Notes under the pieces: generated by a model | Told to the model about the DNA's origin: nothing | Database searches by the model: none | The model's input: the letters and a program-made list of their open reading frames with translations, nothing else | Translations under genes and position numbers: made by a program | Origin: an uncultured Mycoplasmatota bacterium | Lineage (GTDB): Bacteria > Bacillota_I > Bacilli_A > RF39 > UBA660 | Direction of reading: 5' to 3' | DNA length: 64,000 bases | Assembly: GCA_947426265.1 (NCBI GenBank) | Contig: CANEDJ010000001.1 | Span: 17,310-81,309 of the forward strand | Part shown: positions 1-64,000 of the stretch, piece after piece | How the letters are laid out: the number at the start of each line of letters is the position of its first letter | Numbering within the stretch: the stretch's first letter is position 1

Positions 1-843
1 GAACAAATGGTACTTTCTTTTGTAAAATATCTATTATGTCCATCCCATAAAACGACTAATTTAGATTGTGGACAATGTACACAATGTCAAAAAATAGCTG
101 ATTTTAATTATATTGAATTAAAAATTGTAGAGCCAGATGGTCTTTGGATAAAGAAAGAGCAAATGGACGAGCTCCAAGAAGAATTTAGCAAAAAATCTTT
201 AGAAGGATTATATAAAATATATATTATTCATCAAGTAGAGCGACTAAATAAAGCAGCCGCTAATTCTTTGCTTAAATTTTTGGAGGAACCAGAGGCAGGG
301 ATTATAGCAATTTTAACAACAGGAAACATATTTCAAGTTTTAGAAACAATAAGAAGCCGCTGCCAAATCTTGTCTTTAACAAAAGAAAAAAAAGAGGAGA
401 TAGAAGAAACAACGATTTTGAGAGCAAAGATATATATTAAAAATAATATTTTTGAATTAGAACAAGAAGAGGAACAAGAAAAATATCATAATTTTATTCA
501 TAATGTAATTCATTTTATAGAATATGTTGAAAAAAAAGGAATTGATACATTGCTTTATACAAATAAATTATGGCACACAATGATAAAAGAAAAAGAGGAA
601 TTTTTATTAGCATTTGATATCATGATATTTTTTTATAATGATGTACTAAATATCAAATGTGGAAGAAATTTACATATTTTCTTTGATGAACAAACATTTA
701 TAAATGAATTAGCACTTAAAAATGAAATAGAACAAATATCTAAAAAAGTGAATATCATTATGGAATTGAAAAAGAAAATCAAAGTAAATATGAATAATAA
801 TCTTTTAATCGATAAATTAATATTAGAACTAACAAGGCGGTGA
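1..843 (+). CDS. holB: DNA polymerase III delta' subunit (clamp loader), 5'-truncated by window edge
   Basis: ORF runs into the window start. Has the clamp-loader sensor-2-like RSRCQIL motif. Sits directly upstream of ricT as in Bacillus. Confidence 0.65.
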   Translation, partial: EQMVLSFVKYLLCPSHKTTNLDCGQCTQCQKIADFNYIELKIVEPDGLWIKKEQMDELQEEFSKKSLEGLYKIYIIHQVERLNKAAANSLLKFLEEPEAGIIAILTTGNIFQVLETIRSRCQILSLTKEKKEEIEETTILRAKIYIKNNIFELEQEEEQEKYHNFIHNVIHFIEYVEKKGIDTLLYTNKLWHTMIKEKEEFLLAFDIMIFFYNDVLNIKCGRNLHIFFDEQTFINELALKNEIEQISKKVNIIMELKKKIKVNMNNNLLIDKLILELTRR

Positions 844-847
844 GAGA

Positions 848-1639
848 ATGATAGAAGTAGTAGGAATTTCATTTGAAGAAAAAGGTAGAATGTACTATTT
901 TTCACCAAATAATTTGAAACTAAAAAATAATATTACAGTAATAGTGGAAACAGACAAAGGAGAGCAGTTTGGAAAAGTAACAAAAGAAGCCTTTTCTATA
1001 GAAGAAAAAAAACTAATGTCTCCATTAAAAAACGTGGTTCGAATTGCCACCAAACAAGATTATTATGCAAATAAGAAAAACTTAAAAGATGCAGAAGAAG
1101 CACTCAAAAAATGTAGAGACTTAGCAATCAAAGAACATTTAAATATGCAGATTATAGATGCCCATTATACATTTGATAGAACACAACTTGTATTTCGTTT
1201 TTTAGCGGATGCGAGAGTTGATTTTAGAAATTTAGCAAAAGAGTTGGCTTCTATTTATAAAACTAGAATAGAATTACGGCAAGTGGGAGTACGTGACAAA
1301 GCAAAAGAAATTGGCGGAATCGGCCCATGTGGAAGACCTTTATGTTGCTCATGCTTTTTGAATGATTTTGAATCTGTTTCTATTAATATGGCAAAAAATC
1401 AAAATATCTCACTGAATCAAACAAAAATAAATGGTGCTTGTGGAAGATTATTATGTTGTTTAAAATATGAGGATGAAACCTATTCAGAATGTAGAAAGTG
1501 TTTACCTAAAATAGGAGAAATCATAGAGACAGAAGAAGGAAGAGGAAAAGTAGTGTCAGTTGATATTTTGAATAAAAAATATTCAGTGGAAATTTCAGGA
1601 ATTGGTGTAAGAGAAGAAGAAGTTTGTGGAAATCATTAA
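848..1639 (+). CDS. ricT: PSP1-domain regulator RicT (YaaT, stage 0 sporulation protein)
   Basis: Cys-rich CGRPLCC...CGRLLCC motifs typical of YaaT/PSP1. Synteny after holB. Confidence 0.75.
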   Translation: MIEVVGISFEEKGRMYYFSPNNLKLKNNITVIVETDKGEQFGKVTKEAFSIEEKKLMSPLKNVVRIATKQDYYANKKNLKDAEEALKKCRDLAIKEHLNMQIIDAHYTFDRTQLVFRFLADARVDFRNLAKELASIYKTRIELRQVGVRDKAKEIGGIGPCGRPLCCSCFLNDFESVSINMAKNQNISLNQTKINGACGRLLCCLKYEDETYSECRKCLPKIGEIIETEEGRGKVVSVDILNKKYSVEISGIGVREEEVCGNH

Positions 1640-2339
1640 TTATGTATTGGGTTATGAAAATTTAAAGATTATTCAAGATAGTGATAGTTTTCGATTTTCA
1701 ATTGATTCAATATTATTACCAAACTTTGTAACCATAAATAAAAATGTAAAAAAAATATTAGATATAGGAACAGGAAATGCACCAATCCCTCTTATTTTAT
1801 CGACAAAAACAGAAGCACAGATAATTGGAATAGAAATTCAAAAGAAGAGTGCTGAACTAGCTAGGAAATCAGTAGTATTAAATAATTTGGAAAATCAAAT
1901 TCAAATTATAGAGGATGATATTAGAAGTTATTCATTTGAAACAGACCAATATGATGTGATTACTTGTAATCCCCCTTTTTTTAAAGTATGCGAAAATTCT
2001 CATTTTAATGAAAAAGATGAGAAAACAATAGCACGTCATGAAGTAACATTAACTTTAGAAGATGTTTTAAGAGTAGCTCGAAAGTTATTAAAAAATGGTG
2101 GCGTTATCGCTTTGGTTCATAGACCTGAACGCTTGGTTGATATTTTAGTAGAAATGAGAAAGAATAATATTGAACCTAAAAAAATTCAATATGTATATCC
2201 AAATGCAAAAGAAAGTAGTCACATCCTATTAATAGAAGGAAAAAAGAATGGTAATTCTGGATTGAAAATTCTTCCCCCTTTATATGTACACCATAAAGAT
2301 GGAAGCTATACAGAAGAAGTAATGAAGTATTTTTCATAA
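1626..2339 (+). CDS. YabB-like SAM-dependent methyltransferase (tRNA adenine-N6 methyltransferase family)
   Basis: DIGTGNA SAM-binding motif and NPPF catalytic motif. Overlaps ricT 3' end by 14 nt. Confidence 0.6.
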   Translation: MEIINYVLGYENLKIIQDSDSFRFSIDSILLPNFVTINKNVKKILDIGTGNAPIPLILSTKTEAQIIGIEIQKKSAELARKSVVLNNLENQIQIIEDDIRSYSFETDQYDVITCNPPFFKVCENSHFNEKDEKTIARHEVTLTLEDVLRVARKLLKNGGVIALVHRPERLVDILVEMRKNNIEPKKIQYVYPNAKESSHILLIEGKKNGNSGLKILPPLYVHHKDGSYTEEVMKYFS

Positions 2340-2353
2340 GTGAGGTGAGAAAA

Positions 2354-3205
2354 ATGTCACAGAAAAGTTATGATAATAGTCCAACCTTATATTTGATTCC
2401 AACTCCTATTGGGAACATGGACGATATTACACTTAGAACGATTAAAATATTACAGTTTGTAGATGTTATATTTTCAGAAGATACAAGAGTAACAGGACAA
2501 TTATTAAAAAGTTTAAATATAAAAAAGCCTTTAATCGCAAATCATGAACATAATGAAAGACAAAATAGTGAGAAGTTAATACAATTTTTAAAAGAAGGAA
2601 AAAATGTTGGACTAGCGAGTGATAGAGGAACTCCTATTATTAGTGACCCTGGATATGCTTTATCAAAAATAGCAATAGAAGCAGGATATAATGTAGTATC
2701 TCTTCCAGGAGCAACAGCTCTTATTCCAGCCCTCACTTCATCTGGGATAGAACCAAATCCATTTTTGTTTTATGGATTTTTAAGCAGTAAAGAAAGTAAA
2801 AGAAAAAAAGAACTCGAAAATTTAAAAGATTTTCCTTATACATTGATTTTTTATGAAGCACCACATCGAATAAAAGATACTCTTCAAAATATATCTCATA
2901 TTTTTGGAGAACGAAATATCAGCATTTCAAGAGAAATAACAAAAAAATTTGAAGAAGTTTATCGTGGAACGATTAGTGAGGTGTTACTAGAAATAGAAGA
3001 TGCCAAAGGAGAAATGGTATTAGTAGTTACTGGAAATCATGATGAAAAAAATTATGATTCTTTATCTATTATAGACCATGTTAATATTTATTTAACACAA
3101 GGTTATAATACAAAAGAAGCAATAAAAAAAGTAGCGAAAGATAGAAATGTAAAAACGAGTGAAATATATAATGAGTATCATGGGATAAAGCAGGTGGACT
3201 TATGA
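2354..3205 (+). CDS. rsmI: 16S rRNA (cytidine1402-2'-O)-methyltransferase RsmI
   Basis: LYLIPTPIGN and FSEDTR motifs of the tetrapyrrole-methylase-fold RsmI family. ATG at 2354 follows GAGGTGAG. Confidence 0.8.
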   Translation: MSQKSYDNSPTLYLIPTPIGNMDDITLRTIKILQFVDVIFSEDTRVTGQLLKSLNIKKPLIANHEHNERQNSEKLIQFLKEGKNVGLASDRGTPIISDPGYALSKIAIEAGYNVVSLPGATALIPALTSSGIEPNPFLFYGFLSSKESKRKKELENLKDFPYTLIFYEAPHRIKDTLQNISHIFGERNISISREITKKFEEVYRGTISEVLLEIEDAKGEMVLVVTGNHDEKNYDSLSIIDHVNIYLTQGYNTKEAIKKVAKDRNVKTSEIYNEYHGIKQVDL

Positions 3206-3762
3206 AAATGATAGTAGGATTAGGAAATCCAGGAAAAGAATATGAAAATACACGACACAATGTTGGCTTTATGGCAATTGATAAAATTGCTTTAAAAAAT
3301 CATGTTACCTTGAACTCAAAAAAAGGAAATGGGATTTATACAATTTTTGAAAAAGAAGATGAAAAAATATTATTATTAAAACCGCTTACCTATATGAACC
3401 TATCTGGGGAAGCTGTGAAAGCATTGATGCAATATTATAAAATAGCAGTATCAGATATATTAATCATCAGTGATGATTTAGATATGCCAACTGGGAAAAT
3501 TAAGTTGAAATATAAAGGAAGCTCAGGGGGCCATAATGGACTAAAAAACATAGAACAACATTTAAAAACACAAGAATATAAAAGACTAAAAATAGGAATT
3601 TCAAATAATAAAAATTATGATACAAAAGATTATGTATTAGGAAGATTTTCAATAGAAGAAAAGGAAAAAATAGATAGTGTACTAAATACAGTAATTGATA
3701 TTTTTGACGATTTCTGTATAAATTCTTTTGAAAACGTCATGAATAAATATAATAAAAAATAG
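3202..3762 (+). CDS. pth: peptidyl-tRNA hydrolase
   Basis: MIVGLGNPG...YENTRHNVGF N-terminus. 4-nt overlap with rsmI stop. Confidence 0.9.
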   Translation: MKMIVGLGNPGKEYENTRHNVGFMAIDKIALKNHVTLNSKKGNGIYTIFEKEDEKILLLKPLTYMNLSGEAVKALMQYYKIAVSDILIISDDLDMPTGKIKLKYKGSSGGHNGLKNIEQHLKTQEYKRLKIGISNNKNYDTKDYVLGRFSIEEKEKIDSVLNTVIDIFDDFCINSFENVMNKYNKK

Positions 3763-3808
3763 TTGTGATACAAATGTGTCACTTTTTTGGCGTATAGGAG
3801 GCAATTAT

Positions 3809-6800
3809 ATGAAACTTTTTCATTCCTTGTTCCCAAATGTTCAAACATCTGGAGAAATTACAGGATTAACCCAAGAATTAAAAATGATATATTTATATCA
3901 ATTGTGGAATCTAAAAAAAAGAAATATTTTACTTGTAGCCAATAGTTTGTATGAAGCAAATAGGTGTTATCAAAGATTAAGTAAATATACAGAAGAAGTA
4001 TATTTTTTTCCAATGGATGATTTTCTTACGAGTGAAGCCTTGGCTATTAGTCCAGAATTTAAAGTAACAAGATTAGAAACATTAAATCATTTCATATCAA
4101 AAAATAATGGAATTATTGTAACCAATTTAATGGGTTTTTTACGTTTTCTTCCCTCTAAAGAAACATATAAAAAGGCCAGAATAAAAATGCATGTTCATGA
4201 CCAAATTGATATGCATCAAGTGATAGAACAATTATTAAGACTTGGATATATCAAGGAAACGATTGTCAATAAAACAGGAGAAATTGCGATAAGAGGTTTT
4301 GTTTTAGACATATTTCCATTAGGAGCAAGTCATCCAATTCGAATCGAACTGTGGGGAGATGAAATTGATTCTATTAGAGAATTTGATGTTGATAGCCAGC
4401 TAACCATTACAGAAATAGAAGAAATCGAGATAACTTCAAATACAGAGTTTTTAATCGATGAGATTTTAGATATAGAACCAAAACAAAGAGAATTGGGAAA
4501 TTATATACAGCCTTCAATGCTATTGGACTTTGTAGAAAGTCCTATATTGGTGTTTGAAAATTATGAAGATGTTAAGAGAGGTTATCAAACATTATCAGAA
4601 GAAATATTTGAATATCAAAATAATAATCATGAAAAATATCCTTATATGCATTCTTTAGAAAATATAAAAGCAAATGATATATTATATTTAAACAACTTTG
4701 ATAATCAAATCAATGGAGAAAATAAAAGAGAACAATTTCACTCACAGGAGCTAGAAATATTACATGGAGCAAGCGAGAAAGTAAAAGCAGAAATATTAAA
4801 ATATAGAAAGAAAACAATTATTATTTGTGTATCGAATCGTTATCAAGTTAATAAATTACTAGAAGAATGGAATGATATTTCAATTGCTTTTACTTCAATA
4901 AATGAAATAGTAGAGAATGCGATTAATATAGTAATCTATCCAATAACGCAGGGATTTCTATTTAAAGAGTATGTGGTTATTAGTGAACGAGAATTATTTG
5001 CGAAACAAGATTATTCTAGTAAATATAAAAGTAACTTTAAAATAGGAACAAAAATAAAAAATTTATCCAGTCTAGAAGAAGGAGACTATGTAGTTCATGT
5101 CGCCCATGGAATTGGAAAATATTGTGGATTAAAAACATTAGTAAAAAATGGTTTTAAAAAAGATTATTTGAATATTGAATATAAAGATGGCGACCATTTA
5201 TATGTACCAGTAGAAAAGATAGAATTTATTCATAAATATTCATCTAAAGATACAGCAATGCCAAAACTGAGTAAATTAGGCGGAACAGAATGGCAGAAGA
5301 AAAAATTAAAGGCAAGAGAACGAGCGGAAAGTATCGCAGGAGAGTTATTAGAACTTTATTCTTCAAGAGAATCCATAGAAGGTTTTGCATTTGAAGAAGA
5401 TTCAAAAGAACAATTGGAATTTGAAAAAGAATTTCCATATCAAGAAACATTAGACCAAATAAAAGTATCTACAGAAATCAAAAAGGATATGGAAAAACCA
5501 CATCCTATGGATAGACTACTATGTGGAGATGTTGGTTATGGAAAAACAGAAGTAGCATTTCGTGCCATTTTTAAAGCAATTCATTCAGGAAAACAAGTAG
5601 CATTTCTTTGTCCAACGACCATATTATCAGGGCAACATTATAGAAATGCAATAGAACGCTATCAAAATTATCCGTTTAATATTTGTCTTCTAAATCGATT
5701 CGTCAAGCCAAAACAATTGAAAGAAAATTTAAAGAAAATAGAAGAAGGAAAAATAGATTTGGTCATAGGGACACATCGTTTATTAAGTGATGATGTAAAA
5801 TTTAAAGATTTGGGATTATTGGTCATTGATGAAGAACAGAGGTTTGGAGTAAAACATAAAGAAAAGATAAAGCAGTACAAAAATAATATTGATGTATTAA
5901 CTTTATCAGCAACTCCAATTCCAAGAACCCTTCAAATGTCAATCGCTGGGATTAGAAGTATGTCTTTAATAGAAACACCTCCAGTAAATCGTTATCCTGT
6001 TCAGACTTATGTATTAGCAGAAAATGCGCAAATGATAAAAGATGCTGTTTATAAAGAATTAGGGAGAAATGGACAAGTTTTTATCTTATATAATCATATT
6101 GAAAGTATGGAAAGAAAAGAGCAAGAAATAAAACAATTGATACCAGAGGCTAGAATAATCAGTGTGCATGGTCAGATGGATAAAAATGATATGGAAGATA
6201 AAATTCTGGATTTTATAAATCAAAAGTATGACATTTTATTATGTACAACAATTATTGAAACAGGAATTGATATGCCAAATGTGAATACATTAATCATTTT
6301 AGAAGCAGATTACTTTGGCTTATCACAACTTTATCAAATTAGAGGAAGAGTAGGAAGAAGTAATAAAATTGCTTATTGTTATTTGATGTATACTCCAGGA
6401 AAAAGTTTGTCTGAAATAGCAACCAAACGATTAACAGTCATTAAAGATTTTACAGAATTAGGAAGTGGATTTTCAATTGCCATGAGAGATTTATCAATAC
6501 GTGGAGCAGGGGACGTATTAGGGAGTGAACAAGCTGGCTTTATTGATACTGTAGGAATAGATTTGTTTTTAGAAATGTTAAACGAAGCAGTAGAAAAGAA
6601 AAAGGGAAATATAATTGAAGAAAAGAAAGAAGAAGAACAACCATTACTAGATGTAGAAACAGCAATAGATAATGATTATGTTTCAGATACTGAATTAAAA
6701 ATTGAAATTCATCAAAAAGTAAATCAAATTAATTCAAAAGAAAAACTTTTGGAAGTTAAAAAAGAAATAGAAGATAGATTTGGTAAAATTTCTGATTCAT

Positions 6801-7087
6801 TAGAAATTTATATGTATGAACAGTGGTTTGAAAAATTAGCTCATCAATTAGATATAGAAAATGTGAAGCAAACAAAAAATTCTATTGAATTAATTTTGAA
6901 TCCTAAAAAAATGAAATTAATAGATGGAGAAAAATTATTTTTAAAAGCTTCTGAATTGTCAAGGTCAATTCGTTTTAGTAGTCGTTTTTCAAGATTAGTA
7001 ATCACTTTAGATATTGTTCATTTGGATAAACATTATATTTATTATTTAATAGAACTTTTAGAAATTTTAGAAAAATGCCAATCGTAA
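3809..7087 (+). CDS. mfd: transcription-repair coupling factor Mfd
   Basis: About 1090 aa. Superfamily 2 helicase motifs (GDVGYGKTEVA, DEEQRFG), a TRG-like region and a C-terminal D7-like domain. ATG at 3809 after AGGAGG at 3796. Confidence 0.9.
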   Translation: MKLFHSLFPNVQTSGEITGLTQELKMIYLYQLWNLKKRNILLVANSLYEANRCYQRLSKYTEEVYFFPMDDFLTSEALAISPEFKVTRLETLNHFISKNNGIIVTNLMGFLRFLPSKETYKKARIKMHVHDQIDMHQVIEQLLRLGYIKETIVNKTGEIAIRGFVLDIFPLGASHPIRIELWGDEIDSIREFDVDSQLTITEIEEIEITSNTEFLIDEILDIEPKQRELGNYIQPSMLLDFVESPILVFENYEDVKRGYQTLSEEIFEYQNNNHEKYPYMHSLENIKANDILYLNNFDNQINGENKREQFHSQELEILHGASEKVKAEILKYRKKTIIICVSNRYQVNKLLEEWNDISIAFTSINEIVENAINIVIYPITQGFLFKEYVVISERELFAKQDYSSKYKSNFKIGTKIKNLSSLEEGDYVVHVAHGIGKYCGLKTLVKNGFKKDYLNIEYKDGDHLYVPVEKIEFIHKYSSKDTAMPKLSKLGGTEWQKKKLKARERAESIAGELLELYSSRESIEGFAFEEDSKEQLEFEKEFPYQETLDQIKVSTEIKKDMEKPHPMDRLLCGDVGYGKTEVAFRAIFKAIHSGKQVAFLCPTTILSGQHYRNAIERYQNYPFNICLLNRFVKPKQLKENLKKIEEGKIDLVIGTHRLLSDDVKFKDLGLLVIDEEQRFGVKHKEKIKQYKNNIDVLTLSATPIPRTLQMSIAGIRSMSLIETPPVNRYPVQTYVLAENAQMIKDAVYKELGRNGQVFILYNHIESMERKEQEIKQLIPEARIISVHGQMDKNDMEDKILDFINQKYDILLCTTIIETGIDMPNVNTLIILEADYFGLSQLYQIRGRVGRSNKIAYCYLMYTPGKSLSEIATKRLTVIKDFTELGSGFSIAMRDLSIRGAGDVLGSEQAGFIDTVGIDLFLEMLNEAVEKKKGNIIEEKKEEEQPLLDVETAIDNDYVSDTELKIEIHQKVNQINSKEKLLEVKKEIEDRFGKISDSLEIYMYEQWFEKLAHQLDIENVKQTKNSIELILNPKKMKLIDGEKLFLKASELSRSIRFSSRFSRLVITLDIVHLDKHYIYYLIELLEILEKCQS

Positions 7088-7168
7088 TTTTATGAAAATG
7101 TTACTATTTAAAGTTAAATAATATAGAAATATGTATATTTATATTTTTCTTCTAAAATGAAAGAATTA

Positions 7169-7177
7169 TGATATAAT
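7169..7177 (+). promoter_or_regulatory. extended -10 element TGaTATAAT upstream of lipoprotein gene
   Basis: TG at 7169-7170 and TATAAT at 7172-7177. No strong -35. Confidence 0.35.
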
Positions 7178-7221
7178 AGTGATAACAAACTGTTATAGTT
7201 GGTTTAGTAAGGAGTGAAAAA

Positions 7222-7752
7222 ATGAAAAAACTACTACAAATGGGATTGTGCTGTTTATGCTGTGTTGGATTTTTATGTGGATGTGATAGTAATGACACTG
7301 ATACAAAAAATCCTGGTAAAGACAATAACCAAGAAACGGAGAATAAGGATAAAGAAAAAGAAAAATACGCCTTGGGAAAAGCTTTTAAGTTTGATGATTT
7401 AGAAATTACAATTGGAAGCGAATTTACATATGCAATTGTTGACAATAAATATTCTGACCATCATCAAAAAGAAGTTATTAAAATTCCTGTAACTGTGAAA
7501 AATTTATCAGAAGAAACTCATGGATTAAATATGTTTTACTATGATTTTTATGGTTCTAAGGGAACTGAGCTAGATTCAGTATCTGCTTATTTCTCAGAAG
7601 ATAGTGTAGATTTTGCTGGAGATTTAAGAACAGACGCATCATATACAAAGTATTTCTATGTATTATATGATGGAGATGGAACATATACAATTGAATTTAA
7701 TGATTTTAGTGAAAAAATCAGTATTGATTTTGAAGTAAAAAAAGCACAATAA
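7222..7752 (+). CDS. lipoprotein, DUF4352-like
   Basis: Signal peptide with lipobox LCGC. Asp/Lys-rich linker and a beta-rich C-terminal domain. Confidence 0.5.
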   Translation: MKKLLQMGLCCLCCVGFLCGCDSNDTDTKNPGKDNNQETENKDKEKEKYALGKAFKFDDLEITIGSEFTYAIVDNKYSDHHQKEVIKIPVTVKNLSEETHGLNMFYYDFYGSKGTELDSVSAYFSEDSVDFAGDLRTDASYTKYFYVLYDGDGTYTIEFNDFSEKISIDFEVKKAQ

Positions 7753-7754
7753 AG

Positions 7755-7786
7755 AAAAAAGTTGGATTTTCCAACTTTTTATTTTG
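7755..7786. terminator. bidirectional rho-independent terminator between convergent genes
   Basis: Stem aaaagttgga/tccaactttt with A-run upstream and T-run downstream. Overlaps the stop codon of the minus-strand pyrophosphatase gene. Confidence 0.55.
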
Positions 7787-9401
7787 CTTCATATTGTGCC
7801 ATAATATTTGGAACAACTTGTTTTTTACGAGAAACAATATTTGGTAAATAAGTTCCCTCTTGAATGGTTCTAAGTCCATATGCAGAACGAAGTAAACTAG
7901 CTCCTTCATTACTATATAAAATATAAGAACCATTTTCAATAATATCAGTTATAAATAGAGCTGTAAAATAATAATCATTCTCCATAGAAACTTGGTTTAA
8001 TAAATCAACATAAGCATCTTTGTTAGATAAAATTTCTTCAGCATTGGTTGTTGTAATTTGACCAATTCCCATTTTTCTATCCCCTAATGGAAAAATTTTA
8101 AAGTCTGTATAAAGGACTTCATAAGGTGTTTTTCCTTTTATACTAGAACCAGCTTTTAACATATTAATTCCATATTCTTTATAATCTATTCCTATTAAAT
8201 TACTTAATTCAGTAACAACACTTCTATCAAGATCTGTTGTTGTAGGTGATTTTAAAATAAGCGTATCAGATAAAATTCCAGATAACATTAATCCTGCCAT
8301 TTGTTTTGGAATTGGAATTAGATTTTCATTGTAAAGCTGATATATAATTGTATTTGTACTACCTACTGGCATATTTCTAAAGTTAATAGGCATAGATGTT
8401 CCAATTGTTCCAATATTATGGTGGTCTATAATTTCCATAATTTCCGCTTCTTCTAAACCAACAACACTTTGGTCATAAGAATTATGGTCAACTAAAATAA
8501 CTTTGTGACGTTTTACTTCGTTTGCATCTGAAAGTCTTAACATTCCTAAACATTTTTCATCCCTATTGATAACAGGATAATAGCTATATTTCGTTTGATT
8601 AGCTATAGAAATAAATTCCTTGACATCATCTAATTCTTGAATGCACAAAACATTTTTAACAGATACAATTTCACTTGCATATTTACATAAATTAAAAATT
8701 CTGGTTACTTTAAATGTGTCATAATCGGTTTTAATGATATTAACCTTATTTGCTTTTGCAATTTCAACATGTTCAGGTTTAATATTAGAACCTCCTGTTA
8801 AAATAATTAAACGAGCCTTATTGTTGACTGCATATTCAATAACGCTATGTCGATCTCCCATAATAACAATACTAGAGCGGTCTATTTTTATTGTTTCAAT
8901 AATTGTTGTACTTTTATATGATGCAACAAAAGCTTCCCCTTCTATTTCTTCATCAAAACGAGTAAGTGCAGTTCCATTTAAAACTTCTAAAATATTATCA
9001 TAAGAAGCTTTTAAATGATGTAATTCATTGGATAATTGGTCTTCTGCGATATCACCCATACTCAGAATTCCAACTAAATGTTGTGCTTCATCAACAACTG
9101 GAATTTTGTGAATTTTTGCATTTGTCATTGCCAAGAATCCTTGATAGACAGAAGTTTTATCTGTGATGAAATATTTTTTTGAATAATTTAAATCTTTGAC
9201 TTTTACTTTTACATCGTTTAGATATTTTGGGATATCCACTTTAAAATAATCTAACGCATATTTTGTTTCATTGTTTATTTCACTTAATACGACAGGTACT
9301 GCATTTATTCCTAATTGGTTTTTTAAGTAAGAAAGGGTAATCGCTGCGGTGACACTGTCAGTATCTGGTCTTCTATGACCAAAAACGTAAACTTTTTCCA
9401 T
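7779..9401 (-). CDS. ppaC: family II (DHH/DHHA2) inorganic pyrophosphatase with inserted CBS domains
   Basis: N-terminal FGHRRPDTDS DHH motif, a central CBS pair, and a C-terminal DHHA2 region. AAGGAGGAG RBS 6 nt before the ATG. Confidence 0.7.
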   Translation of the reverse strand: MEKVYVFGHRRPDTDSVTAAITLSYLKNQLGINAVPVVLSEINNETKYALDYFKVDIPKYLNDVKVKVKDLNYSKKYFITDKTSVYQGFLAMTNAKIHKIPVVDEAQHLVGILSMGDIAEDQLSNELHHLKASYDNILEVLNGTALTRFDEEIEGEAFVASYKSTTIIETIKIDRSSIVIMGDRHSVIEYAVNNKARLIILTGGSNIKPEHVEIAKANKVNIIKTDYDTFKVTRIFNLCKYASEIVSVKNVLCIQELDDVKEFISIANQTKYSYYPVINRDEKCLGMLRLSDANEVKRHKVILVDHNSYDQSVVGLEEAEIMEIIDHHNIGTIGTSMPINFRNMPVGSTNTIIYQLYNENLIPIPKQMAGLMLSGILSDTLILKSPTTTDLDRSVVTELSNLIGIDYKEYGINMLKAGSSIKGKTPYEVLYTDFKIFPLGDRKMGIGQITTTNAEEILSNKDAYVDLLNQVSMENDYYFTALFITDIIENGSYILYSNEGASLLRSAYGLRTIQEGTYLPNIVSRKKQVVPNIMAQYEAK

Positions 9402-9506
9402 AAACTCCTCCTTAAAATCCGTATATACGATTATACCATATTTTTGAAAAAGTGTCGTATAAAATTGTTATTTCATCACAAAATATGGTTAGAAAGTGAG
9501 GGAAAT

Positions 9507-10034
9507 ATGAAAGCAACTGGTGTTGTAAGAAGAATTGATGAATTAGGTAGAATTGTGATACCAAAAGAGATCAGGAAAACATTACGTATTAAAGAGGGTG
9601 AAAATCTAGAAATTTATATAGATAATGAATCCATTATATTAAAAAAATATTCTTCTATTCATAGTTTAGATGAATTTGCCCAAAAACTAACAGATACAAT
9701 TTCTAATTTACTAAAGAAAAATATAATAATTACAGATAGTGATAGTATAGTCGCTATATCAGGAGAACTGAAAAAGAAATATTTGGGACAGAAAATAAGT
9801 GATGAATTAGAAACGATAATAAAGAAAAGAAGTCAAATATTGGAAAAAAACATAAAATCAATTAAAATATCGGAAATAGAAGAAACTGGGAGTTATACAT
9901 ATGCCCCTATTATAGCAAATGGAGATGCCTTAGGGATTGTACTCATATTATCAAAAACAGAAACGTTGTCTGAAGCAGAAGAACAAATAGTTAAAATAGT
10001 TGCTAATTTTCTAGCGAAACATCTTGAACAATAA
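9507..10034 (+). CDS. spoVT: SpoVT/AbrB-family transcriptional regulator (AbrB-N swapped-hairpin plus GAF-like C-terminal domain)
   Basis: MKATGVVRRIDELGRIVIPKEIRKTL N-terminus. 176 aa matches SpoVT rather than the 94-aa AbrB. Confidence 0.65.
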   Translation: MKATGVVRRIDELGRIVIPKEIRKTLRIKEGENLEIYIDNESIILKKYSSIHSLDEFAQKLTDTISNLLKKNIIITDSDSIVAISGELKKKYLGQKISDELETIIKKRSQILEKNIKSIKISEIEETGSYTYAPIIANGDALGIVLILSKTETLSEAEEQIVKIVANFLAKHLEQ

Positions 10035-10065
10035 TAGAAAACATGATATAATGACCTCGTTTTAA

Positions 10066-10307
10066 AAACTTTGAAAGAGAGAATACTAGCAATTATTCAA
10101 AGAGAACTTACATTTGGTGAAAGTAGGTAATAGGAACTAGTACGAATGGCTCTGGAGTTGTTTATCTGAATTTTTTAGGATAAACCGCGATTTGCGTTAC
10201 AAAAGCAAGGTAAAATAAGTATGTGTAGTTCTTACAAGAAAAGCTTATTTTATAAAAAAAGGTGGTACCACGTTATCCCACGTCCTTTTATTTGGACGTG
10301 TTTTTTT
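10066..10307 (+). ncRNA. T-box leader (probable Met specifier) with intrinsic terminator/antiterminator
   Basis: AGAGAGA and AGTA stem I elements. Candidate AUG-G specifier at 10146-10149. T-box sequence aaaaaaGGTGGTACCACG at 10255-10272. Terminator cacgtcc/ggacgtg plus T7 at 10279-10307. Confidence 0.6.
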
Positions 10308-10363
10308 CTTTTTTGAAAGATTTTTAAGACGAATTTCGTATAATAAAAGTGGAGGTATGATGA

Positions 10364-10855
10364 ATGGCAAGATATTTTGAAAAAATTAGTTGGGAACAAT
10401 GGAAAAAAGATATCGGGAATAATAGAGAAGTTTACGAGAATCATGAGCTTCCAAAACGTCAAACAAAATTTAGCGCAGGCTATGATTTTAAAAGTCCTAT
10501 TGATGTTATTTTACATCCAGGCGATGTAAAGAAAATTCCAACAGGTGTAAAAATAGCGATGAATGAAGATGAAATGCTAATGCTTGTTGTAAGAGGTTCG
10601 GTAGGATTTAAATACAATGTGCGAATGACGAATCAAGTTGGAATATTTGAAAGTGATTATTTTAATAATATATCTAATGAAGGACATGCATGGATCAGTC
10701 TTCAAAATCATAGCAATGAAGATTTTATAATAAAAGTGGGAGATCGAATTGGACAAGGAATTTTTACAAAATTTTTGATGGTTGATAACGAAGAAGCGAT
10801 AGAAACGGAAAGACAAGGTGGATTTGGTAGTACCAATAAGGAGGAAAGAAAATGA
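10364..10855 (+). CDS. dut: dUTP diphosphatase (trimeric dUTPase)
   Basis: All five dUTPase motifs are present: SAGYDF, RGSVG, GIFESDY, DRIGQGIF, RQGGFGSTNK. GGAGG RBS. Confidence 0.8.
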   Translation: MARYFEKISWEQWKKDIGNNREVYENHELPKRQTKFSAGYDFKSPIDVILHPGDVKKIPTGVKIAMNEDEMLMLVVRGSVGFKYNVRMTNQVGIFESDYFNNISNEGHAWISLQNHSNEDFIIKVGDRIGQGIFTKFLMVDNEEAIETERQGGFGSTNKEERK

Positions 10856-12429
10856 AAGAAAAATTTTATATATCAACGGCAATTGCTTATACATCAGGAA
10901 AACCCCATATAGGAAATACTTATGAGATTGTGTTAGCAGATGCGATCGCACGCTTTAAAAGATTAATGGGATATGATGTTTATTTCCAAACTGGAACAGA
11001 TGAACATGGTGAAAAAATAGAAATAAAAGCCAAAGAAGCAGGAAAAAAACCTCAGGAATTTGTTGATGAAATTGCACTTGAAGTACGCAGAATTTGGGAT
11101 GTTATGAATACTAGTTATGATTGTTTTATGAGAACAACCAACCCAACGCACGAAGAGTGTGTAAAAAAAATCTTTAAACGTCTTTATGAACAGGGTGATA
11201 TTTATAAAGATGAATATGAAGGACTATACTGTACACCTTGTGAATCATTTTTTACTGAAACGCAGTTGATAGATGGAAAATGTCCAGATTGTGGAAGAGA
11301 TGTTCATAAAATGAAAGAGGAAGCTTATTTCTTGAAATTAAGCAAATATAGTAAACAATTGGAAGAATATATAGAAACCCATCCACATTTCATTGAACCA
11401 GAAAGCCGAAAAAATGAAATGATCAATAACTTTATTAAACCAGGTTTACAGGATTTATGTGTTTCTAGAACGTCGTTTACATGGGGAGTTCCAGTAGAAT
11501 TTGACCCAGGGCATATTGTGTATGTTTGGATAGATGCATTAAGTAATTATATTACTATGTTAGGATATAATCCAGAAGGGGAAAGCAGTGAGCGTTTTCA
11601 TAAATATTGGCCAGCAGATTTGCATTTAATTGGAAAGGACATTTTAAGATTTCATACAATTTATTGGCCTATTATTTTAATGGCTTTAGATTTACCACTT
11701 CCACATCAAGTATTTGGTCATCCTTGGTTACTTTGCGGAAATGATAAAATGAGCAAATCAAAAGGAAATATTATTTATGCTGATGATTTGGTTAGTCTAT
11801 TTGGAACAGATGCAGTTAGATATTATTTGTTGCACGAAATCCCATTTGCAAGTGATGGAACATTTACTTATGAACTATTAATTGAAAGAATTAATTCTGA
11901 TTTGGCAAATATTTTGGGAAATCTAGTAAATCGTACTATTTCAATGTCTAAGAAATATTTTGATGGAATGGTAAAAGAACCAGTAGCACCAGAAGCAATA
12001 GATCAAGAATTAATAAATATTGTAAGTAATGCTCCAAAAAGAGTAGAAGAAAAAATGAATGAATATCGTGTAGCAGACGCAATTGATGAAGTATTTGAAA
12101 TTTTTAGAAGAAGTAATAAATATATAGATGAAACAATGCCATGGGCACTTGCAAAAGATTCAGAGAAACAGAGTCGCTTAGCAACAGTACTTTATAACTT
12201 ATTGGAAGCCATTCGTTCTGGAGCCGTATTGTTACAAGCTTTCTTACCAGAAACAGCAGATGCAATATTCAAACAATTAAATACAGAAAATCGATTTATA
12301 GAATCCTTAAAAGAATTTAATGGTTTAGATGTTGGAATTAAGCTGAATGAGCCTTCCCCTTTATTTGCACGTATTGATAAAGATAAAAAATTGTTAGAAA
12401 TAGAAGAATATAATAGAAATAAGATGTAA
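10852..12429 (+). CDS. metG: methionine--tRNA ligase (short form without C-terminal tRNA-binding domain)
   Basis: HIGN (HIGH) motif, KMSKS motif and a zinc knuckle CTPC...CPDC. 4-nt overlap with dut. Confidence 0.9.
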   Translation: MKEKFYISTAIAYTSGKPHIGNTYEIVLADAIARFKRLMGYDVYFQTGTDEHGEKIEIKAKEAGKKPQEFVDEIALEVRRIWDVMNTSYDCFMRTTNPTHEECVKKIFKRLYEQGDIYKDEYEGLYCTPCESFFTETQLIDGKCPDCGRDVHKMKEEAYFLKLSKYSKQLEEYIETHPHFIEPESRKNEMINNFIKPGLQDLCVSRTSFTWGVPVEFDPGHIVYVWIDALSNYITMLGYNPEGESSERFHKYWPADLHLIGKDILRFHTIYWPIILMALDLPLPHQVFGHPWLLCGNDKMSKSKGNIIYADDLVSLFGTDAVRYYLLHEIPFASDGTFTYELLIERINSDLANILGNLVNRTISMSKKYFDGMVKEPVAPEAIDQELINIVSNAPKRVEEKMNEYRVADAIDEVFEIFRRSNKYIDETMPWALAKDSEKQSRLATVLYNLLEAIRSGAVLLQAFLPETADAIFKQLNTENRFIESLKEFNGLDVGIKLNEPSPLFARIDKDKKLLEIEEYNRNKM

Positions 12430-12530
12430 ATAGTTGTAAATTGTCGAACAAAAAAGTTACTATTTAGTTGCTTTTATTATTTTAAACATGCTATAGTTAT
12501 AGTGTTGTTTAAAAAATAGAGGGAGAAAAT

Positions 12531-12698
12531 ATGACTACTAAGAATAAAGATATGAAGTGGGTTGTATTAGGTTTCATCGCTGTTTCATTGTTAGTTTTTG
12601 GTAGTATTGTAGTAGAGAAAAATATAGTAGACATGATTTACTTAACTTGTGTTTTAGTATATTTTGTCCGTTATATTTTTATAAAAGTGAGAAGTTGA
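12531..12698 (+). CDS. small hydrophobic protein (55 aa, single TM), not in the ORF track
   Basis: ATG preceded by AGGGAGAAAAT. Hydrophobic core VVLGFIAVSLLVFGSIVV. Fills the metG-tatD gap. Confidence 0.35.
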   Translation: MTTKNKDMKWVVLGFIAVSLLVFGSIVVEKNIVDMIYLTCVLVYFVRYIFIKVRS

Positions 12699-12738
12699 AA
12701 ATCATATCGATTAATGGTATGATTTTTTTGGTGATAAT

Positions 12739-13497
12739 ATGATGATAGATACGCATTGCCATTTGTGCAAAGAAGATTATGAGAATATAGAATTCATTGT
12801 TAATAATATGGGGCATAATAGAATGATAGCAGCAGGAGTCAATGATACAACAAATCAAGAAGTATTAGAACTAATAAAAGAGTATCCCACTGTTTATGGA
12901 GCCATAGGTATTCACCCAACAGAAGTAGGAATTAGTAGTCAAAGTTCCTTAGAATGGATTGAGGACAATTTAAAAGAAGATAAAATAGTTGCCATTGGAG
13001 AAATTGGTTTAGACTATCATTATGGAATAGAAGAAAAAGAAAAGCAGATGCAATTCTTTAAAAAACAACTTGATCTAGCTAGAAAATATAATAAACCAGT
13101 AGTGATACATAGTAGAGATGCTATTGAAGATACCTATAATATCATGAAAGAATATAAAGGTGTAAAAATGGTATTGCATTGCTATAGTGGCAGTGTAGAA
13201 ATGGCAAAACGTTTTTTGGAATTAGATGTTTACTTTGGAGTAGGAGGAGTACTGACATTTAAAAATAGCCGAATTTTAAAAGATGTGGTATCTTTTTTAC
13301 CACTAGACCATATATTATTAGAAACAGATAGTCCTTATTTGGCTCCAGAACCATTTAGAGGTTCAAAAAATGAGCCAAAGAATGTCCTATTAGTCGCTGA
13401 AACTTTAGCTTCAATAAAAGGAATCTCTGTAGAAGAAGTAATAGATATTACAACTAAGAATGCATTTTCTAGATTTGACTTGAATAAATCTCTATGA
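12739..13497 (+). CDS. tatD: TatD-family metal-dependent DNase
   Basis: IDTHCHL metal-binding start. About 250 aa TIM-barrel hydrolase pattern. Synteny after metG. Confidence 0.85.
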   Translation: MMIDTHCHLCKEDYENIEFIVNNMGHNRMIAAGVNDTTNQEVLELIKEYPTVYGAIGIHPTEVGISSQSSLEWIEDNLKEDKIVAIGEIGLDYHYGIEEKEKQMQFFKKQLDLARKYNKPVVIHSRDAIEDTYNIMKEYKGVKMVLHCYSGSVEMAKRFLELDVYFGVGGVLTFKNSRILKDVVSFLPLDHILLETDSPYLAPEPFRGSKNEPKNVLLVAETLASIKGISVEEVIDITTKNAFSRFDLNKSL

Positions 13498-13536
13498 TAA
13501 TATGATAGTAGGGGAATAACATAAGAGGTGAATCAT

Positions 13537-14235
13537 ATGAATATTGCCATTCTAACTACAATTGGAAAATGGGCGAGTTGTTTGTTAATTGGATTTGTTT
13601 CTATTTTTAGTGGTTCTGTGATAAAAAAAGAATTATTAGAAGCAACAAATGTGAATGAAAATAAAAGTTATAGTGCTTTGAATGAAACAATTCCTTATGA
13701 AACAAAAGTTGTATACAATTCAAAGACTCCTTCAACAATTAAAAAAGTACTAGTATCAGGTGAAGTAGGGATTACTACAATAAAAGAAAATGATGAGAAA
13801 GTAATTGTGAAAGAGCCAGTAACAGAAATCATAGAACAAGGAACAGGAGCAGCAGGAGAATATGTCGGTCGAATTACTGGTTATGGTCCTGATTGTCCTG
13901 GTTGTAGTAGTACAGGAACTGTTGCTTGCCATACTGAAAATCGAGGAAAGCATAGTTTAATAACGAATGGAATTTATTATGAAGATAAAGAATATGGAAA
14001 AGTAAGAATACTATCAGCAGCATCAGCATTTCCATGTGGAACTATAATAAAAGTAGATAATGGGAAAATAGAACCATTTTATGGCGTTGTTTTAGATCGT
14101 GGTGGATCAATGAATAGTGCTTGGAAAAATGGAACTGTTTGGATAGATTTAGCCTATGCTTCATCAGCAGATGCAATAGCAGGAGGCATCACTGGAAGAA
14201 ATATAAAATTTAGTGTACAAAGATGGGGATTTTAA
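13537..14235 (+). CDS. 3D-domain (MltA-like) cell-wall protein, YabE-like
   Basis: N-terminal TM anchor. C-terminal 3D domain with conserved Asp residues (GVVLDRGGS...WIDLAY). Syntenic with Bacillus yabE. Confidence 0.6.
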   Translation: MNIAILTTIGKWASCLLIGFVSIFSGSVIKKELLEATNVNENKSYSALNETIPYETKVVYNSKTPSTIKKVLVSGEVGITTIKENDEKVIVKEPVTEIIEQGTGAAGEYVGRITGYGPDCPGCSSTGTVACHTENRGKHSLITNGIYYEDKEYGKVRILSAASAFPCGTIIKVDNGKIEPFYGVVLDRGGSMNSAWKNGTVWIDLAYASSADAIAGGITGRNIKFSVQRWGF

Positions 14236-14302
14236 CCCTCTTTTTTGTTGAAAAAAGAAAGAAAAGTAGTTATAATAAATAAAACGACGATTGGAGGAAC
14301 TT

Positions 14303-15154
14303 ATGGAATATTCACCGAAAAAACTTTCTGATATTTTAGAAAGGCATGGATTTAATTTTAAAAAAAGTTTTGGCCAGAACTTTATTGTAGATGAAAATAT
14401 TATTGATGCTATTATATATAAATCAAAAATAACTCCAAATACTTTGGTTTTAGAAATTGGACCAGGAGCAGGAGCCCTTACTTATAAGTTAAGTGAAGTG
14501 GCTAAAAATGTATTATGTTTTGAGATCGATACAAAATTAAAACCAGTGTTGGAAGAACTATTAAAAGAAAAACAAAATGTAGAAATCGTGTTTGAGGATT
14601 TTTTAACCGCTAATGTAAAAGAAAAACTTTCTTCTTACACATATGAGACCTTATATGTAGTAGCAAATTTACCTTATTATATAACAACTCCAATTATTAT
14701 GAAGTTAATAGAAGAAAAAATTCCAGTTAGTAAAATTGTTATCATGGTCCAAAAAGAAGTTGGAGATAGATTTAAAGCATCTCCAGGAACGAAAGATTAT
14801 AGTTCTTTATCTATCTTTTTAAATTATTATTTTGAAGTGAAAAAATTAATGGATGTTAGTAAACATGTATTTATTCCAAAACCAAATGTGGATAGTATTA
14901 TTATCGAAATGAAAAAGAAGAAAACTCAAAGGCAAGTGATAGATGAGGAATATTTTTTTAAATTGATCAGAGATAGTTTTAAACAAAAAAGAAAAACGAT
15001 AAAAAATAATTTAAAAGAGTATCCACTAGAGATTATTGAGCAAGTATTAAAAAAGAATGGTTTTGACTTAAGTGTAAGAGCAGAGCAATTATCACTTGAT
15101 ATATTTATTGATATAGCAAATAGCGTTAGTAAAGGTGTGTGTAGTAATGATTAA
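14303..15154 (+). CDS. rsmA: 16S rRNA (adenine1518/1519-N6)-dimethyltransferase RsmA/KsgA
   Basis: FGQNFI motif, LEIGPGAGALT SAM site and NLPY motif. Confidence 0.85.
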   Translation: MEYSPKKLSDILERHGFNFKKSFGQNFIVDENIIDAIIYKSKITPNTLVLEIGPGAGALTYKLSEVAKNVLCFEIDTKLKPVLEELLKEKQNVEIVFEDFLTANVKEKLSSYTYETLYVVANLPYYITTPIIMKLIEEKIPVSKIVIMVQKEVGDRFKASPGTKDYSSLSIFLNYYFEVKKLMDVSKHVFIPKPNVDSIIIEMKKKKTQRQVIDEEYFFKLIRDSFKQKRKTIKNNLKEYPLEIIEQVLKKNGFDLSVRAEQLSLDIFIDIANSVSKGVCSND

Positions 15155-15797
15155 TAAAAAATGGGATGTTATGTTGGAACAAGAATTTAAAAAGGACTAT
15201 TTTAAGAAATTAGGTGTATTTATTAGAGATGAATATCAACATAGAATTGTATATCCAGAATATAAAAATATATTTAATGCTTTGAGATATACAGATTATG
15301 ATGAAGTAAAAGTAGTTATTTTAGGACAAGATCCTTATCATGGAGAAAGAGAAGCTCATGGACTGTCTTTTTCTGTACAAGAAGGTGTTCCAATGCCGCC
15401 TTCTTTGCAAAATATTTTTAAAGAATTGGAAGATGATATTGGGGTAAAACGAAGTTGTAGTGATTTAACTGACTGGGCCAAAAAGGGAGTATTATTATTA
15501 AACTCTATTATGACTGTTGTAAAAGATAGACCATTATCGCATAAAGAAAAAGGATGGGAAATATTTACAGATAATATTATAAGGATGCTTAGTGAGAGAG
15601 AGGAACCTATTGTTTTCATTTTGTGGGGAAGTTATGCAAGAAGTAAAAAAGTACTGATTACAAACCCAAAACATAAAATAATAGAGAGTGTCCATCCTTC
15701 ACCATTATCTGCATATCGAGGCTTTTTTGGAAGTAAACCCTTTTCTAAGACAAATGAATTTTTAGAGAATATGTATGGAAAAGGGATTGATTGGTAA
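15147..15797 (+). CDS. ung: uracil-DNA glycosylase
   Basis: VILGQDPYHG water-activating loop and HPSPLSA motif. Start overlaps rsmA end. Confidence 0.85.
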   Translation: MINKKWDVMLEQEFKKDYFKKLGVFIRDEYQHRIVYPEYKNIFNALRYTDYDEVKVVILGQDPYHGEREAHGLSFSVQEGVPMPPSLQNIFKELEDDIGVKRSCSDLTDWAKKGVLLLNSIMTVVKDRPLSHKEKGWEIFTDNIIRMLSEREEPIVFILWGSYARSKKVLITNPKHKIIESVHPSPLSAYRGFFGSKPFSKTNEFLENMYGKGIDW

Positions 15798-17098
15798 TGA
15801 TTGAAGAAACAATCAGAAAATTAAAGATTGACTCAAAGGAACCAATTGTAATCGCAGTATCAGGCGGCCCAGACTCTATGGCGTTGCTATCTTTATTAGA
15901 CTCTTATTTTGAGAATATCATATGTGCCCATGTACATCATAATACAGGAAGAATAGGGCAAGATGAAGATGAAAAATTTGTAAAAGATTACTGTAAAAAA
16001 CATCATTATACTTTTGAAAGTATGAAAATTGAAGATTATGACAAAAACAATTTTCATAATCAGGCACATAAAATAAGGTATCATTTTTTTGAAATAATTA
16101 TGAAAAGGTATCATAGTCATTACCTTTTTACAGCGCATCATGGAGATGATTTGATAGAAACGATGTTATTTAGAATGATGAGAGGTTCCACTATAGATGC
16201 ATTACATGGTTTTTCAGAAATTTCAAAAAAAAATGATTATACAATAGTTAGACCTTTACTAAAATATACAAAAGAAGAATTGCTAAAATATAATGCTCAA
16301 AATAATATTCCATATCAAATAGATAGCTCAAATGATAAAGACGTTTATACAAGAAATCGAATTCGGAAAAATATATTGCCTTTTTTAAAAAAAGAGCATA
16401 GAAATGTACATTTAAAGTTTTTAAAGTTAAGTCAAGAATTAGAGCAAATGGAACGCTTTATCCAAAAGGAAGCAGAAAAAGAAAAGAAAGTTCGTTTTTG
16501 TAGTAATATATTAGATGTTTCTTGTTGGAATCGTTTAGAAAAGATTATTGCCAAGCGAATATTGCAACTTATATTGAGTGATATATATAAAGAGAAGCAA
16601 GAATTATTAGAAACAATTCATATTGAGTTATTAGAAAATTTAATTATGAACGCAAAATCAGGCACAAAGTTAATATTTCCAAACAATTTAGTGATAAAAA
16701 AAGAATATCGCAAAATATTATTTGGAGAACAAAAAGGGACTTCTTATGAGATGATCTTAGAACATGATATCAGACTTCCAAATGGGCATGAAATAAGGTT
16801 CGTGAAGGAAGAAGAGTCAGACTCAAATTTTGTTTGCCGGTTAAAAAAAGAAGAGATAGAATTTCCACTTTTCGTAAGAACAAGGAAAGAACATGATAAA
16901 ATGGAAGTAAAGGGATTAAACGGAAGTAAAAAAATAAAAGAAATTTTTATAAATTCTAAAGTACCAGAACATACTAGAATATCATATCCGATTGTTACAG
17001 ATAAAACAGGAAAAATAGTCTGGCTTCCTGGAGTGAAAAAATCGAAATTTGATAAAACAAAAGAAGAAAAATATGATATAATACTTAGGTACTATTAA
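15797..17098 (+). CDS. tilS: tRNA(Ile)-lysidine synthetase
   Basis: PP-loop SGGPDS. Synteny before ftsH. Confidence 0.8.
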   Translation: MIEETIRKLKIDSKEPIVIAVSGGPDSMALLSLLDSYFENIICAHVHHNTGRIGQDEDEKFVKDYCKKHHYTFESMKIEDYDKNNFHNQAHKIRYHFFEIIMKRYHSHYLFTAHHGDDLIETMLFRMMRGSTIDALHGFSEISKKNDYTIVRPLLKYTKEELLKYNAQNNIPYQIDSSNDKDVYTRNRIRKNILPFLKKEHRNVHLKFLKLSQELEQMERFIQKEAEKEKKVRFCSNILDVSCWNRLEKIIAKRILQLILSDIYKEKQELLETIHIELLENLIMNAKSGTKLIFPNNLVIKKEYRKILFGEQKGTSYEMILEHDIRLPNGHEIRFVKEEESDSNFVCRLKKEEIEFPLFVRTRKEHDKMEVKGLNGSKKIKEIFINSKVPEHTRISYPIVTDKTGKIVWLPGVKKSKFDKTKEEKYDIILRYY

Positions 17099-17114
17099 GG
17101 AGGGAAAAGATTAA

Positions 17115-19109
17115 ATGAATAAAAAAGCTGTGAAAAGAGGGTTAGTACCATATTTGTTTTTATTTCTAGTCATAGCTAGTGTCATGTATTTTTTCAATAT
17201 AATTAATCAAAAAGTAAATAATATTACGTATGATAAATTTATAGAAGCAGCAGAAAAGGGAGACGTAACAGAAATCAAGGTGATTCCTAGAAGTAGTGCT
17301 TATGTTTATGAGATTCGAGGAAAGCTGAAAGATTATAATGAAAATGAAACCTTTATATTAAAGCTGCCACTAGCAGAAGAATCAATGACAAAATTAATGG
17401 ATTTAGAAGCAGAACATAAATTTAAGTTAGAGACAATCAGTGATCCTGATTCTAATAAAATTGTATTGTTCTTAATTAATATTGTGCCAATGTTGATTTT
17501 ATTAGGCGGAGCCTTTTTCATAATCACAAGACAAATGGGAAGTGCTAATAAATCAATGGATTTTGGAAAAAGTAGAGCACGGTTATCAGAAAATAATAAA
17601 AAAGTTACATTTAAAGATGTTGCTGGATTAGATGAAGAAAAAGAGGAAGTTGCAGAATTAATAGATTTCTTAAAAAGCCCTAAAAAATTTCAATCATTAG
17701 GTGCCAGAATTCCGAAGGGGGTTTTATTAGTGGGGCCTCCAGGAACAGGAAAGACTTTGTTAGCGCGTGCAGTAGCAGGAGAAGCAAATGTGCCATTTTA
17801 CTATATTAGTGGTAGTGAATTTGTAGAATTATTTGTTGGTGTAGGAGCAAGTCGTGTAAGAGATATGTTTAAGCAGGCAAAACAAAGCGCTCCATGTTTA
17901 ATTTTTATTGATGAAATAGATGCTGTAGGACGTCAAAGAGGTGCAGGATTAGGTGGCGGACATGATGAAAGAGAGCAAACCTTAAATCAGTTGTTAACGG
18001 AGATGGATGGTTTTGGAGCAAATGAAGGAATTATTATTATAGCAGCAACAAATCGCCCAGATGTTTTGGATCCAGCTTTACTTCGTCCTGGAAGATTTGA
18101 TAGACAAGTGACAGTTAATCTGCCTGATATAAAAGGAAGAGAAGAAATATTGAAAGTTCATGCAAGAGGAAAAACGTTCAGTAAAGCAGTAGAACTTTCC
18201 AATATTGCCAAAAGAACAGTTGGATTTAGTGGAGCTGATTTAGAAAATTTACTAAATGAAGCAGCTTTGCTTGCAGTTAGAAGAAATAAAAAAGCAATTA
18301 GTATGACAGAAATTGATGAAGCTCATGACCGTGTATTGATGGGACCAGCTAAAAAAAGTCATAAATATACAGAGCATGAAAAGAAAGTGGTTGCTTACCA
18401 TGAAGCAGGGCATGCCGTTTTAGGATTATGCTTAGATGGAGCAAATGAAGTTCAGAAAATAACGATTGTTCCACGTGGATCAGCAGGTGGATATAATTTA
18501 ATGTTACCAAAAGAAGAAACTTATTTACAAACCAAGAGTGAGTTATTAGGAATGATTAGTGGACTACTTGGAGGGCGTGTAGCAGAAGAATTTATTTTTC
18601 ATGAAGTGACTACTGGGGCACATAATGATTTTGAAAAAGCGACAAAAATTGCTCGTGCTATGGTAACAGAATATGGTATGAGTGAATTAGGACCAGTTCA
18701 ATTCGAGCATCAAGAATCTAGTGTCTTTTTGGGAAGGGATTATAATAAAAGTAAGAATTTCTCAAGTCAAGTTGCATTTGAAATTGATCAAGAACAGAGA
18801 AAGATTATTCATGAATGTTATGAAAAAGCAAAATCTGTTATTTATGAAAATAAAAAGCTATTAGATTTAATAGCAACAACATTGTTAGAATATGAAACAA
18901 TAACAAAAGAACAAATTGAATATCTTGTAAAAAATGGCTGTATGCCTGATGATGATAAAGAAATAGATGAAAGTGAATTTAAAGAAGCTAGTCTGAAAGA
19001 TTTATCGTTAAAAGAATTACAAGAAATAGCAAAAGAAAAAGGACTTGAAGACATAGATAATTTAACAAAAGAAGAATTAGCAGAAAAGTTAGAAGGATTA
19101 GAAAAATAA
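17115..19109 (+). CDS. ftsH: ATP-dependent zinc metalloprotease FtsH
   Basis: Two TM segments. Walker [12 protein letters not shown] region and HEAGHA zinc site. Confidence 0.95.
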
Positions 19110-19316
19110 TCTTTCTTTTTTTTATAAAAATAATAACAGAAAGATTTAATAATTTATTGAATTATATTGTTTAAAAAAGAAGAGATAATGTGTATAAATA
19201 AAGGTATCAATAAGTTTGGGAAATATCTTTTTAGATTTTTCAAAAATTAAGATAGCTATCGATAAATATTTATGATAAAATATGATATAGAACGTAATTA
19301 GGAAATGGTGATGTAA

Positions 19317-20102
19317 ATGGGAAAAATAATAGCCTTAGTTAATCAAAAAGGAGGCGTAGGAAAAACAACTTCAAGTATTAATTTAGCAGCCTCTTTAGGT
19401 GCTTTAAGAGAAAAGGTATTATTAGTTGATTTAGATCCCCAAGGAAATGCAACAACTGGGGTCGGAATTGATAAGGGAGAAGTAAAGAAAAATGTTTATA
19501 ATCTAATGATAGATGATGCAGAATTAAATGAAGTAATCATTAAAACGAAATTTAAAAATCTTTATATTATCCCATCTAATATTGTATTAGCAGGAGCCAA
19601 TCCAGAACTATTACAAAGAAGTATAGTAGAACCAGGATTTCAAAAAAATGCGCAATTGAAAAAATATTTAGATGAGGCAAAATCTATGTTTGATTATGTT
19701 ATTATTGACTGTCCACCATCTTTAGAAACCTTGACATTAAATGCTTTGACTGCTTCAGACTCAGTTATAATTCCTGTACAGTGTGAATTTTTTGCCCTAG
19801 AGGGAATTATGCAGTTATTAAATACAATTATGCTAGCACAAAAAAATCTGAATCCAACATTGGATATAGAAGGCGTATTATTAACTATGTTAGACAATCG
19901 TACTAATTTAGGATTAGAAGTAGTAGAGGATATCAAAAGCTATTTTAAAGAACGAGTTTATGATACTATTATTCCTAGACTAGTTCGTTTATCAGAAGCT
20001 CCAAGTCATGGGAAACCAATTATTGCTTATGATCCAAATAGTCGAGGAACAGAAGCATATCTTAATTTAGCAAAGGAGGTATTAGAAAGAAATGGAAAAT
20101 AG
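19317..20102 (+). CDS. soj: chromosome partitioning ATPase ParA/Soj
   Basis: Deviant Walker A KGGVGKTT. 253-aa ParA family. Followed by parB with an 11-nt overlap. Confidence 0.85.
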   Translation: MGKIIALVNQKGGVGKTTSSINLAASLGALREKVLLVDLDPQGNATTGVGIDKGEVKKNVYNLMIDDAELNEVIIKTKFKNLYIIPSNIVLAGANPELLQRSIVEPGFQKNAQLKKYLDEAKSMFDYVIIDCPPSLETLTLNALTASDSVIIPVQCEFFALEGIMQLLNTIMLAQKNLNPTLDIEGVLLTMLDNRTNLGLEVVEDIKSYFKERVYDTIIPRLVRLSEAPSHGKPIIAYDPNSRGTEAYLNLAKEVLERNGK

Positions 20103-20967
20103 AAGAGCATTGGGTAGAGGTCTTGAACAACTTTTCAATAGTGATAATTTAGATATTGAAAGTATGGAAAGACAAATTTATGAGACAACTTCAAAAGAAG
20201 AAATTATGGAACTTGATATTTCTGAACTTCGTCCAAATCCATATCAGCCTCGTAAAGTATTTAAAGATGAAAGTTTAGCAGAACTTGCTAATTCAATTAA
20301 AGAACATGGTGTGTTCCAACCTATTATTGTTAAAAAAAGCATTAAAGGTTATGAAATCGTAGCTGGAGAAAGAAGATATCGTGCTAGCAAAATGGCTGGA
20401 TTAGATAAAATTCCAGCAATCATTAGACAATTTACAGATGAGCAAATGATGGAAATAGCTCTTTTAGAAAATCTACAAAGAGAAAATTTAAGTGCGATAG
20501 AGGAAGCTGAAGCATATAGAAGAATGATAGAAAGCTTAGATATTACGCAAGAAGAATTATCAAGAAGAATAGGAAAAAGTAGAAGCCATATTACAAATAT
20601 CTTAGGATTATTAAGATTACCAAAAGAAGTTCAAACAGAAGTAGCGAATGGAACGATTAGTATGGGACATGCTAGAGTATTAAGTAAATTAGAATCTGAG
20701 GAACGAATTATTGAACTTGCGCACCAAATTATTGAAGAAAAATTGCCAGTTCGAGAAATAGAATCAATAGCTTCAGATAAGAGTGTAGAAAAAAAAGTAA
20801 AAATTCATAGGCAAAAAGAAAGTAATAATGACTATAAATATGTAGAAGATTTATTGAGAGAAAAATTAGATACAAAAGTAAAAATAAAAGATAAAAAAGT
20901 AGAAATACATTTTAGTAACGTTGCAGATTTGAATAGAATTTTAGAAATTTTAAATGTAAAGGAGTAA
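20092..20967 (+). CDS. spo0J: chromosome partitioning protein ParB/Spo0J
   Basis: GERRYRAS arginine-rich ParB box and an HTH region. Confidence 0.85.
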   Translation: MENRRALGRGLEQLFNSDNLDIESMERQIYETTSKEEIMELDISELRPNPYQPRKVFKDESLAELANSIKEHGVFQPIIVKKSIKGYEIVAGERRYRASKMAGLDKIPAIIRQFTDEQMMEIALLENLQRENLSAIEEAEAYRRMIESLDITQEELSRRIGKSRSHITNILGLLRLPKEVQTEVANGTISMGHARVLSKLESEERIIELAHQIIEEKLPVREIESIASDKSVEKKVKIHRQKESNNDYKYVEDLLREKLDTKVKIKDKKVEIHFSNVADLNRILEILNVKE

Positions 20968-20970
20968 TGT

Positions 20971-21777
20971 ATGGAAACTTTAAAAGAGGCTCTATTGATC
21001 AAAGAAGTTATAGAACCTTCATTAATTATTCTTTGTAGTGTTCTAATTTATATATTTATTGGAAAAATAATAAAGCGTTTTTCTAAAATGCCAGTGAAGC
21101 GATTGGATCACAAAAAACGACAAACCATATTGACCGTATTGAAAAGTATTATAAAATATATTATTTTATCAATTGATATTCTATTAATATTAAATGTGTA
21201 TGGGATTGATACAAAAGCTATATTAGCCTCATTTGGGGTAATAGGAGCAGTATTAGGACTTGCTATGCAAGATCTATTAAAAGATATTATTGCAGGTATT
21301 TCTATTTTATTTGAAGACCAATTCCGGGTAGGAGATTGGATTGAAGTGGGTGGCTTTAAAGGAGAAGTTATTTCTTTAGGTCTAAAAACCACAAGAATAA
21401 AAGCATATACAGGGGAAACAAAGATTATTTCTAATCGAACATTAACAGAAGTAACTAATTTTAATATGCATAGTTCTATGGCGATTGTTGATGTACAAGT
21501 AGCTTATGAATCTAATCTTCAGAAAGTTGAAAAAGTATTATCTACTGTTTGTGTAGAGGAACAAGAGAAAATTCCTATGTTAAAAGGGAAAATAGAATTG
21601 TTAGGAGTCCAATCTTTAGGAGAAAATGGAATAGTATATCGAATTGTTGCTCCTTGTAAAGCAATGGAACAATATGGTGTAGAGAGATTGCTTAGAAAGG
21701 CAATAAAACTAGCATTGGATAAGAATCATATTATAATTCCTTATCTACAGGTGGTGATACATAATGAAAGAATATAA
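20971..21777 (+). CDS. small-conductance mechanosensitive channel (MscS family)
   Basis: Three TM helices followed by the MscS beta domain (GDWIEVGGFKGEVISLGLKTTRI). Confidence 0.7.
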   Translation: METLKEALLIKEVIEPSLIILCSVLIYIFIGKIIKRFSKMPVKRLDHKKRQTILTVLKSIIKYIILSIDILLILNVYGIDTKAILASFGVIGAVLGLAMQDLLKDIIAGISILFEDQFRVGDWIEVGGFKGEVISLGLKTTRIKAYTGETKIISNRTLTEVTNFNMHSSMAIVDVQVAYESNLQKVEKVLSTVCVEEQEKIPMLKGKIELLGVQSLGENGIVYRIVAPCKAMEQYGVERLLRKAIKLALDKNHIIIPYLQVVIHNERI

Positions 21778-21946
21778 AGTAGGAAGTATTGTAATTATGA
21801 AAAAAGGTCATCCATGTGGTACCAACGAATGGGAAATTACTAGAGTTGGCGCTGATATTAAAATAAAATGTAATGGATGTGGAAGATGCATTATGCTTCC
21901 AAGAATAGAATTTAATAAAAAAATGAAAAAAGTAGTCAGTGAGTAG
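21764..21946 (+). CDS. DUF951 family small protein
   Basis: 60 aa with a conserved HPCG...CxxC pattern. Occupies the origin-region position it has in Bacilli. Confidence 0.55.
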   Translation: MKEYKVGSIVIMKKGHPCGTNEWEITRVGADIKIKCNGCGRCIMLPRIEFNKKMKKVVSE

Positions 21947-21954
21947 GAGGAACT

Positions 21955-23469
21955 ATGAAGAAAAAAAATAAAAAGAAATTTATGCTAGGGCCAGTAATAA
22001 CGATCATTTTATTAACTTTTTTAATTATGTTTTTAAGCTCTATCTTTGCTATTGTAGGAATACAAGGTCATAAAACAGCTATTGTAAATGGGACTTTAGA
22101 ATCTTCTCTTGTAACTGTAAAAAATATTTTTACAGTAGAAGGAATAAAATATATTTTTAGCAATATTGTTATTAATTTTCGTTCCTTTGAACCACTAGTA
22201 CTCATTATTATGTCTTTTATTGCAGTTGGTATTGGAGATTCAAGTGGGTTATTCAAAGCTATTTTTTCGCCTTTTAAAAAATTAAATGCAACAACAACAA
22301 CTTTTATAATTTTTTTGCTTGGTATAATTTCTTCTATTATTGGAGAATATAGTTATATTATTTTAATTCCTTTAGTAAGTGCCATGTACAAGTATTTAGG
22401 GAAGAATCAAATGCTTGGAGTGTTAACTATATTTTTAGGAATTACATTAGGATATGGTACAGGAATTTATTATAATTTTAATGCTTATCAATTAGGCCAA
22501 TTAACACAAGCAGCAGCAACAATCGATGTAGACAAAAATTATCAATTTCAATTATTATCAAATATTTATATTATGTTAGCAAGTACAATTATTTTGGCTT
22601 TTGTTGGTAGTTTATTAATTCATAAATTTCTAGAGCCAAAATTTAAGAAGCCAATGGAGGAAGATGATGATTTGATCATATCAAAAAAAGCTTTAATGGC
22701 AAGCAACTTTCTTTTCTTTCTCATGATTGCCATAAGCATATATATGATAATTCCAGGATTTCCTGGATCAGGATTATTATTAGATAACACACAGGAAACT
22801 TATATAGCAAAATTATTTAGTGAAACTGCACCGTTTAGAGATGGTATCATGTTTATATTTTTAATCATTGCAATGCTCTGTGGTGGAGTATATGGATATT
22901 TTTCTGGAAATATTAAAAATACTCATGAATACAGTTTTAACTTGTCAAAAAGTTTTGATAATATTGGATATGTATTTGTATTAATGTTTTTTACATCCGT
23001 AATGACAGGTATATTAGAATGGACAAATTTAGGAGAAGTGATTGCAACAAATATTATAGAGGTATTAAGTTCTTTTCAGTTCTCTGGAATTCCCTTGATT
23101 ATTAGTTTTATGATAGCAATTATATTAATGAGTATCTTAATTCCATCCAATGTTACAAAATGGAGTTTGGCATCGCCTATTATTATTCCACTGTTCATGA
23201 GAGCGAATATTACTCCAGATTTTACTCAATTTATATTTAAAGTATCTGATGGAATAGGAAAAGCAATGACACCATTATTTATTTATTTCATTGTTATGAT
23301 TGCTTTTTTACAAAAAGATAATAAAACAAGTGAAGAAGTAACAATATTTGGAACTATGAAATTGATCATGCCTATTACATTAATGATAACAGGTTTATGG
23401 ATTTTGATTCTAATATGTTGGTATATGGCAGGCTTACCACTAGGAATAAGTGGCTATTCAACACTTTAA
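21955..23469 (+). CDS. polytopic membrane transporter, AbgT/MtrF-like family
   Basis: 504 aa with at least 12 TM helices. Resembles the AbgT pattern (FRSFEPLVLIIMSFIAVGIGDSSGL). Family call is tentative. Confidence 0.45.
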   Translation: MKKKNKKKFMLGPVITIILLTFLIMFLSSIFAIVGIQGHKTAIVNGTLESSLVTVKNIFTVEGIKYIFSNIVINFRSFEPLVLIIMSFIAVGIGDSSGLFKAIFSPFKKLNATTTTFIIFLLGIISSIIGEYSYIILIPLVSAMYKYLGKNQMLGVLTIFLGITLGYGTGIYYNFNAYQLGQLTQAAATIDVDKNYQFQLLSNIYIMLASTIILAFVGSLLIHKFLEPKFKKPMEEDDDLIISKKALMASNFLFFLMIAISIYMIIPGFPGSGLLLDNTQETYIAKLFSETAPFRDGIMFIFLIIAMLCGGVYGYFSGNIKNTHEYSFNLSKSFDNIGYVFVLMFFTSVMTGILEWTNLGEVIATNIIEVLSSFQFSGIPLIISFMIAIILMSILIPSNVTKWSLASPIIIPLFMRANITPDFTQFIFKVSDGIGKAMTPLFIYFIVMIAFLQKDNKTSEEVTIFGTMKLIMPITLMITGLWILILICWYMAGLPLGISGYSTL

Positions 23470-23547
23470 TCAGTTCAATATGAGCTGATTTTTCTTTGAT
23501 AATAAAGTAATATATAGTATAATAGTTTGTAGGAAAGAGGTATAAAT

Positions 23548-24648
23548 ATGAGTTTAACAGCAGGAATTGTAGGATTACCAAATGTAGGAAAATCAACTTT
23601 ATTTAATGCAATTACAAAAAAGAACATTTTAGCGGCTAACTATCCATTTGCGACAATTGATCCAAACGTTGGCGTTGTGACAGTCCCAGATACACGATTA
23701 GAATTTCTTCAAAATCTATATGTGCCTGATAGCTTGGTTCCAACAGCTTTTGAATTTACAGATATAGCAGGGTTAGTAAAGGGAGCTTCGAATGGAGAAG
23801 GATTAGGTAACAAATTTTTATCTCATATTAGAGAGGTAGATGCTATTGTAGAAGTTGTGAGATGTTTTAGTGATTCCAATATTATTCATGTTGAAAATAG
23901 TGTAGATCCGATTCGCGATATTGAAATTATTAATGTAGAACTTTTGCTTGCAGATTTAGAAGTAATAGATAATCGAATTGGAAGAATAGGAAAAAAAGCA
24001 GGCATGTCAAAAGATAAGGAAACGATTGCAGAATATAATTTATTAAATAGAATAAAAGAACAATTGGAAAAGAATGAACCAGTTCGAAAAATGGAATTTA
24101 CAGAAGAAGAAAATAAAATTTTAAGACCATTTAATTTATTGACTGGAAAACCAATCATTTATATGGCAAACATTAGTGAAAAAGATTTAGCTGCAGAAGA
24201 TAATGAATATGTAAAACAGGTAAAAGAATATGCAAGAAAAGAAGGATCTGAAGTTATTACAGTAAGTGCTAAAGTAGAATCTGAATTAAGCGAATTGGAA
24301 GAAGAAGAAAAAAAAGAATTCCTAAAAGAATTAGGAATAGAGGAAAGTGGTCTAGATCAACTTATTAAAGCTACTTATTCTTTATTAGGTTTAGCTACGT
24401 ATTTTACAGCAGGAAGTGATGAATGTAGAGCTTGGACTTTTAAAAAAGGAATGAAAGCACCAGAGTGTGCGGGAATTATTCACAGTGATTTTGAGCGAGG
24501 CTTTATTAGAGCTGAAATTATGAGCTATGAAGACTTAAAAGCATGTGGAAGTGAAAAAGCGGTAAGAGAAGCAGGGAAGATGCGTTTAGAGGGCAAGGAA
24601 TATATAATGCAAGATGGAGATATCTGCCATTTTAGATTTAATGTATAA
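23548..24648 (+). CDS. ychF: ribosome-binding ATPase YchF
   Basis: G1 motif GIVGLPNVGKSTLFNA and a TGS-like C-terminus. Confidence 0.9.
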   Translation: MSLTAGIVGLPNVGKSTLFNAITKKNILAANYPFATIDPNVGVVTVPDTRLEFLQNLYVPDSLVPTAFEFTDIAGLVKGASNGEGLGNKFLSHIREVDAIVEVVRCFSDSNIIHVENSVDPIRDIEIINVELLLADLEVIDNRIGRIGKKAGMSKDKETIAEYNLLNRIKEQLEKNEPVRKMEFTEEENKILRPFNLLTGKPIIYMANISEKDLAAEDNEYVKQVKEYARKEGSEVITVSAKVESELSELEEEEKKEFLKELGIEESGLDQLIKATYSLLGLATYFTAGSDECRAWTFKKGMKAPECAGIIHSDFERGFIRAEIMSYEDLKACGSEKAVREAGKMRLEGKEYIMQDGDICHFRFNV

Positions 24649-24706
24649 GAAGTTTTCATTTAGAAGCTTCTTTTTTCATAGAATAAAAGTGAAGTCTTTA
24701 CAAATG

Positions 24707-24735
24707 TGTTCCTTTTTGTTATAATCTATAGCGAG
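24707..24735 (+). promoter_or_regulatory. sigma-A-type promoter for rpsF-ssb-rpsR
   Basis: -35 TTTACA at 24707-24712, 17-nt spacer, then extended -10 TGtTATAAT at 24727-24735. Confidence 0.5.
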
Positions 24736-24791
24736 TATTAATTTACTCCTTGCTTTATTAAAAGCCAATAGACCATAAGGAGGTGTGGAAA

Positions 24792-25082
24792 ATGAGAAAC
24801 TATGAAATTATGTTTATTGTTAGACCAACATTAGGAGAAGATGAAATTAAGAAAGTTGTAGAAAACTTTGCTAGTATTTTGACTTCTAATGGAGCTAAAG
24901 TTATTGAAACAAAAGAAATGGGTCAACGTGAATTAGCTTATGAAATCAAAAATTTTAAAAGCGGTTACTACTTTGTTTTTGATGTAGAAGCAAATGATGA
25001 TAAAGCGATTAAAGAATTTGATCGTTTATCACTTATCAGCAATGATATTGTTCGTCATTTGATTACAAAAATTGAAAAGTAG
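24792..25082 (+). CDS. rpsF: 30S ribosomal protein S6
   Basis: [13 protein letters not shown]-terminus. AAGGAGGTG RBS. Confidence 0.9.
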
Positions 25083-25096
25083 AAAAGAGGTATTAT

Positions 25097-25561
25097 ATGA
25101 ATCGTGTTGTACTTATCGGAAGATTAACAGGAAAGCCAGAATTACGTTATACAGGATCAAATTTACCTTATGCACGTTTTTCGTTAGCTGTTAATAGAAG
25201 TTTTAGTAATGCGCAAGGTCAAAGAGATACAGACTTTATCAATATTATCGTTTGGAGAAAGCAAGCAGAAAATGTGTGCAATTTCTTGGACAAAGGAAGT
25301 CTTGTATCTGTAGAAGGTAGAATACAAACAGGAAGTTATGATGATAAAGATGGAAATAAGCGTTATACAACAGATGTTGTAGCAGATGCTGTTCAATTTT
25401 TAGAGTCAAAATCACAAAGTCAAAATAGGAGTTCAAATAGTTCAAATGAACCAACTCCATATGACTATCAAAGCGAGCCAATGAATGATATCAATATAGA
25501 TAATGATCCATTTGCAGACTTTGGAGATAGTGTTTCAATTGATGATAACTTCTTAGACTAA
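25097..25561 (+). CDS. ssb: single-stranded DNA-binding protein
   Basis: OB fold with [19 protein letters not shown] start. Acidic C-terminal tail DDNFLD. Confidence 0.85.
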
Positions 25562-25575
25562 AAGGAGGAAAAAAC

Positions 25576-25794
25576 ATGGCTGAATTTTATAGAAAAAAGA
25601 AAAAGATCTGTCAAATGTGTGCTGGAAAAAGCGTAGATTATAAAGATGCAGAAATTATAAAAAAATATATTAGTAATGATAAAGGCAAAATATTACCAAG
25701 AAGAATTACAGGAGCATGCGCAAAACATCAAAGACATATTGCTAATGAAGTTAAAAAAGCACGTTTTATGGGTTTAATACCTTTTGTAAAATAG
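25576..25794 (+). CDS. rpsR: 30S ribosomal protein S18
   Basis: KILPRRITG and AKHQRHIA motifs. Confidence 0.9.
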
Positions 25795-25817
25795 ACCAAT
25801 TTGGTCTTTTTGTTTTT
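25794..25817 (+). terminator. rho-independent terminator after rpsR
   Basis: Stem agacca/tggtct with T-rich tail. Confidence 0.6.
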
Positions 25818-25837
25818 GGAAAAATATTTACTAAAGA

Positions 25838-25868
25838 AAAGAACATATTTCGTAAGTATGTTCTTTTT
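25838..25868. terminator. second hairpin, likely terminator of the minus-strand gpsA
   Basis: Stem aagaacata/tatgttctt abutting the gpsA stop codon. Confidence 0.4.
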
Positions 25869-26841
25869 AATCTTTTTCAATCAAAAATTGTTTTAATGTT
25901 TCAGGATCTTTTCCGTTTTCTACAATGTCAAAAATCAAATCAATAATGGGCATATCTACATTTTGGTCTTTTGTAAGTTGATAAATAGACTTTAAAGTAT
26001 AGAGCCCTTCAATTGTAGTAGAACATTTGTAATCTTCAATTTCATCTTTTGGTATTTTTTTCCCAATCAGTTGTCCAAAAGAAAAGTTTCTTGATTTAGG
26101 ACTTGTACAGGTAAGAAGTAAATCCCCAAAACCAGCAAAAGAAAGAATTGTTTTTTTATCTCCACCAAGTTTATATATTAATTTTTTAATATCATGTAGA
26201 GATTCTGTAATAAACATAGCTTTAGTTGATTCAGGTAATTGCATTCCATCTAATATTCCAGCTGCAATTGCAATCACATTTTTAATAGATCCACAGATTT
26301 CGATCCCTTTTATATCTTCTGTTACTCTAAACTTAAAGTATTCATTTTGAAACGCTTGAATAATGATAGAAGCCGTATCACTATTTGTTGTTCCTAAAGA
26401 AAGTCCAATTGGTATTTTTTTTACAATGTCAATCGCGAAAGATGGACCAGAAATAACTGCTAACTTATTTGTATTTATATATTTTTTTATAACATCATCG
26501 ACAAATAAACAGGTATCATTTTCAATTCCTTTGCTAGCAATGCATAAGTGTTGATGAGGTTTTAAAATGGAAGTCAATTCTTTTGCAACATCGTCTACAA
26601 AAGCAGCTGGTACAGCAATTACAATTAATTCTTTATCTAGGATAGCTTCTTTCATATTGGTTGTAAAAGAAATATCCACAGGAATTGTGTAGTTTGGTAA
26701 TTTTGAACTTGTTCTTTTTTTATCTAATTCTTCTATTTCTGTGGGAAACTTTGACCACATTGTCACTTCATTTTTATTATATTCTAAAACACTTGCAAGA
26801 GCGATTCCATAAGCTCCAGTACCTAGGACAGCAATTTTCAC
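25867..26841 (-). CDS. gpsA: NAD(P)H-dependent glycerol-3-phosphate dehydrogenase
   Basis: Rossmann IAVLGTGAYGIALA motif. GTG start at 26841 with GGAGG 7 nt upstream. The TTG at 26865 lacks an RBS. Confidence 0.85.
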   Translation of the reverse strand: MKIAVLGTGAYGIALASVLEYNKNEVTMWSKFPTEIEELDKKRTSSKLPNYTIPVDISFTTNMKEAILDKELIVIAVPAAFVDDVAKELTSILKPHQHLCIASKGIENDTCLFVDDVIKKYINTNKLAVISGPSFAIDIVKKIPIGLSLGTTNSDTASIIIQAFQNEYFKFRVTEDIKGIEICGSIKNVIAIAAGILDGMQLPESTKAMFITESLHDIKKLIYKLGGDKKTILSFAGFGDLLLTCTSPKSRNFSFGQLIGKKIPKDEIEDYKCSTTIEGLYTLKSIYQLTKDQNVDMPIIDLIFDIVENGKDPETLKQFLIEKD

Positions 26842-27051
26842 GCAAATTCCTCCTTTATCATTCAACCATATTATAGCACATTTTTTATAAATAAAAAATA
26901 ATACATTACCGAAGTTTCTTCTCTCTAAAAAGCAATTGATGAAAAGCAGAGGTCTAATTATTTTAAAAAAGGATAAAATTTACTGTAGCAAAGAAAACAA
27001 CAATATGATAGAATAGTAAACAATTATTATGTCATGGGAAGGGTGTTTTGT

Positions 27052-29313
27052 ATGAGAAATGTGATTTCTACTCCATTTGGGAATTTTGAGGTGAAGCAAA
27101 ATAACGAGCCATTAGAATTTAATTGCATAATTAAAAATTATTCATCAAATAAATCTCCGGCCTTAATTCGTCTATATGTAGTAGAAGTGGAAACCAAAGG
27201 ACAAGACTCTCTAATTTGTGGATTTGAAAAGCCTATTTTTGAGAAGCTGAGTAAAGATGAACATTCAACGACATTATTTGTAGAAAATGATACTTTAGTA
27301 TTAGGATTATGTAGTCTAAATCCGAATAAACAGACTTATATCATGACAACCAATGATGAATATGGTTTTACATATAAAACAGAAAATAAAATAACTTTAA
27401 TTCTTTGTTGTATAGAAAAAGATAAATTTAAAGATGCGAAAAAAGTGATAGAAAAAGCAATCAAAAGCGAAATAGAAGCGACTATGAATATAAAGATTAA
27501 AAAAGAAAAAAAACCAAGTAAATCAATAGTTACGATTTTTCTATTTGGTTTACTATCGTTGGTTTATGTAGCATTTGCATTCCTTTTTATGAAATATAAA
27601 ATAATTAGTAACGAAGCTTTAAAAAAGATAGGTATTGGAATTTTAGGAGTTTTATTGACATCTTTTGCGCTTGCTAATTTATCAGGTTCAAAAGAACAAA
27701 GAGAAAAGAAAAAAACAACATTTTTGATATCATTACTGTTACTAGCGATAATATTAATAGCAATGGGACTAACAACATATATAATATTAACTAGAATTGG
27801 CATTGTTAAAAATGAAATGGTTCTAGGAATAGGTCTTACTATTGTAGCGCTAGCAATCTTGTGCTTGTTTGTGTCAGAATATAAAATAGAAAGAAATAGT
27901 CAGAGTCAAATTGTAAAAAAAAAGAATGTCAATGAAATAGAAGGGTTGAATAGAAAAACGGAACAATTAAATCCATTTGTTTTAAATTTTTCTATTATGT
28001 TTCCAAGGAGTTTAAAAGAAAGTTGGATAAGCTTAGTAGACAAACTTCAAATACAAGAAATGAAAGCAAGTGAGCAAGTAACAACTTATCAATTATCAGG
28101 AGAAATGGTAAAACTTTTTAATCATATAGAATTAGAAGAATTGGATATGGCGGATTTAACAGAAACAGAGAAATTAATGCTATATTGTGTTTATACAAGA
28201 CATAAAAATGGTTATATCAGAGAGAAATATGTAAAAAAAATATTAGAGATGGAATTATCTGAGTGGGAGTTCCCATTTTTGTTAAAATTGAGTGGAGAAT
28301 ATATATATGAAATTTTAATGATCATTTATAATTGTTTACAAAATAAAGATAATCAAAAATTGAAAGAATTTGCGAAAAATAATAAAGAATTATTATGTGA
28401 AGAATATGCAAGAATGCTTAAATATTGGAATCAATTTTATAGAACTAAAAAAATAAGATTTCATAATTATATAGGAAAAAAACTATTTTATGAATGCTAT
28501 GGTTATACTAGAAAATATGAAAAGAAGAGATACCAGTGTGCATGTTGTGAAAAGAAAACTATATTTGGATATTTAATTCATTATTATAATGAACCATGTC
28601 CAGTTTGTTATTGGCAAAATAATGGTTTTCAAAATAGTAATTTAGAACAGGAAGGAATAAACGGAATAACACTTAAAAAAGCAAAGGAAAATTATCAACA
28701 AATAGGAGCTATAAAAGAAGAGTATGTATCTCTTGTTAGAAAGGCAACGGAAAAAGAAATAATTAAACCAAATGTAGATCAGATTTTAAAACTGTTGAGA
28801 CTAACTCTTGTTCAAGAAGGATTCGTAAGAAAAGAAGAAGGAATATATGAAAAGAAAAATCAGAGTTTTAAAATTACTTATCATGATGGCTATTTATTAA
28901 TAGAAAAGGCGAAAAGTACAAAAGATATAAAAGAAAATATTTGGGAAAAAATAGGAAGTGTGAAAATTGAACTGGATAATCAATCTTTTGTAAAGAAAGT
29001 AGTGACAATTCTAAAAAAATCACAAGAAAAGAAAAAAACAATCAGATTAAAAAAAGCTGAAAAAGAAAAAGTGGTAGAAGAAGAGATAAATGCTTGGAAT
29101 CCACTAGGGTTAATTAAGAATGATAGTCCAAAAGGAGAATATCAATTAGAAATAAAAAAAATTACAACGAAGTTAAGTAAACTAAAATCAGAAAAAGAAT
29201 TACAAGAACATATTGAACAAGTATTTCAAAAATTATTTGGAGAAGACCTTTTTATTGATAAGAAAAAAGAAATAGAAAAAATTGCAAATAAAATTTGGAA
29301 AAAGGTAAAATGA
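27052..29313 (+). CDS. large multi-domain membrane protein: N-terminal soluble domain, about 4 TM helices, Cys-rich CPCC-like zinc ribbon, DUF1871-like C-terminus
   Basis: TM segments at about 27520-27880. C..CC...CPVCYWQNNGFQ motif at about 28530-28720. C-terminal AWNPLGLIKNDSPKGEYQLEIKKI region at about 29090-29290. Confidence 0.45.
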   Translation: MRNVISTPFGNFEVKQNNEPLEFNCIIKNYSSNKSPALIRLYVVEVETKGQDSLICGFEKPIFEKLSKDEHSTTLFVENDTLVLGLCSLNPNKQTYIMTTNDEYGFTYKTENKITLILCCIEKDKFKDAKKVIEKAIKSEIEATMNIKIKKEKKPSKSIVTIFLFGLLSLVYVAFAFLFMKYKIISNEALKKIGIGILGVLLTSFALANLSGSKEQREKKKTTFLISLLLLAIILIAMGLTTYIILTRIGIVKNEMVLGIGLTIVALAILCLFVSEYKIERNSQSQIVKKKNVNEIEGLNRKTEQLNPFVLNFSIMFPRSLKESWISLVDKLQIQEMKASEQVTTYQLSGEMVKLFNHIELEELDMADLTETEKLMLYCVYTRHKNGYIREKYVKKILEMELSEWEFPFLLKLSGEYIYEILMIIYNCLQNKDNQKLKEFAKNNKELLCEEYARMLKYWNQFYRTKKIRFHNYIGKKLFYECYGYTRKYEKKRYQCACCEKKTIFGYLIHYYNEPCPVCYWQNNGFQNSNLEQEGINGITLKKAKENYQQIGAIKEEYVSLVRKATEKEIIKPNVDQILKLLRLTLVQEGFVRKEEGIYEKKNQSFKITYHDGYLLIEKAKSTKDIKENIWEKIGSVKIELDNQSFVKKVVTILKKSQEKKKTIRLKKAEKEKVVEEEINAWNPLGLIKNDSPKGEYQLEIKKITTKLSKLKSEKELQEHIEQVFQKLFGEDLFIDKKKEIEKIANKIWKKVK

Positions 29314-29317
29314 AACA

Positions 29318-29342
29318 GAAAAGTACAAAAGTGCTTTTTTTA
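29318..29342 (+). terminator. rho-independent terminator after the large membrane protein
   Basis: Stem gaaaagtac/gtgctttt (one G-U pair) followed by T-run. Confidence 0.45.
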
Positions 29343-29396
29343 TTTTGCATGATAGAAATTTGATACAAAAAAATATCAAAAAATCATAAAAAAGTG

Positions 29397-29425
29397 TTGC
29401 AATTCATACAATTATCGTGTATACT
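29397..29425 (+). promoter_or_regulatory. strong sigma-A-type promoter of the S10 operon
   Basis: -35 TTGCAA at 29397-29402, 17-nt spacer, -10 TATACT at 29420-29425. About 135 nt of leader before rpsJ. Confidence 0.55.
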
Positions 29426-29559
29426 TTTGAATGTGTGGCATGCATTGATGTGTGAGGTTGCTGATACGCCCGGTTAAGTTGTAAAATAATTTAAAAGGGA
29501 ATTCGGGTTTTTACACGGAGCAAGTCTATACTGGATATAGGCGAGAGGAGGATATAAAT

Positions 29560-29868
29560 ATGTCTAAGACAAAAGTTCGCATCAAATTGAAAGCATTTGA
29601 ACACAAGAGTTTAGATACAGCTTGTGCAAAAATTGTAGAAACTGTAAAAAGAACTGGTGGAGAAGTAAGTGGTCCAATTCCACTTCCAACAGAAGTAGAA
29701 AAAATCACTATTTTAAGAGCTGTTCACAAATATAAAGATTCTCGTGAACAATTTGAAAAGAGAACACACAAAAGACTTATTGATATCAATAATCCAAGTA
29801 AGGAGACTATTGAGGCTTTAACTCATTTAGATATCCCAAGTGGTGTTGATATTCAGATCAAATTATAA
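29560..29868 (+). CDS. rpsJ: 30S ribosomal protein S10
   Basis: Conserved S10 sequence. GAGAGGAGG RBS. Confidence 0.95.
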
Positions 29869-29883
29869 TTAGGAGGAAAAGTT

Positions 29884-30651
29884 ATGAAAAAAGGAATCTT
29901 AGGTCGTAAAATTGGAATGACTCAAGTATTTACACAATCAGGCAAATTGATTCCAGTAACTGTTGTATCTGTAGAACCAAATGTGGTAACACAAATTAAG
30001 ACTATGGAAAATGATGGTTACGAAGCAATTCAACTTGGATTTGATACAAAGAGAGAAAAGTTAGCGACAAAAGCTTCTATTGGTCATACCAATAAAGCAA
30101 ATACTACACCTAAGCGCTTCTTTAGAGAAATTAGAGGTGTAGATATAAACAACTATTCTTTAGGGCAAGAAGTAAAAGTAGATACTTTCGTTGAAGGAGA
30201 AGTTGTTGATGTTACAGGAGTAACAAAAGGAAAAGGTTTCCAAGGTGTTATTAAACGTCACGGACAAAGTCGTGGGCCTATGGGACACGGATCACATTAT
30301 CATAGAAAACCAGGTTCAATGGGAACTATGAGACCAATGCGTGTATTCAAAGGTAAAAAATTACCAGGACATATGGGACAATTGACAGTGACAATTCAAA
30401 ACTTAGAAGTTGTAGCTGTTGATTTAGAAAATAATGTAATTTTAATCAAAGGTAATGTTCCAGGAGCTAAAAATTCATTAGTAATTATTGAATCAGCTGT
30501 AAAAAATCCTGATAAAGTAAACGCAAGAGAAGAATTGATTTCTTACGTTACAGAAAAAACACCTGAGAATCCAGAAAGCACAGAAGTAGAAGCAACTGTA
30601 GAAACTGAATCAGAAACAGTTACAGAAGAAACTACTGAAGTGACTGAGTAA
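29884..30651 (+). CDS. rplC: 50S ribosomal protein L3 with about 45-aa acidic Glu/Thr-rich C-terminal extension
   Basis: L3 core (about 1-205) followed by the tail [33 protein letters not shown]. Confidence 0.9.
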
Positions 30652-30662
30652 GGAGGAATAGT

Positions 30663-31286
30663 ATGGAAAAATTATCTGTATTAAATATAAAAGGTGAAAA
30701 AGTTAAAGATATTACCTTAAACGAAACAGTATGGGGTATTACTCCAAACGATGCTGTATTATATGATGCAATTACATTAACAAGAAATGCTTTAAGACAA
30801 GGTACTGCAGACACTAAAACTCGTAGTGAAGTAAGTGGTGGAGGTAGAAAACCATGGAAGCAAAAGGGTACAGGACGCGCTAGACAAGGAAGTACTCGTG
30901 CACCTCATTGGATTAAAGGTGGAATTGTATTTGGACCACATCCAAGAAGCTATAGTAAGAAAATGAACAGAAAAGAAAGAAGATTGGCTTTAAAATCTGC
31001 TCTATCTTATAAAGTAATTGATAAAGAATTAACAATTGTAGATAGCTTTATCGCAGAAACAAACAAAACAAAAGATATGAAAAATATCTTAGCAAATTTA
31101 AAAGCAGAAGGTAAAACATTAATTGTAGTAGAAGAATTAAATGACAATGTTATTTTGGGAACTCGTAATTTATCAAATATTGTTTTACTTGAAGCATCTG
31201 AAATCAACACATTAGATATTGTTGCAGCAGATAAAATGATTATTACTGAGGCAGCAGTAAAAGCAATTGAGGAGGTGCTTGTATAA
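30663..31286 (+). CDS. rplD: 50S ribosomal protein L4
   Basis: Conserved L4 sequence. S10 operon order. Confidence 0.9.
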
Positions 31287-31561
31287 TGAATTATAGAAGT
31301 ATTATAAAAGCTCCAATTATAACTGAAAAAAGTGCTGAATTAGCAGAACACAATACTTATGTATTTAGTGTTGATACAAAAGCAAATAAAACAGCAATTA
31401 AGCAAGCAATAGAAAACATTTTCAATGTAAAAGTAGAAAGCGTTAATACAATTAACGTAAAACCAAAGAAAAAAAGAGTTGGTCGTTATGTAGGTAAGAC
31501 TAACAGAGTAAAAAAAGCAATTGTTAAATTAAAAGAAGGAAGTTCAATTGAACTTAACTAA
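31286..31561 (+). CDS. rplW: 50S ribosomal protein L23
   Basis: Conserved L23. Its ATG overlaps the rplD stop by 1 nt. Confidence 0.9.
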
Positions 31562-31581
31562 CGAATTAGGAGGACACATAT

Positions 31582-32412
31582 ATGGCGATTAAAACATATA
31601 AACCAATGACCAATGGTACTCGTGGGATGTCAAAATTAATCAACGATGAAATTACAAAGACAACTCCAGAAAAATCATTAGTTGTTACATTAAAGAAAAA
31701 TGGTGGTCGTAACAACCAAGGTAGAATTACAGTTAGACACCGCGGTGGTGGAGCAAAAAGAAAATACCGTATCATTGATTTCAAAAGAAACAAAGATGGT
31801 GTTATTGGAACAGTTGCTTCTATCGAATATGACCCAAACAGAACAGCTAACATTGCTTTAATTAAATATGCCGATGGAGAAAAAAGATATATTATCGCTC
31901 CAAAAGGATTAAAAGTTGGAATGAAAGTAGAAAGTGGAGAAAATGCAGATATCAAAGTTGGTAATGCATTACCATTAGCAAATATTCCAGAAGGTACAAT
32001 GGTTCATAATATTGAATTAAAACCTGGAAAAGGTGGAGAACTTGCTCGTTCAGCTGGATCTTCAGTTCAAATATTAGGACGTGAAGGAAGATATACATTG
32101 CTTCGATTAACAAGCGGAGAAGTACGTAAGGTATTAAGTACTTGTAAAGCAACTATCGGAGAAGTAGGAAATGCAGATCATGAATTAGTAAAGATTGGTA
32201 AAGCAGGTCGTAAAAGACATATGGGTATCCGTCCAACTGTTCGTGGTTCTGTTATGAACCCTAATGACCACCCTCATGGTGGAGGAGAAGGACGTGCGCC
32301 AATCGGACGTAAGGGACCAGTTACTCCATGGGGTAAACCAGCATTAGGATATAAGACAAGAGACAGCAAAAAAGCTTCAAATAAGTTAATTGTTCGTCGT
32401 CGTAACAAATAG
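31582..32412 (+). CDS. rplB: 50S ribosomal protein L2
   Basis: Conserved L2, including HPHGGGEG. Confidence 0.95.
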
Positions 32413-32428
32413 TGAAAGGATGGTTTAA

Positions 32429-32701
32429 ATGGCTAGAAGTTTAAAAAAGGGACCTTTCGTTGATAAAAGTTTAATGAATAAGGTTAAAAAAGTAAATGAA
32501 TCTGGAAAAAAAGAAGTAATTAAAACATGGTCACGCCGTTCAACAATTTATCCTGAATTTATTGGACACACATTTGCTGTTCATAATGGTAAAGAATTTA
32601 TTCCTGTTTATGTAACAGAAGACATGGTAGGACATAAATTAGGAGAGTTTGCTTTAACTCGTAAATTTGGCGGACATGGTGACGACAAAGGTAAAAAATA
32701 G
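32429..32701 (+). CDS. rpsS: 30S ribosomal protein S19
   Basis: Conserved S19. Confidence 0.95.
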
Positions 32702-32721
32702 CAGGCGAAGGGAGGACTAAA

Positions 32722-33057
32722 ATGGAAGCAAAAGCGATTGCAAAGGGAGTAAGAATCCCAGCTCGTAAAGCTCGTTTAGTGATCGATTTAGTACGTGGTA
32801 AAGACGTAATCGAAGCTGATAAAATTTTAAATAACATGAATAAAGAAGCTGCAAGAATAATACGTAAAGTATTAACTTCTGCAGTAGCAAATGCTGAAAA
32901 CAACTTAGGTTTAGATAAAGAAAAATTAGTTGTAAAAGAAGCATATGTAAATGAAGGAGCTACAATGAAAAGAATGAGATTTGGTTCTCGTGGACATGTA
33001 GATCCAATCAAAAAAAGAACAAGTCATATTACAGTTATTGTAAGTGAGAAAAATTAA
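32722..33057 (+). CDS. rplV: 50S ribosomal protein L22
   Basis: Conserved L22. Confidence 0.9.
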   Translation: MEAKAIAKGVRIPARKARLVIDLVRGKDVIEADKILNNMNKEAARIIRKVLTSAVANAENNLGLDKEKLVVKEAYVNEGATMKRMRFGSRGHVDPIKKRTSHITVIVSEKN

Positions 33058-33074
33058 GCAAAGGAGGGTAACTG

Positions 33075-33755
33075 ATGGGTCAAAAAGTTAGTCCAGTCGG
33101 ACTTAGAATGGGAATCAATAAAACTTGGGAATCTAAGTGGTATGCAGATAACAAAGATTTTGCTAAGTTTTTAAATAATGATGTACAGATTCGCGCATAT
33201 TTATCTAAAAGATTAAAAGACGCAGCAGTTTCAAGTATTCTTATCGAAAGAACCGCTAAAAAGACAGACGTAATTATTAACACTGCAAAACCTGGTGTTG
33301 TTATTGGTCATGGCGGAGATGAAATTGAAAAAATAAAAAAAGAATTATCAAAATTAGTAAAAGAAGAGATTCAAATTTCAATTATGGAAATTAAGAATCC
33401 AGATGTAGATGCAGCACTTGTTGCAGAAAATATTGCACATCAAATCGAAGGCCGTGTTTCATTCAGAATTGCGCAAAAAAGAGCGATTCGTAATGCAATG
33501 AAAGCTGGGGCAAAAGGAATTAAAACTTCTGTATCAGGTCGTTTAGGTGGAGCTGATATGGCAAGAACAGAAGGATATACAGAAGGTAACATTCCACTTC
33601 ATACTTTAAGAGCAGATATTGATTATGCTCATAAAGAAGCTGATACAACTTATGGAAAAATCGGTGTAAAAGTATGGATTTACAAAGGAGAAATACTTCC
33701 TGGTGCAAAAAATAAGGGAGGTAATGAAAATGGCAGTCATTCCAAAAAGAACTAA
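33075..33755 (+). CDS. rpsC: 30S ribosomal protein S3
   Basis: KH domain plus the S3 C-terminal domain. Confidence 0.95.
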
Positions 33756-34164
33756 ATATCGTAGACCTCATCGTTTAAGATATGATGGAGTTACGAAAGG
33801 AAATAAAGAACTTCATTTTGGTGAATATGGATTAATGGCAATGGAGGGAACTTGGATTACACAACAACAAATTGAATCTGCTCGTGTTGCTATGACTCGT
33901 TATATGAAGCGTGGAGGAAAAGTATGGATTAACATATTCCCACACTTATCATTAACTAAAATCCCATTAGAAACTCGTATGGGTAAAGGTAAAGGTCAAC
34001 CAGAAGCTTGGGTTGCAGTAGTAAAAAAAGGAAAAATCATGTTTGAAATTGGAGGCGTTAGTGAAGAAACAGCTCGCGAAGCATTAAGACTTGCTATGCA
34101 TAAACTTCCAATTAAATGTAAATTTGTAAAAAAAGAAGAAAGTGGTGAGGCTAATGAAAAATAG
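33730..34164 (+). CDS. rplP: 50S ribosomal protein L16
   Basis: [15 protein letters not shown] start after AAGGGAGGT. Overlaps the rpsC 3' end. Confidence 0.9.
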
Positions 34165-34345
34165 TGAAATTAGAGCAATGTCTAATGAAGAAATTTTGAA
34201 AAAGATTGAAGAATCTAATGAAGAATTATTTAATTTGCGTTTTAGCCAAGCTACTGGAAATTTAGAAAAACCATCAAGAATTAGAGAACTTAGAAAATTA
34301 GTAGCACGTATGAAAACGATTCTTCGTGAACGTGAAGGTAAATAG
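34154..34345 (+). CDS. rpmC: 50S ribosomal protein L29
   Basis: [30 protein letters not shown]. Confidence 0.85.
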
Positions 34346-34356
34346 GGAGGTAACGT

Positions 34357-34617
34357 ATGAAAGAAAATAAAGCTCGTGAATTAGTTGGTAAAGTAGTTAG
34401 CGACAAGAACGACAAAACAATTACTGTTTTAGTTGAAACTTATAAAACTGACCCATTATACAAAAAACGTGTTAAATATTCTAAAAAATTTACTGCACAT
34501 GATGAAAAAAATGAAGCAAAAACTGGAGATACTGTACGTATTGCAGAAACTAGACCACTATCTAGAACAAAACGTTTCCGTTTAGTTGAAATAGTAGAAA
34601 AAGCAGTTATCTTATAA
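34357..34617 (+). CDS. rpsQ: 30S ribosomal protein S17
   Basis: Conserved S17 OB fold. Confidence 0.9.
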
Positions 34618-34647
34618 TAGCTGTAACGGATAAAGGAGGATTCATAT

Positions 34648-35016
34648 ATGATTCAACAAGAAAGCCGTTTAAAAGTTGCTGATAACTCAGGTGCACGTGA
34701 ACTTTTAGTCATTCGTGTATTAGGTGGAAGCAAAGTTAAAACTGGTAATATTGGTGATATAGTTGTTGGAACTATTAAAAAAGCAACTCCTAATGGTACA
34801 GTTGGACGTGGTAAGGTAGTGAAAGCTGTAATCGTTAGAAGTAAATTTGGTCTAAGAAGAGAAGATGGTTCTTATATTAAATTTGATGATAATGCTTGCG
34901 TTATTATTAAAGATGATAAGAGCCCAGTTGGAACTCGTGTATTTGGACCAGTAGCACGTGAATTACGTGAAAAAGATTTTATGAAGATTGTATCACTTGC
35001 AAAAGAAGTGCTATAG
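34648..35016 (+). CDS. rplN: 50S ribosomal protein L14
   Basis: [19 protein letters not shown]. Confidence 0.95.
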
Positions 35017-35032
35017 TTTGGAGGGAAAAAGC

Positions 35033-35341
35033 ATGAACTTGAAAACTGGAGATAAAGTAGTAGTCATTGCTGGTTCTAATAAAGGAAAAGAAGGAACTAT
35101 TACAAAAATTCTTCGTGACGAAAATAAAGTAATCATCGAAGGCGTAAATGTTCGTAAAAAGCATATCAAACCTCAAGGTGGAAATGCTGGAAGTATTGTA
35201 GAAATGGAAGCACCAATTCATGCTTCAAACGTTATGATACTAGATCCTAAAGCAAAAAAAGGAACTAGAATTGGACACACAGTAAATAAAGAAGGAAAGA
35301 AAGTTAGAGTTTGCAAAAAATCTAATGAAGTCCTTGACTAA
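35033..35341 (+). CDS. rplX: 50S ribosomal protein L24
   Basis: KOW motif GDKVVVIAGSNKGKEG. ATG after GGAGGG. Confidence 0.9.
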   Translation: MNLKTGDKVVVIAGSNKGKEGTITKILRDENKVIIEGVNVRKKHIKPQGGNAGSIVEMEAPIHASNVMILDPKAKKGTRIGHTVNKEGKKVRVCKKSNEVLD

Positions 35342-35359
35342 TTGGAAGGAGGGTTAAGA

Positions 35360-35899
35360 GTGAACCGCCTAAAAGAAAAATATTTAAATGAAATCGTACC
35401 AAGTTTAAGAGAAAAATATAATTACACAAGTATTATGGAAGTTCCAAAGTTAGATAAAATTGTAGTAAATATGGGAGTTGGAGATGCTGCACATAACAGT
35501 AAAATGTTAGAGGCTGCTATAGCAGATTTAGAAGCAATTACAGGACAAAAACCAGTTGCTACAACAGCAAAAAAAGCGATTGCTGGATTTAAGTTAAGAG
35601 AAGGTCAAGCAATTGGATGTAAAGTAACATTACGTGGAGAAAATATGTATAACTTCTTAGACAAATTAATTAGTATTACATTACCACGTGTACGTGACTT
35701 TAGAGGAATTTCAAACAAATCATTTGATGGAAGAGGTAATTATACATTAGGATTAACTGAACAATTAATTTTCTCAGAAATCGAATACGATAACGTTGTA
35801 AAAGTTCGTGGTATGGATATTGTATTTGTAACAACAGCTCGTACTAACGAAGAAGCACATGACTTATTAAAAGGTTTCGGAATGCCTTTTAAGAAATAG
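35360..35899 (+). CDS. rplE: 50S ribosomal protein L5
   Basis: GTG start gives MNRLKEKY, after GGAAGGAGGG. Confidence 0.9.
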
Positions 35900-35914
35900 T
35901 TATAGGAGGATATT

Positions 35915-36100
35915 ATGGCTAAAAAAAGTATGATAGTAAAAGCTAGTCGTAAACCAAAGTACAAAGTAAGAGAATATACACGTTGTCAAAGATGTGGAAG
36001 ACCTCATGCCGTACTTAGAAAATATGGGATTTGCCGTATTTGTTTTAGAGAATTAGCTTATAAAGGACAAATACCAGGGGTTACTAAATCTAGCTGGTAG
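35915..36100 (+). CDS. rpsN: 30S ribosomal protein S14 type Z (zinc-binding, 61 aa)
   Basis: CQRCGR...CRIC zinc ribbon. Short Z-type length. Confidence 0.9.
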
Positions 36101-36117
36101 TAGATGGGAGGATATAT

Positions 36118-36513
36118 ATGGTAACAGATCCAATCGCAGATATGCTTACAAGAATACGTAATGCCAATCAAATGCGATACAAAGAAGTTGAAGTACCCGC
36201 TTCAAAAATGAAAACTGAAATTGCTAGAATCTTAAAAGAAACTGGATTTATCAGTGATTACAAAGTAGCAAAAGTTGATAAATTTGATGTTATTACATTA
36301 GATTTAAAATATGGAGATAAAAAAGAGCGCGTTATTACTGGACTTAAAAGAATTTCTAAACCAGGATTACGTGTATATGCTAAAGCAGAAGAAATCCCAA
36401 GTGTATTAAATGGACTTGGAATTGCCATCATTTCTACTTCAAAAGGAATTATGACTGATAAAGAAGCTAGAGAGAAATCATTAGGTGGAGAAGTTTTAGC
36501 TTATATTTGGTAG
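36118..36513 (+). CDS. rpsH: 30S ribosomal protein S8
   Basis: Conserved S8. Confidence 0.95.
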
Positions 36514-36531
36514 AAAGTTAGGAGGATTATT

Positions 36532-37062
36532 ATGAGTCGTATAGGAAATAGAATATTAACTATACCAGAAAACGTTACAGTATCAAAAGATGGTAATGTT
36601 GTTACAGTAAAAGGTCCTAAAGGTGAACTTTCTACTGAAATTAACAACCACATTGACATTAAAGTAGATGGAAATGAATTAACAGTTACAAGAGAAAATG
36701 ATAATTATAAAAGTTTTCATGGTACTGCAAACGCAAACATTAGTAATATGATTGAAGGAGTAACTAACGGATTCAAAAAAGATTTAGAATCTCTTGGTGT
36801 AGGATATCGTTTTGCTTTAAAAGGAAAAGACTTGGTAGTAACTGCTGGGTATTCTCATCCTGTAGAAGTAAAAGTTCCAGAAGGAATCACATTAGAGTGT
36901 CCAAGTAATACAGAACTTACAATCAAAGGAATTGACAAATGTTTAGTTGGTGAATTTGCTGCTAATGTTAGAAAAATAAGAGAACCAGAACCTTATAAGG
37001 GGAAAGGTATTCGTTATAAAGATGAAATTGTTCGTCGTAAAGAAGGAAAGAAAGCATCTTAA
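36532..37062 (+). CDS. rplF: 50S ribosomal protein L6
   Basis: Conserved L6. Confidence 0.95.
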   Translation: MSRIGNRILTIPENVTVSKDGNVVTVKGPKGELSTEINNHIDIKVDGNELTVTRENDNYKSFHGTANANISNMIEGVTNGFKKDLESLGVGYRFALKGKDLVVTAGYSHPVEVKVPEGITLECPSNTELTIKGIDKCLVGEFAANVRKIREPEPYKGKGIRYKDEIVRRKEGKKAS

Positions 37063-37091
37063 TATTTAAATAGTAAAGGAGAGTAATACTT

Positions 37092-37454
37092 ATGATTAAA
37101 AAAGTATCTCGTAACGATGTACGTAAAGCTAGACATGCACGTGTAAGATCTAAAGTAGCAGGAACAGTAAATACACCAAGATTAAATGTGTTTAGATCTA
37201 ACGGAAACATTTTTGCACAAATCATCGATGATGAAGCATCTGTTACATTAGTAAGTGCATCTTCTATCGATAAAGAGTTGAAACTAAAAAATGGTGGAAA
37301 CGTTGAAGCTGCAACTAAAGTAGGAGAATTACTTGCCAAAAGAGCAAAAGATGCAAAAATAAAAACTGTAGTTTTTGATAGAGGTGGATACCTATATCAT
37401 GGTCGTGTAAAGGCTTTAGCTGAAGCTGCTCGCGAAAATGGATTAGAATTCTAA
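37092..37454 (+). CDS. rplR: 50S ribosomal protein L18
   Basis: Conserved L18. Confidence 0.9.
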
Positions 37455-37468
37455 AAGGAGGAAAACAC

Positions 37469-37972
37469 ATGGAAAATAGAAGAAGAGAACCAAGACCAAA
37501 ACAATTCGAAGAAGAAGTAATTAATATTGGTCGTGTTACAAAAGTAACAAAAGGTGGTCGTCATTTCCGTTTCTCTGCTACTGTTGCTGTAGGAGATAGA
37601 AAAGGCCAAGTTGGACTTGGAACTGGAAAAGCTAACGAAGTACCAGATGCTATTAAAAAAGCTGTTGCAGCAGCTACTAAAAATGTGTCAAGAGTATCTA
37701 TCGTTGATGGAACTATCCCTCATGAAGCAATTGGTGTAAGAGGAGCTAGTAGAGTTATGTTAAAACCTGCTTCAAAAGGTACTGGAGTAAAAGCTGGTGG
37801 ACCTGTTAGAGCAGTATTAGAACTTGCTGGTGTAAAAGATATCTTATCAAAATCTCTTGGATCAAATACAAAAATCAATATGGCATATGCAACCCTTAAT
37901 GCACTTAAATCACAAAGAACAATAGAAGAAGTAGCACGTTTACGTGGTAAAAAAGTAGAGGAGATCAGATAG
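37469..37972 (+). CDS. rpsE: 30S ribosomal protein S5
   Basis: Conserved S5. Followed 2 nt later by rplO, with no rpmD between them. Confidence 0.95.
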
Positions 37973-37973
37973 T

Positions 37974-38417
37974 ATGAAATTACATACAATGTATCCAAAT
38001 GAAGGCGCAACAAAAAAGCGTAAAATTGTTGGTCGTGGAACAAGCAGTGGACATGGAAAAACTGCTGGAAAAGGACATAAGGGACAAAATGCAAGAAGTG
38101 GTGGAGGAGTAAGACCAGGATTTGAAGGTGGACAATTACCTTTATTCCGTCGCTTACCAAAAAGAGGTTTTACAAATGCCAGATTTAAAACAGAATATGC
38201 TGTTATTAATTTAAGTGATTTAAACAAATTTGAAGATGGAGCAGTGATTACTCCAGAACTTCTAAAAGAGATGGGACTAATTAAGAATCAATTAGATGGA
38301 ATTAAAGTATTAGGTAATGGTACATTAGAGAAAAAAGTAAATGTAAAAGCACATAAATTCTCTACTGTAGCAAAAGAACAAATAGAAAAATTAGGTGGAA
38401 AAGCAGAGGTGATCTAA
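37974..38417 (+). CDS. rplO: 50S ribosomal protein L15
   Basis: Gly/Arg-rich [19 protein letters not shown]. Confidence 0.95.
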
Positions 38418-38418
38418 A

Positions 38419-39690
38419 ATGTTTGCAACAATGAAGCAAATATTTAATCCCAAGAATAAAGACTTAAGAAAGAGAATTTATTTTACTTTCTTCTGTTTAT
38501 TTATTTTTAAACTAGGAACAACTATTATCGTTCCGGGAGTAAACTCATCTGCATTTGATGCCGGAAAGTTAGGGTTCTTAGAACTCATTAATGCAATGGG
38601 TGGAGGAGCAATGGAAAAATTTTCTATCTTCTCATTAGGTGTAATGCCTTACATTACAGCATCTATTGTTATTCAATTATTACAAATGGATATTATTCCT
38701 TATTTGGCAGAACTTTCTAAACAAGGTGGAACAGGAAGAGCAAAATTAAATCAAATTACAAGAGTAGTAGGAATTGCATTAGCATTCTTTCAAGGATATT
38801 TATTTTCTTTCTCTGTAATCAAAGGTGGGACTCCAATTGATTATATGGAATTTGCTCTTATTTTAACAGCAGGAACTGCGTTCTTACTTTGGTTAGGAGA
38901 TCAAATTACTGCAAAAGGAATAGGAAATGGAATTTCATTAATTATTATGGCTGGTATTATTGCAAGTCTTCCAACAATGTTCGTAAGTGCTTGGCAAAGT
39001 TTGATTGTAACAACTAGTACGCAAGCATTAACTTTAGGAATTGTAAAATTTGCGCTTTTAGTAATTGTCTATTTAGCAATTGTGATTGGAGTAGTATTTG
39101 AACAAAGTGCGGAAAGAAGAGTGCCAATTCAATACGCTAATCGTTCAGTGAATAGTGTTGGAGCAAAAAATAGTTATATTCCATTTAAACTTAATTCAGC
39201 TGGTGTAGTACCTGTCATTTTCGCATCTGCATTACTTTCAATACCTGCAATAATTGCACAGTTTGTGAAAAAAGATGGATTTACATTATTTGTAAATAAA
39301 TGGCTAACGATGAGTAGTGGTACAGGACTTATCTTGTATATTCTATTAATTATCGGTTTTGCGTATTTTTATACATATTTACAATTAAAACCAAAAGAAT
39401 TAGCTGAAAATTTAAACAAAAATGGTGGTTTTATTCCAGGAGTACGTCCAGGAACTGATACTGAGAAATATGTAAGTGGAGTTTTAAATAAAATTACAAT
39501 TGTAGGTGCTATCTTTTTAGCAATAATAGCAGGACTTCCACTTGTGTTCGGTTCTATATCTAGTTTACCAACGAGTGTGCAACTAGGAGGGACAGGACTT
39601 TTAATTGTAGTAGGAGTAGCGCTTGAAACTTATAAGCAAATGGAAAGTCAGTTAGTAAGCCGCCAGTATAAGAGAGGAAGAAGAAGATAA
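38419..39690 (+). CDS. secY: preprotein translocase subunit SecY
   Basis: 10-TM protein with conserved SecY plug and hinge sequences. Confidence 0.95.
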   Translation: MFATMKQIFNPKNKDLRKRIYFTFFCLFIFKLGTTIIVPGVNSSAFDAGKLGFLELINAMGGGAMEKFSIFSLGVMPYITASIVIQLLQMDIIPYLAELSKQGGTGRAKLNQITRVVGIALAFFQGYLFSFSVIKGGTPIDYMEFALILTAGTAFLLWLGDQITAKGIGNGISLIIMAGIIASLPTMFVSAWQSLIVTTSTQALTLGIVKFALLVIVYLAIVIGVVFEQSAERRVPIQYANRSVNSVGAKNSYIPFKLNSAGVVPVIFASALLSIPAIIAQFVKKDGFTLFVNKWLTMSSGTGLILYILLIIGFAYFYTYLQLKPKELAENLNKNGGFIPGVRPGTDTEKYVSGVLNKITIVGAIFLAIIAGLPLVFGSISSLPTSVQLGGTGLLIVVGVALETYKQMESQLVSRQYKRGRRR

Positions 39691-39691
39691 T

Positions 39692-40357
39692 ATGGAAAGC
39701 ATTATCTTTATAGCTCCTCCAGCAGCAGGAAAAGGTACACAAGCAAATATGCTTTGTGAAGTTTATCAAATTCCTCATATTTCTACTGGAGATCTTCTTC
39801 GTGAAGCATCTCTAGTAGAAGATGAAAGAGGAAAGTATATAAAAAAACAAATTAGCAGTGGAGCTTTTGTGAGTGATGATATTATTCTAGAATTATTAGA
39901 AGAACGATTACAACAAAAAGACTGCAACCATGGTTATATCTTAGATGGTTTTCCTAGAAATATAGAGCAGGCAATTGCTTATGAAAATATTTTGAAAAAA
40001 CTAAATAAGAAATTAGGAATTGTAATTTATTTAGATGTCAAAAAAGAACTTGCTTGCAAGAGAATTGAAGGTCGAGTAATTTGTCCTCTTTGTGGTTCTG
40101 TCTATAATACTATTATAGAAGAAGCGCAACCAAAAGAAGAGGGAATTTGTGATCATTGTGGAAATAAACTTGTAAAAAGAGCTGATGACAATAGTGAAAC
40201 ATTTGGAGTACGTTATGATACTTATTTAGAAAAAACACAACCTTTGATTGACTACTATGAGAGTAAAAATGTATTATATCGTGTTTCTAGTGTTAATAGT
40301 AAAGATGAAACTTTTAAAGAAATCTCTTCTTTCTTGGAAGGAAGTAGTAAACTATGA
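39692..40357 (+). CDS. adk: adenylate kinase (zinc-binding lid)
   Basis: P-loop APPAAGKGTQ. LID CPLCG...CDHCG. Confidence 0.9.
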   Translation: MESIIFIAPPAAGKGTQANMLCEVYQIPHISTGDLLREASLVEDERGKYIKKQISSGAFVSDDIILELLEERLQQKDCNHGYILDGFPRNIEQAIAYENILKKLNKKLGIVIYLDVKKELACKRIEGRVICPLCGSVYNTIIEEAQPKEEGICDHCGNKLVKRADDNSETFGVRYDTYLEKTQPLIDYYESKNVLYRVSSVNSKDETFKEISSFLEGSSKL

Positions 40358-41100
40358 TTCCTATAAAAAGCGAAAGAGAAATAGAGCTCCTTAAAATAGC
40401 TGGAGAGATAACAGGTGATACCCATAATTATTTAAAACCATTTATTAAACCAGGTATTACAACAAAAGAGCTAGATACGCTTGCTTATGATTATATAATA
40501 AGCAGAGGGGCAACTCCCTCATTTAAAAATTATGATGGTTTTCCAGGAAGTATTTGTACTTCTATCAATGATGAAGTCGTACATGGCATTCCAGGAAATC
40601 GAAAACTAAAAAATGGTGACATAATTTCTATCGATATCGGAGCATGTTACAAAGGTTATCATGGAGACTCTGCTTGGACTTATCCAGTAGGAAAAATAGA
40701 TAACGATTTGAAGAAACTTCTAGAACAAACAGAAGAATCCTTGTTTGCAGGATTGGCTGTGATAAAAGAAGGAGCACATGTTGGGGATATTGGGAACGCC
40801 GTAAGTGAAGTTGCAAATAAGTATCACTTAGGGGTAGTAAGAGAATTAGTTGGTCATGGGGTTGGTAGTGATGTCCATGAAGAACCAGATGTACCAAACT
40901 ATGGAAAAAAGAATACTGGACCTATCTTGAAAGAAGGAATGGTCATTGCTGTAGAGCCAATGTTGAATCTAGGAACACCGCATATTTTCTTAGAAGATGA
41001 TGATTGGACAATTATTACAGCAGATGGAAAACCTTCTGCACACTTTGAACATACTGTTCTAGTTACCAAAGATGGGTATCAAATTTTGACAAAGAGGTGA
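40354..41100 (+). CDS. map: methionine aminopeptidase type I
   Basis: Conserved metal ligands of the pita-bread fold. 4-nt overlap with adk. Confidence 0.9.
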   Translation: MIPIKSEREIELLKIAGEITGDTHNYLKPFIKPGITTKELDTLAYDYIISRGATPSFKNYDGFPGSICTSINDEVVHGIPGNRKLKNGDIISIDIGACYKGYHGDSAWTYPVGKIDNDLKKLLEQTEESLFAGLAVIKEGAHVGDIGNAVSEVANKYHLGVVRELVGHGVGSDVHEEPDVPNYGKKNTGPILKEGMVIAVEPMLNLGTPHIFLEDDDWTIITADGKPSAHFEHTVLVTKDGYQILTKR

Positions 41101-41104
41101 TTAG

Positions 41105-41320
41105 ATGGCAAAAACAGATGTAATCGAAGTTGAGGGTAAAGTATTAGAAGTATTACCAGGCGGAAAATTCAGAGTGGAATTAGAGAATAAACATATTATA
41201 ATTGCCCACGTTTCTGGTAAAATCCGAATGAATTATATTCGCATTTTAGCAGGTGATAAAGTCACTGTGGAAATGTCACCATATGATTTAACATGTGGGC
41301 GCATAACCTATAGAAAGTAG
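41105..41320 (+). CDS. infA: translation initiation factor IF-1
   Basis: [28 protein letters not shown]. Confidence 0.95.
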
Positions 41321-41331
41321 GAGGGATTTAG

Positions 41332-41445
41332 ATGAAAGTAAGACCATCAGTAAAAAAAATGTGCGAAAATTGCAAAATTATTAAACGTAAAGGAAAAGTG
41401 CAAGTAATTTGTACAAATCCAAAACATAAACAAAGACAAGGGTAA
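41332..41445 (+). CDS. rpmJ: 50S ribosomal protein L36 (37 aa), not in the ORF track
   Basis: [37 protein letters not shown] after GGAGGG. Confidence 0.85.
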
Positions 41446-41460
41446 TATAGGAGGTGTTTT

Positions 41461-41826
41461 ATGGCACGTATTAAAGGTGTAGATATACCAAATAATAAAA
41501 GAATTGAAATTGCTTTAACTTATATTTATGGTGTCGGAAGAAGCTTATCTAATACAATTTTAAAAGAAGCTAAAATCGATGTTGATAAAAAAGCAGGAGA
41601 TTTAACCAATGATGAATTAGTTGTTATTCGTGATGTTTTAAACAAATATCAAACAGAAGGTGACTTACGTCGTGAAGTTAACATGAATATTAAAACAAAG
41701 ATGGAAATCAATTCTTACGAAGGAACTCGTCATAAAAAAGGGTTGCCAGTAAGAGGACAAAGAACAAACCGTAATGCAAGAACTCGTAAGGGTAAAGGAA
41801 AAGTAGTTGCAAATAAGAAAAAATAA
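41461..41826 (+). CDS. rpsM: 30S ribosomal protein S13
   Basis: [26 protein letters not shown]. Confidence 0.95.
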
Positions 41827-41853
41827 TGCAAACGAATAAAGGAGGTTATATAC

Positions 41854-42237
41854 ATGGCTTATAAACCAAGAAAACGTAAAGTGAAAAAGAATGTGCCAGA
41901 AGGTAAAGCTTTTATTCATTCAACATTCAATAACACAATTGTAACAATTAGTGATAAAGATGGAAATGCAATTAGCTGGGCTTCAGCTGGAACATTAGGA
42001 TTCAAAGGAAGTAAAAAATCAACTCCATTTGCAGCAGGAATGTCTGCAGAAGCAGCAGGAAAAGCAGCTGTAGAAATGGGTATGAAAAAGGTTGAAGTTT
42101 TCGTAAAAGGATTAGGTTCTGGAAGAGAAACAGCAATTCGTTCATTACAAACTGCTGGATTAGAGATTACTTCAATTTCTGATGTAACACCTATTCCACA
42201 TAATGGATGTCGTCCACCAAAACGTCCACGTGGATAA
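41854..42237 (+). CDS. rpsK: 30S ribosomal protein S11
   Basis: Conserved S11. Confidence 0.95.
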
Positions 42238-42254
42238 TGAAAGGGAGTGATTAA

Positions 42255-43202
42255 GTGTTAAACTTTGAAAAACCAATTTATAAAATAACAGAATATGTTG
42301 AAAATAATAATTTTGGAAAATTTGAATTAGAACCTTTAGAAAGAGGATTTGGAACAACAATTGGTAATGCACTTAGAAGAGTTATGCTTTCTAGTATGCC
42401 AGGAAGTGCTATTGTAGCAGTTAAAATTGATGGAGTTATGCATGAATTTCAATCAATGGATGGAGTAGTAGAAGATGTAACAACAATCGTATTAAATCTT
42501 AAAAACGTAGTAGTAAAAAATCACTCTAATGAAGATAAAGTACTACATTTGTCAGTAAATGAAGAAAGAGTCGTTACTGCCGCAGATATTGAAGCAGATG
42601 CAGATATTGAAATCATTAATCCAGATCAAGTAATAGCAACATTATCAAAGGGTGGAAAACTTGATATGGAAATGATAATAGCAAATGGACGTGGTTATGT
42701 TCCATCAAATGAGAATAAAAAGTATGTAGAAGGTAATATAGGATATATTCCTATTGACGCTCTTTATTCACCTATTGAAAGAATTAGCTATGATGTAGAT
42801 AATGCTCGTGTTGGACAAGATGCAAGTTATGATAAATTAATTATGAATGTAACAACTAATGGTTCTGTCCGCCCAGAAGAAGCAATGGCACTAGGAGCAA
42901 AAATATTGATTGAACACTTAAATATTATTACTGATTTAAGCGAAATCGCAGACGTTACAGGAATTATGAATGCAAAACAAGAGGATAGTAAACTTAAAAA
43001 GTTAGAAACATCTATTGATGATCTAGATTTCTCTGTTCGTGCATACAACTGTTTGAAGAGAGCTGGAGTTAATACTTTGGGTGATTTAACAGAAAAATCA
43101 GAATTAGAAATGATGAAGATTCGTAATCTAGGAAAAAAATCTTTAAAAGAAGTTATGGATAAAATTAAAGATATGGGACTTAGATTCCGTGATGAAGATT
43201 AA
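42255..43202 (+). CDS. rpoA: DNA-directed RNA polymerase alpha subunit
   Basis: N-terminal dimerisation domain and alpha-CTD. GTG start after AAGGGAGTGA. Confidence 0.9.
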
Positions 43203-43219
43203 TAGTTAGGAGGAATAAT

Positions 43220-43576
43220 ATGGCTTATAGAAAATTAGGACGTACTAATAAACATAGAAGAAGCATGCTTGCTAACCTAACAAAAGACCTAATCATGAAT
43301 GAAAGCATTAAAACAACAGAACCTAGAGCCAAAGAAGTTCGTAAGTTTGTTGATAAAATGATTACATATGGTAAAGATGGTTCATTAGTTGCAAGAAGAA
43401 AAGCATTAGCATTCTTACAAAATGATAATACTTCTGTAAAGAAAGTATTTGATGTTTTAGCCCCTCGTTATACGAATCGTAACGGTGGATATACAAGAAT
43501 TTTAAAATTAGGAGAACGTAGAGGAGACGATGCGTTAGAAGTAATTTTAGAATTAGTTGAGGAAGATGCAAAATAA
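43220..43576 (+). CDS. rplQ: 50S ribosomal protein L17
   Basis: Conserved L17. Confidence 0.95.
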
Positions 43577-43587
43577 GCATCTTTTTT
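43564..43587 (+). terminator. weak rho-independent terminator at rplQ end
   Basis: 5-bp stem gatgc/gcatc followed by T6. Short stem. Confidence 0.35.
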
Positions 43588-43641
43588 GTGTGTAAAAAAT
43601 CTTTCTTATGATATAATATTGAATAGAATAGGGGTGCAGAA

Positions 43642-45078
43642 ATGAAAAATAAGGCAGTAGTGATTTTAAAATTTATGACAACTCTAGTGATTATTTTAAT
43701 TGGTGTTGTAATATGGTTATTTCTAAACCAGCGGGAAGAGGAGAAAAAAATTCCAGTAAAAGAGCCAGAAATCAAAGAAGAAAATTTAGATATTAATAGT
43801 GAATTGATTAAAAATCTTCCTTATCCAAATATGAATACTGGATGTAATAAAATAGATGATCTGGGAAGATATGATGAAAAACAATTGAAAATAGAAGATA
43901 TAGAACTTTCTGAAAAGATTGATACTGCATATAAAAAATTATCTACATCATCTAGTAATATTGTATCATCAGATGATATGAGACAATATGTCAAAAGTTA
44001 TTGGAGTGAAATAGAAGAATATAAAGATTTCAGTTTTTCATTTAATGATACCAATTATACATATGATGAAGAGGAGAAAACTTATCATGTTGAAGCAAGT
44101 GAAAGTACTAGTTGTGAAGAAACTAATTATATGAAGCGCTTTCAGCCGATTATTTTAACTGCAACAAAGAAAGAAAAGCAAATTATAGTAGATTATGTGC
44201 TTCTTTATTATATTGAAGACTCTAGCAATGGAAAAGAAGTTGTTTACCATATTTATCAAGATAAAGAGTTTACAATTTATCTTGAAACAGTGTCAGAAAC
44301 ACAAGAAAAGTTGAATAAAAGTGCTTCAAAATATCAAGAAAAATTAGAACATTATACTTTTGTATTTAATGAAGGACAAAGTGGAAATTATTATTTTGTA
44401 GAAGGTAATAAGAAAAATGTAGTGAATGGTCTTAAAGAAGTAGAAAATTTAGAAGAAAAACTTAAAGATGTAAACATATTAACATTAGATAATGATTGTA
44501 TTGAGTTTACAGAAGAACATATATATCAAAAGGATAAATTTTCAATAGAGAGTTTAAACACATCAGATCGTTTATTAATGGCACTTTCTTATGCATATAA
44601 AAATGAGCTTCTTGAAAAAGAGGATCAAGAAATCGATGACAAAATGGAGTATTCATTTACAAAAAAAGAAATAGAAAATATTTACAAAAATTTTTGGGGA
44701 GAAGAATTGAAATCAGAATTAGAAGAATTCGAGAAAATTAATTTTAAAGGGATTATAGATGGAGATCAATATCGTTTTATTGTGGATTTAGAAGAAAAGT
44801 TCTGTCCAACAAATAGAAAATATGTGGAAACGAAACTTGAACATGCGTATGAAAAGGAAGATACTCTTTATTTAGATTATAAAATCCGTTTTATAGATAA
44901 AAAAGGAAATCGTATGGATATTTATCAAAGCAAAGATTATAATATGCCTATAAAAAAGAACGTTGGAGCTATAAATATTTATGAAGAATATTGGGATCTA
45001 GAGTATGTTACTTATCGATATGTTTATAAGAAACAGGATGATGGAAAATATTATTTTTTAGAAGGACTTTATATTTAA
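43642..45078 (+). CDS. hypothetical membrane-anchored protein (N-terminal TM, large acidic ectodomain)
   Basis: 478 aa with N-terminal hydrophobic VVILKFMTTLVIILIGVVIWLF. No recognisable catalytic motif. Preceded by extended -10 TGaTATAAT at 43609-43617. Confidence 0.45.
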   Translation: MKNKAVVILKFMTTLVIILIGVVIWLFLNQREEEKKIPVKEPEIKEENLDINSELIKNLPYPNMNTGCNKIDDLGRYDEKQLKIEDIELSEKIDTAYKKLSTSSSNIVSSDDMRQYVKSYWSEIEEYKDFSFSFNDTNYTYDEEEKTYHVEASESTSCEETNYMKRFQPIILTATKKEKQIIVDYVLLYYIEDSSNGKEVVYHIYQDKEFTIYLETVSETQEKLNKSASKYQEKLEHYTFVFNEGQSGNYYFVEGNKKNVVNGLKEVENLEEKLKDVNILTLDNDCIEFTEEHIYQKDKFSIESLNTSDRLLMALSYAYKNELLEKEDQEIDDKMEYSFTKKEIENIYKNFWGEELKSELEEFEKINFKGIIDGDQYRFIVDLEEKFCPTNRKYVETKLEHAYEKEDTLYLDYKIRFIDKKGNRMDIYQSKDYNMPIKKNVGAINIYEEYWDLEYVTYRYVYKKQDDGKYYFLEGLYI

Positions 45079-45102
45079 GACTACTTTTGTAGTCTTTTTT
45101 TT
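45078..45102 (+). terminator. rho-independent terminator
   Basis: Stem agactac/gtagtct, loop tttt, then T8. Confidence 0.6.
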
Positions 45103-45213
45103 GAAATCTGATTAACGAATTTAAGATATTAAAAAAAATCGTAGTACCAATTTTTTGTTTTGATGATTTGCTTTTCTATTTCAATCTTGGTATAGTTTGT
45201 CTGAGGTGATTAA

Positions 45214-45738
45214 ATGAGAGAAAAAGCGGAGAAGTTTTTTTTGAGTAATGTAAAAATTTTTGAATGTTTTTTGGAATGCTTGTGGAAAACTCCAATAAAA
45301 ATAAAAGAAAGGAAATTTTATCCACAGGAAAAGTACTTTATTATTGATTTTACAATGAATGAGTTTGAAGCAATTCGCATGAAAGGTATTATTGAGCAAA
45401 AAGGAGAAGATATAACTGTAAGGTCGAAATACACATTTCATAAGAATCAAGACTTTGATCATTATGAAACTTGTTTATTTTTATCTTTTTGTTATAAATG
45501 TCCAGAAGAATTAGAGTTATGTAATCAGTATGGACTATATAAAAAGGAAGGTATGAAAGAATTAAACTCTTCATTAACTATAAATCAAATTTATAATGAT
45601 CAAAAAGATAAGAATTTATTGGGTGATAATCAAATATTTATATTTAACATGAAACGTGTAAAAGAACATTGCAGTGATAAAAAATTAGATCAACTATTAC
45701 AAGATTTTGATAAAGCTATTAAAAATATCTATTCTTGA
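45214..45738 (+). CDS. hypothetical protein (Cys/His-containing, 174 aa)
   Basis: ATG after GAGGTGA. No recognisable domain. Confidence 0.4.
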   Translation: MREKAEKFFLSNVKIFECFLECLWKTPIKIKERKFYPQEKYFIIDFTMNEFEAIRMKGIIEQKGEDITVRSKYTFHKNQDFDHYETCLFLSFCYKCPEELELCNQYGLYKKEGMKELNSSLTINQIYNDQKDKNLLGDNQIFIFNMKRVKEHCSDKKLDQLLQDFDKAIKNIYS

Positions 45739-45797
45739 TGGTGATGTCCTTTCTTGCTTTATAAAGATATTTATATTATAATTTAGTTGGTGATAAT

Positions 45798-46136
45798 ATG
45801 AACTTTAAAAATAAAGACATGTTTGGGAATCAAGTATTTAGAAAGCAAGTTAATCTTAATCAAAATCCTTCTTTACAGAATTCTGTTTCAAATTTAAAAG
45901 CAATGTCTGTAGATCCAACAAAGAAGAATGAAGTTCTTAGTTCTTTAAATCGTTTTCAAAAGCAAATGAGTTCAAATGATTATAATGAAATTTTATCGAA
46001 TGTGAAAAGTTTAAAAAGTGAAAAAGTTATTGGTGAAAATAGTCCTTTAGAATCAAAAAAAGAAATTAATGAACAAGATTATCAAAGAACAATTTCAGAT
46101 TTAAAACGATTAGAACATGAAGTGAGGTTTAAATAA
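45798..46136 (+). CDS. hypothetical protein (112 aa, Ser/Asn/Lys-rich)
   Basis: ORF with upstream GGTGA. Ends 1 nt before the next gene. Confidence 0.4.
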   Translation: MNFKNKDMFGNQVFRKQVNLNQNPSLQNSVSNLKAMSVDPTKKNEVLSSLNRFQKQMSSNDYNEILSNVKSLKSEKVIGENSPLESKKEINEQDYQRTISDLKRLEHEVRFK

Positions 46137-46137
46137 C

Positions 46138-47013
46138 ATGATGAGAATTAGTAATGAATGGAATGAATTTAAATGTTTAGATGCAGGAAATGGAGAAAAG
46201 TTGGAGAGTTGGAATGGTATTATTTTAAGACGGCCAGATCCACAAGCCATTTGGACTGTTAATAAGGATATTGATATATGGAAAAAAGTAGATGGACAGT
46301 ATTTTAGAAGTAATAAAGGTGGAGGAGAATGGAAATTTTTTAAAAAACTCCCAGAGTATTGGACTGTTACTTATAAAGGTTTAATGTTTAAGATTAGTCC
46401 TACGAATTTTAAGCATACTGGTTTATTTCCAGAACAGGCTGTAAATTGGGATTTTATGATAGATAAGATAAAAAATAGTAATCGTAAAATTAAGGTTCTC
46501 AATTTATTTGCGTATACGGGTGGAGCTACAATGGCCTGCTCAAAGGCTGGAGCAGATGTAGTTCATGTAGATGCTTCAAAAGGTATGACAGAATGGGCAA
46601 AAGAAAATATGAGATTATCAGGTTTAGAAAATAATTTTATTCGTTTTATTGTAGATGATTGTTTAAAATTTGTGGAAAGAGAATATCGTCGTGGAAACAA
46701 GTATGATGCGATTGTTATGGATCCACCTAGCTATGGCAGAGGACCAAATGGTGAAGTTTGGAAATTCGAAGATAGTATTTATACTTTGATTAATGCTTGT
46801 ATTAAAATTTTAAGTGATAAACCTTTATTTGTCTTAATTAATTCTTATACAACTGGAATATCGAGTATTGTTTTAGAAAATATATTGAAGACAACTTTAT
46901 TACCTCTTTATCCAAATGGTGAAGTAGATGCAGGAGAAGTCGGATTACCAGTAGAAAGAAATAACCTGATATTGCCTTGTGGAATATATGGAAGATGGCA
47001 AAGTAATGATTGA
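46138..47013 (+). CDS. class I SAM-dependent methyltransferase (RlmI/RlmK-like fold, YbaJ-like position)
   Basis: LNLFAYTGGATMA SAM site and DPPSYG motif IV. Confidence 0.6.
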   Translation: MMRISNEWNEFKCLDAGNGEKLESWNGIILRRPDPQAIWTVNKDIDIWKKVDGQYFRSNKGGGEWKFFKKLPEYWTVTYKGLMFKISPTNFKHTGLFPEQAVNWDFMIDKIKNSNRKIKVLNLFAYTGGATMACSKAGADVVHVDASKGMTEWAKENMRLSGLENNFIRFIVDDCLKFVEREYRRGNKYDAIVMDPPSYGRGPNGEVWKFEDSIYTLINACIKILSDKPLFVLINSYTTGISSIVLENILKTTLLPLYPNGEVDAGEVGLPVERNNLILPCGIYGRWQSND

Positions 47014-47662
47014 TATCATTTATGAAGACAACCATGTGTTGGTTGTAGAGAAGCCAGTTAATATATTAGTACAGGCAGATGATACACATGATAAAGATTT
47101 ATTATCTATTTTAAAAGAAGATATAAAAAAACGTTATCAAAAACCAGGAAATGTATACTTAGGATTGGTTCATCGATTAGATAGACCTGTAGGAGGAATT
47201 ATGGTGTTTGCGAAGACAAGCAAAGCAGCTTCGCGCTTATCCGAACAAGTAAGGAATCACCAAATTCAAAAAAAATATTATGCAATAGTAGAAGGAAATT
47301 TAGATAAAAAGCAGGGCACTTTACGTGATTATTTGAAAAAAAATGAAAAACTAAATAAAGTGTTTATCGATCGTTCTGGAAAAGAATCTATTTTAAATTA
47401 TTTAGTAGTGGATAGTAAAGAAAATTATAGTCTTGTAGATATTGATTTGAAAACGGGTAGAAGTCATCAAATAAGAGTACAATTTTCTAGTAGAAATCAT
47501 CCTCTTTATGGTGATCAGAAATATAATAAAAATAGTAAAATAGGAGAACAGATTGCACTTTATGCCTATGAATTATCATTTTATCATCCAATAACAAAAG
47601 ATAAAATGACATTTAACAAAAAACCATCTAGAACTTTTCCATGGAGTTTATTTCAGATTTAG
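47006..47662 (+). CDS. RluA-family pseudouridine synthase (no S4 domain)
   Basis: Catalytic HRLDRPVGGIMVFAKT motif. Start ambiguous among 46979, 46988 and 47006. Translationally coupled to the methyltransferase. Confidence 0.65.
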   Translation: MIDIIYEDNHVLVVEKPVNILVQADDTHDKDLLSILKEDIKKRYQKPGNVYLGLVHRLDRPVGGIMVFAKTSKAASRLSEQVRNHQIQKKYYAIVEGNLDKKQGTLRDYLKKNEKLNKVFIDRSGKESILNYLVVDSKENYSLVDIDLKTGRSHQIRVQFSSRNHPLYGDQKYNKNSKIGEQIALYAYELSFYHPITKDKMTFNKKPSRTFPWSLFQI

Positions 47663-47743
47663 AAAATAAACTCTTTTTTTATTAAAAACATATTTTATGT
47701 ATAGAATCTCTCATTATTTACATATATTTTGATAGGTGATATA

Positions 47744-48403
47744 ATGACGAAATATAAAACTGGAATGATCGTTTTATTGCTTTTATGTCTTTGTAGCTTT
47801 CATTTTGTAAAAGCAGAAGAACAACCGAAGGCATTAAAAAATAAAATTATTTATTTAGATCCAGGGCATGGAGGAGCAGATCCAGGAGCCCTTTATAAAA
47901 AAATAGAAGAACAAGCGATTAATTTAAAAATTGCCAATAAGTTAAAACAAAAACTGGAGAGTGCTGGAGTAACCGTATATCTGACACGAGATGGAGATTA
48001 TGATTTATCAGTTCCATATGCTATTAATAGAAAGCGTAGTGATCTATCAAGGAGAGCTAATATTATAAATCGTTCTAATTGCGATTTATATTTATCAATT
48101 CATTTGAATGCAGAAACATCTAGTAGTTGGCATGGGGCAGAAGCATATTATGATGATGTAAATTCTGAAAATGAGAAAATTGCTAAAATAATGCAAGATG
48201 AATTTAGGAAAAGTCTAGACTCCAAACGGAATTATAAAAAAACGGATTCTATGTATTTGCATAAGCGAATTGAACGTCCAGGAGTTCTTTTAGAAGTCGG
48301 ATTTTTGAGTAACCCTAATGATCGATATTTATTAACACAAGATTGGTATCAAGATAAAGTAGCAAATTCAATTTTAAACGGAATCATTAAATATTTTTCT
48401 TAA
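47744..48403 (+). CDS. cwlD: N-acetylmuramoyl-L-alanine amidase (Amidase_3), CwlD-like
   Basis: Signal/TM segment. IIYLDPGHGGADPGA, YLTRDGD and SIHLNA zinc-site motifs. CwlD-like length. Confidence 0.6.
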   Translation: MTKYKTGMIVLLLLCLCSFHFVKAEEQPKALKNKIIYLDPGHGGADPGALYKKIEEQAINLKIANKLKQKLESAGVTVYLTRDGDYDLSVPYAINRKRSDLSRRANIINRSNCDLYLSIHLNAETSSSWHGAEAYYDDVNSENEKIAKIMQDEFRKSLDSKRNYKKTDSMYLHKRIERPGVLLEVGFLSNPNDRYLLTQDWYQDKVANSILNGIIKYFS

Positions 48404-48595
48404 ATTAAAGATATATGTAAGTGATTATTAAAAAATGTATTATTAATATTTAGTTTTTCTAATTACTTTTTTCTTTTATAAAAACTGAAATTTTGATGTA
48501 TAAAAATCATAAAAAAAGCAATTATAATAAGAGGAAAATTTTAGAAAATCACACGAAAATACCATAAAAAAAACATATTTATTTCATAAATAGTA

Positions 48596-48604
48596 TGATA
48601 TAAT
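48596..48604 (+). promoter_or_regulatory. extended -10 TGaTATAAT upstream of Abi gene
   Basis: TG at 48596-48597 and TATAAT at 48599-48604, 17 nt upstream of the RBS. Confidence 0.35.
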
Positions 48605-48621
48605 GAATACTAGGTGGTAAT

Positions 48622-49554
48622 ATGGGCGGCAAGATATTTAAAACCTTAGATGAACAAATAGAAATCTTAAAATCAAAAGGGTTGATAGTTGAAGACTTAG
48701 ATAAAGCAAAAGAGATTTTATTCCGTGAAAATTACTTTTTTATTAGTGGATATAGACACCTGTTTATGCGCACAGTGAAAGAAAGTAGATTTATTGAAGG
48801 AACGACTTTTGATGAGCTTTATGCAATGTTTTTGTTTGACAGAAAAATACGAAATATTATGTTCAAATATTTATTAATAATTGAAAATAATATCAAATCA
48901 ATCATCAGTTACACTTTGTCAAAAAAATATGGTTTTAAAGAAAAAGATTATTTGGACCCTAAAAATTTTACGCAAGATAATTTAAGAGTGAGACAAGTAC
49001 ATGATGTTCTAAATAAAATGAAAAGGCAAATAAGAGTAAATGGAAAACAACATGCTGCTACTATGCATTACCTTAGCAATTATGGTTATATACCAATGTG
49101 GATTTTAGTAAAAGTATTGTCATTTGGAATTGTTTCTGAATTATATTGTATACTAAAAGCAGAAGATCAAGAAACAATAGCAGATATATATGGTATTGAT
49201 ATTGAATCTTTAACGATATATTTAGCTCTTCTTTCAAATTTTAGAAATTTATGTGCTCATGAAGATATTTTATATGACCATAGGACCCAAAGAGTAATTC
49301 CAGATAATAAGTATCATCATATGTTAGATATCAGTCAAACAAAAGATGAATATGATTTTGGAAAAAATGATCTATATGCGCTTATTATTATCATGAAGCA
49401 AATGCTTAGAGAAGAAGAATTTCGAGAATTGATATATGAATTAGGTTATGAAATTGATATACTAGATGGTAAAGTAGAAGTATTACCATTAAACACAATT
49501 TTAAATAAAATAGGTTTTCCAGATAATTGGAGAGATATTGTTGATATGGATTAA
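48622..49554 (+). CDS. Abi_2 family abortive-infection protein (AbiD/AbiF-like)
   Basis: N-terminal LDEQIEILKSKGLIVED...YFFISGYRHLF characteristic of Abi_2. About 310 aa. Confidence 0.65.
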   Translation: MGGKIFKTLDEQIEILKSKGLIVEDLDKAKEILFRENYFFISGYRHLFMRTVKESRFIEGTTFDELYAMFLFDRKIRNIMFKYLLIIENNIKSIISYTLSKKYGFKEKDYLDPKNFTQDNLRVRQVHDVLNKMKRQIRVNGKQHAATMHYLSNYGYIPMWILVKVLSFGIVSELYCILKAEDQETIADIYGIDIESLTIYLALLSNFRNLCAHEDILYDHRTQRVIPDNKYHHMLDISQTKDEYDFGKNDLYALIIIMKQMLREEEFRELIYELGYEIDILDGKVEVLPLNTILNKIGFPDNWRDIVDMD

Positions 49555-49563
49555 GGAGGAAAA

Positions 49564-50652
49564 ATGAAGCAAAAAATAATTTATATAGTTACCATTATAT
49601 TGTCAATTTTTATAGGTGTTTCTGGAACTTTAGTAACCATTCGATTTTTTCCTGTAAAAACTGAAACAATAGAAAAGTCTGTAAAAACAGTTTCGATTAC
49701 AGAAGCAGATTCAATAAAAGAAGCTGTTTATAAAATTTATGATGCAGTAGTAGTGGTAGAGTCTTATAGAAATGGAAGGCAGACAGGAAGTGGTAGTGGC
49801 TTTATTTATAAGAAAAGTGATCAGGAAGGATTTGTTATAACAAATCATCATGTGATAGAGGGAGCGACTTCTATAAAGGTTGTTAATATGGAGGGAGAAA
49901 CTGTAGATGCAAAGGTTTTAGGAAGTGATGAGTATGCAGATATAGCAGTTCTTTCTATGAATATTAGCGGAGTTTTGGCTGTTGCAGAAATTGGAGAAAG
50001 TAGTAAATTAGAGTTAGGAGATACGTTATTTACAGTTGGAACACCAGTTGGAAATGCTTATAGAGGAACGGTTACAAAAGGAATCTTATCTGGAAAAGAT
50101 AGAACTGTTTCAGTTGAATCTTCAAGTGGGAATGGTAGTTATATGATGTCAGTATTGCAGACTGATGCAGCAATAAATCCAGGTAATAGTGGGGGACCAC
50201 TGGTAAATATTAATGGAGAAGTAATTGGTGTAAATTCTTTAAAATTAGTAGAAGATGAGATTGAAGGCATGGGTTTTGCAATTCCAATTGAATTGGTAAT
50301 GGCTTCTGTCGAAAAATTAGAGAAGGGCGAAAAAATTGAACGTCCAGTAGTTGGTGTCAGTTTACTTGATGTAAGTAATTCTTATGCATTATATAGAAAT
50401 AAAATTACATTACATAAAAGTATTACATATGGAGCTGTCATTGTAAATGTAGAAGCAAATTCGGTAGCAGAAAAGGCTGGGTTGCAACAAGGTGACGTTA
50501 TTTTAAAAGTAAATGATGATAAAATTGAAGATGTTGCACATTTTAGGTATAATTTGTATAAATATAGCATTGGGGATAAAATAAAAGTAATTTATAACAG
50601 AAATGGAGAGGAAAAGGAAACTACCTTGACATTAAATCAAAAAGCAGAGTAA
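49564..50652 (+). CDS. htrA: HtrA/DegP-family serine protease with N-terminal TM anchor and C-terminal PDZ
   Basis: Catalytic triad context HHV, GNSGGPLVN, and a PDZ GAVIVNVEANSVAEKAGLQQGD. Starts 10 nt after the Abi stop. Confidence 0.8.
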   Translation: MKQKIIYIVTIILSIFIGVSGTLVTIRFFPVKTETIEKSVKTVSITEADSIKEAVYKIYDAVVVVESYRNGRQTGSGSGFIYKKSDQEGFVITNHHVIEGATSIKVVNMEGETVDAKVLGSDEYADIAVLSMNISGVLAVAEIGESSKLELGDTLFTVGTPVGNAYRGTVTKGILSGKDRTVSVESSSGNGSYMMSVLQTDAAINPGNSGGPLVNINGEVIGVNSLKLVEDEIEGMGFAIPIELVMASVEKLEKGEKIERPVVGVSLLDVSNSYALYRNKITLHKSITYGAVIVNVEANSVAEKAGLQQGDVILKVNDDKIEDVAHFRYNLYKYSIGDKIKVIYNRNGEEKETTLTLNQKAE

Positions 50653-50728
50653 AAGCTCTGCTTTTTAGATTTACTTCTTTTTACTTTTTTGTTATAATAA
50701 AAATAATAATAGAGGATTGGTGAAATTC

Positions 50729-52498
50729 ATGGAGCGAGAGGATTATTTAAAAGAACAGATAGAAACTTATATTGATCGTTTAGACTTATTAGGCATGCAA
50801 GAAGCGATCGATCAAAAGCGTGTTAAAGAAGCTGTTGATGAACTAGAAAAGTTAGCTACTGAATATATAAGTTTATTAGATGAAAGACTTGAAAGTCAAA
50901 TTCAAGGAATAGAAAAGAGATTTGTAGTTACTTTAGAAGAAGAATTAGAAAAAAGAAAACAAATTTGCGATGTTGTAAATAAAAGATTTGAAGAAATTGT
51001 ATCAATATTTTCAGATATAGAGAAAATAAGCGTTGCATCAGACCTTTGGTCACATATTAGTACTGTGATAGAAGCTTCAAAAAAACAAGTCCATGAATAT
51101 GAGAGCGATATTAAGTTAGTTGAAGAACAATTCATAAAAATAAATCAAGCAGAAAAAAAAGAAGCTAGTTTGAATGAAAATCGTAGAAAAGCTTATTTGA
51201 AGAAAACAGATTTAAGAAATAGACAAGTATCATTTGAATTTTTAAATGATGAAATTTTAGAAGTCTATCGTTCACTTTTAATTGAAGGAAATGCAGAGCA
51301 ATTAGATTTTTCAAATATACAAGCCAAAGAAAAGGCATTAAAAAAGCGTCAAAATCAATTGTTAGAAAATTTAGAGTTAGCACGTAATACCAAAGATGCT
51401 GAGGGTTATATAAAAGTTTATGAGGGACGTGTCAGAGAAAATCGATTAGAACTAGATAAAGTATCAGAGCAAACTTTTCTTCATTTGTTAAGAAGGATAA
51501 TGGATGCTCCAGTAGATAGCTATGAATCCTTAGCAAGTAGGACAAAAACAGTACAAGGAATGGTAAAATCTAGAATTTCTCAAGTAGAGCAATTGTATCA
51601 AGAAGGAATAGTGGAAAAGGAAGAATATACGACTCTAGCTTCAAGGATTGATCATAGTAGAATATATAGTCAATTGTCAGATTTGAAAGAATTAGACAGA
51701 AATGAAGCCTTTATAAGTTCAACTGAAGAACAATTAGAGCATACAAGAGATCATATAAAAGGAAAAGAAGAACTAGAATTAATATTTGCAGAACGTGCTA
51801 AGGAAAGAGGAAGAGTTGCAATTGTACCAGAGCCAATAGATCAGCCATCTTTATTAGATAATGGCGGAGAGGCAGAAATATTATTTGCAGATGAAGATGG
51901 ATTTGATGGTTATGAAGACTTAACCTCAAAACAAGTAAAGAAAGATAAAAAAAGAAGACGCCAAGTAATATCTATTGAGCCTGCAAAGAAAAGTTTATTG
52001 GAAAAATTGGGAAAAGCAATTGGAAATATTTCAAAAGGAATAAAAGACAAAATTATAGAATTGACGAAAAAGCCTACTAAGTATAATCCAGTAATAGGAG
52101 ACCAGATTGAGTTAAAAGAAAATGCAGCTATTTATGCTAATCCTTTAGATCTACCAGAAAAGAAAGATAAAAAAGAAGCAAAAGAATTAGGTTTAACTGG
52201 AACTAAATTATTTGTAGCAAGAGGTGTAATTTTAGATTATACGGGGACTCCGATTCATATTACAACAGATTATGGAGCAGATTTAGAAGCAATAGCTAAA
52301 AATATGAACTTAAAAGAGGGAACATATAGTATCGCTTTAAGCTGTTCACTAGGAGATTCAGAAGGAAAATTTATTGCTTTAACTGATGATAAATTAAATC
52401 CAGATATTGAAAAAGGCTGGATTAGCGCAGTGGATATGAATATAATCATTCTAAATTCATTAAGTGCCGCAAAGGAAAAGGGAGGAATGAAAAAATGA
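50729..52498 (+). CDS. hypothetical long coiled-coil protein with globular C-terminal domain
   Basis: About 590 aa. The first 330 aa have heptad-like Glu/Lys/Leu periodicity. Basic KKDKKRRRQ patch. No TM. Confidence 0.45.
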   Translation: MEREDYLKEQIETYIDRLDLLGMQEAIDQKRVKEAVDELEKLATEYISLLDERLESQIQGIEKRFVVTLEEELEKRKQICDVVNKRFEEIVSIFSDIEKISVASDLWSHISTVIEASKKQVHEYESDIKLVEEQFIKINQAEKKEASLNENRRKAYLKKTDLRNRQVSFEFLNDEILEVYRSLLIEGNAEQLDFSNIQAKEKALKKRQNQLLENLELARNTKDAEGYIKVYEGRVRENRLELDKVSEQTFLHLLRRIMDAPVDSYESLASRTKTVQGMVKSRISQVEQLYQEGIVEKEEYTTLASRIDHSRIYSQLSDLKELDRNEAFISSTEEQLEHTRDHIKGKEELELIFAERAKERGRVAIVPEPIDQPSLLDNGGEAEILFADEDGFDGYEDLTSKQVKKDKKRRRQVISIEPAKKSLLEKLGKAIGNISKGIKDKIIELTKKPTKYNPVIGDQIELKENAAIYANPLDLPEKKDKKEAKELGLTGTKLFVARGVILDYTGTPIHITTDYGADLEAIAKNMNLKEGTYSIALSCSLGDSEGKFIALTDDKLNPDIEKGWISAVDMNIIILNSLSAAKEKGGMKK

Positions 52499-52755
52499 TG
52501 AATATTGAACTTCATACCGTTCTAACCTTAGATGATAATGAGAAATATATTGTAGTTGCAAGAGCCGAACATGATGGAAATGCATATGATTATTTACTTC
52601 AGTTATCTGCAGATGGGGAAGATGTAACAGAGCAGGTGGCTGTAGTAAAAGAGGAAAAAGAAGATAATCGTTTATATATTGTAGAAGTAAATGACAAAAA
52701 TGAATTAGATAAATTAGCACCTTTATTTTGCAAGCAATTAGAAGAATTACAATAA
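52495..52755 (+). CDS. DUF1292-family small acidic protein
   Basis: 86 aa with VLTLDDNEKYIVV...YDYLLQL pattern. 4-nt overlap with the upstream gene. Confidence 0.5.
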   Translation: MMNIELHTVLTLDDNEKYIVVARAEHDGNAYDYLLQLSADGEDVTEQVAVVKEEKEDNRLYIVEVNDKNELDKLAPLFCKQLEELQ

Positions 52756-52788
52756 AAAACCTTTAGTAAAAAGTCTAAAGGTTTTTCT
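52755..52788. terminator. bidirectional terminator between convergent genes
   Basis: 12-bp stem aaaaacctttag/ctaaaggttttt with 8-nt loop. Confidence 0.6.
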
Positions 52789-53215
52789 AATATATTTCAT
52801 GACAAGTACCTGCAGCGGGTCTATAAAAGCAATGATTTTTATATCTTCCAGCATTTTCTTGATCCCACCAAGTTGCTTTACAAGCAGCTCCACTACTTGG
52901 TGCGTAAAACCAAAGGGCGTGTGTTGCAGGATGATAGTATTCTCCTTTTAAAACTCTATCTGCTAAATTTTTCTCTTGAGTTGTTGGATTACTAAAAAAC
53001 AAGGGACTATTTTTTCCTTCAAAGCCGCCTGGAGTTTGATAAATCATTTTTGATATGGTTGTGATATCTTTAAAAGTAAGGCAATTGCCCAAGACCCTAT
53101 TTACACCAACATTTCCTACCATAAGCATTCCCAGATTACCTTCGCCAACTGCTTCAGCACGCATGAGCCTTGCGAGTAAATCTCTTTCTTTTGTAGTATA
53201 TTTTATTACTCCCAT
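52787..53215 (-). CDS. cwlJ: cell wall hydrolase, SleB/CwlJ family (Hydrolase_2)
   Basis: 142 aa (CwlJ length). LLARLMRAEAVGEG and GAACKATWWD motifs of spore cortex-lytic enzymes. Confidence 0.7.
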   Translation of the reverse strand: MGVIKYTTKERDLLARLMRAEAVGEGNLGMLMVGNVGVNRVLGNCLTFKDITTISKMIYQTPGGFEGKNSPLFFSNPTTQEKNLADRVLKGEYYHPATHALWFYAPSSGAACKATWWDQENAGRYKNHCFYRPAAGTCHEIY

Positions 53216-53320
53216 ATAATCACCTAATTTACTATATGCTTTCTTTACATAATATCTACAATTGTATCTGTATTTTGCAAAAATATTACCTATAATTGTT
53301 ATGAATTTATAAGATGATTC

Positions 53321-53349
53321 TTGTACTTTGTAATAATTTATGATATACT
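53321..53349 (+). promoter_or_regulatory. promoter for tRNA-Trp
   Basis: -35 TTGTAC at 53321-53326, 17-nt spacer, then extended -10 TGaTATACT at 53341-53349. tRNA begins 19 nt downstream. Confidence 0.5.
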
Positions 53350-53367
53350 TTATTTGTATTTTGATTT

Positions 53368-53441
53368 AGGGGTATAGTTCAATGGTAGAATAACGGTCTC
53401 CAAAACCGCTGATGTGGGTTCAACTCCTGCTACCCCTGCCA
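53368..53441 (+). tRNA. trnW: tRNA-Trp (anticodon CCA), CCA 3' end encoded
   Basis: Folded by hand into a cloverleaf. Acceptor AGGGGTA/TACCCCT, D-arm GTTC-AATGGTA-GAAT, anticodon loop CTCCAAA, T-arm GTGGG-TTCAACT-CCTGC, discriminator G. Confidence 0.75.
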
Positions 53442-53492
53442 AATGTAAATAAACTCTAAATTTTAGAGTTTTTAATATATGATAAGAAAGAA

Positions 53493-53852
53493 ATGATTAA
53501 GATGGATAATGATTTTGTATATTTATCAAGTCATCAAGGATTTGCTCTAGTTGATAAAATTAGTGAACTAAAAGAAAATCCATATTTTAGAGATGAAATT
53601 GCCGAAAGTTTTATAAAAGAAGTCTATACAAGGGCTACAGAAATAACCGTTAATAGTCTCAACACTGGAACTAATATATTGTCAAAATTACGAAAAAATG
53701 GCAATAAAATTAAAATCTCAAAAAGTAAATTTGAATATATAACAAGATTAACTGGAATAGATGTTTTTGATGAAGAAACTATTAATCAATTTATATCTAA
53801 AGTAAATAAGGCTAATCCTGAAACTGAACAAACTAACTTAAGAAGAAGATAA
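53493..53852 (+). CDS. hypothetical protein (119 aa)
   Basis: ORF immediately downstream of tRNA-Trp. No recognisable domain. Weak RBS. Confidence 0.35.
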   Translation: MIKMDNDFVYLSSHQGFALVDKISELKENPYFRDEIAESFIKEVYTRATEITVNSLNTGTNILSKLRKNGNKIKISKSKFEYITRLTGIDVFDEETINQFISKVNKANPETEQTNLRRR

Positions 53853-53973
53853 TAAAAGTAACATTCATACAACAAATAAAATTTGGAAACTCGTTCAGTT
53901 TCCGTGCCATTTGAGAATAAGGCGAACTCCATCTTCGTATTTAAAGGTGGTGTCGCTATTAATATAGCAATTA

Positions 53974-54000
53974 AAAGAGTGCCAAAGTGGGCACTTTTTT
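53974..54000 (+). terminator. rho-independent terminator
   Basis: Stem agtgcc/ggcact followed by T6. Confidence 0.5.
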
Positions 54001-54029
54001 CCATTTTATGGTATAATTAAGGTATGAAG

Positions 54030-54732
54030 GAAATGGTAGAAGTAATTCGAATAGATTAGTTTCTAATATATAATGAAACTGAATTTGTGACAAGGAATTA
54101 CTCATAAAGCATATGAGGAACTTAATTTGTCCGATGTACAATTAGAAACTTTTATAGAAAGATTAATTATTGATATAAATGCTCTAACATATGAGGACTT
54201 AGAAAAATAGTTTTTGCACAATTAAAAAATGAGTTTTCTTGTAATGACGAACTCTTAGAATTATATTTTATAAAGGCTGGGAGTATAATAAAAGAGTTGG
54301 CTGTAAAAGATGATGTAAATGACAGAAAAATAAGCAAAAAAGTTTTTTAAAGTTAATATCAGATGTTAATAAAACCTTAGATAGTTGGTATGTTAGCAAG
54401 ATTGGTATAGAGAAATATTGTAAATTAATGAGAAAAAAATATCTCAAATGTATGGTAATAGAGAAATTATGACATCTATCATTAGATATTTGAATAGCTT
54501 AGGATGTAAGACTTCTACTGATAAAGAGTTCAATAAAAGTAGTATAGGAAGAATATTAAACAATAAAAAGTATATAGGAGTTTATTTACATAGAGATATA
54601 GAAACCCCAGATGGAATACCTAGAATAATAGAAGATGAATTGTTTGGGAAAGTTCAACAGGAGCTAACCAGGAACGGTTTGGTGTCTGCTAGAAATAGAG
54701 CAAATTTTATTAAAAGAAATAAAAAATTATAA
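54030..54732 (+). pseudogene. decayed large serine recombinase gene (frameshifted fragments; longest piece 54448..54732 retains recombinase-domain similarity)
   Basis: The 94-aa fragment IIRYLNSLGCKTSTDKEFNKSSIGRILNNKKYIGVY...IIEDELFGKVQQEL matches the recombinase domain that follows the resolvase domain in large serine recombinases. Upstream 400 bp holds several short out-of-frame ORF pieces and no intact N-terminal catalytic domain. Confidence 0.4.
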
Positions 54733-54889
54733 TTATATAGAGAATGGAACAGAAATAGTTACAACTGATAAAAATATATTTATTTTTAATTATGATTTGA
54801 CAATATTTTTGAGTGTATAAATAAAAAAATGTGCTACAGTTTAAAAATGTATTATTGAGATAAATAATTATAGCAAAGGAAGTGAGATC

Positions 54890-55231
54890 ATGAATCATGA
54901 AATGAGATTACATGAAGGACCATTTAATAGAATTAATAGTGGAATAAAAACGATAGAGTATCGATTAAATGATGAAAAAAGAAGACAAATTAAGGTAAAT
55001 GACACAATTACTTTTTATAAAAGACCTGAAGAAGTAGAAACAATTAAGGTAAAAGTTGTAGAGTTAAGATATTATGATACTTTACTAGATATGTATGCAG
55101 ATACTTTTAAAAGTTATTTAAATGAAATATATGAATCTCCACAGGCAGTAGTAGATGATACTTCCTACTATACAGAGGAAGAAGTAAAAAAATATGGTTG
55201 TGTAGCAATCTTTTTTGTGAGAATCGGATAA
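54890..55231 (+). CDS. ASCH-domain protein (YqfB-like PUA-fold)
   Basis: 113 aa. F..INSGIKTIEYR...IKVNDTITFY pattern plus C-terminal YGCVAIFFVRI, resembling the ASCH/YqfB architecture. Confidence 0.55.
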   Translation: MNHEMRLHEGPFNRINSGIKTIEYRLNDEKRRQIKVNDTITFYKRPEEVETIKVKVVELRYYDTLLDMYADTFKSYLNEIYESPQAVVDDTSYYTEEEVKKYGCVAIFFVRIG

Positions 55232-55233
55232 AT

Positions 55234-55713
55234 ATGGTTACAATTATTAATTATGATAGAAAATATGCAGAAGAAATAGATAAACTAGATCAAGAATATT
55301 GGGGAATCTGCGAAACTACTAATGTATCAGATGAAATAAGAGACCAGGATATTGTGAAACTTGCAAAGTTAGAAGATTATATTGTAGGCATTATACATTT
55401 TAAACCAATAGGAGATTTAATAGACGCTTATCATCTTTTAGTAAAGCCAGAGAATCAGGGACAAGGAATTGGCAACCTTTTGATGAAAGAAGCCTTAAAA
55501 GAAACTTTAAAAAATGATTTTAAAACAGTAATCGCTCATGCTGTAGAATTTGAAGGAAATATAAATGCAAAGAAAATATTGGAGACTAATGGATTTCAGG
55601 AACTTTATAGAGTAAAAAATTATTGGGAATCTTTATACCCGGGGAGTTATTGTAAACAATGTAATAGCTATCAATGTCATTGTGGAGTAGTTGTATATCG
55701 AAAGAACTTATAA
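55234..55713 (+). CDS. GNAT-family N-acetyltransferase (160 aa) with Cys-rich C-terminal tail
   Basis: Acetyl-CoA motif A QGQGIGNLLMKEAL. Starts 2 nt after the ASCH stop. Tail CKQCNSYQCHC. Confidence 0.7.
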   Translation: MVTIINYDRKYAEEIDKLDQEYWGICETTNVSDEIRDQDIVKLAKLEDYIVGIIHFKPIGDLIDAYHLLVKPENQGQGIGNLLMKEALKETLKNDFKTVIAHAVEFEGNINAKKILETNGFQELYRVKNYWESLYPGSYCKQCNSYQCHCGVVVYRKNL

Positions 55714-55750
55714 AAGTATAGGTTTTTTTATTTTATATAGAAACTTAATT

Positions 55751-55759
55751 TGGTATAAT
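55751..55759 (+). promoter_or_regulatory. extended -10 TGgTATAAT upstream of nucleotidase gene
   Basis: TG at 55751-55752 and TATAAT at 55754-55759. This excludes the ATG at 55758 as the start codon. Confidence 0.4.
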
Positions 55760-55781
55760 GAAATTGAAGAGGAGGATAAGA

Positions 55782-56297
55782 ATGGATAAAGAAATTAAAA
55801 ATATACTAAAATTAGTAGATGAAAATTTTTGGTACATGATTGATATTGATGGAGTTTGCATAGATACAGAAGAACGTATTGCTATTATAGCTCGTCAATT
55901 AGGATGGAAAAGAGCCTTAGAAACAATAAATTGGCATGAGCATATTTATTCTTCTAGGCAGATCAATCATAGTTTAGATGTATTAAGAGAAGTTCAAAAG
56001 AATTTAAAAAGAATTCAACTATTAACTACAAATCATAGTCCTCTTGAAAAGAAAGAGAAGATCTCTTTTATGAGAGAACAAGGCATAGAAATTCCAATTG
56101 TTTCAGTGCCACCAAAAGTATCAAAAGCATTAGTAGTTCCCCCATCATTTTATAATCGGAAAGTTGTATTGGTAGATGATAAGAAAGAAAATGTTATAGA
56201 TTGGAGAAATCATGGAGGAGTGGGAATTGTTTTTACAGAACAGGATAGTTCAACTCCAAAAGTAAAAAGTTTAGAATTTTTAAGATATGTAAAGTAG
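55782..56297 (+). CDS. HAD-superfamily 5'(3')-deoxyribonucleotidase-like protein (NT5C family)
   Basis: N-terminal YMIDIDGVCID (DxDG nucleophile motif) and C-terminal VLVDDKKENV. ATG after GAGGAGGA. Confidence 0.5.
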   Translation: MDKEIKNILKLVDENFWYMIDIDGVCIDTEERIAIIARQLGWKRALETINWHEHIYSSRQINHSLDVLREVQKNLKRIQLLTTNHSPLEKKEKISFMREQGIEIPIVSVPPKVSKALVVPPSFYNRKVVLVDDKKENVIDWRNHGGVGIVFTEQDSSTPKVKSLEFLRYVK

Positions 56298-56307
56298 GAG
56301 GTATTAT

Positions 56308-58371
56308 ATGTTAATCAAATCAAACGCAATAGATCGTTTATTAAGGGAAAATCCAGGCTTAGGAGAAAGACGTTTTGGATTGCCAGATATTGGTCTTAGA
56401 GTAGATGGTGAAAAGTTCAATCCGACAGTTCAAAGCATTGCTGATGCAATAGATTTTTATGGTTTCGAAGTGAGAGATGAAAATATAGCAACAATTCCTG
56501 ATATAGATTTAGGAAGTGGGAATCCAACAAAGTATCCCCCATTTCCTCTATCAATAGAAGAAATGAAAAAATCTTTAGATTCTCTTTCTATGTACAAATA
56601 TCCCTATACAGAAGGTGATGATAATATTAGAAAAATATTACTTGATTATATAGAAAAAGAAGGAATTATTAATACTTCACCATATGCTTATAAAGACGTG
56701 GATGAAAAAGGTTTATCTGTTCATAATGTTACTTTTTTGCCATCAACATCAATTGCATTTAATATGATTATTAATGTTATCTCAAAGCCAGGAGATGTTG
56801 TATTAGTAACAGGTCCGAATTATGGCTTATTCACAATTCGAGCAGAAAGGGCAGGAGCCGAAGTTGAAATATTAAATTTAGAAAAAGAAGATAATTGGCT
56901 AGTCAATCCAACAAAGTTGGCGAATAAAATAGATGAAATCAATGAGAGTTTACAAAAGGTTTATAATCGTAGAAAAGGATATGTTCCAAGAGTAGTGGCG
57001 TTTTTAAATGCGAACCCAAATAATCCAACTGGAAAAGTGATGGGAGAAAAAGATATCGATTTACTGAGAGCAATAGGACAAATCTGCTTGGAACGTGGTG
57101 TGTTTATAATTGATGATTTGGTATATCGTGATTTAACGTTTGATGAAAATAATCTTGCAAAACCAATCGCAACAATTCCAGGAATGTTCCGAAATACAAT
57201 CTCTTTGTTTGGACTTTCTAAAAGCTATGGAATGGCTAGTTTACGTGCTGGATTTGTAGTGGCAGATGAAATTATAATTAGAGAGTTAATAAATCGTATT
57301 TTCCAAGAAATGGATTCTTCTCCAGATATTGTAGGAAGAGCTTTAGCTGGTGCATTTAATACAAGCAAAGAAAGAGAACTTGTCTATCAGGAATACTTTC
57401 GTGATTTAAGAAATATCTATCAGTATAAATTTCATTTATTAAAGGCTCTGGTAAATGGAATTGAAAGCATTAAAGATAGTCCTTATTATGAAGAAGTAAG
57501 CTCCAAAATAGTATCTGAAGTAGAAAAAGAAAATTTAGAACAAGTCTTAAAGGGACTTCCTTATACGGATTTTCCAGAAAATTTAATACCAGAAGCTGGA
57601 TTTTTCGCTATTTTAGATTTTACAAGAATAAAAGGTATGAAATATCATGGGGATACAATCAATAGCGAAAAAGATTTATTAAAATTTTTCTATAAAACTT
57701 CTAGGACAAGATTTTTAGTCGGGCAATCAATTAGTTGGCCTTATGAAAATGAATTAGTGGGGAGGGTTACTTTTGCCCTAGAAGATGAACAAATTATTAG
57801 TGCACTTAAAAATATGAATTTAGCACTTTCAAAGCTTACAGTAAGAGAAGAATATATTATTAGAAAAAATGAGCTAAAAGATCAGGAGCAAATGGCTCAT
57901 ATTAAAGTCGATGGTTGGAGAACTGCATACGATAAAATTGTCGCATCAAAATATTTAAATGAATTAAATTATGAGGCTCAAACAGAACGTTATATACGTA
58001 GTTTTGAAGATTATAAAGATTTAGTATTGGTGGCAGTAGAAGGTAATGAAGTTTTAGGCTATTCTTGTTTTGATATTAAGAAATTCTATGAGAAATATGA
58101 TTCTGAATTGGTTAGTTTATATATTAAACCTGATCATAAAGGAAAAGGGATAGGAAGTGCATTATTCAAAGAAACGGTAAAAGAACTATTAAGTCGTGAT
58201 AGAAAAAATATGATAGTTTGGTGTTTTGCAGAAAATGAAAAAGCAATTCGTTTTTATGAAAAATTAGGTGGAAAAAATGTAGAAACGAAACAAGCTAAAA
58301 TAGGAGATAATTATTATAAAGAATATGGATTTTACTTTGATTTAGAAATGATAATGAAAGATCAATTCTAA
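56308..58371 (+). CDS. fusion protein: class I/II PLP-dependent aminotransferase (N, about 480 aa) plus GNAT acetyltransferase (C, about 170 aa)
   Basis: IDLGSGNP near the N-terminus. SKSYGMASLRAGF PLP-lysine motif. C-terminal YIKPDHKGKGIGSALF GNAT motif A. Confidence 0.65.
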   Translation: MLIKSNAIDRLLRENPGLGERRFGLPDIGLRVDGEKFNPTVQSIADAIDFYGFEVRDENIATIPDIDLGSGNPTKYPPFPLSIEEMKKSLDSLSMYKYPYTEGDDNIRKILLDYIEKEGIINTSPYAYKDVDEKGLSVHNVTFLPSTSIAFNMIINVISKPGDVVLVTGPNYGLFTIRAERAGAEVEILNLEKEDNWLVNPTKLANKIDEINESLQKVYNRRKGYVPRVVAFLNANPNNPTGKVMGEKDIDLLRAIGQICLERGVFIIDDLVYRDLTFDENNLAKPIATIPGMFRNTISLFGLSKSYGMASLRAGFVVADEIIIRELINRIFQEMDSSPDIVGRALAGAFNTSKERELVYQEYFRDLRNIYQYKFHLLKALVNGIESIKDSPYYEEVSSKIVSEVEKENLEQVLKGLPYTDFPENLIPEAGFFAILDFTRIKGMKYHGDTINSEKDLLKFFYKTSRTRFLVGQSISWPYENELVGRVTFALEDEQIISALKNMNLALSKLTVREEYIIRKNELKDQEQMAHIKVDGWRTAYDKIVASKYLNELNYEAQTERYIRSFEDYKDLVLVAVEGNEVLGYSCFDIKKFYEKYDSELVSLYIKPDHKGKGIGSALFKETVKELLSRDRKNMIVWCFAENEKAIRFYEKLGGKNVETKQAKIGDNYYKEYGFYFDLEMIMKDQF

Positions 58372-58383
58372 AAGGAGGTTAGT

Positions 58384-59433
58384 ATGACTTACTTAATATT
58401 TCAATCAGCGTTATCAATAGAGAATAATCAAATACAATCTTGGGCGCCCAAAAGGAATCCTAAAACAAATAATAAAAAATATTGGTGGGAAAATGTTGGA
58501 AAAATAAAAAAGGGAGATATTATATATTTCATTTCAGATGCATATTTATGTGCCAAAGGAAGAGCTATTATGGATGGTAAAGAAGTAGTACATCAAGATT
58601 ATTATACTGAACCTCACAATAATGATAGTTGGAGCGATGATGGATATGGAGTTATTAGTGAAGTTTTAGAAACTTATCAAACCAAACAAATAAAAATAAT
58701 ACAGGAAATGAAACAGAAAAATTATCAGATAGAAGCACAAGAGAAGGATCGTTTTCCCTTTTGTATTAGAACAGGCAGTTTTACCGCAAAACAAGGGGGA
58801 TATTGTTTTGAAATTCATTCAAAGCTGATTACATTTATAGAAGAATGTGTTATAAATGCAGGAAATAGAATAAAATGGGGAGAGAAATATAATCATCATA
58901 ATATATTAGATAAGAAACTTCCTAGTACATATGGAACAAGTGAAATATCTTCAAAAAAAATAAAAAAGGGAGAAAAAGGAGAAAAAGGAACTCAAAAATT
59001 TTTTGAAAATAAAGGATTTCTTACGGAACTTGTAGCAGAGGAGAAGCGAAATCCAGCAGATTTGGTCATTAGGAATAATGGCAAAGAATACATGATAGAG
59101 ATAAAGAATATAACTGTAGAATCGGCAGAAAAGTCTATTTATTTAAATGACTCACAGCTTCAAAATTTATATTTACAAAAGACTTATTTATGTTTATATT
59201 ATGGCTTAGAAGAAATGGTATTTTTATTAAATCCTCAGAAACAAAAAACAGTAATAAAAGAGCTTATAGAAAGTTTTGATAAAATTCGGGAAAATGTAAT
59301 TCACCAATATAGTGGAAAATTTTATGTAGATAATATTTCAGTTTTATTGACAGAGAAAATGATTGTAGAAAATTTTATCGATATTAGTAATTGGAATTTA
59401 AATCAAATAGAAGCCTATTTAAATAAAAAATAG
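58384..59433 (+). CDS. hypothetical two-domain protein: N-terminal PUA-like (EVE/ASCH-like?) domain plus C-terminal PD-(D/E)xK nuclease-like (DUF3883-like) domain
   Basis: N-terminal WAPKRNPKTNNKKYWWENVGKIKKGDIIYF. C-terminal GFLTELVAEEKRNPADLVIRNNGKEYMIEIK with D...E.K spacing. Tentative. Confidence 0.35.
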   Translation: MTYLIFQSALSIENNQIQSWAPKRNPKTNNKKYWWENVGKIKKGDIIYFISDAYLCAKGRAIMDGKEVVHQDYYTEPHNNDSWSDDGYGVISEVLETYQTKQIKIIQEMKQKNYQIEAQEKDRFPFCIRTGSFTAKQGGYCFEIHSKLITFIEECVINAGNRIKWGEKYNHHNILDKKLPSTYGTSEISSKKIKKGEKGEKGTQKFFENKGFLTELVAEEKRNPADLVIRNNGKEYMIEIKNITVESAEKSIYLNDSQLQNLYLQKTYLCLYYGLEEMVFLLNPQKQKTVIKELIESFDKIRENVIHQYSGKFYVDNISVLLTEKMIVENFIDISNWNLNQIEAYLNKK

Positions 59434-59445
59434 AAGTGTGAACTT

Positions 59446-59709
59446 CTATTTTACTTTAGGATCCTCAAATAATTGGTCAATCTGAATATTTAAGACTTGA
59501 CTAATATTCCATAAAACTGGAACACTTACCATTTGTTTCTCAGATTCTAAGGTTCCAATTAAACCTGTACTAACTCCAATCATTTCAGCTAAAGCTGCTT
59601 GCGTGATACGCTCTTTATGATTTAAGTTATATAAATTTCGATAATAGCGAACATTACTACCAACTAACCTTGCCAATTCTTCTTTATTGTTATCATTATA
59701 TAATTTCAT
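59446..59709 (-). CDS. XRE-family helix-turn-helix transcriptional regulator
   Basis: HTH ITQAALAEMIGVSTGLIGTLESEKQ. 87 aa. Confidence 0.75.
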   Translation of the reverse strand: MKLYNDNNKEELARLVGSNVRYYRNLYNLNHKERITQAALAEMIGVSTGLIGTLESEKQMVSVPVLWNISQVLNIQIDQLFEDPKVK

Positions 59710-59739
59710 ATTACCACCTGACTACTCACTGCTACCAAC

Positions 59740-59769
59740 ATTGTAACCTTTTAACTAGATTGTTACAAT
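59740..59769. promoter_or_regulatory. palindromic candidate operator in divergent promoter region
   Basis: Perfect 8-bp inverted repeat ATTGTAAC (59740-59747) and GTTACAAT (59762-59769) with 14-nt spacer. Lies between the XRE gene and a rightward promoter (-35 TTGTTA at 59787, -10 TATAAT at 59811). Confidence 0.45.
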
Positions 59770-59837
59770 TTAATATATATAATAAATTGTTAGATATACT
59801 AATAATAAGGTATAATATAAATGGAGGGAGCAGTAAA

Positions 59838-60023
59838 ATGAAAAAACAAATTGATATTCTTTATGTGAAAAAAGTGATAAAACCATTAGAAGAAGTAATT
59901 CATAAAGTGGAAGTATCTGATGAATTTTCACAACGAGACTTAGAAACTTTAAATCAATTATTATTAGAAAAATACCTAATTTTAGAACATATATTACAGG
60001 AAAATTCTTCTAATAGTCAATAG
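59838..60023 (+). CDS. small protein (61 aa), divergent from the XRE regulator; weak Spo0E-like motif
   Basis: ATG after GGAGGGAG. SQRDLETLNQLLLEKY loosely resembles the Spo0E family SQELDxLI motif. Confidence 0.35.
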   Translation: MKKQIDILYVKKVIKPLEEVIHKVEVSDEFSQRDLETLNQLLLEKYLILEHILQENSSNSQ

Positions 60024-60261
60024 AAAAATAAAAAGCAAGAACGTAAAATAACTATATTTAGAAAAGAGGAGAGATGTAAATAGGATAATAATAGAGATTT
60101 CTATTAAAAACATCAGGCTAATTGAAAAACAGGATATTTAAAAAGAATATCATTTGAAGAAAACCTCCATGAAAAGATTATAAACAAAATTAAATTTCTA
60201 AAAAATTGTGAATAAAATTTTACTTTTTTATCATAATAGGGATAAGAGAGGAGAATGTAAT

Positions 60262-60702
60262 TTGAGCGAAAGTAATCAAGAATTATTGCAGTATATTTAT
60301 AAAATAGCTGAGATGGGAAAATATTCTACAACAGAATTAGTAAAAGAATTACATGGGAAAGATAACAAAATTAAAGAAATATTAGATGATATTTTAAAAG
60401 AATACGAGAAATTTTATGAAAAGTCATTAAAATTATTTGATAAATTTAAAATACAAGAAAAAGAAGTAGGATTTATGTCAAAAATGAGTGCTAGTATTAG
60501 TATGAAAAAAGAAGTATTAGATGATAATAGTGATGCCAGCATGGCAGATATGCTTATAAAAGGACTTACTATGGGCAGTTTAGAAATGAGTAAAAAAATT
60601 GATCAATATGAGAAAAAAGCAGATGACAAAATACTAAATCTAGCAAAAGAACTTCATAAATTTCAAGAAAAACAAATTGATAATTTAAAAAAATATTTAT
60701 AG
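60262..60702 (+). CDS. hypothetical protein (about 146 aa from TTG; the ORF could extend to GTG at 60208)
   Basis: AGAGGAGA RBS 7 nt before TTG at 60262. Candidate promoter at 60206-60234 would overlap the GTG alternative. Confidence 0.3.
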   Translation: MSESNQELLQYIYKIAEMGKYSTTELVKELHGKDNKIKEILDDILKEYEKFYEKSLKLFDKFKIQEKEVGFMSKMSASISMKKEVLDDNSDASMADMLIKGLTMGSLEMSKKIDQYEKKADDKILNLAKELHKFQEKQIDNLKKYL

Positions 60703-60733
60703 CTATTTCAGGATAAGCAAATAGCTTTTTTTA
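60701..60733 (+). terminator. rho-independent terminator
   Basis: Stem agctattt/aaatagct with 10-nt loop, then T7. Confidence 0.6.
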
Positions 60734-60812
60734 TAAACAAATTGTTAGAATGCGTTGTTGTAATTTTTATAAAATTAAGATACAATAGACATCAGGAAAA
60801 GGAGGAAACTTC

Positions 60813-61385
60813 ATGATAGAAAGTTTTAAAAAATTGTTTTTGATGTCTATTTTATCTTCAATTTTCTTTATTATAGTTGGTTTATTTTTAATTATGAAAC
60901 CAGATACAACAATGGCAATTATTTCTTATGCTATTGGATCCTTAATCATGGTAAGTGGTACAATATTCTTAATTAAATATTTTACTAACAGAAATGGATA
61001 TACAATGCTTAGTGGAGAATTAATCTTAGGAGTTATTTGTGTTATTGTAGGAATATCGTTATTTTTAAATCCAAAAGCGTTAGCAAGTGTGATCCATTTT
61101 ATCCTTGGAATGTGGATTATTATTAGCAGTGTTACCAAAATCCAATATGCGTTTCAATTAAAAGCATATAATAACAAAGCTTGGATTCCTACAATGATAT
61201 TAGCAGCAATAACATTTATTTGGGGATTATTGTTATTATTTGATCCATTTGAAGGAGCTATGTTGATTACTCAGATTATTGGAATGTTTATTTTAGTGTA
61301 TGCAATTCTAGACTTGGTTGAAGTCTTCATTATTCGAAAAAATTTAAGAGATATTAAAGATGGAATTATTGAAATAATAAAATAG
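60813..61385 (+). CDS. DUF308 (HdeD-like) membrane protein
   Basis: Six TM helices with repeated GxxxIxxGI signature segments. AAGGAGGAA RBS. Confidence 0.55.
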   Translation: MIESFKKLFLMSILSSIFFIIVGLFLIMKPDTTMAIISYAIGSLIMVSGTIFLIKYFTNRNGYTMLSGELILGVICVIVGISLFLNPKALASVIHFILGMWIIISSVTKIQYAFQLKAYNNKAWIPTMILAAITFIWGLLLLFDPFEGAMLITQIIGMFILVYAILDLVEVFIIRKNLRDIKDGIIEIIK

Positions 61386-61410
61386 AAGATTTTGAAATCT
61401 TCTATTTTCT
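61383..61410. terminator. bidirectional terminator between convergent genes
   Basis: Stem tagaagatt/aatcttcta flanked by A-run and T-run. Confidence 0.5.
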
Positions 61411-62409
61411 ATTATTGATTGCTTTTTCAAATACAGGAAGCATTCCAATGCCATTTTCTCTATGAGGAGGCAATTGATAAATATCATGACCAGGGAACTC
61501 ATTTCCTTCAATTAAAAGCGGACCATGGTCAGAAATTGCAACATCCCATCCAACTAATCCCACTTGTGGAACCACTTTAGCTGCTTCTAATACTAAACTT
61601 TTTACGAGTTCCCATTCTGGAATTTGAAATCCTTGTATTGGAGTGTTAGTTTCTGGATGTATATCAAAAACTAAATTTTTTTTATTTACAGCTGGATAAA
61701 TAATTTTTCCTGTTTTTATATCAATAGGAGCAACCATACCACCAGCATTAAAATTATCCACTATTTTTCCACAGCCAATTCTAGAATAAGCAGCAATAAT
61801 TTTTGATTTATTATTTTTAAAAATGCTAATTACTCGAATTGTATTAATGGAAGAAGGATTTAAAGAACTCATTGTTTTTTCTTGAATAACAAGTTCTTCT
61901 ATTAAAAATAAATTTTGTTTCATTAAATATTGATAAAGATTTTTATCTTTCCACTCATTAATTTTGATTTTCTGCATATTATCTCCATGAGTTCCATTTA
62001 AAGGTTTTGCAAAAATTTCTTTTTTATTTTTTAAAAAATTATTGAATGCTTCCTGATTGCTTCCATTTAATAAAATCCAATCACGTTTGATATAATCCTT
62101 AAACATTTTATTAAATTCTTGTTTTTCTCTAAACAGGTAGGTATAGTTTTGATCATTATATTTTTTAATATAAGCATTATTAATTCCTCTGGTCAAGATT
62201 GTTTTTCGTTGATTTTTATTTAAATGATACATTTCAAACAGAAGATAATCTAAATATCCTGCTTGATACTTTAACCCACAATAAACAATATCAAAAAAAA
62301 TAAATAATTTGTTTTTTTTCGTTTTCTTTTTTACCTCGTTAATTGTAAGAAAAAATCGTTTATAGTCCATGCTAAAAATTCTTTTTATTAAATAACTTAG
62401 TTTTTTCAT
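61402..62409 (-). CDS. sugar-transfer-associated ATP-grasp family protein (alpha-L-glutamate ligase-like)
   Basis: 335 aa with the ATPgrasp_ST pattern (FDIHPETNTPIQGFQIPEW...WDVAISDHGPLLIEGN). Confidence 0.55.
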   Translation of the reverse strand: MKKLSYLIKRIFSMDYKRFFLTINEVKKKTKKNKLFIFFDIVYCGLKYQAGYLDYLLFEMYHLNKNQRKTILTRGINNAYIKKYNDQNYTYLFREKQEFNKMFKDYIKRDWILLNGSNQEAFNNFLKNKKEIFAKPLNGTHGDNMQKIKINEWKDKNLYQYLMKQNLFLIEELVIQEKTMSSLNPSSINTIRVISIFKNNKSKIIAAYSRIGCGKIVDNFNAGGMVAPIDIKTGKIIYPAVNKKNLVFDIHPETNTPIQGFQIPEWELVKSLVLEAAKVVPQVGLVGWDVAISDHGPLLIEGNEFPGHDIYQLPPHRENGIGMLPVFEKAINNRK

Positions 62410-62561
62410 CCTATCACCATTTTTATTTTAGCACATTTTCCTACATAATGTAATAGATAATAAAGTAGGATAATGAACAAAGAGTAAAAAATAAAGAATA
62501 GAATATCTCTTTTCAGTAATACTAATAATATGATATACTATTTTAGGATAGGAGTGTATTT

Positions 62562-63071
62562 ATGGAACTACTTATATTATGTATTAAGATTTTTTGCGCA
62601 AGAATTATGGATGTGTCACTTGGAACTGTAAGAACTGTATTAACTGTGAAAGGCAAAAAAGGATATGCAAGTTTAATCGGATTTGTCGAAGTTTTAATTT
62701 GGTTTATTATTGTACAGGAAGCAATGAATACAGAACTTACTAGCATTTTTATTGCGATCTCTTATGCAGGAGGATATGCGACAGGAACTTATATAGGAGG
62801 TTTTATTTCACAAAAATTTATTCCAGGAAATTTTGGGGTTCAAATTATTACAAGTATAAAAAAAGCTTCTATGATAGAAACTTTAAGAAAAGAAGGATAT
62901 GCAGTATCTGTAATTAATGTAAAAGGACAAGAAGAAGAAAAATTGATGCTATTTATTGAAATTGACAAAAAAAGATTTGTCCATTTACAGTCAATTGTCA
63001 AAGAACTAGACGATAAGGCATTTTTAGTAGTGAATGAAACAAAGATGGTTCAGAATGGATATTTTAAATAA
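62562..63071 (+). CDS. UPF0316 family membrane protein (DUF5698 plus DUF2179)
   Basis: Two N-terminal TM helices and a C-terminal DUF2179-like domain (SVINVKGQEEEKLMLFIEIDKKR). Confidence 0.5.
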   Translation: MELLILCIKIFCARIMDVSLGTVRTVLTVKGKKGYASLIGFVEVLIWFIIVQEAMNTELTSIFIAISYAGGYATGTYIGGFISQKFIPGNFGVQIITSIKKASMIETLRKEGYAVSVINVKGQEEEKLMLFIEIDKKRFVHLQSIVKELDDKAFLVVNETKMVQNGYFK

Positions 63072-63139
63072 AAAGTAATAAAATCATAAAATAAAAACCA
63101 AAAACCACTTTATACATACATTATAATGAGGTGTATTAT

Positions 63140-63601
63140 ATGTATAAAGTATATCAGGTATTACCAGGAGAAGAATTAAAAAGCATTGCAGAAAAATTGG
63201 ATATGGAATATCAAGTGTTATGCGAACTCAATGGATTTTTAGAAGGACACGAATTGAGAGCAGGAGAAAATCTAGTGATTCCAAATAATCAAGCAAATTT
63301 ATTTCAAAGTTATCGTGTGAAAGCTGGAGATAATTTATATGAAATCGGAAGACGTTACCAAACAAGTGCCAAAGATATTGCGCTTATTAATGGATTAGAA
63401 GAAGATGATTACATTTATCCAAATCAGGAATTGCTAATTCCAAGAGCAGGAGTACAAGTCTATATAACAGAAGAAGGAGATACATTAAAAAATGTATCTA
63501 AAAAATTTAAAACCACTGTAGAAAAATTAGTAATGGAAAATGAAAATATTTATTTGTTGCCCGAACAATTATTGGTTTTTAAAAGAGAGAATTTTTTATA
63601 A
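63140..63601 (+). CDS. LysM-repeat protein (3 LysM domains, no signal peptide)
   Basis: Three repeats of about 45 aa each, each ending in LVIP, LLIP or LLVF. ATG after AATGAGGTG. Confidence 0.7.
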   Translation: MYKVYQVLPGEELKSIAEKLDMEYQVLCELNGFLEGHELRAGENLVIPNNQANLFQSYRVKAGDNLYEIGRRYQTSAKDIALINGLEEDDYIYPNQELLIPRAGVQVYITEEGDTLKNVSKKFKTTVEKLVMENENIYLLPEQLLVFKRENFL

Positions 63602-63659
63602 AAACTCTTTTTTTTTGGATTCTTTTAGGTTATAATGAACTATAAGGGAAGTGAAATAA

Positions 63660-64000
63660 ATGAAAAAATTATTTGTATTCGTTATAATTGGTCTTTCTTT
63701 GCTTTTAACTGGATGCGGAAATAAGTTAAAAACTTATAAAGAAGTAGATTATAAAACTTTGATGAATATGTTTGAAGAAAAACAAAGTTTTATCCTATTC
63801 ATTGGTTCAACAGAATGTCAGCATTGCGATTTATATAAGGAAACATTAAATGAAGTTATTTCAAAATATCAAGTTAAAATTAGTTATATTGATATTTCAA
63901 AACTATCAATGGAAGAAAACGCAAAATTAAAAATATATGTAAATTATAATGGCACTCCAACTACTGCTTTTATTGAACAAGGAGAAGAAACTTCTATGTA
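63660..64000 (+). CDS. thioredoxin-fold lipoprotein (CxxC), 3'-truncated by window end
   Basis: Lipobox LLTGCG. CQHC redox motif in a thioredoxin-like context. AAGGGAAGTGA RBS. Confidence 0.5.
   Translation, partial: MKKLFVFVIIGLSLLLTGCGNKLKTYKEVDYKTLMNMFEEKQSFILFIGSTECQHCDLYKETLNEVISKYQVKISYIDISKLSMEENAKLKIYVNYNGTPTTAFIEQGEETSM

Follow-up and report, generated by a model that had tools for sequence, protein, structure and literature searches.

Why does a dUTPase-family gene stand between a methionine-specific T-box leader and the gene for methionyl-tRNA synthetase, and to which of the two genes does the switch belong? The question is raised by a 64,000-nt stretch of DNA from an uncultured gut Bacilli lineage (the window), in which a single leader RNA is followed by dut and metG. 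A first-pass annotation, made from the letters alone, had placed a T-box ahead of a dut-metG pair and proposed that it ties dUTP sanitation to charged tRNA-Met. Our follow-up analysis favours a different answer. A standard attenuating, Met-specific T-box probably drives dut-metG, with dut occupying a slot between leader and metG and depending on tRNA-Met by virtue of its position. The features of the locus are as follows.

10024..10052, + strand: sigma-70-type promoter (TTGAAC, 17 nt, extended -10 TG-n-TATAAT), 10/12 matches in the promoter scan, TG present
10062..10290, + strand: T-box leader RNA matching Rfam RF00230, with Stem I, Stem II, a IIA/B region with CGUUA, an enlarged Stem III and the antiterminator
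10146..10148, + strand: AUG (Met) specifier codon, placed in the loop of Stem I by the Rfam structural alignment; the next base is a purine, G10149
10263..10266, + strand: T-box bulge UGGU, read from the sequence, inside the conserved core AAGGUGGUACCACG
10279..10307, + strand: intrinsic terminator with a CACGUCC / GGACGUG stem (7 pairs, 5 GC), an 8-nt loop and a U7 tract
10339..10344, + strand: isolated TATAAT, read from the sequence, within the 56 nt that separate the terminator from dut
10351-10355, + strand: dut ribosome-binding site GGAGG, 8 nt 5' of the dut start
10364..10855, + strand: dut, encoding a 163-aa protein of the trimeric dUTPase family (Pfam PF00692; Streptococcus mutans 3H6X type)
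10838..10844, + strand: metG ribosome-binding site AAGGAGG, within the part of dut that encodes K-E-E of the C-terminal tail
10852..12429, + strand: metG, encoding a 525-aa methionyl-tRNA synthetase (NF008900, TIGR00398, Pfam tRNA-synt_1g and Anticodon_3)

The Rfam scan for a T-box was positive. The leader matched the RF00230 covariance model over its full length (model positions 1-219 of 219) with 112.5 bits, above the gathering score of 93 (E 4.5e-24), and together with the UGGU bulge and the terminator this bears out the earlier claim of a leader with a recognisable T-box sequence and terminator before dut. The -35 element of its promoter overlaps the final codons of the 5' neighbour, a spoVT-like gene, and the pattern TTGAAG/TTGAAC ... 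TGnTATAAT was also found 5' of the leaders at related loci.

The Rfam structural alignment placed an AUG at the specifier position, in line with the candidate AUG specifier put forward earlier. Across 24 aligned leaders this triplet (columns A85 T86 G87) was invariant and always followed by a purine, and the neighbouring bases were otherwise variable (cGAAUGG, gAAAUGG, AAAAUGA, GAGUAUGG, GAAGAUGG and AUAGAUGG). Two other readings near 10145-10149 were rejected, since AUG alone was invariant: the Asn codon AAU was unconserved, and the Trp codon UGG changed to UGA in two of the related loci (L009 and L011). The specifier is thus a Met codon followed by a purine, as in the T-box family generally, and matches the metG gene downstream. 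The T-box core AAGGUGGUACCACG was likewise invariant in the leader alignment, and its UGGU bulge would pair with the 5'-ACCA-3' terminus of a tRNA whose discriminator base is A. The AGAGA, GGUGNAA, CGUUA and AAGGUGGUA.C.CG motifs were invariant or nearly so, as were the columns of the Stem I tRNA-elbow docking motifs (TGA of the K-turn GA motif, AGAGA of the S-turn and GGTG.AA of the distal loop), judged by sequence and covariation.

Folding of the 24-leader alignment with RNAalifold recovered the distal Stem I helix and the antiterminator, the latter as two covarying or invariant helices on either side of a 7-nt bulge. Double compensatory changes were present in 7 of the 14 pairs of these elements, with 9-12 such changes per pair in the distal Stem I helix. 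The terminator hairpin (10279-10300) had a predicted dG of -11.5 kcal/mol, and its 5' arm CACGUCC also serves the antiterminator as 3' strand, which makes the two structures mutually exclusive. Most of the related leaders also end in a hairpin and a T-run, with stem sequences that differ. A tRNA search across the window found a single tRNA (anticodon CCA, 53368-53438) and no CAU tRNA among its matches. Judged by its sequence, the leader is a T-box of the ordinary kind, with a mechanism that is not new.

Downstream of the leader, the MetG protein scored well above cut-off with both NCBIfam models, at 765.7 bits for NF008900 (cut-off 598; model positions 3-523 of 648) and 552.5 bits for TIGR00398 (cut-off 336), and is without the C-terminal appended domain of the 648-position model. 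The ATG start of metG overlaps the dut stop in a 4-nt ATGA, as the first-pass annotation had stated and as can be read directly from the sequence. The tail of Dut (KEERK), which is encoded by the metG ribosome-binding region, is present where metG follows and missing in dut copies without metG. An internal metG promoter within dut, which had been suggested as a point to check, did not appear: scanning of the + strand gave no promoter-like site inside dut (10364-10852) or anywhere in 10053-11093, and the terminator scan gave none between dut and metG. Both an internal metG promoter and a terminator after dut were rejected at the level of sequence, as the scans showed neither and the 4-nt overlap gives no space.

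The local gene order was a ppaC-like gene (- strand), the spoVT-like regulator, the leader, dut, metG, tatD, a yabE-like gene and a ksgA-like gene. The Bacillus subtilis neighbourhood is similar, with an AbrB/SpoVT-type regulator, metS, tatD/yabD, yabE and ksgA. By the logic of the window sequence, dut and metG very likely both depend on read-through of one terminator and are jointly controlled. The earlier claim that the leader controls dut together with metG is upheld in what concerns the common terminator, the empty scans for internal promoters and terminators, and the recurrence of the arrangement at 28 further loci; the read-through itself is a prediction. Co-transcription and tRNA-dependent read-through are, in our judgement, well-founded inferences.

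The locus would then work as follows. Transcription would begin from the sigma-70-type promoter (10024-10052) and, as long as most tRNA-Met is charged, would halt ahead of dut, where the terminator (10279-10307) would fold. When uncharged tRNA-Met builds up, its CAU anticodon would pair with the AUG specifier and its free ACCA end with the UGGU bulge. This pairing would stabilise the antiterminator and allow RNA polymerase to continue into dut and then metG, the translation of metG being coupled to that of dut by the ATGA that they share and by the placement of the metG ribosome-binding site within dut. A dUTPase-family gene placed between leader and metG in this uncultured gut Bacilli lineage would in this way inherit tRNA-Met-dependent expression.

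The arrangement was widely conserved. The nearest public contigs were gut-sample MAGs labelled uncultured Bacilli or Tenericutes, and proteins of the related locus L001 were 96-99% identical to those of the window. A dut-centred scan of species-representative genomes yielded 21 loci, of which 16 had dut followed by metG. A T-box lay upstream of dut in all of these 16, reaching the Rfam gathering score in 12 and scoring 82-90 bits (E <= 3e-16) in the other 4. A metG-centred metagenome scan yielded 80 further loci, which were sorted by tblastn and by an nhmmer profile of 17 verified leaders. By this profile, the T-box/dut/metG order was present in 12 of the 80, a T-box lay immediately 5' of metG in about 39, and about 24 gave no T-box. 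When metagenome loci were rechecked with Rfam, two of the 12 T-box/dut/metG loci scored 128 bits (L022) and 101 bits (L044); one of the about 39 loci without an intervening dut (L096, spoVT/T-box/metG) scored 117 bits. The order spoVT / T-box / dut / metG / tatD was thus found in the window and 28 other loci (29 in total). Identities among the 29 T-box/dut/metG loci fell to about 56-60% for MetRS and about 46-50% for Dut, so the arrangement appears to be old. The dut-metG junction was an overlap or a gap of <=12 nt at every locus, and was kept in 30 other loci.

Comparison with known systems places the switch itself on familiar ground. The metS (metG) T-box of Bacillus and other Firmicutes resembles that of the window in its RF00230 family, Met specifier, control by transcription termination and cognate synthetase. 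However, it is listed with metS alone, whereas in the window the leader and metG are separated by a dUTPase-family gene (163 aa), which overlaps metG. In the RegPrecise regulon tables, metS is a T-box target in 20 entries, and the T-box regulon tables (93 genomes) contain no 'dut' entry. The cysE-cysS, 'X-cysES' and hisS-aspS T-box operons are also multi-gene operons that include a synthetase behind a single leader, and RegPrecise puts an unassigned gene first in 'X-cysES'. The partner in cysES and hisS-aspS is a gene of amino-acid or tRNA metabolism, whereas the partner in the window is a nucleotide-pool enzyme. The met-leader T-box of Staphylococcus aureus (metICFE-mdh; PMC3771891) is likewise Met-specific and acts by antitermination. 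It governs genes of methionine biosynthesis, reportedly with specificity for the initiator tRNA, whereas the window leader precedes dut-metG. The TBDB paper makes no mention of dut, and full-text literature searches that combined T-box with dUTPase, or dUTPase with a methionyl-tRNA synthetase operon, returned nothing relevant. The inclusion of dut in the regulon, described as unusual in the first-pass annotation, is indeed so by these tables and searches, and as far as our searches of literature and regulon tables extend, dut is a new T-box cargo.

The encoded Dut protein is probably a dUTPase, but the label 'canonical dUTPase' given to it earlier is too strong. Dut matched Pfam PF00692 (dUTPase) with 60.2 bits (cut-off 22) and no other Pfam family. 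However, it fell below the cut-offs of all three NCBIfam models (NF010561, 125.7 vs 223; TIGR00576, 85.2 vs 102.55; NF001862, 80.4 vs 103). Motifs I (SAGYD), II (RGS), IV (GDRIGQ) and V (RQGGFGST) are present. Motif III reads GIFESDY, which retains the sugar-gating Tyr and has Glu at the position of the catalytic Asp, a residue that we take to be D90 of Escherichia coli by our own count along the E. coli sequence. The same Glu was found in 118 of the 120 closest homologues, in which the Phe of motif V is usually Leu or Ile. The closest solved structure was the S. mutans dUTPase (PDB 3H6X, E 2.5e-27), which shares with the window Dut an NNxxNEGH insert after motif III along with motifs I, II, IV and V. 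The two proteins differ in motif III (GVIDGDY in 3H6X vs GIFESDY, Asp to Glu), and the window Dut has in addition a 25-aa N-terminal extension and the C-terminal tail that encodes the metG ribosome-binding site. Among clear orthologues, the Asp and Glu forms of motif III were interleaved irrespective of metG linkage. A tie between the Glu variant and linkage to T-box and metG was accordingly rejected, Glu being found without metG and Asp in T-box-linked copies. A literature search on Asp-to-Glu exchange in dUTPase motif III found nothing relevant. A recent prophage source of dut was also rejected, as the best phage dUTPase matches were only 35-47% identical.

The dut gene was under purifying selection in all clades tested, with dN/dS of 0.07-0.24 vs 0.04-0.16 for metG, and of 0.10-0.18 in the window clade. 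In three of the related loci (L033, L039 and L088), the T-box-linked Dut stops at ...RKSNY just before the metG ribosome-binding site, and motif V was absent in every frame. Loss of motif V is expected to strongly impair dUTPase catalysis. The fact that these genes are nevertheless under purifying selection (dN/dS 0.14-0.20) is therefore puzzling.

Whether the switch follows dut or metG can be read from loci in which the two are separated. No T-box was found at E<=0.01 in four loci with dut but without an adjacent metG (L014, L016, L017 and L019), and none at the Rfam gathering score in a fifth (L021). Three of these (L016, L017 and L019) have the order spoVT/dut/tatD, and in them spoVT and dut lie only about 108 nt apart. 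Several of the lineages in which the T-box directly precedes metG were nested among dut-containing ones. Further genes were also found in the slot between leader and metG. In L010 dut is accompanied there by a FabG-like SDR and in L011 by a weak DHH-like protein, and in L046 a HAD-IA hydrolase takes the place of dut. This hydrolase resembles pyrimidine nucleotidases at a sub-threshold level, far below the cut-off, and a functional theme shared by the slot genes was rejected, as the SDR, the weak DHH-like protein and the HAD-IA hydrolase give no firm one.

These distributions point to a switch that historically belongs to metG. As the T-box co-occurs with metG, is absent with dut alone and is followed by a slot that holds unrelated genes, dut is most likely a passenger at the leader-metG junction, and its dependence on tRNA-Met would be a by-product of position. 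The proposal that tRNA-Met sensing was tied to dUTP sanitation is not supported by this comparison, given that the T-box is absent at dut without metG and present at metG without dut. The T-box was lost in three loci (L023, L024 and L025), and in the first two dut-metG was kept after deletion of the T-box, with only a promoter, a 7-bp hairpin and T8 remaining. Persistence of the pair without its T-box speaks further against the dUTP/tRNA-Met logic, as do the unrelated slot genes. It also counts against the mechanism set out above, in that dut and metG have no strict need of the switch.

The history of the pair is less clear. Pairwise distances of Dut and MetRS were nearly uncorrelated (Spearman 0.13; Mantel p about 0.1, with 208/2000 permutations reaching the value), and neighbour-joining trees of the two proteins were both star-like and mutually discordant. 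The Mantel test (r 0.13, not significant) thus gave no support for a single insertion with strict co-inheritance. A single insertion with co-inheritance, a replacement of either gene, or noise in a 160-aa protein could each explain these data.

Several other readings of the locus were weighed. The coupling may be adaptive, in that dUTPase under tRNA-Met sensing was selected or that Dut has a second role linked to MetRS. Methionine regeneration and thymidylate synthesis share the folate one-carbon pool, and in the adaptive version methionine limitation would forecast a rising dUTP/dTTP ratio. Such an origin would suit the survival of the layout over deep divergence (MetRS about 56-60%), the tight translational coupling and the purifying selection on dut, including that in the clade without motif V. 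It would also suit the discordance of the Dut and MetRS trees, as expected if dut had repeatedly been recruited to or replaced in the slot, and the similarity of the HAD passenger to pyrimidine nucleotidases. However, long retention of the layout with dut under purifying selection is compatible with selected coupling without being evidence for it, noise in the star-like tree of the 160-aa Dut can alone account for the discordance, and the HAD similarity is far below cut-off, with the SDR and the weak DHH-like protein having no pyrimidine link. As the T-box was never seen with dut alone, and lineages with the T-box directly before metG are nested among dut-bearing ones, we consider an adaptive coupling unlikely. 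In a further reading, the dut product does not function as a dUTPase and is instead an enzyme of changed substrate or a non-catalytic protein; any link between dUTP sanitation and tRNA-Met would then fall away altogether. This reading draws on the NCBIfam scores below cut-off, the Glu in place of the catalytic Asp and the altered motif V in the closest homologues, and the orthologues that lack motif V and are still under selection. However, the window protein keeps four of the five motifs (I, II, IV and V) along with the sugar-gating Tyr of the remaining one, its nearest solved structure is that of a bona fide dUTPase-family protein, and it matches no other family. Glu moreover retains the carboxylate, and the Asp and Glu forms are interleaved among orthologues. 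Loss of dUTPase function in the window protein therefore seems doubtful to us.

Control by the T-box may also be partial, if dut and/or metG are transcribed constitutively from a secondary promoter, which could be the spacer TATAAT (10339-10344) or could lie unrecognised within dut. A long spacer is present only in the window clade (the window and L001-L004) and in L013. In the window clade it measures 56-57 nt and has TATAAT or TATTAT 5' of the ribosome-binding site of dut, and in L013 it measures 84 nt and includes TGATATAAT. However, the TATAAT of the window has no TG motif and no -35 at a workable spacing (TTGAAA lies 20 nt upstream), it was not called by the promoter scan, which was empty on the + strand over 10053-11093, and its conservation is uninformative, as the five sequences of the window clade are too similar. 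Of the 29 loci, 23 have only 10-26 nt from the end of the U-tract to the dut start, which fits only a ribosome-binding site and leaves no space for a separate promoter. The spacer TATAAT may possibly be a weak secondary promoter, and partial control of this kind is in our view not likely. Finally, the T-box could be a decaying relic that regulates nothing now, and the losses in L023, L024 and L025 do indicate that loss is tolerated in the lineage. Yet the match of the window leader spans the whole RF00230 model and exceeds the gathering score, the leader has all functional motifs and an intact terminator, its specifier and T-box core are invariant over deep divergence, and its helices carry compensatory changes. 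A relic is thus highly improbable, and a functional Met-specific T-box with dut as its positional passenger is the reading that we prefer.

T-box regulons are usually described as comprising synthetases, amino-acid biosynthesis genes and transporters. Were selection to keep dut under the tRNA-Met switch, either because uncharged tRNA-Met signals a shortage of one-carbon units or folate and raises dUTP clearance in advance, or because the Glu-variant Dut, which in one clade also lacks motif V, has gained a non-catalytic role tied to MetRS, the T-box regulon would reach past amino-acid metabolism into DNA-precursor quality control; we regard this as quite improbable. In an adaptive coupling, tRNA charging would be connected with DNA-precursor sanitation, but a by-product is the reading favoured by the comparison of loci. 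The variants of Dut with Glu for Asp or without motif V pose small but testable questions for enzymology. The locus also calls for caution in annotation pipelines that look to the first gene downstream when they infer the specificity of a T-box or the function of a gene. A Met T-box operon with dut as its first gene, conserved across an uncultured gut lineage, would be a clean example of an unrelated housekeeping function that is brought under amino-acid sensing by the position of its gene.

Variation in the dUTPase (Dut) encoded by the T-box/dut/metG loci concerned two motifs, as follows.

Window 10640-10660: dut motif III, GIFESDY, with Glu in place of the catalytic Asp
L033:2524-2982, L039:2520-2984 and L088:2525-2983: dut lacking motif V, in three related T-box/dut/metG loci

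The Glu in motif III is common to the window Dut and 118 of its 120 closest homologues, and Dut orthologues of sister lineages retain the Asp (GVIDKDY). We found nothing in the literature on an Asp-to-Glu substitution in motif III of dUTPases. At L033, L039 and L088, motif V (RxGGxGST) was absent from dut in all frames, and the protein ends in ...RKSNY immediately upstream of the metG ribosome-binding site. Poor catalysis is expected of a dUTPase without its C-terminal arm. These motif-V-less genes are under purifying selection (dN/dS 0.14-0.20).

The synthetase part of the operon and a related locus with a second gene gave the following features.

Window 10852-12429: metG, encoding a short MetRS of 525 aa
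L026:11-3711: 3' fragment of a T-box at the contig edge, followed by two genes

The NCBIfam model has 648 positions, of which the window MetRS matches only 3-523, and thus the C-terminal appended domain is missing from this MetRS. At L026, the T-box fragment is followed by a gene (200-1807) with 28% identity to MetRS and then by metG (2134-3711, 71% identity); two tandem class I synthetase genes may share one leader here.

Leaders differed among loci, and some loci lacked either the T-box alone or both the T-box and metG.

Window 10220-10250: leader, Stem III region
L023:2420-2522, likewise L024: deletion of the T-box ahead of dut-metG
L016:3893-4000 and 4472-4766, also L017 and L019: spoVT/dut/tatD with neither T-box nor metG

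Stem III is longer, by an insertion of ~25-30 nt (alignment columns 166-190), in the leaders of the window clade (window and L001-L004) and of L006 than in the lineage's other leaders. At L023 and L024, a promoter, a 7-bp hairpin (TCACATC/GATGTGA) and T8 survive immediately upstream of dut-metG; they may represent a remnant or a minimal attenuator. Upstream of the L023 hairpin, CAATGGATG is a candidate for pairing with the 5' arm. In the L016, L017 and L019 genomes, metG must be located elsewhere. A weak hairpin and T7 are left just upstream of the dut ribosome-binding site in L016-type loci.

The operon is flanked by the following features.

Window 9507-10034: SpoVT-like regulator directly upstream of the leader, with an AbrB-type N-terminus and SpoVT_C
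Window 12531-12698: 55-aa hydrophobic ORF between metG and tatD
Window 12695-12723: promoter-like site upstream of tatD
L022:7458-7526, minus strand: match to RAGATH-18 RNA (Rfam 58.8 bits, gathering 44.9)

The SpoVT-like regulator scored 186.8 bits against TIGR02851, under the cut-off of 235.9, and its final codons are overlapped by the leader -35 element. It was found in MAGs labelled Tenericutes/Bacilli, whose genomes are probably non-sporulating and reduced. The 55-aa ORF had no Pfam match, and no terminator was detected after the window metG. The RAGATH-18 match belongs to a related locus, L022, where it lies downstream of the yabE-like gene.

Other genes also occur between the Met T-box and metG.

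L046:2129-2995: HAD-IA hydrolase replacing dut
L010:1726-2457: FabG-like SDR, downstream of dut
L011:3064-4002: weak DHH-like protein gene, downstream of dut

The hydrolase shows a sub-threshold resemblance to YjjG-type pyrimidine nucleotidases. All the genes in this interval at the three loci are closely packed, and the junction in which they lie appears permissive for gene insertion.

Follow-up and report, generated by a model that had tools for sequence, protein, structure and literature searches.

A divergent multi-module membrane protein with a candidate immunity-type role at a ribosomal-protein locus of uncultured gut Bacilli

The recombinase-associated orphan immunity clusters of Bacteroidales, attributed to Ross et al. 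in 2019, are reportedly a form of acquired interbacterial defence. Polyimmunity proteins, which fuse several immunity domains, are a described category (Zhang, de Souza, Anantharaman, Iyer, Aravind 2012, Biol Direct 7:18; PMC3482391). Here we analyse a gene for a large protein with six parts (an N-terminal beta-sandwich, four transmembrane helices, a HEAT/ARM-like domain, a CPCC domain, an alpha/beta domain and DUF1871), found in a 64,000-nucleotide stretch of DNA from an uncultured bacterium, referred to as the window. This multi-module architecture is undescribed, as a preliminary description had suspected: all relatives are annotated as 'hypothetical protein', four of the six segments are without a Pfam match, and the protein gives no match in NCBIfam or PADLOC. 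The most informative results, both absent from that description, are extreme divergence with an intragenic recombination boundary, and a middle domain that belongs to a widespread, uncurated family.

Locus and transcription signals

The gene occupies 27052..29313 (+), between gpsA and rpsJ; both the coordinates and this placement agree with the preliminary description. Its length of 759 aa was counted from an upstream ATG at 27034 and is wrong, the open reading frame list giving 753 aa plus stop from 27052. The frame is uninterrupted over 27034..29313 (+), in DNA of 25–30% G+C (∼27%). ATG 27052 is likely the true start because GGGAAGGGTG precedes it, a Shine-Dalgarno-like sequence that with the ATG spans 27036..27054 (+), and because all orthologs begin with M[KR]NVIS or MKDVI there; ATG 27034 is unconserved and, among the aligned loci, is replaced by TGTGG in one (L006).

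Upstream, a promoter-like extended -10 element (TGATAGAAT, 27006..27014, +), recognised by reading the sequence and by its conserved block, probably serves as the promoter of the gene. The block GGATAAAATTTACT...TGATAGAATAGTAAACAATTAT is kept in all five aligned loci, and the remaining intergenic region is variable. Right after the stop codon, a hairpin followed by a U-run (29317..29345, +; RNA fold −8.4 kcal/mol, z −2.4) resembles an intrinsic terminator. It was too weak to be picked up by a consensus terminator scanner; other loci carry a hairpin and T-run at the same site, before the conserved S10 promoter. Between the gene and rpsJ lie that promoter (TTGCAA-17-TATACT) and an S10-Clostridia-type leader. 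With a terminator-like hairpin, a promoter and a leader intervening, we rejected membership of the S10 operon and co-transcription with rpsJ. The gene appears to form its own transcription unit, with conserved promoter-like and terminator-like elements.

Two points of context in the preliminary description did not hold. It placed a gpsA terminator upstream of the gene, but gpsA is on the minus strand and divergent, so that the interval holds two promoters; the sole terminator-like site near the gpsA 3' end (25793–25807) is annotated on the plus strand, just past rpsR. It also assigned the gene to the slot of the str operon, whose position ahead of rpsJ is the textbook gene order of B. subtilis. 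No str-operon genes were recognised among the window open reading frames scanned, and we dropped the slot argument, which borrows the B. subtilis order without support and is of no demonstrated relevance to this locus.

Intact full-length orthologs came from many samples and fall into at least 10 clusters (10 were aligned, at 96–40% identity), and full-length relatives are confined to one uncultured gut Bacilli lineage. In all of those with a fetched locus, the gene lies downstream of rpsF-ssb-rpsR. Of the seven lineages with a fetched locus, six have ychF, rpsF, ssb, rpsR and gpsA plus the S10 operon as flanks, with rpsJ directly downstream; P0010 alone lacks rpsJ there. Because its position is fixed in every fetched relative, the gene is vertically inherited and non-mobile. 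The preliminary description had set its reading against that of a conserved core protein, half of which is borne out, namely positional conservation and vertical inheritance in every fetched relative.

A mobile element or horizontal insertion was rejected on the grounds of unremarkable G+C and skew, conserved synteny and the absence of flanking repeats. No recombinase lies near the gene in these loci except an IS200-type gene in one (L007). Toxin genes, secretion-system genes and immunity arrays were found near the gene in none of the fetched loci, where all neighbours are housekeeping genes, and no toxin-type domains were recognised among the window open reading frames scanned. An Abi_2 gene is present 19 kb downstream within the window.

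Modules of the 753-aa protein

Residues 1–125 (27052..27426, +) are predicted to form an all-beta domain with the motifs TPFGNFxVKQN, IRLYVxE and CCIEK, followed by an amphipathic helix at residues 129–145. Structure comparison matched the beta-sandwich to glycoside-hydrolase N-domains, matches that we treated as generic. The four transmembrane helices of the preliminary description were borne out by hydropathy (hydrophobic segments at about 161–287 in 759-aa numbering) and by the AF2 model, whose helices fall at 157–181, 187–210, 221–249 and 255–276 in 753-aa numbering (residues 157–276; 27520..27879, +). The predicted topology is N-in/C-in, with ∼19 Lys and Arg residues on the proposed cytoplasmic flanks and loop 2 versus ∼6 on loops 1 and 3, and would place all soluble modules in the cytoplasm. 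Weak Pfam matches of this region (MFS_1, Acyl_transf_3, DUF2070 and others) were rejected as hydrophobic composition. A Foldseek search with the whole model, which is of low confidence (pLDDT 61.5), returned no match at E ≤ 0.001. COP9/PCI (E 0.07) and Phage_pRha (E 0.14) hits, obtained in searches with the protein or its parts, were rejected as insignificant.

In one ortholog, P0011, likewise located before rpsJ, the stretch between the N-terminal domain and the first transmembrane helix contains an Ntox50 domain (BECR RNase toxin; E = 3.8e-8, above cutoff). This links the family with the pool of polymorphic-toxin domains (Zhang et al. 2012, PMC3482391). The Ntox50 domain also matches the phage protein family phrog_19468. 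It may be inactive: read by eye without an alignment, the Ntox50-like segment ends in ...GSWLIPTSP where the conserved HxVP of the family is expected.

The middle domain (residues about 306–493; 27967..28530, +) comprises two helices, a beta-hairpin and a HEAT/ARM-like helical solenoid, and is confidently predicted to fold as an alpha-solenoid, typical of protein-binding modules. Its motifs are PYRIY, C.YTR..DGY.REK, DEYV.EIL, RM.SYWN.YYR and Y.G.KLF.EC.GY. As judged from profile matches, it belongs to a widespread, mostly stand-alone family without a catalogue entry, with 706 representatives at E < 1e-10 in hundreds of 50%-identity clusters; stand-alone members share 27–45% identity with the window domain, at profile E-values down to 1e-53. 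Members occur in Bacillota and also in Burkholderia/Ralstonia, Bacteroides and Streptomyces replicons. Most are single-domain soluble proteins in accessory regions, and one sub-group also has three or four transmembrane helices in front of the domain. Whatever its function, this ∼190-aa family with a confidently predicted fold has no match in Pfam, NCBIfam, PADLOC or PDB sequences.

Genomic neighbours give the middle domain, which had gone unrecognised in the preliminary description, a modest association with immunity. On a Bacteroides plasmid the order is integrase-MobV-[middle domain]-DUF2750-SMI1/KNR4, and in Cohnella, where a type I R-M system comes first, it is TriTu immunity protein-DUF2691-ORF-[middle domain]. 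In metagenome loci, three of the 44 close neighbours on the same strand are SMI1_KNR4, CdiI_ImmP or DMP19. GNAT acetyltransferases account for four of the 44, with one fusion besides, and miscellaneous small enzymes are equally common.

Many polar residues of the domain (R84, R91, K113, E117, N145 and the YWN.YYR motif) are invariant across phyla, a pattern better suited to an enzyme or a binder of a conserved ligand than to a co-evolving immunity protein. The protein might thus be a membrane-anchored enzyme or conserved-ligand binder whose middle domain acts on nucleic acid, a small molecule or a damaged substrate, comparable to the AlkD-type HEAT-like glycosylases, with CPCC and DUF1871 as accessory modules. 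We regard this as doubtful: neither sequence nor profile comparison links the protein to an enzyme family, and the hypervariable surrounding modules and the Ntox50 insertion would go unexplained. Identity as an AlkC/AlkD HEAT-like-repeat DNA glycosylase was rejected, the AlkD2 match being at the level of dozens of generic solenoids.

The CPCC module, a cysteine-rich zinc-ribbon-like domain at residues 494–569 (28531..28758, +; CaCC...CPVCyWqNN...Q), stands firm as first described. It matches PF14206 over its full length (E = 6.5e-16; 58.3 bits, cutoff 24.5; profile positions 1–75 of 75), and the domain is present in ten of ten orthologs. In all ten, C496, C498, C499, C516 and C519 (753-aa numbering) are unchanged, and they line up with the cysteines of 8ey4_I; judging by this pattern, the domain probably binds zinc. 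Its PDB sequence matches, 8ey4_I and 8ey3_A (E about 3e-6), are named 'Cys_rich_CPCC domain-containing protein'. The crystallisation of a CPCC protein as chain 'I' of 8EY4 is only a lead, and a literature search on CPCC/PF14206, immunity or toxin links and 8EY3/8EY4 returned nothing relevant.

Three of eight sampled plasmid contexts of stand-alone CPCC genes are toxin/immunity arrays, and the other five are uninformative. In P. aeruginosa the gene shares an array with 'toxin glutamine deamidase', YrhB and 'DNA/RNA non-specific endonuclease' fragments; in Vibrio it belongs to an array of ∼14 co-oriented small genes including a MafI immunity protein; and in Lactococcus it lies just downstream of a gene for a 3056-aa protein containing DUF6531, which we take to be a mark of Rhs-type polymorphic toxins.

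The alpha/beta domain (residues about 575–660; 28774..29031, +), defined from the model as a helix, four to five strands and a helix (pLDDT about 80), is the most divergent folded segment, with 26–46% identity between orthologs. It has no family match. Lys/Glu-rich words overwhelmed a profile search covering CPCC to the C-terminus, which yielded a single fragment.

Residues about 668–753 (29053..29310, +; WNPLGL...EYxxEIKKI) form a predicted helical, DUF1871-like domain. The DUF1871 assignment made earlier holds through orthologs and fold, although the window copy falls below the Pfam cutoff: scanned alone, the last 87 aa score 16.7 bits against a cutoff of 22 (E = 0.0096), and the full-length scan reported no PF08958 match. 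The profile matched two of ten members of the aligned family (A1), with a best E of 9.2e-7, and P0011 scored 28.6 bits (E = 1.9e-6). The segment aligns gap-free across the family and has the same fold as 1U84 in structure comparison. For DUF1871, tblastn found no match in plasmids and a literature search found nothing relevant.

Divergence and recombination within the gene

The protein is only 39–70% identical between genomes, versus 83–100% for flanking proteins. Its dN is 5–10 times that of its neighbours, and its dN/dS is 0.20–0.36 versus 0.02–0.13. This ratio indicates purifying selection, and, being below 1 throughout, lends no support to positive selection. Fast evolution relative to neighbours points to a possible role in microbial conflict, e.g. 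toxin immunity. If drift were tolerated because only the fold and a few motifs matter, the protein could instead be a lineage-specific housekeeping membrane scaffold or regulator, serving ribosome/translation or envelope homeostasis; we consider this unlikely.

Fast divergence would also suit a decaying, non-functional frame or an annotation artefact, as would low-complexity Lys/Glu-rich linkers and the lack of a known function. This reading is highly improbable and effectively refuted: 753 codons stay open in DNA of such low G+C, full-length orthologs are intact, dN/dS is well below 1, each domain has conserved motifs, and its folds are confident.

Comparison with the close relative L001 localised the divergence. 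Nucleotide identity is 96–98% over 26995–27444, falls to 61–82% over 27739–29377, and returns to 97–99% from 29378. The divergent 'cassette' (27739..29377), defined by nucleotide identity, extends from transmembrane helices 3–4 to the C-terminus and includes the terminator. Synonymous divergence follows the same course, with dS of 0.15 in the N-terminal beta-sandwich, 0.54 in the transmembrane region and 0.85–1.2 from the middle domain to the C-terminus. Because identity falls sharply within the gene and recovers downstream, these data indicate allelic recombination across its 3' two-thirds. The divergent part corresponds to the predicted cytoplasmic module region, not to short external loops. 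Whatever the function, a hypervariable cassette is thus embedded in ∼98%-identical housekeeping DNA.

Candidate roles and relation to known systems

We tentatively propose, as a possibility still short of probable, that the protein is a membrane-tethered, polyvalent immunity-type protein. The four helices would anchor it and leave its soluble modules on the cytoplasmic side. Small modules such as occur in toxin-immunity gene arrays (HEAT/ARM-like, CPCC, alpha/beta and DUF1871), joined on one chain, would be held against the inner membrane face, the first point of arrival of competitor toxins or phage proteins, and would bind and neutralise them; both this activity and the nature of the partners are inferred. 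The gene is fixed between rpsR/gpsA and the S10 operon and is apparently transcribed alone, while homologous recombination swapping old alleles would keep the module-bearing 3' two-thirds diverse in the population.

The preliminary description had called the modules immunity-type. The contexts of CPCC and, in a few loci, of the middle domain lend this some support, but the protein is no mobile cassette and no toxin gene lies near. The Ntox50 domain of P0011 and the conflict-like divergence of the protein are further points in favour of the immunity-type reading; the invariant polar residues of the middle domain, dN/dS below 1 and the lack of a PADLOC match count against it. Imm-, SUKH- and CdiI-type Pfam families do not match the window protein, and in the literature searched we found no module described as an experimentally validated immunity family.

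Many defence systems fuse a membrane-spanning effector to variable sensor modules. The protein could likewise be a single-protein anti-phage or abortive-infection device, in which modules sense a phage product and the four-helix segment arrests growth, with an RNase in one ortholog. This common plan, the hypervariable cytoplasmic part, the phrog_19468 match of the P0011 domain and the Abi_2 gene in the window would fit. We nevertheless judge it quite unlikely, since the gene occupies a housekeeping locus in all relatives, with no defence island, 50,697 phage records yielded no match to the middle domain, and the Ntox50 domain of P0011 is possibly inactive. PADLOC is also blank: PADLOC-DB v2 at E ≤ 0.1 matched neither the window protein, P0011 nor stand-alone middle-domain proteins, and PHROGs, NCBIfam and PADLOC gave no informative match for any segment.

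In its broader form, the immunity-type reading would make the protein the first instance of a chromosomally fixed, membrane-tethered 'immunity hub' with exchangeable, recombining modules, and the middle domain a large immunity/defence family of Bacillota, Bacteroidota, Pseudomonadota and Actinomycetota; this is a speculative proposal with a small chance of being right. If true, an uncultured gut Bacilli lineage would be protected by a core-genome multi-module immunity protein, not by mobile arrays of small genes, and diversification by allele exchange would represent a different organisation of interbacterial or anti-phage defence. Were one of the alternatives true, this would be a lineage-specific membrane protein of modest general interest.

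The modules themselves resemble described or recurrent stand-alone proteins. The CPCC segment shares with the PF14206 family (8EY3/8EY4) the full-length profile match, the cysteines and the motifs W-[EQ]-[DN]-[DN]..Q and L..A..N[YF], but typical members are stand-alone proteins of ∼75–90 aa, whereas the window copy is internal to a 753-aa membrane protein. Similarly, 1U84 (PF08958; APC36109, Bacillus stearothermophilus) is a stand-alone 81-residue chain, whereas the window copy is the C-terminal module of a large protein and scores below cutoff. The middle domain is a bona fide member of the 'PYRIY / YTR..DGY.REK / SYWNxYYR' proteins, which are mostly single-domain and soluble, whereas here it lies within a membrane protein.

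Compared with the Bacteroidales orphan immunity clusters, the window gene lies outside any mobile element, with no recombinase close by, and encodes a fusion, not an array; the likeness lies in one middle-domain homolog that occurs on a Bacteroides plasmid in an integrase/MobV-linked array with DUF2750 and SMI1/KNR4. Polyimmunity proteins (PMC3482391) differ in that the window modules are not among validated or named Imm families and the protein is membrane-anchored, vertically inherited and encoded at a housekeeping locus without an array. Like them, it fuses several small, otherwise stand-alone modules, and it varies strongly between strains; at least two of these modules, CPCC and the middle domain, are known from other loci where they share co-oriented arrays with recognised immunity genes or lie beside polymorphic toxins.

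Gene start, transcription unit and position

The open frame of the membrane-anchored protein that precedes the S10 operon runs from 27034 to 29313 on the plus strand, in a window with 25–35% G+C. Translation almost certainly begins at the ATG at 27052, because a ribosome-binding-like motif, GGGAAGGGTG, lies 5' of this codon, all ortholog starts correspond to it, and the ATG at 27034 is unconserved; the predicted product is 753 aa long. The preliminary description thus had the coordinates right (27052–29313), and its 759 aa are a count from the upstream ATG. An extended −10 element, TGATAGAAT, lies upstream of the gene (27006–27014) in a sequence block that is constant across five loci, while the remaining intergenic region varies. 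Because gpsA (25867–26865) lies on the opposite, minus strand and is read away from the target gene, the "gpsA terminator" previously placed here is an error.

The stop codon is followed by a hairpin and U-run (−8.4 kcal/mol by RNA folding), then by a conserved TTGCAA-17-(TG)TATACT promoter, a leader of ∼110 nt (promoter and leader, 29397–29544) and the S10 operon; from these elements the target gene is predicted to be its own transcription unit. The leader varies hardly at all among the seven loci and matches the full Rfam model RF03136 (S10-Clostridia r-protein leader) at 32.2 bits (E = 4.4e-4), just under the gathering score of 35.1 bits.

In 1–25800, matches in length and position with the related locus L002 reveal an origin-proximal Firmicutes gene order, covering mfd (3776–7087), ftsH (17115–19109), parA/parB (19317–20967), mscS, DUF951, abgT, ychF and rpsF-ssb-rpsR, and this order suggests a replication origin close to the target locus. 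Throughout the window, GC skew is positive. A T-box leader (10062–10290, 112.5 bits) lies upstream of ORFs at 10364–12429, and a single tRNA-Trp (anticodon CCA) is found at 53368–53441. By its ORF sizes the cluster at 54890–59433 could be taken for a str operon, which it is not; it comprises ASCH, GNAT, a 179-aa ORF without known family, an aminotransferase-GNAT fusion (687 aa) and a 349-aa ORF without known family.

Modules and the middle-domain family

In 753-aa numbering, hydropathy and model helices place four TM helices at residues 157–276, and the Lys/Arg distribution favours an N-in/C-in topology with all soluble domains cytoplasmic. The middle domain (∼306–493) is followed by CPCC (494–569; PF14206, E = 6.5e-16, full profile, cysteines invariant), which is related in sequence to PDB 8EY3/8EY4, and by an alpha/beta domain of no known family (∼575–660, structure model). 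Both modules named beforehand, CPCC and DUF1871, are real.

When 1.84 billion cluster representatives were searched exhaustively with a profile, only four full-length relatives emerged. Of the 706 proteins found at E < 1e-10, almost every listed one matches only positions ∼315–495, and stand-alone proteins of ∼190 aa account for 101 of 138. A second search gave 305 matches at E ≤ 1e-5 (120 listed, all E ≤ 2.2e-66), all annotated "hypothetical", from Planococcus, Peribacillus, Sporosarcina, Cohnella, Coprobacillaceae, Clostridia and others. By tblastn the domain also occurs on Burkholderia/Ralstonia, Bacteroides/Phocaeicola and Streptomyces replicons, with no match in phages. It has no match in Pfam, NCBIfam, PADLOC or PDB sequences, and by these searches it is a large uncatalogued family.

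Outside the target lineage, the middle domain follows three to four N-terminal TM helices in seven proteins of ∼320–830 aa (P0030, P0053, P0064, P0072, P0096, P0112 and P0125). Its fusions include GNAT, DUF4275, Cys-rich N-termini and a 1350-aa cohesin-MACPF protein with the domain at its C-terminus (P0066); in P0012 it is preceded by Cys-rich CxxC pairs, zinc-ribbon-like by eye and without family-scan support. Invariant polar residues are unusually numerous in the family.

Inheritance and divergence

At 90% identity, the full-length relatives fall into nine clusters (96–40% identity), to which P0010 and the distant ortholog P0011 are added; all of them come from gut MAGs or metagenomes labelled "Bacilli bacterium". 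In six of the seven lineages with fetched loci the gene is directly upstream of rpsJ, preceded by ychF-rpsF-ssb-rpsR and gpsA except in L005, where a NUDIX gene occupies the gpsA slot, and at P0011, whose short contig shows rpsJ as the sole neighbour. The P0010 gene follows rpsF-ssb-rpsR and a glycosyltransferase gene, and rpsJ is not downstream. The gene is therefore old in its lineage and has been inherited vertically. The preliminary description would have counted a core protein conserved in relatives against its reading, and this outcome goes half way towards that. At locus L007 (803–2763), an IS200-type Y1 transposase gene lies past gpsA, and the gpsA-target intergenic region is ∼340 bp longer than elsewhere.

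Against five relatives, flanking proteins are 83–100% identical and the target protein 70, 56, 39, 52 and 63%; its dN is 5–10 times that of its neighbours. With dN/dS of 0.20–0.36 versus 0.02–0.13, the gene is constrained, yet far more loosely than its neighbours, and we regard a non-functional ORF as highly implausible. Compared with L001, the protein is 99% identical over its first 145 residues (dS 0.15) and 36–79% over the rest (dS 0.5–1.2); nucleotide identity is 96–98% at 26995–27444, falls to 61–82% at 27739–29377 and recovers to 97–99% from 29378, the mark of an old, diverged allele having replaced the 3' two-thirds by homologous recombination. Under the predicted topology, it is the cytoplasmic module region that varies. 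Against L006, gpsA (25867–26865) has a dS of 0.92 and abgT and ychF ∼0.3, so the recombination-prone stretch may extend into gpsA.

Gene contexts and comparison with polyimmunity proteins

Of the stand-alone CPCC genes, one in P. aeruginosa is surrounded by toxin fragments and small genes, one in Vibrio belongs to a long array that includes a MafI immunity gene, and one in Lactococcus is found just 3' of a 3056-aa protein containing DUF6531, a marker domain of Rhs-type toxins; five other contexts were uninformative. One middle-domain gene adjoins DUF2750 and SMI1/KNR4 on a Bacteroides integrase/MobV element, and another, in Cohnella, adjoins TriTu and DUF2691. The 44 close same-strand neighbours in metagenome loci include four GNAT and one each of SMI1_KNR4, CdiI_ImmP and DMP19, the remainder being mostly miscellaneous or without known family. 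P0011 (L011 399–3047, directly upstream of rpsJ) carries an Ntox50 domain (BECR-fold RNase toxin; residues 174–239) inserted after the N-terminal beta domain and ahead of TM1. This segment also matches phage family phrog_19468 and ends in ...GSWLIPTSP; read by eye, WLIP apparently replaces the C-terminal HxVP motif, so the domain may be catalytically dead.

The best-supported reading, held tentatively, is of a membrane-tethered, polyvalent immunity-type protein, which would make it a polyimmunity protein; the support is associative. Against it stand the strongly conserved residues of the middle domain and the missing toxin linkage: no toxin or secretion gene was recognised among the window ORFs scanned. 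Of the rival readings, a lineage-specific housekeeping scaffold and an enzyme or ligand binder, anchored in the membrane and built around the middle domain, each have a low probability, and a single-protein defence or abortive-infection device a slightly lower one. The observation of the preliminary description holds with minor corrections, and its interpretation in part. Elsewhere in the window, at 48622–50652, a gene for an HtrA-type trypsin-PDZ protease comes directly after an Abi_2 (abortive-infection-like) gene (E = 3.5e-41); two large ORFs nearby (43642–45078, 478 aa; 50717–52498, 593 aa) have no Pfam match.

The type of system that the target protein most resembles is already known, "polyimmunity protein" being an established category (Zhang et al. 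2012, PMC3482391). The target would differ from other such proteins in its core-genome location and in its architecture, which is new and undescribed, with a large uncurated family as one of its modules.

Follow-up and report, generated by a model that had tools for sequence, protein, structure and literature searches.

A predicted AbiF-type HEPN RNase gene occupies a conserved position in front of htrA in a clade of uncultured bacteria

In the 64-kb window (the whole stretch of DNA that was analysed) a gene of the abortive-infection family Abi_2, abi, lies directly in front of the protease gene htrA, and this arrangement recurs in nearly all of the related species that were compared. We regard it as fairly probable, for the explanation as a whole, that abi and htrA form a two-gene transcription unit (promoter, abi, htrA, terminator), that this unit has been inherited vertically across the clade, and that Abi is a domesticated and transcriptionally controlled HEPN RNase which would be co-induced with HtrA. 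The clade is a large group of uncultured low-GC gut Bacilli that carries the NCBI label "uncultured Tenericutes/Mollicutes/Bacilli" and probably corresponds to the GTDB order RF39.

The unit and its upstream neighbour have the following layout in the window:

47729..48403, + strand: CwlD-like N-acetylmuramoyl-L-alanine amidase (context, outside the unit), the usual upstream neighbour
48563..48588, + strand: candidate response-regulator site (CssR-box-like), CAYA three times in phase (period 11 nt), CATAAAAAAAACATATTTATTTCATA; putative role
48596..48604 (hexamer 48599-48604), + strand: predicted extended -10, TGATATAAT, from sequence reading and cross-species conservation
48612..48617, + strand: Shine-Dalgarno sequence of abi, AGGTGG; TAGGTG(A/G) is kept before the ATG in most species
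48622..49554, + strand: abi, 310 aa; Abi_2 protein of the AbiD-F group with an AbiF fold, predicted cytoplasmic HEPN RNase
49243..49260, + strand: codons of the HEPN RNxxxH motif, R208-N-L-C-A-H213, from motif conservation and alignment with PbAbiF
49555..49559, + strand: Shine-Dalgarno sequence of htrA, GGAGG, abutting the abi stop codon
49564..50652, + strand: htrA, 362 aa; serine protease of family S1C with one trypsin-like and one PDZ domain behind a putative N-terminal membrane anchor
49576-49644 (~residues 5-27), + strand: putative membrane anchor of HtrA, a hydrophobic segment recognised by inspection
50639..50666, + strand: intrinsic-terminator-like hairpin, overlapping the htrA stop codon and closing the two-gene unit

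The intergenic gap between abi and htrA is 9 nt (GGAGGAAAA, 49555-49563), and the htrA ATG starts at the tenth nucleotide past the abi stop codon. The GGAGG adjoining this stop codon is consistent with translational coupling of both genes, as read from the sequence. The extended -10 is located 17 nt from the abi ATG, and the predicted abi leader is only ~10 nt long. The original prediction had described an Abi_2 (AbiD/AbiF-like) ORF with its own extended -10, followed 10 nt later by a membrane-anchored HtrA-like S1C protease with a PDZ domain and its own GGAGG. Both parts hold up, the first by Pfam and PADLOC matches and by conservation of the -10 across species, the second by the domains, the N-terminus and the junction. 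The upstream amidase matches the Pfam family Amidase_3 (E 3.8e-49) and scores 205 bits against the CwlD model, slightly below the cut-off of 221.55. An extra ~120 nt of intergenic DNA (48404-48520) is confined to the closest relatives (L001-L003) and is therefore outside the conserved unit.

Abi matches the Pfam family Abi_2 (PF07751) with an E-value of 3.5e-41 (142 bits, cut-off 25.6) and the AbiD model of PADLOC with 9.6e-62 over residues 4-307. It also matches the sequence of PDB chain 8vz6 (PbAbiF; E 1.1e-18), and a Foldseek search of the PDB with the AF2 model of Abi (pLDDT 90.5) returned 8vz6_A over the full length (E 1.7e-11, TM 0.74/0.77) and no other match with E ≤ 0.001. The HEPN motif R-(N/H/D)-x-x-x-H is present as RNLCAH at residues 208-213, and in the alignment with PbAbiF its R208 and H213 fall on R210 and H215, whose double alanine mutant has been reported to be inactive (PMC12373285). 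Among 76 Abi sequences the residues R208, N209, C211, A212, H213 and E214 are invariant, and 88 of the 310 positions are at least 97% invariant. No membrane or signal segment was predicted in Abi by inspection. From sequence and model, Abi is predicted to be a cytoplasmic HEPN RNase and, by homology, is presumably dimeric.

Judged by sequence identity, the Abi proteins of abi-htrA loci form a discrete clade: a library of representatives at 50% identity contains one full-length Abi representative at 65% identity, and the next ones reach at most 42%. Identities to phage and plasmid Abi_2 proteins are 25-33%; a close plasmid or phage relative of Abi was rejected, as none exceeds 33%.

Related loci were collected by an HtrA search of genome contigs with one genome per species, which gave 80 loci, the best 80 of 196 HtrA relatives. 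The fixed coupling of Abi and HtrA that the original prediction had considered was confirmed by this comparison, as abi is found directly 5' of htrA in 77 of these 80 species and the pair is intact while the flanks rearrange. The junction between both genes ranges from -28 to +21 nt in 76 loci and is mostly 8-12 nt, the negative values probably reflecting over-long htrA start calls. In related loci the Shine-Dalgarno sequence of htrA overlaps or abuts the abi stop codon, and a hairpin with a T-run is found at the equivalent site after htrA in 63/74. The 77th locus (L039) was considered as an Abi pseudogene, which was rejected because its gaps are runs of masked N; abi pseudogenes are absent from the other loci (0/76). 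Neither the window nor the fetched loci contain a second copy of the gene.

Of the 73 loci that could be evaluated, 48 have a CwlD-like amidase at most 400 nt upstream of abi; in the other 25 it has moved away or is missing, and abi-htrA is still intact there. The median cwlD-abi distance is ~97 nt. A separate look-up of one abundant species gave the order rplM-rpsI-...-MTase-Amidase_3-Abi_2-Trypsin/PDZ. The three species without abi before htrA (3/80, judged at this locus) constitute one subclade nested within the HtrA tree, pointing to one loss event of abi. As htrA occurs in these species with no abi in front of it, Abi does not seem to be needed for HtrA function, and abi may be dispensable in this subclade.

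Abi is more conserved than the protease encoded behind it. Mean identities are 66.6% for Abi and 54.2% for HtrA, with Abi higher in 98.8% of 2850 species pairs, and the divergences of both proteins correlate (r = 0.80). For close pairs, NG86 omega values are 0.014-0.09 for Abi and 0.04-0.14 for HtrA. Abi ranks first or second in conservation among five syntenic core genes in all loci having all five (26/26), and its conservation is near that of the neighbouring methyltransferase gene. By these comparisons, purifying selection on Abi is strong, and stronger than on HtrA.

Proteins of the AbiD/F group are now described as systems of a protein and an upstream ncRNA (PMC13064643, PMC12373285), and the statement in the original prediction that Abi_2 proteins usually act alone is outdated. 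Scanning for the abiF RNA (Rfam RF03085) gave no match with E ≤ 10 at positions 47600-51000 of the window and no match with E ≤ 1 in 10 other clade loci; as positive control, the same scan found the RNA upstream of the phiC2 AbiF (37.6 bits). The cis-encoded upstream ncRNA that defines AbiD/F type III TA-like systems was thus not found at abi. The abiF RNA was likewise undetected beside plasmid Abi genes (Leptotrichia, Listeria) and at three prophage or outgroup loci, so its absence alone is weak evidence, and a RNA partner of Abi could possibly be encoded elsewhere in the genome.

Abi_2 genes have been reported to be patchy within species, often mobile, and enriched beside defence or mobilome genes (PMC12373285). 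The abi gene behaves like a core gene, unlike a typical accessory defence gene with its patchy distribution and mobile or island setting. Its position is fixed in 77/80 species (best 80 of 196), and its neighbours include genes for a methyltransferase, RluA and the CwlD-like amidase. Pfam and PADLOC scans of the tested neighbours returned no defence or mobile genes in the immediate vicinity, and a defence-island reading was rejected on these grounds; of the PADLOC check proposed with the original prediction, a match was obtained for Abi (AbiD model) and none for the neighbours tested. The sole mobile trace is a recombinase fragment ~4 kb downstream. Outside the clade, the nearest Abi_2 proteins are mostly prophage-borne. 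Five outgroup Abi_2 genes have lysis or portal genes of a prophage as neighbours or sit at other chromosomal sites, and HtrA adjoins none of them (0/5).

Abi might still be purely a phage-defence protein, that is an AbiD/F abortive-infection RNase which borrows the htrA promoter, has no tie to envelope stress and is kept by constant phage pressure in the gut. Sequence, fold and the intact catalytic motif make Abi a full member of AbiD/F, PADLOC would call it AbiD, and the relatives nearest to the clade in prophages fit this reading as well. Yet the fixed position is at odds with the patchiness reported for Abi_2 genes, as are omega values of 0.014-0.09 and a conservation near that of the methyltransferase gene with a purely defensive role, and neither a ncRNA partner nor a defence island was detected at the locus. 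We consider it rather unlikely that defence is the whole role of Abi.

Upstream of abi, the sequence TGnTAYANT is found within 45 nt of the start codon in 75 of 76 related loci, mostly ending 15-18 nt (mode 16) before the ATG. A generic promoter scan of the region was no richer than shuffled sequence (41 sites versus 43.6 expected); as it is uninformative, the promoter call rests on the cross-species conservation. An internal promoter of htrA within abi was rejected, since the final 200 nt of abi contain TGnTATAAT in no more than 2/76 loci.

The predicted -10 is immediately preceded by CAYA repeats, and the pattern CAYA-N7-CAYA-N7-CAYA is unique in the 64-kb window. Across 75 related loci CAYA peaks at -11, -22/-21, -33/-32 and -44/-42 relative to the TG, and at least three of the four phased sites are present in 27/75, as against ~0 in shuffles. 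Phasing is seen in about half of the loci, and in 32/75 the repeats are missing or too diverged for a simple test. The canonical CssR box of B. subtilis is TTTTCACA (PMC6749698), and this sequence with at most one mismatch occurs 39 times, compared to 6.0±2.5 in shuffles. Expression of htrA genes is induced by CssRS under secretion, heat and envelope stress (PMC12826053). By resemblance to this box, the CAYA repeats may represent a CssR-box-like operator and the promoter may be stress-responsive, although other regulators of the OmpR family would suit the repeats as well as CssR does (WalR-like half-sites, read on the opposite strand). A tblastn search for a two-component system (OmpR-type regulator and kinase) found none in the window and one among the fetched loci (L036, ~10 kb away).

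Two of the abi-less species (L028 and L054) have the same repeats, extended -10, short leader and Shine-Dalgarno sequence directly before htrA. The promoter would thus drive htrA alone in these species, which places abi as a gene embedded in the htrA unit.

A less probable alternative is that Abi has been co-opted for a housekeeping role in RNA processing or RNA binding, e.g., replacing a RNase lost in a reduced genome or acting as autoregulator of the operon mRNA, with the link to htrA being a frozen operon structure. The core-gene-like conservation and fixed position of abi would suit such a role, as would the size of the chromosomes of two clade members (L009 and L032), assembled at ~1.2 Mb. 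A survey of the HEPN superfamily includes RNA-processing roles, and its Abi2/Swt1 group has eukaryotic members (Swt1; PMC3710099). However, three species have htrA with no abi in front of it and speak against a strictly essential Abi, provided that they really lack the gene; the pair outlasts rearrangements of the flanks, and promoter repeats resembling a stress-regulator box are not a typical housekeeping setting. We therefore hold this role to be doubtful.

HtrA contains Trypsin_2 (9.4e-29) and PDZ_2 (2.6e-17) domains according to Pfam. NCBIfam models of the HtrA/Do family match at 272 bits, below their equivalog cut-offs, and membership is thus at the family and not the equivalog level. The catalytic triad H96, D126 and S209 (S209 in GNSGGPL) is invariant in related HtrA. 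The N-terminus reads as a membrane anchor by inspection, with MKQK followed by ~23 hydrophobic residues. [quoted passage not shown] The protein belongs to an ordinary housekeeping family. Its trypsin domain weakly resembles proteases of PADLOC candidate systems (RT-Protease_XI, 7.7e-18, residues 47-249 only). A system of this type was rejected, as the match covers the generic trypsin domain alone and the Pfam scan found no reverse transcriptase domain in either ORF.

These features bear on the mechanism put forward originally, a defence system of two genes in which infection sensing by Abi feeds HtrA, the effector acting by proteolysis. The fixed adjacency, the junction that looks translationally coupled and the weak likeness to RT-Protease_XI speak for it, but the last of these is limited to the generic domain, and in those AbiF systems that have been characterised the role of effector RNase falls to the HEPN protein (PMC12373285). 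Since Abi has no predicted membrane or signal segment and the catalytic and PDZ domains of HtrA are placed outside the membrane by sequence and by the literature (PMC12826053), a direct hand-over from Abi to HtrA is topologically implausible. Moreover, htrA keeps the same promoter and appears to work without abi in the nested subclade, and HtrA evolves as an ordinary housekeeping protease with an invariant triad. We regard this mechanism as very improbable and do not propose a physical relay from Abi to HtrA.

That the adjacency is incidental, with a recent insertion of Abi beside a housekeeping htrA, is refuted and has next to no probability: abi has a slightly low GC (0.268, z = -1.17) and Abi_2 genes are often mobile (PMC12373285), but the arrangement is common to 77/80 species (best 80 of 196), GC3 is normal (z = +0.62), abi has co-diverged with HtrA (r = 0.80), and no repeats, recombinase or transposase were seen at its borders. 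Deviant composition and transposition hallmarks, either of which would have marked the adjacency as incidental according to the original prediction, were not seen. The prediction's idea of an Abi inserted before a housekeeping htrA survives in spirit, as the same promoter appears to drive htrA alone in two abi-less species, whereas "recent" does not, the event being ancient and fixed.

In the explanation we prefer, that of a domesticated RNase co-induced with HtrA, the gene of an AbiF-type HEPN RNase would be an ancient capture, placed between htrA and the promoter of htrA. The captured gene would have lost, or never had, the cis-encoded ncRNA which neutralises canonical AbiF, and purifying selection would since have maintained it as a core gene in single copy. 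Both proteins would be made from one mRNA, and the promoter with its CssR-box-like repeats might be responsive to stress of the envelope or of secretion, like the htrA promoters of other Firmicutes. Control of the RNase would then have moved from a RNA antitoxin to transcription. Envelope stress, and possibly phage attack too, would simultaneously call up an extracytoplasmic quality-control protease and a cytoplasmic RNase slowing or reshaping translation.

Known systems share parts of this arrangement. Abi has its family, fold and RNxxxH position in common with the AbiF type III TA-like systems (PbAbiF, PDB 8vz6; AbiFCd of C. difficile with the RCd22 ncRNA). These are borne by prophages, plasmids or islands, whereas abi is a chromosomal, single-copy core gene with htrA next to it in one presumed operon, and abi has neither an upstream ncRNA with the abiF motif nor room for one. 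The lactococcal AbiD, AbiD1 and AbiF are likewise Abi_2 HEPN proteins, the group to which the PADLOC AbiD match assigns Abi (9.6e-62). They are plasmid-borne, weakly expressed and dependent on a conserved upstream sequence or RNA (PMC13064643), in contrast to abi with its short leader and htrA-type promoter. The CssRS-controlled htrA and htrB of B. subtilis, and Gram-positive htrA genes under two-component control in general, are comparable to the locus with its HtrA of one PDZ domain and a putative membrane anchor and its direct repeats resembling the CssR box (PMC6749698, PMC12826053), with the difference that a HEPN RNase gene is here inserted between promoter and htrA. A literature search found no published link between Abi and HtrA, and a recent review of Gram-positive htrA loci leaves phage unmentioned throughout its text.

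Ire1 pairs a stress signal from the secretory compartment with a cytoplasmic HEPN-class RNase that trims the mRNA load. The likeness of Ire1 and RNase L to the proposed role of Abi is speculative and one of logic only: Abi has no homology to them beyond the HEPN superfamily and no sensor or kinase domain, and its coupling would be transcriptional. As a tentative idea to which we give little weight, a prophage-type AbiF toxin might have been domesticated into an envelope-stress response, with loss of its RNA antitoxin and co-induction with HtrA. The RNase would lower or reshape the mRNA load, perhaps that of exported proteins, and HtrA would meanwhile remove misfolded proteins on the far side of the membrane. 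This could be a bacterial counterpart in logic of Ire1-dependent mRNA decay, and might also act as a brake of the abortive-infection kind, triggered from the envelope and core to a whole lineage of gut bacteria.

Abi_2/AbiF proteins are treated as accessory defence toxins restrained by RNA, and the abi-htrA loci present a different state, with no RNA partner detected in cis, a fixed position, conservation above that of the presumably co-operonic protease and a stress-like promoter. Tools of the PADLOC type would report abi throughout the genomes of the clade as an "AbiD defence system", and caution is needed since not every Abi_2 match in reduced gut Bacilli is a mobile defence system. If the proposed function holds, Abi would be a clear case in which core physiology has taken over a defence toxin, or in which envelope stress is wired to "core immunity", and would offer an AbiF naturally free of ncRNA that can be compared with the AbiF-to-Cas13 lineage.

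Conservation of the abi-htrA pair was surveyed from the HtrA side, and the features of the unit in the window are as follows.

48596–48604: extended −10, TGATATAAT, predicted promoter element 17 nt 5' of the abi ATG
48622–49554, + strand: abi, Abi_2 protein of 310 aa (Pfam PF07751, E 3.5e-41; PADLOC AbiD, E 9.6e-62)
49564–50652, + strand: htrA, HtrA-type protease of 362 aa with Trypsin_2 and PDZ_2 domains
50639–50666: terminator-like hairpin overlapping the htrA stop codon

The genes are separated by a 9-nt spacer (GGAGGAAAA), and the observation made in the original prediction is confirmed. The Shine-Dalgarno (SD) sequence of abi, AGGTGG, is found between the extended −10 and the ATG. HtrA matches the HtrA/Do-family NCBIfam models, but under their equivalog cut-offs, and its N-terminus (MKQK, then ~23 hydrophobic residues) reads as a predicted membrane anchor.

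A protein scan with one genome per species, all of them MAGs, gave 196 HtrA relatives, and the best 80 (48–99% HtrA identity) were analyzed. These 80 loci all belong to uncultured low-GC Bacilli recorded as 'Tenericutes', 'Mollicutes' or 'Bacilli', which probably represent the lineage RF39, and two of the scanned contigs are whole chromosomes of ~1.2 Mb. Using tblastn and ORF extraction, we found abi immediately 5' of htrA in 77 of the best 80, so the adjacency is indeed conserved in other genomes. The junction ranges from −28 to +21 nt in 76 loci and is usually 8–12 nt (the negative values probably stem from over-long htrA starts produced by the ORF rule), with the SD of htrA adjoining or overlapping the stop codon of abi. 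An apparently truncated abi in the 77th locus (L039) was rejected because the gaps are only masked N runs. Contig L019 (CAYOYB010000004.1) bears the name 'uncultured Muribaculaceae' (Bacteroidota), although its gene order (methyltransferase, RluA, CwlD-like amidase, Abi, HtrA) is that of the low-GC Bacilli locus; a mistake in binning or naming of the MAG is the probable cause.

An extended −10 within the final 200 nt of abi was seen in only 2/76 loci, and a hairpin with a T-run directly follows htrA in 63/74. Together with the tight junction, this supports the prediction of one bicistronic mRNA.

The surroundings of the pair are core chromosome. On the 5' side, rpsK and rpoA are followed by the genes for the methyltransferase, the RluA-family enzyme and a CwlD-like amidase. 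On the 3' side come genes for a coiled-coil protein that matches no family, a DUF1292 protein, a cell-wall hydrolase and, finally, tRNA-Trp. PADLOC gave no matches for the neighbours tested.

46138–47013: SAM-dependent methyltransferase ORF, weak matches to rRNA methyltransferase models
46979–47662: RluA-family pseudouridine synthase ORF, GTG start
50717–52498: coiled-coil-rich ORF of 593 aa, just 3' of htrA
53368–53441: tRNA-Trp
54448–54732: 94-aa ORF with only a 'Recombinase' domain (E 9.2e-14), ~1 kb beyond the tRNA

The same order (L13, S9, methyltransferase, Amidase_3, Abi_2, Trypsin/PDZ) was seen in a separate look-up of precomputed Pfam annotation for a very abundant species. Of 73 loci that could be evaluated, 48 have the CwlD-like gene ≤400 nt 5' of abi, and in the other 25 it has moved away or is missing; the abi-htrA pair is more stable than its flanks. 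The methyltransferase and RluA-family ORFs overlap by 35 nt as called, with a similar overlap in many relatives (tblastn coordinates). The 593-aa ORF has no Pfam, NCBIfam or PADLOC matches and diverges fast (67%, 49% and 37% identity where Abi has 96%, 97% and 86%); at its position another species of the clade (L091) has a PcsB-like coiled-coil with M23 peptidase. The 94-aa serine-recombinase piece appears to be left over from an element formerly integrated near tRNA-Trp. Elsewhere in the window, a T-box leader at 10062–10290 (112.5 bits, above the gathering score) precedes the ORFs at 10364–12429.

Abi is conserved above HtrA in 98.8% of 2850 species pairs (mean identity 66.6 vs 54.2%), and the distances of the two proteins correlate (r = 0.80), which fits the expectation of joint vertical descent. 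For close pairs, NG86 omega is 0.014–0.09 for Abi and 0.04–0.14 for HtrA. Five syntenic core genes occur together in 26 loci, and in every one of these Abi is either the most or the second most conserved of the set. The gene is intact in 76/76 scorable loci and single-copy in the window and fetched loci. Deviant composition, proposed earlier as a mark of a recent Abi insertion, was not seen, the GC3 of abi being ordinary for the window (z = +0.62). Abi_2 genes are reported to be patchy within species and enriched beside defence and mobilome genes (PMC12373285); the evolution of abi is unlike what is usual for an accessory defence gene. Compared with its closest public relative, L001 (abi at 9059–9991), the window has a dS of ~0.37 in abi and only ~0.18 in the adjoining htrA, with both proteins ~99% identical; this difference could reflect noise, since the genes are short, or local recombination.

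By sequence, Abi matches the PbAbiF structure 8vz6 (E 1.1e-18), with R208/H213 aligned to R210/H215, the pair whose double alanine mutant is reported inactive (PMC12373285). Structure prediction with AF2 from 55 sequences gave a model (pLDDT 90.5) whose sole significant PDB match is 8vz6_A, with a full-length alignment (E 1.7e-11, TM 0.74/0.77). Residues R208, N209, C211, A212, H213 and E214 are invariant throughout the clade. These sequence and fold matches and invariant residues show that Abi is a HEPN protein of the AbiF fold whose catalytic motif is intact, and RNase activity would be expected by homology (PMC3710099; PMC12373285).

AbiD/F systems are described as having two components, a HEPN protein and an upstream ncRNA with abiF motifs (Rfam RF03085) that blocks the HEPN active site, similarly to a type III toxin-antitoxin system (PMC12373285; PMC13064643). 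The clade Abi shares family, fold and catalytic motif with these systems but differs in the RNA: no abiF motif was found by a permissive Rfam scan of window 47600–51000 or by scans of ten other clade loci, and the same scan detected the motif 5' of phage phiC2 AbiF. The motif TGnTAYANT lies ≤45 nt from the abi start in 75/76 loci and mostly ends 15–18 nt before the ATG, from which a leader of only ~10 nt is predicted. With a median distance of only ~97 nt to the upstream gene, this spacing points the same way as the Rfam negative. The abiF motif was also undetected beside the plasmid Abi genes L081 and L082 and the outgroup Abi_2 loci L084, L085 and L087, despite 200–380 nt of upstream non-coding DNA at the latter. 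Either the Rfam model misses divergent abiF RNAs or many Abi_2 genes use another RNA or none; it is also possible that an RNA partner for the clade Abi is encoded elsewhere in the genome.

In a library of representatives at 50% identity, the clade is reduced to a single full-length entry (65% identity) and some fragments, and the next sequences are at ≤42%; plasmid and phage collections contained no Abi relative above 33% identity. Among the five nearest outgroup Abi_2 placed on contigs, three directly follow prophage lysis genes (CHAP/LysM; Amidase_2 plus holin; ChW), one adjoins a phage portal gene and one has an unrelated chromosomal setting. None of the five has HtrA beside it, and the Abi-HtrA link is thus specific to the tight clade. 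An origin of abi from a prophage-type Abi_2 is plausible.

The three exceptions among the best 80 loci, here called Abi-less, are L028, L040 and L054 (regions L028 1–322, L040 209–874 and L054 550–648); L054 carries the name Clostridium sp. CAG:1193. Their HtrAs are mutual closest relatives (61–71% identity), and an NJ tree with midpoint rooting, poorly resolved in its deep branches, places them as one group nested within the species that carry Abi. Since they cluster and are nested in this way, a single loss of abi would be the more parsimonious history. In L028 and L054, TTTACACA-type repeats are followed by TGATATAGT or TGATATATT, a short leader and an SD directly before htrA; in L040 the place of the repeat-bearing promoter is taken by a nadD-like gene, which lies 9 nt 5' of htrA. 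As L028 and L054 keep the same repeats, −10, leader and SD, abi sits between htrA and a predicted promoter that in these Abi-less relatives is htrA's own. The three loci amount to natural abi deletions at this position and are good comparison material.

In B. subtilis, the promoters of htrA and htrB carry the CssR-box octamer four times. The canonical box is TTTTCACA (PMC6749698), and CssRS induces htrA genes upon secretion, heat and envelope stress (PMC12826053). The clade promoter has similar repeats, a candidate operator: in many species CAYA motifs with preceding A/T tracts occur 5' of the extended −10, at −11, −22/−21, −33/−32 and −44/−42 relative to the TG, i.e., with an 11-nt period. 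At least three of the four phased sites are present in 27/75 loci (shuffles, almost none) and none in 32/75 by a simple test. At ≤1 mismatch TTTTCACA was observed 39 times against 6.0±2.5 expected, and the triple CAYA repeat at 48563–48588 is the sole one in the 64-kb window. The repeats would fit other OmpR-family regulators too; no regulator gene was found near abi-htrA.

Co-regulation of Abi and HtrA is the best-supported reading. A predicted AbiF-type RNase would have been freed from RNA-antitoxin control, placed under the htrA promoter and produced together with the envelope quality-control protease HtrA; it might serve as a growth brake in envelope or phage stress, trim the mRNA load or process specific RNAs. 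That abi is purely a defence gene with a borrowed promoter seems unlikely, and a housekeeping RNA enzyme frozen in the operon more doubtful still. The relay of the original prediction, in which Abi senses infection and HtrA acts as proteolytic effector, is very improbable, because the HEPN protein itself is the effector in known AbiF systems (PMC12373285), Gram-positive HtrA catalytic domains are predicted extracytoplasmic (PMC12826053) whereas Abi looks cytoplasmic, and htrA functions without abi in front in a nested subclade. Incidental adjacency is hardly credible.

We found no link of Abi_2/AbiF with HtrA in the literature, and the word phage is absent from a review of htrA loci in Gram-positive bacteria published in 2025. 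A survey reported 'posttranslational modification' genes enriched downstream of abi_2 genes (PMC12373285), a category that could, at a guess, include cases like abi-htrA. The clade Abi belongs to a known protein family in what would be a new configuration: no ncRNA was detected with it, it is a core gene instead of an accessory one, and it sits inside the htrA unit.

Follow-up and report, generated by a model that had tools for sequence, protein, structure and literature searches.

tRNA-linked genomic islands and integration hotspots are a classical concept, and integrases show preferences for particular sublocations within tRNA genes. The large serine recombinases of phages and ICEs have a Pfam architecture consisting of Resolvase, Recombinase and Zn_ribbon_recom domains. 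Two further systems provide points of comparison, namely the tRNA-dependent lysogeny known in actinobacteriophages (Guerrero-Bustamante & Hatfull 2024, PMC10865867) and HerA-DUF4297, an anti-phage system in which DUF4297 is a Cap4-like nuclease (PMC11291478; bioRxiv 10.1101/2024.10.24.620088). We analysed a 64,000-nt stretch of contig CANEDJ010000001.1 of assembly GCA_947426265.1 (the window, within which all coordinates are given), and studied the interval 53442-63601 downstream of a tRNA-Trp gene. We found that, as in tRNA-linked islands, a block in this interval adjoins a tRNA gene, differs from strain to strain and from species to species, and holds integrase debris together with defence and accessory cargo, at a tRNA that is reused by several element types. 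Unlike such islands, the block lacks an intact integrase, is not flanked by direct repeats and does not deviate in composition, and its variable part begins past a conserved orphan gene, h119, and not at the tRNA. The block is an immobile, decayed remnant of a mobile element in a tRNA-linked hotspot, and nothing in the window is mobile now. In this clade of uncultured gut Bacilli with small genomes, mobile DNA has probably landed and been exchanged repeatedly at the 3' flank of tRNA-Trp, and the window would carry a remnant of this traffic.

The tRNA-Trp (CCA) gene is intact and occupies 53368-53441 of the forward strand (ARAGORN; Rfam 62.8 bits), as the earlier note had placed it. That note had also proposed that gene content changes at this tRNA, which was borne out upon alignment with 21 contigs of the same species and 80 related species. 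The layout of the window is found in 14/21 same-species contigs, whereas 7/21 fall into three other layouts, and in all five of the closest species with sequence at this position the homology to the window ends 0-472 bp past the tRNA. A cell-wall hydrolase gene adjoins tRNA-Trp in most of the 80 related-species loci, and across these species the hydrolase/tRNA-Trp pair is conserved while the downstream content differs. Variable DNA starts at 53442 when the window is compared with L009, L018 and L020, and at 53914 when it is compared with L019 and L109. Only the DNA from 53442 or 53914 to 59443 varies among relatives, and the accessory block thus spans about 53914-59443 (~5.5 kb), with the h119 module added in some lineages. 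The skew in GC and codon usage for which the earlier note had suggested a search was not observed: the GC profile is flat across the region, and gene-wise GC, GC3 and synonymous-codon likelihood lie within about ±2.7 SD of a reference of 36 non-ribosomal core genes and do not shift consistently to one side. Additionally, a 44-nt search with the 3' part of the tRNA, allowing up to 3 mismatches, returned the tRNA itself as the sole match in the window, a second copy of the 10-nt tRNA core was not found in the region, and the tRNA, when locally aligned to 53442-64000, reaches a best score of 22, compared to a shuffle mean of 22.3. These searches agree with the previous report that no direct repeat of the tRNA 3' end is present, and neither an att repeat nor a tRNA remnant nor block-flanking repeats were found in the window.

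Within the block, 54030-54732 had been described as one frameshifted serine recombinase; we observe that its latter part, 54448-54732, is indeed a decayed recombinase fragment, whereas 54097-54448 belongs to a different gene. The latter interval, on the forward strand, is the relic of a DUF4297 (Cap4-like) defence nuclease and shares with HerA-DUF4297 the match to the PADLOC DUF4297 model (PDLC02187; E = 4.3e-26, profile positions 128-243 of 404). It is spread over three reading frames (54097-54207, 54207-54347 and 54350-54448) with two frameshifts, and represents the middle third of the gene, both ends being gone. The assignment of this interval to a recombinase was rejected on the PADLOC match and on the lack of an upstream resolvase signal by tblastn. 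A search for a close intact relative of the relic found none. In contrast to HerA-DUF4297 systems, the gene is neither full-length nor open, and Pfam and PADLOC revealed no HerA-type ATPase partner among the ORFs of the region, its neighbours being h119 and the recombinase relic, which it abuts in a different frame.

The recombinase relic (54430-54732, forward strand) retains only the Recombinase domain of a large serine recombinase, corresponding to residues ~175-271 of ~500, which is its expected place in enzymes of ~500 aa. The HMM search suggested by the earlier note returned significant matches for the 94-aa ORF at 54448-54732, called from an ATG at 54448, both to Pfam PF07508 'Recombinase' (E = 9.2e-14, profile positions 14-102 of 102) and to the PHROG 95 integrase (E = 5e-17). 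In exhaustive HMMER searches the best matches of this ORF are ~500-aa proteins aligned at residues ~180-270, with identity to the best intact proteins of no more than 51-55%. Unlike large serine recombinases, the fragment has no catalytic serine domain, zinc ribbon or coiled coil: Pfam did not find the resolvase catalytic domain (PF00239) on the ORF, tblastn of five intact recombinases against 53442-55000 gave no resolvase-domain signal, and the zinc-ribbon and coiled-coil C-terminal region is likewise absent by tblastn. Only ~17% of the recombinase gene remains, and the search for a functional integrase gene in the block yielded nothing beyond this fragment of ~90 codons of the Recombinase domain. 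In relatives, tRNA-Trp is accompanied by intact enzymes that have the full architecture. Furthermore, L110, a 2.3-kb contig without a tRNA, carries the same pseudogene in a less decayed state, with 87.7% nucleotide identity to the relic of the window. It covers residues ~164-479 (tblastn), with one stop and one frameshift, keeps Zn_ribbon_recom at E = 1e-4 (under the Pfam cutoff) and adjoins a defence-type SMEK gene, and its left neighbours differ from those in the window.

When examining the relatives, we find at least three modes of insertion at tRNA-Trp. Some elements use a tyrosine integrase and have a 44-nt repeat, others are defence islands with a serine recombinase that lie at the 3' end of the tRNA, and a third kind truncates the host tRNA and supplies its own tRNA-Trp. 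The tyrosine-integrase and tRNA-truncating elements join at a common core, CTCCAAAACC, in the anticodon loop and stem (junctions L003/L008, L035, L079, L062 and L007; right junctions L064, L099 and L100), and in the window this core is unoccupied (53398-53407, forward strand). For the serine-recombinase mode, comparison of L105 (occupied) with L101 (empty) places the junction exactly, 5 nt short of the end of the tRNA, the two being 100% identical from ...CCCC/TGCCA onward (the slash marks the junction), with a 574-aa recombinase ~100 bp inside the junction of the L105 element. A left-end motif and left-end genes are common to L082, L043, L047 and L020, and the L082 element carries AbiLi-like and PDC-S11 defence genes in addition to recombinases. 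In the window, the tRNA 3' end and a downstream hairpin (53413-53472, forward strand) form a putative attachment site, with mismatches to L101 at 9/60 positions, which would be an unoccupied target for serine-recombinase elements inserting 5 nt before the tRNA end. In L030, L044 and L048 the tRNA is followed by a small ORF and a co-oriented 636-aa recombinase, a geometry like that of the window.

Among the tRNA-truncating elements, five independent types of junction break off at CTCCAAAA(CC), after which non-tRNA DNA follows and the host tRNA is not rebuilt. ARAGORN detects a complete tRNA-Trp(CCA), with a sequence unlike the host copy, inside L003, L007, L008, L079 and L062. As in tRNA-dependent lysogeny, the elements in L003/L008, L007, L079, L062 and L035 cut the host tRNA-Trp after a core of ~10 bp and carry their own tRNA-Trp 190-520 bp inside, but unlike actinobacteriophages they are ICE-like or unclassified (ParA/ParB, sortase, SpaA adhesin, SSB). 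No integrase of these elements is visible on the contigs, which stop before the far ends of the elements. To our knowledge, tRNA-dependent integration has so far been documented for actinobacteriophages only; here it may apply to the elements of the relatives and is absent from the window.

Adjoining tRNA-Trp, h119 (53493-53852, forward strand) encodes an orphan protein of 119 aa, without a family match in Pfam, PADLOC, PHROG and other family searches and without a fold match at E < 0.1 for its AlphaFold model (pLDDT 76.5). It is found in the window, in L019, in the L101 species, in L109 and within the L062 element, and is absent in L009/L018. The tRNA-Trp/h119 pair is kept together in L109 despite a new neighbourhood, and in L062 it rides in the element. 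Tentatively, tRNA-Trp and h119 may constitute a landing pad for three mechanistically different systems, with the window as its burnt-out end state and with a role of h119 tied to the site. It would then receive ICE-like elements, which inactivate the host tRNA-Trp and bring a copy of their own, alongside elements with a tyrosine integrase and serine recombinases of at least two or three lineages.

Past h119, the variable block has its left breakpoint at a hairpin, GGAAACTCGTTCAGTTTCC, followed by GTGCCATTTG (53885-53913, forward strand); the window, L019 and L109 have this breakpoint in common. The block itself is a mosaic, in which each module has its own distribution among relatives and all genes lie on the forward strand. 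The DNA at 53914-55693 is present only in contigs with the layout of the window, and the ASCH-domain gene (54890-55231) and the GNAT acetyltransferase gene (55234-55713) are restricted to such contigs and missing from L009, L018 and L019, the context being identical in 22/22 contigs that carry the ASCH protein. The following stretch, 55694-58481, is common to the window and L009/L018 and in part to L061. Within it, 55758-58371 is an older accessory module (94.7% nucleotide identity in L009/L018, 77% in L061, absent in L019), consisting of a 179-aa gene with no assigned family (55758-56297) and a 687-aa aminotransferase-GNAT fusion (56308-58371). The last gene, h349 (58384-59433), encodes an orphan of 349 aa and has been lost in L009 by a microhomology deletion at AATAAAAAATA, with the first 32 codons remaining. 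Earlier annotations of the ASCH, GNAT, aminotransferase-GNAT, XRE, ATP-grasp and LysM genes were confirmed by Pfam; those of 55758-56297 as a nucleotidase and of 58384-59433 as nuclease-like could not be upheld, with no significant match for either in Pfam, NCBIfam, PADLOC, PHROG or the PDB. For h349, the single-sequence AlphaFold model was unusable (pLDDT 29).

Direct observation covers what the relics are, how the flank varies, where the breakpoints lie, and the lack of att sites and of any compositional signal. The most likely history of the block would begin with a serine-recombinase-mobilised, defence-type island at its left end. This island would have lost first the catalytic domain of its recombinase and then the C-terminal part of that enzyme, along with both attachment sites. 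Between two conserved anchors, tRNA/h119 to the left and XRE to the right, later deletions and exchanges of modules would have given the present mix of ASCH, GNAT, the 179-aa gene, the aminotransferase-GNAT fusion and the 349-aa orphan. We infer that the DUF4297 and recombinase relics derive from one element once integrated at this locus, although the two pieces may have arrived separately. The earlier view of an old integrated element that lost its mobility and kept its cargo is consistent with the decayed recombinase, but the block is a mosaic and not a single kept cargo. Several observations count against local integration: the relic lies past h119, whereas an L105-type element inserts in the gap that separates the tRNA from h119; with the L082/L105 recombinases, which demonstrably use tRNA-Trp in relatives, the relic shares only 38-42% identity, and it has no detectable relatedness to the L030-type recombinase; att repeats, tRNA remnants and flanking repeats are all missing, and GC, GC3 and codon usage do not deviate; and the L110 contig, without a tRNA, gives no original locus for the relic.

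These observations leave some room for a rather less probable history, in which the block was swapped between the anchors tRNA/h119 and XRE by homologous recombination with other strains, the relics being dead passenger debris with no local integration in this lineage. Breakpoints at the same anchors recur in the window, L019 and L109, and the DNA past h119 in L019 matches the DNA past the tRNA in L009, so whole modules move. Furthermore, the window is 94.6-94.7% identical to L009 downstream as opposed to 88% in the upstream core, as expected from recombinational import, L110 holds the same pseudogene lineage beside different left neighbours, and the absence of both att remnants and a compositional signal also fits such an exchange. 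However, three kinds of intact site-specific elements demonstrably use tRNA-Trp in relatives, and local integration is therefore the simpler source of the recombinase fragment; the order of tRNA, small ORF and co-oriented recombinase also agrees with L030, L044 and L048. The two processes are compatible and not mutually exclusive, and an island formerly integrated at this locus remains our preferred reading.

It is very unlikely that the whole of 53442-63601 integrated together as one old island and retained its cargo, the extent that the earlier note had given. Gene content does shift at the tRNA, most genes up to 63601 are poorly characterised, and more distant species have no synteny downstream of the tRNA, but the right-hand third is conserved. 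Homology to the window picks up again at 59444 in L019 and at 59422 in L009, next to the XRE-family regulator (59446-59709, reverse strand; Pfam), at whose 3' end the block has its right breakpoint and which is the first backbone gene. It is followed at 59835-63601 by h61, h164, DUF308, ATP-grasp (reverse strand), DUF5698/DUF2179 and LysM genes, in synteny with L019. This sibling species keeps both tRNA-h119 (to 53913) and XRE to LysM (59444-63639) at 84-86% nucleotide identity, the latter collinear at 85-86% and equal to its core-flank identity, and L009 keeps 59422-60994. In the 80-species comparison, many species have homologues of DUF2179 and LysM close to the hydrolase, and in several these are on the opposite side. 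Because L019 keeps these two segments and the DUF2179/LysM homologues stay near the hydrolase, the accessory block does not extend over 53442-63601. The DNA from XRE to LysM (59444-63601), which a sibling species retains with an identity like that of its core, is chromosome backbone and not an island. The mosaic interior, with its differing module distributions, and the absence of boundaries, repeats and a compositional signal also argue against a single island.

Least probable of all is that the 94-aa ORF at 54448-54732 is a functional, domesticated protein such as a DNA-binding remnant: it is open, starts with ATG, is identical in 36 contigs and is annotated by gene callers, but that identity mirrors the 99.4-100% identity of the whole region among those contigs and not selection, the homologous piece in L110 has an in-frame stop, and the ORF is truncated within its domain (profile position 14), lacks both the catalytic and the zinc-ribbon part, and abuts a second pseudogene in another frame.

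For the window itself, the value of these results lies mainly in annotation, with two pseudogene fragments in place of one, a block of 5.5 kb in place of 10 kb, and downstream genes that belong to the backbone. The comparison maps one integration hotspot of a metagenome-only lineage at good resolution, with base-level junctions for a family of serine-recombinase defence islands and for elements that disrupt and replace the tRNA. Such junctions make it possible to define the limits of mobile elements in these MAGs, and they supply candidate attB/attP pairs for new serine recombinases.

Finally, in the backbone, a 26-nt palindrome (59765-59790) lies between the divergent XRE and h61 genes and is a plausible candidate operator, and the promoter-like sites at 59741-59769 and 59768-59740 point towards one another.

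We found that the tRNA-Trp gene of the window marks a hotspot of variable gene content, and that the DNA beside it is an immobile, decayed remnant, real but ordinary, whose relic composition and boundaries as described in an earlier note required correction. The window has a GC content of approximately 29% with strong leading-strand skew, and the metagenome-assembled genomes closest to it, with complete chromosomes of 1.3-1.5 Mb, carry the labels uncultured Bacilli, 'Tenericutes', Firmicutes CAG:822 or Candidatus Coprosoma. The sole tRNA gene in the window, tRNA-Trp(CCA) at 53368-53441, is preceded by ribosomal-protein genes, rpoA, L17, an AbiD-like gene, HtrA, a 593-aa protein, a DUF1292 gene and a cell-wall hydrolase on the minus strand. 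The idea that this tRNA is itself an element-borne copy was rejected, as its 5' half and upstream sequence are continuous with the native flank of the loci L003, L009 and L018. Within this otherwise conserved flank, an abortive-infection-type AbiD/Abi_2 gene (48622-49554; PADLOC AbiD, E=1e-61) is found in every contig of the species, even in the divergent L007 and L009. The 593-aa protein (50717-52498) has no family match and evolves much faster than its neighbours, with 26-83% amino acid identity in species whose adjacent hydrolase is 90-99% identical.

Looking up exact copies of the hydrolase protein gave 21 contigs of the species, 14 of which share the window layout at 99.4-100% identity through 63215. 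Four others (the L003 type, including L008) have core DNA 99.1% identical to the window, with the match ending at 53415 inside the tRNA; one (L007) stops matching at 53405, and the two contigs of L009 type keep the tRNA, diverge directly after it and regain homology at 55694-58481 and 59422-60994. In the 80 species loci returned by scanning a genome collection, we observe that the hydrolase/tRNA-Trp pair is widely conserved and that the downstream content is different almost everywhere; of the closest species, four (L018, L020, L022 and L024) stop matching the window 0-39 bp past the tRNA. The change of gene content at tRNA-Trp that the earlier note had described is therefore borne out, with seven of the 21 same-species contigs and nearly all 80 species loci differing from the window, but the extent it gave to the island, 53442-63601, is too large. 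In L019, a locus of a related species, the sequence is kept from the tRNA through the 119-aa orphan gene h119 (53493-53852) up to 53913, followed by 3.5 kb of unrelated DNA with a methyltransferase/radical-SAM fusion, and homology returns at 59444, from where the two are collinear to 63639 at 85-86% identity, equal to that of its core flank (84%). Homologues of the DUF2179 and LysM genes also lie near the hydrolase in many more distant species. Because of this collinearity and this distribution, we confine the accessory block to 53914-59443, with the h119 module (53442-53913) added in some lineages, and 59444-63601 is backbone.

The block is a mosaic. Its first part, 53914-55693 (the relics, ASCH and GNAT), is confined to contigs with the window layout, and 55694-58481 is common to L009 and L018 and, in part, to L061. 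In L009, a deletion at an 11-nt microhomology removed the 349-aa orphan gene h349 (58384-59433) except for its first 32 codons, and the DNA after h119 in L019 is homologous to the DNA after the tRNA in L009. The left breakpoint lies directly past a hairpin at 53885-53913 and the right one at the 3' end of the XRE gene. Regarding an attR remnant, no repeat of the tRNA 3' part, no copy of the 10-nt core and no tRNA similarity above chance were found in 53442-64000, in agreement with the earlier failure to find a direct repeat of the tRNA 3' end, and repeats flanking the block (53300-59900) were short AT-rich chance matches only. GC, GC3 and synonymous-codon likelihood per gene fall within the spread of 36 non-ribosomal core genes, and thus the proposed island shows no deviation in GC or codon usage.

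Next to h119, a single frameshifted serine recombinase had been proposed at 54030-54732; its downstream part stands, and the upstream part belongs to a separate gene, DUF4297. The 94-aa ORF at 54448-54732, within a recombinase fragment at 54430-54732, has matches to the Recombinase domain of Pfam (E=9e-14, profile positions 14-102) and to PHROG integrase family 95, and an exhaustive HMMER search of 1.84 billion representatives gave 134 matches below 1e-10. The best of these are proteins of ~500 aa, matched at residues ~180-270 with identity of at most 51-55%. Since tblastn with these proteins and with the intact recombinases of related loci reaches only 54433-54702, approximately 17% of a large serine recombinase is left in the window; tblastn detected no remains of the catalytic resolvase domain upstream of the fragment, and both this domain and the zinc-ribbon/coiled-coil part are missing. 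The DUF4297 relic (54097-54448) runs through three reading frames (54097-54207, 54207-54347 and 54350-54448) and matches positions 128-243 of 404 of the PADLOC DUF4297 model (E=4e-26); in the HerA-DUF4297 anti-phage system, DUF4297 is the Cap4-like nuclease (PMC11291478). The relics adjoin each other, overlapping by ~19 nt in different frames. A word-indexed search for close intact relatives returned self-hits only for the recombinase fragment and no match for the DUF4297 relic.

The recombinase relic is 38-42% identical to the recombinases of the elements at L082 and L105 and has no detectable relationship to the L030-type enzyme, and therefore at least three serine-recombinase lineages are associated with this flank. 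The locus L110 carries the same pseudogene lineage (87.7% nucleotide identity over 54433-54667) in a less decayed state; its copy spans residues ~164-479, is interrupted by a single stop and a single frameshift, still gives a weak zinc-ribbon match below threshold, lacks the resolvase domain and adjoins a SMEK-type gene matching a PADLOC Argonaute-associated model. The nearly identical 5' truncation point in L110 and the window suggests that loss of the catalytic domain came first, and the 3' two-thirds would have been lost afterwards in the window lineage. As the intact L082 element pairs a serine recombinase with defence genes, we infer that a recombinase-mobilised defence island would most economically account for the DUF4297 and recombinase fragments lying side by side. 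The relics lie beyond h119 and not at the tRNA end. Alternatively, the block could have been swapped by homologous recombination between conserved anchors, with the fragments imported as debris, in keeping with the recurrence of breakpoints at the same anchors and with an identity to L009 that is higher downstream (94.6-94.7%) than upstream (88%). Import as debris and descent from a defence island are mutually compatible. The contrast in L009, between the modules of 55694-60994 and the upstream core flank, may stem from recombination having exchanged the downstream region, or else from the fast evolution of the 593-aa gene.

Among the genes after the tRNA, the ASCH, GNAT, aminotransferase-GNAT, XRE, ATP-grasp and LysM assignments were confirmed, as were DUF308 and DUF5698/DUF2179 among the downstream genes, and the labels 'nucleotidase' for a 179-aa gene (55758-56297) and 'nuclease-like' for h349 found support in no library searched. 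These two proteins have no family or PDB match, and a single-sequence AlphaFold model of h349 was unusable; TALE-repeat matches of the 179-aa protein were rejected as spurious, with no significant individual stretch. Between the divergent XRE gene and the small gene h61, a 26-nt palindrome in AT-rich DNA (ACAATTTAATATATATAATAAATTGT, 59765-59790), where promoter-like sites face each other, is a plausible candidate operator. Homologues of the h119 protein form only nine clusters (51-98% identical, 116-119 aa), and an alignment-based AlphaFold model of h119 (pLDDT 76.5, acceptable) has no significant neighbour in PDB or BFVD. The gene follows tRNA-Trp in the window, L019 and the L101 species; in L109 the tRNA-Trp and h119 pair adjoins gpsA instead of the hydrolase, and in L062 h119 lies inside an insert, behind an element-borne tRNA.

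Of greater interest are the related loci, in which one tRNA serves several modes of integration, ICE-like elements replace the tRNA, and one tRNA-Trp is split. In L064 (10501 and 14388 in window orientation) the final 44 nt of the intact tRNA (CTCCAAAACC...CCA) recur 3.9 kb downstream, and the metagenome loci L099 (1069-3262) and L100 (47-92) have the same right junction; just inside it (attR), L099 has a tyrosine integrase and a small ORF that weakly resembles HTH_17. These three classical tyrosine-integrase elements use the site in the anticodon loop and have a 44-nt direct repeat of the tRNA 3' part. The L064 element is a remnant that lacks an integrase and carries ORFs that look MBOAT/DltD-like by eye. 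One species is represented with its site occupied in L105 (1060-2886) and empty in L101 (7695-7768); the two loci are 100% identical from ...CCCC|TGCCA onward, which places the insertion 5 nt before the tRNA 3' end. The L105 recombinase (574 aa; Resolvase, Recombinase and a sub-threshold Zn_ribbon_recom) ends ~100 bp inside the junction. The common left end ctccaaaaatWtggagYaaacatatataaaagcacggaaaac and the left-end genes directly follow an intact tRNA in L082, L043, L047 and L020, and besides AbiLi-like and PDC-S11 defence genes, the L082 cargo includes a small resolvase and a recombinase that shares 68% identity with the L105 enzyme. The elements of L105, L082, L043, L047 and L020 form one serine-recombinase family, and its predicted target in the window (53413-53472) looks unoccupied. 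A third recombinase lineage at this flank is found 0.5-2.5 kb downstream of the tRNA in L030, L044 and L048, where the tRNA, a hairpin, a conserved 91-95-aa ORF and a co-oriented 636-aa large serine recombinase (broken into several ORFs in L048) follow one another, a geometry matching the tRNA, hairpin, h119 and relics of the window.

In a further group the tRNA is truncated, the host gene ending at CTCCAAAACC (L003/L008, L035, L079 and L062) or at CTCCAAAA (L007) before unrelated DNA. The junctions fall right after CTCCAAAA(CC), at the window equivalent of 53407|53408 for the left junction of L003/L008, and the tRNA is not rebuilt; a complete, different tRNA-Trp lies 190-520 bp inside the insert wherever the sequence suffices (the L035 contig is too short). 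The L003 insert, with ParA, ParB, a SpaA adhesin, a sortase, SSB and a 2465-aa protein, looks like an ICE. No integrase was found on the available parts of these elements; as for right junctions, context look-ups of h119 and ASCH gave the window layout only, viral-collection scans no match, and a metagenome scan tyrosine-integrase-type junctions only. The same logic has been described as tRNA-dependent lysogeny in actinobacteriophages, with a ~10-bp core, no tRNA reconstruction and complementation by an element-borne tRNA (PMC10865867). Additionally, L115 (1-31) and four similar contigs start at tRNA nucleotide 10, their first 31-mer ending exactly at the last CTCCAAAACC core base; where a sample contains both occupied and empty alleles, an assembly graph with k=31 would be expected to break at this point. 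A gene distantly resembling serine recombinases (22-27% identical to the L105 enzyme) occurs in L027, L029, L038, L046, L061, L035, L028 and L074, 2-4 kb from the hydrolase at a similar relative position, in most on the side away from tRNA-Trp, and may be a conserved chromosomal or domesticated recombinase.

Finally, unusual tRNA-Trp genes were observed in two relatives. In L109 (~3823-4162) the gene is split between anticodon stem and loop by an insert of ~264 nt and is missed by ARAGORN, with complementary acceptor halves (AGGGAAA/TTTCCCT). Base pairing is possible between the exon end GTCGGT and GCCGAC of the insert, with U.G at the junction; this and the terminal G of the insert are group-I-like, and the fold z-score is −3.4. 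Assignment as a group I intron was rejected, with Rfam giving no match up to E<=10; standard tools also overlook the group I introns of Patescibacteria tRNA genes (PMC13011429). In L077 the tRNA-Trp at the native position (~1488-1561 in window orientation) has decayed, its acceptor, D and T arms all carrying changes, and an intact copy of identical type lies 1.1 kb downstream (~2640-2713), an arrangement that looks like a replaced tRNA gene.
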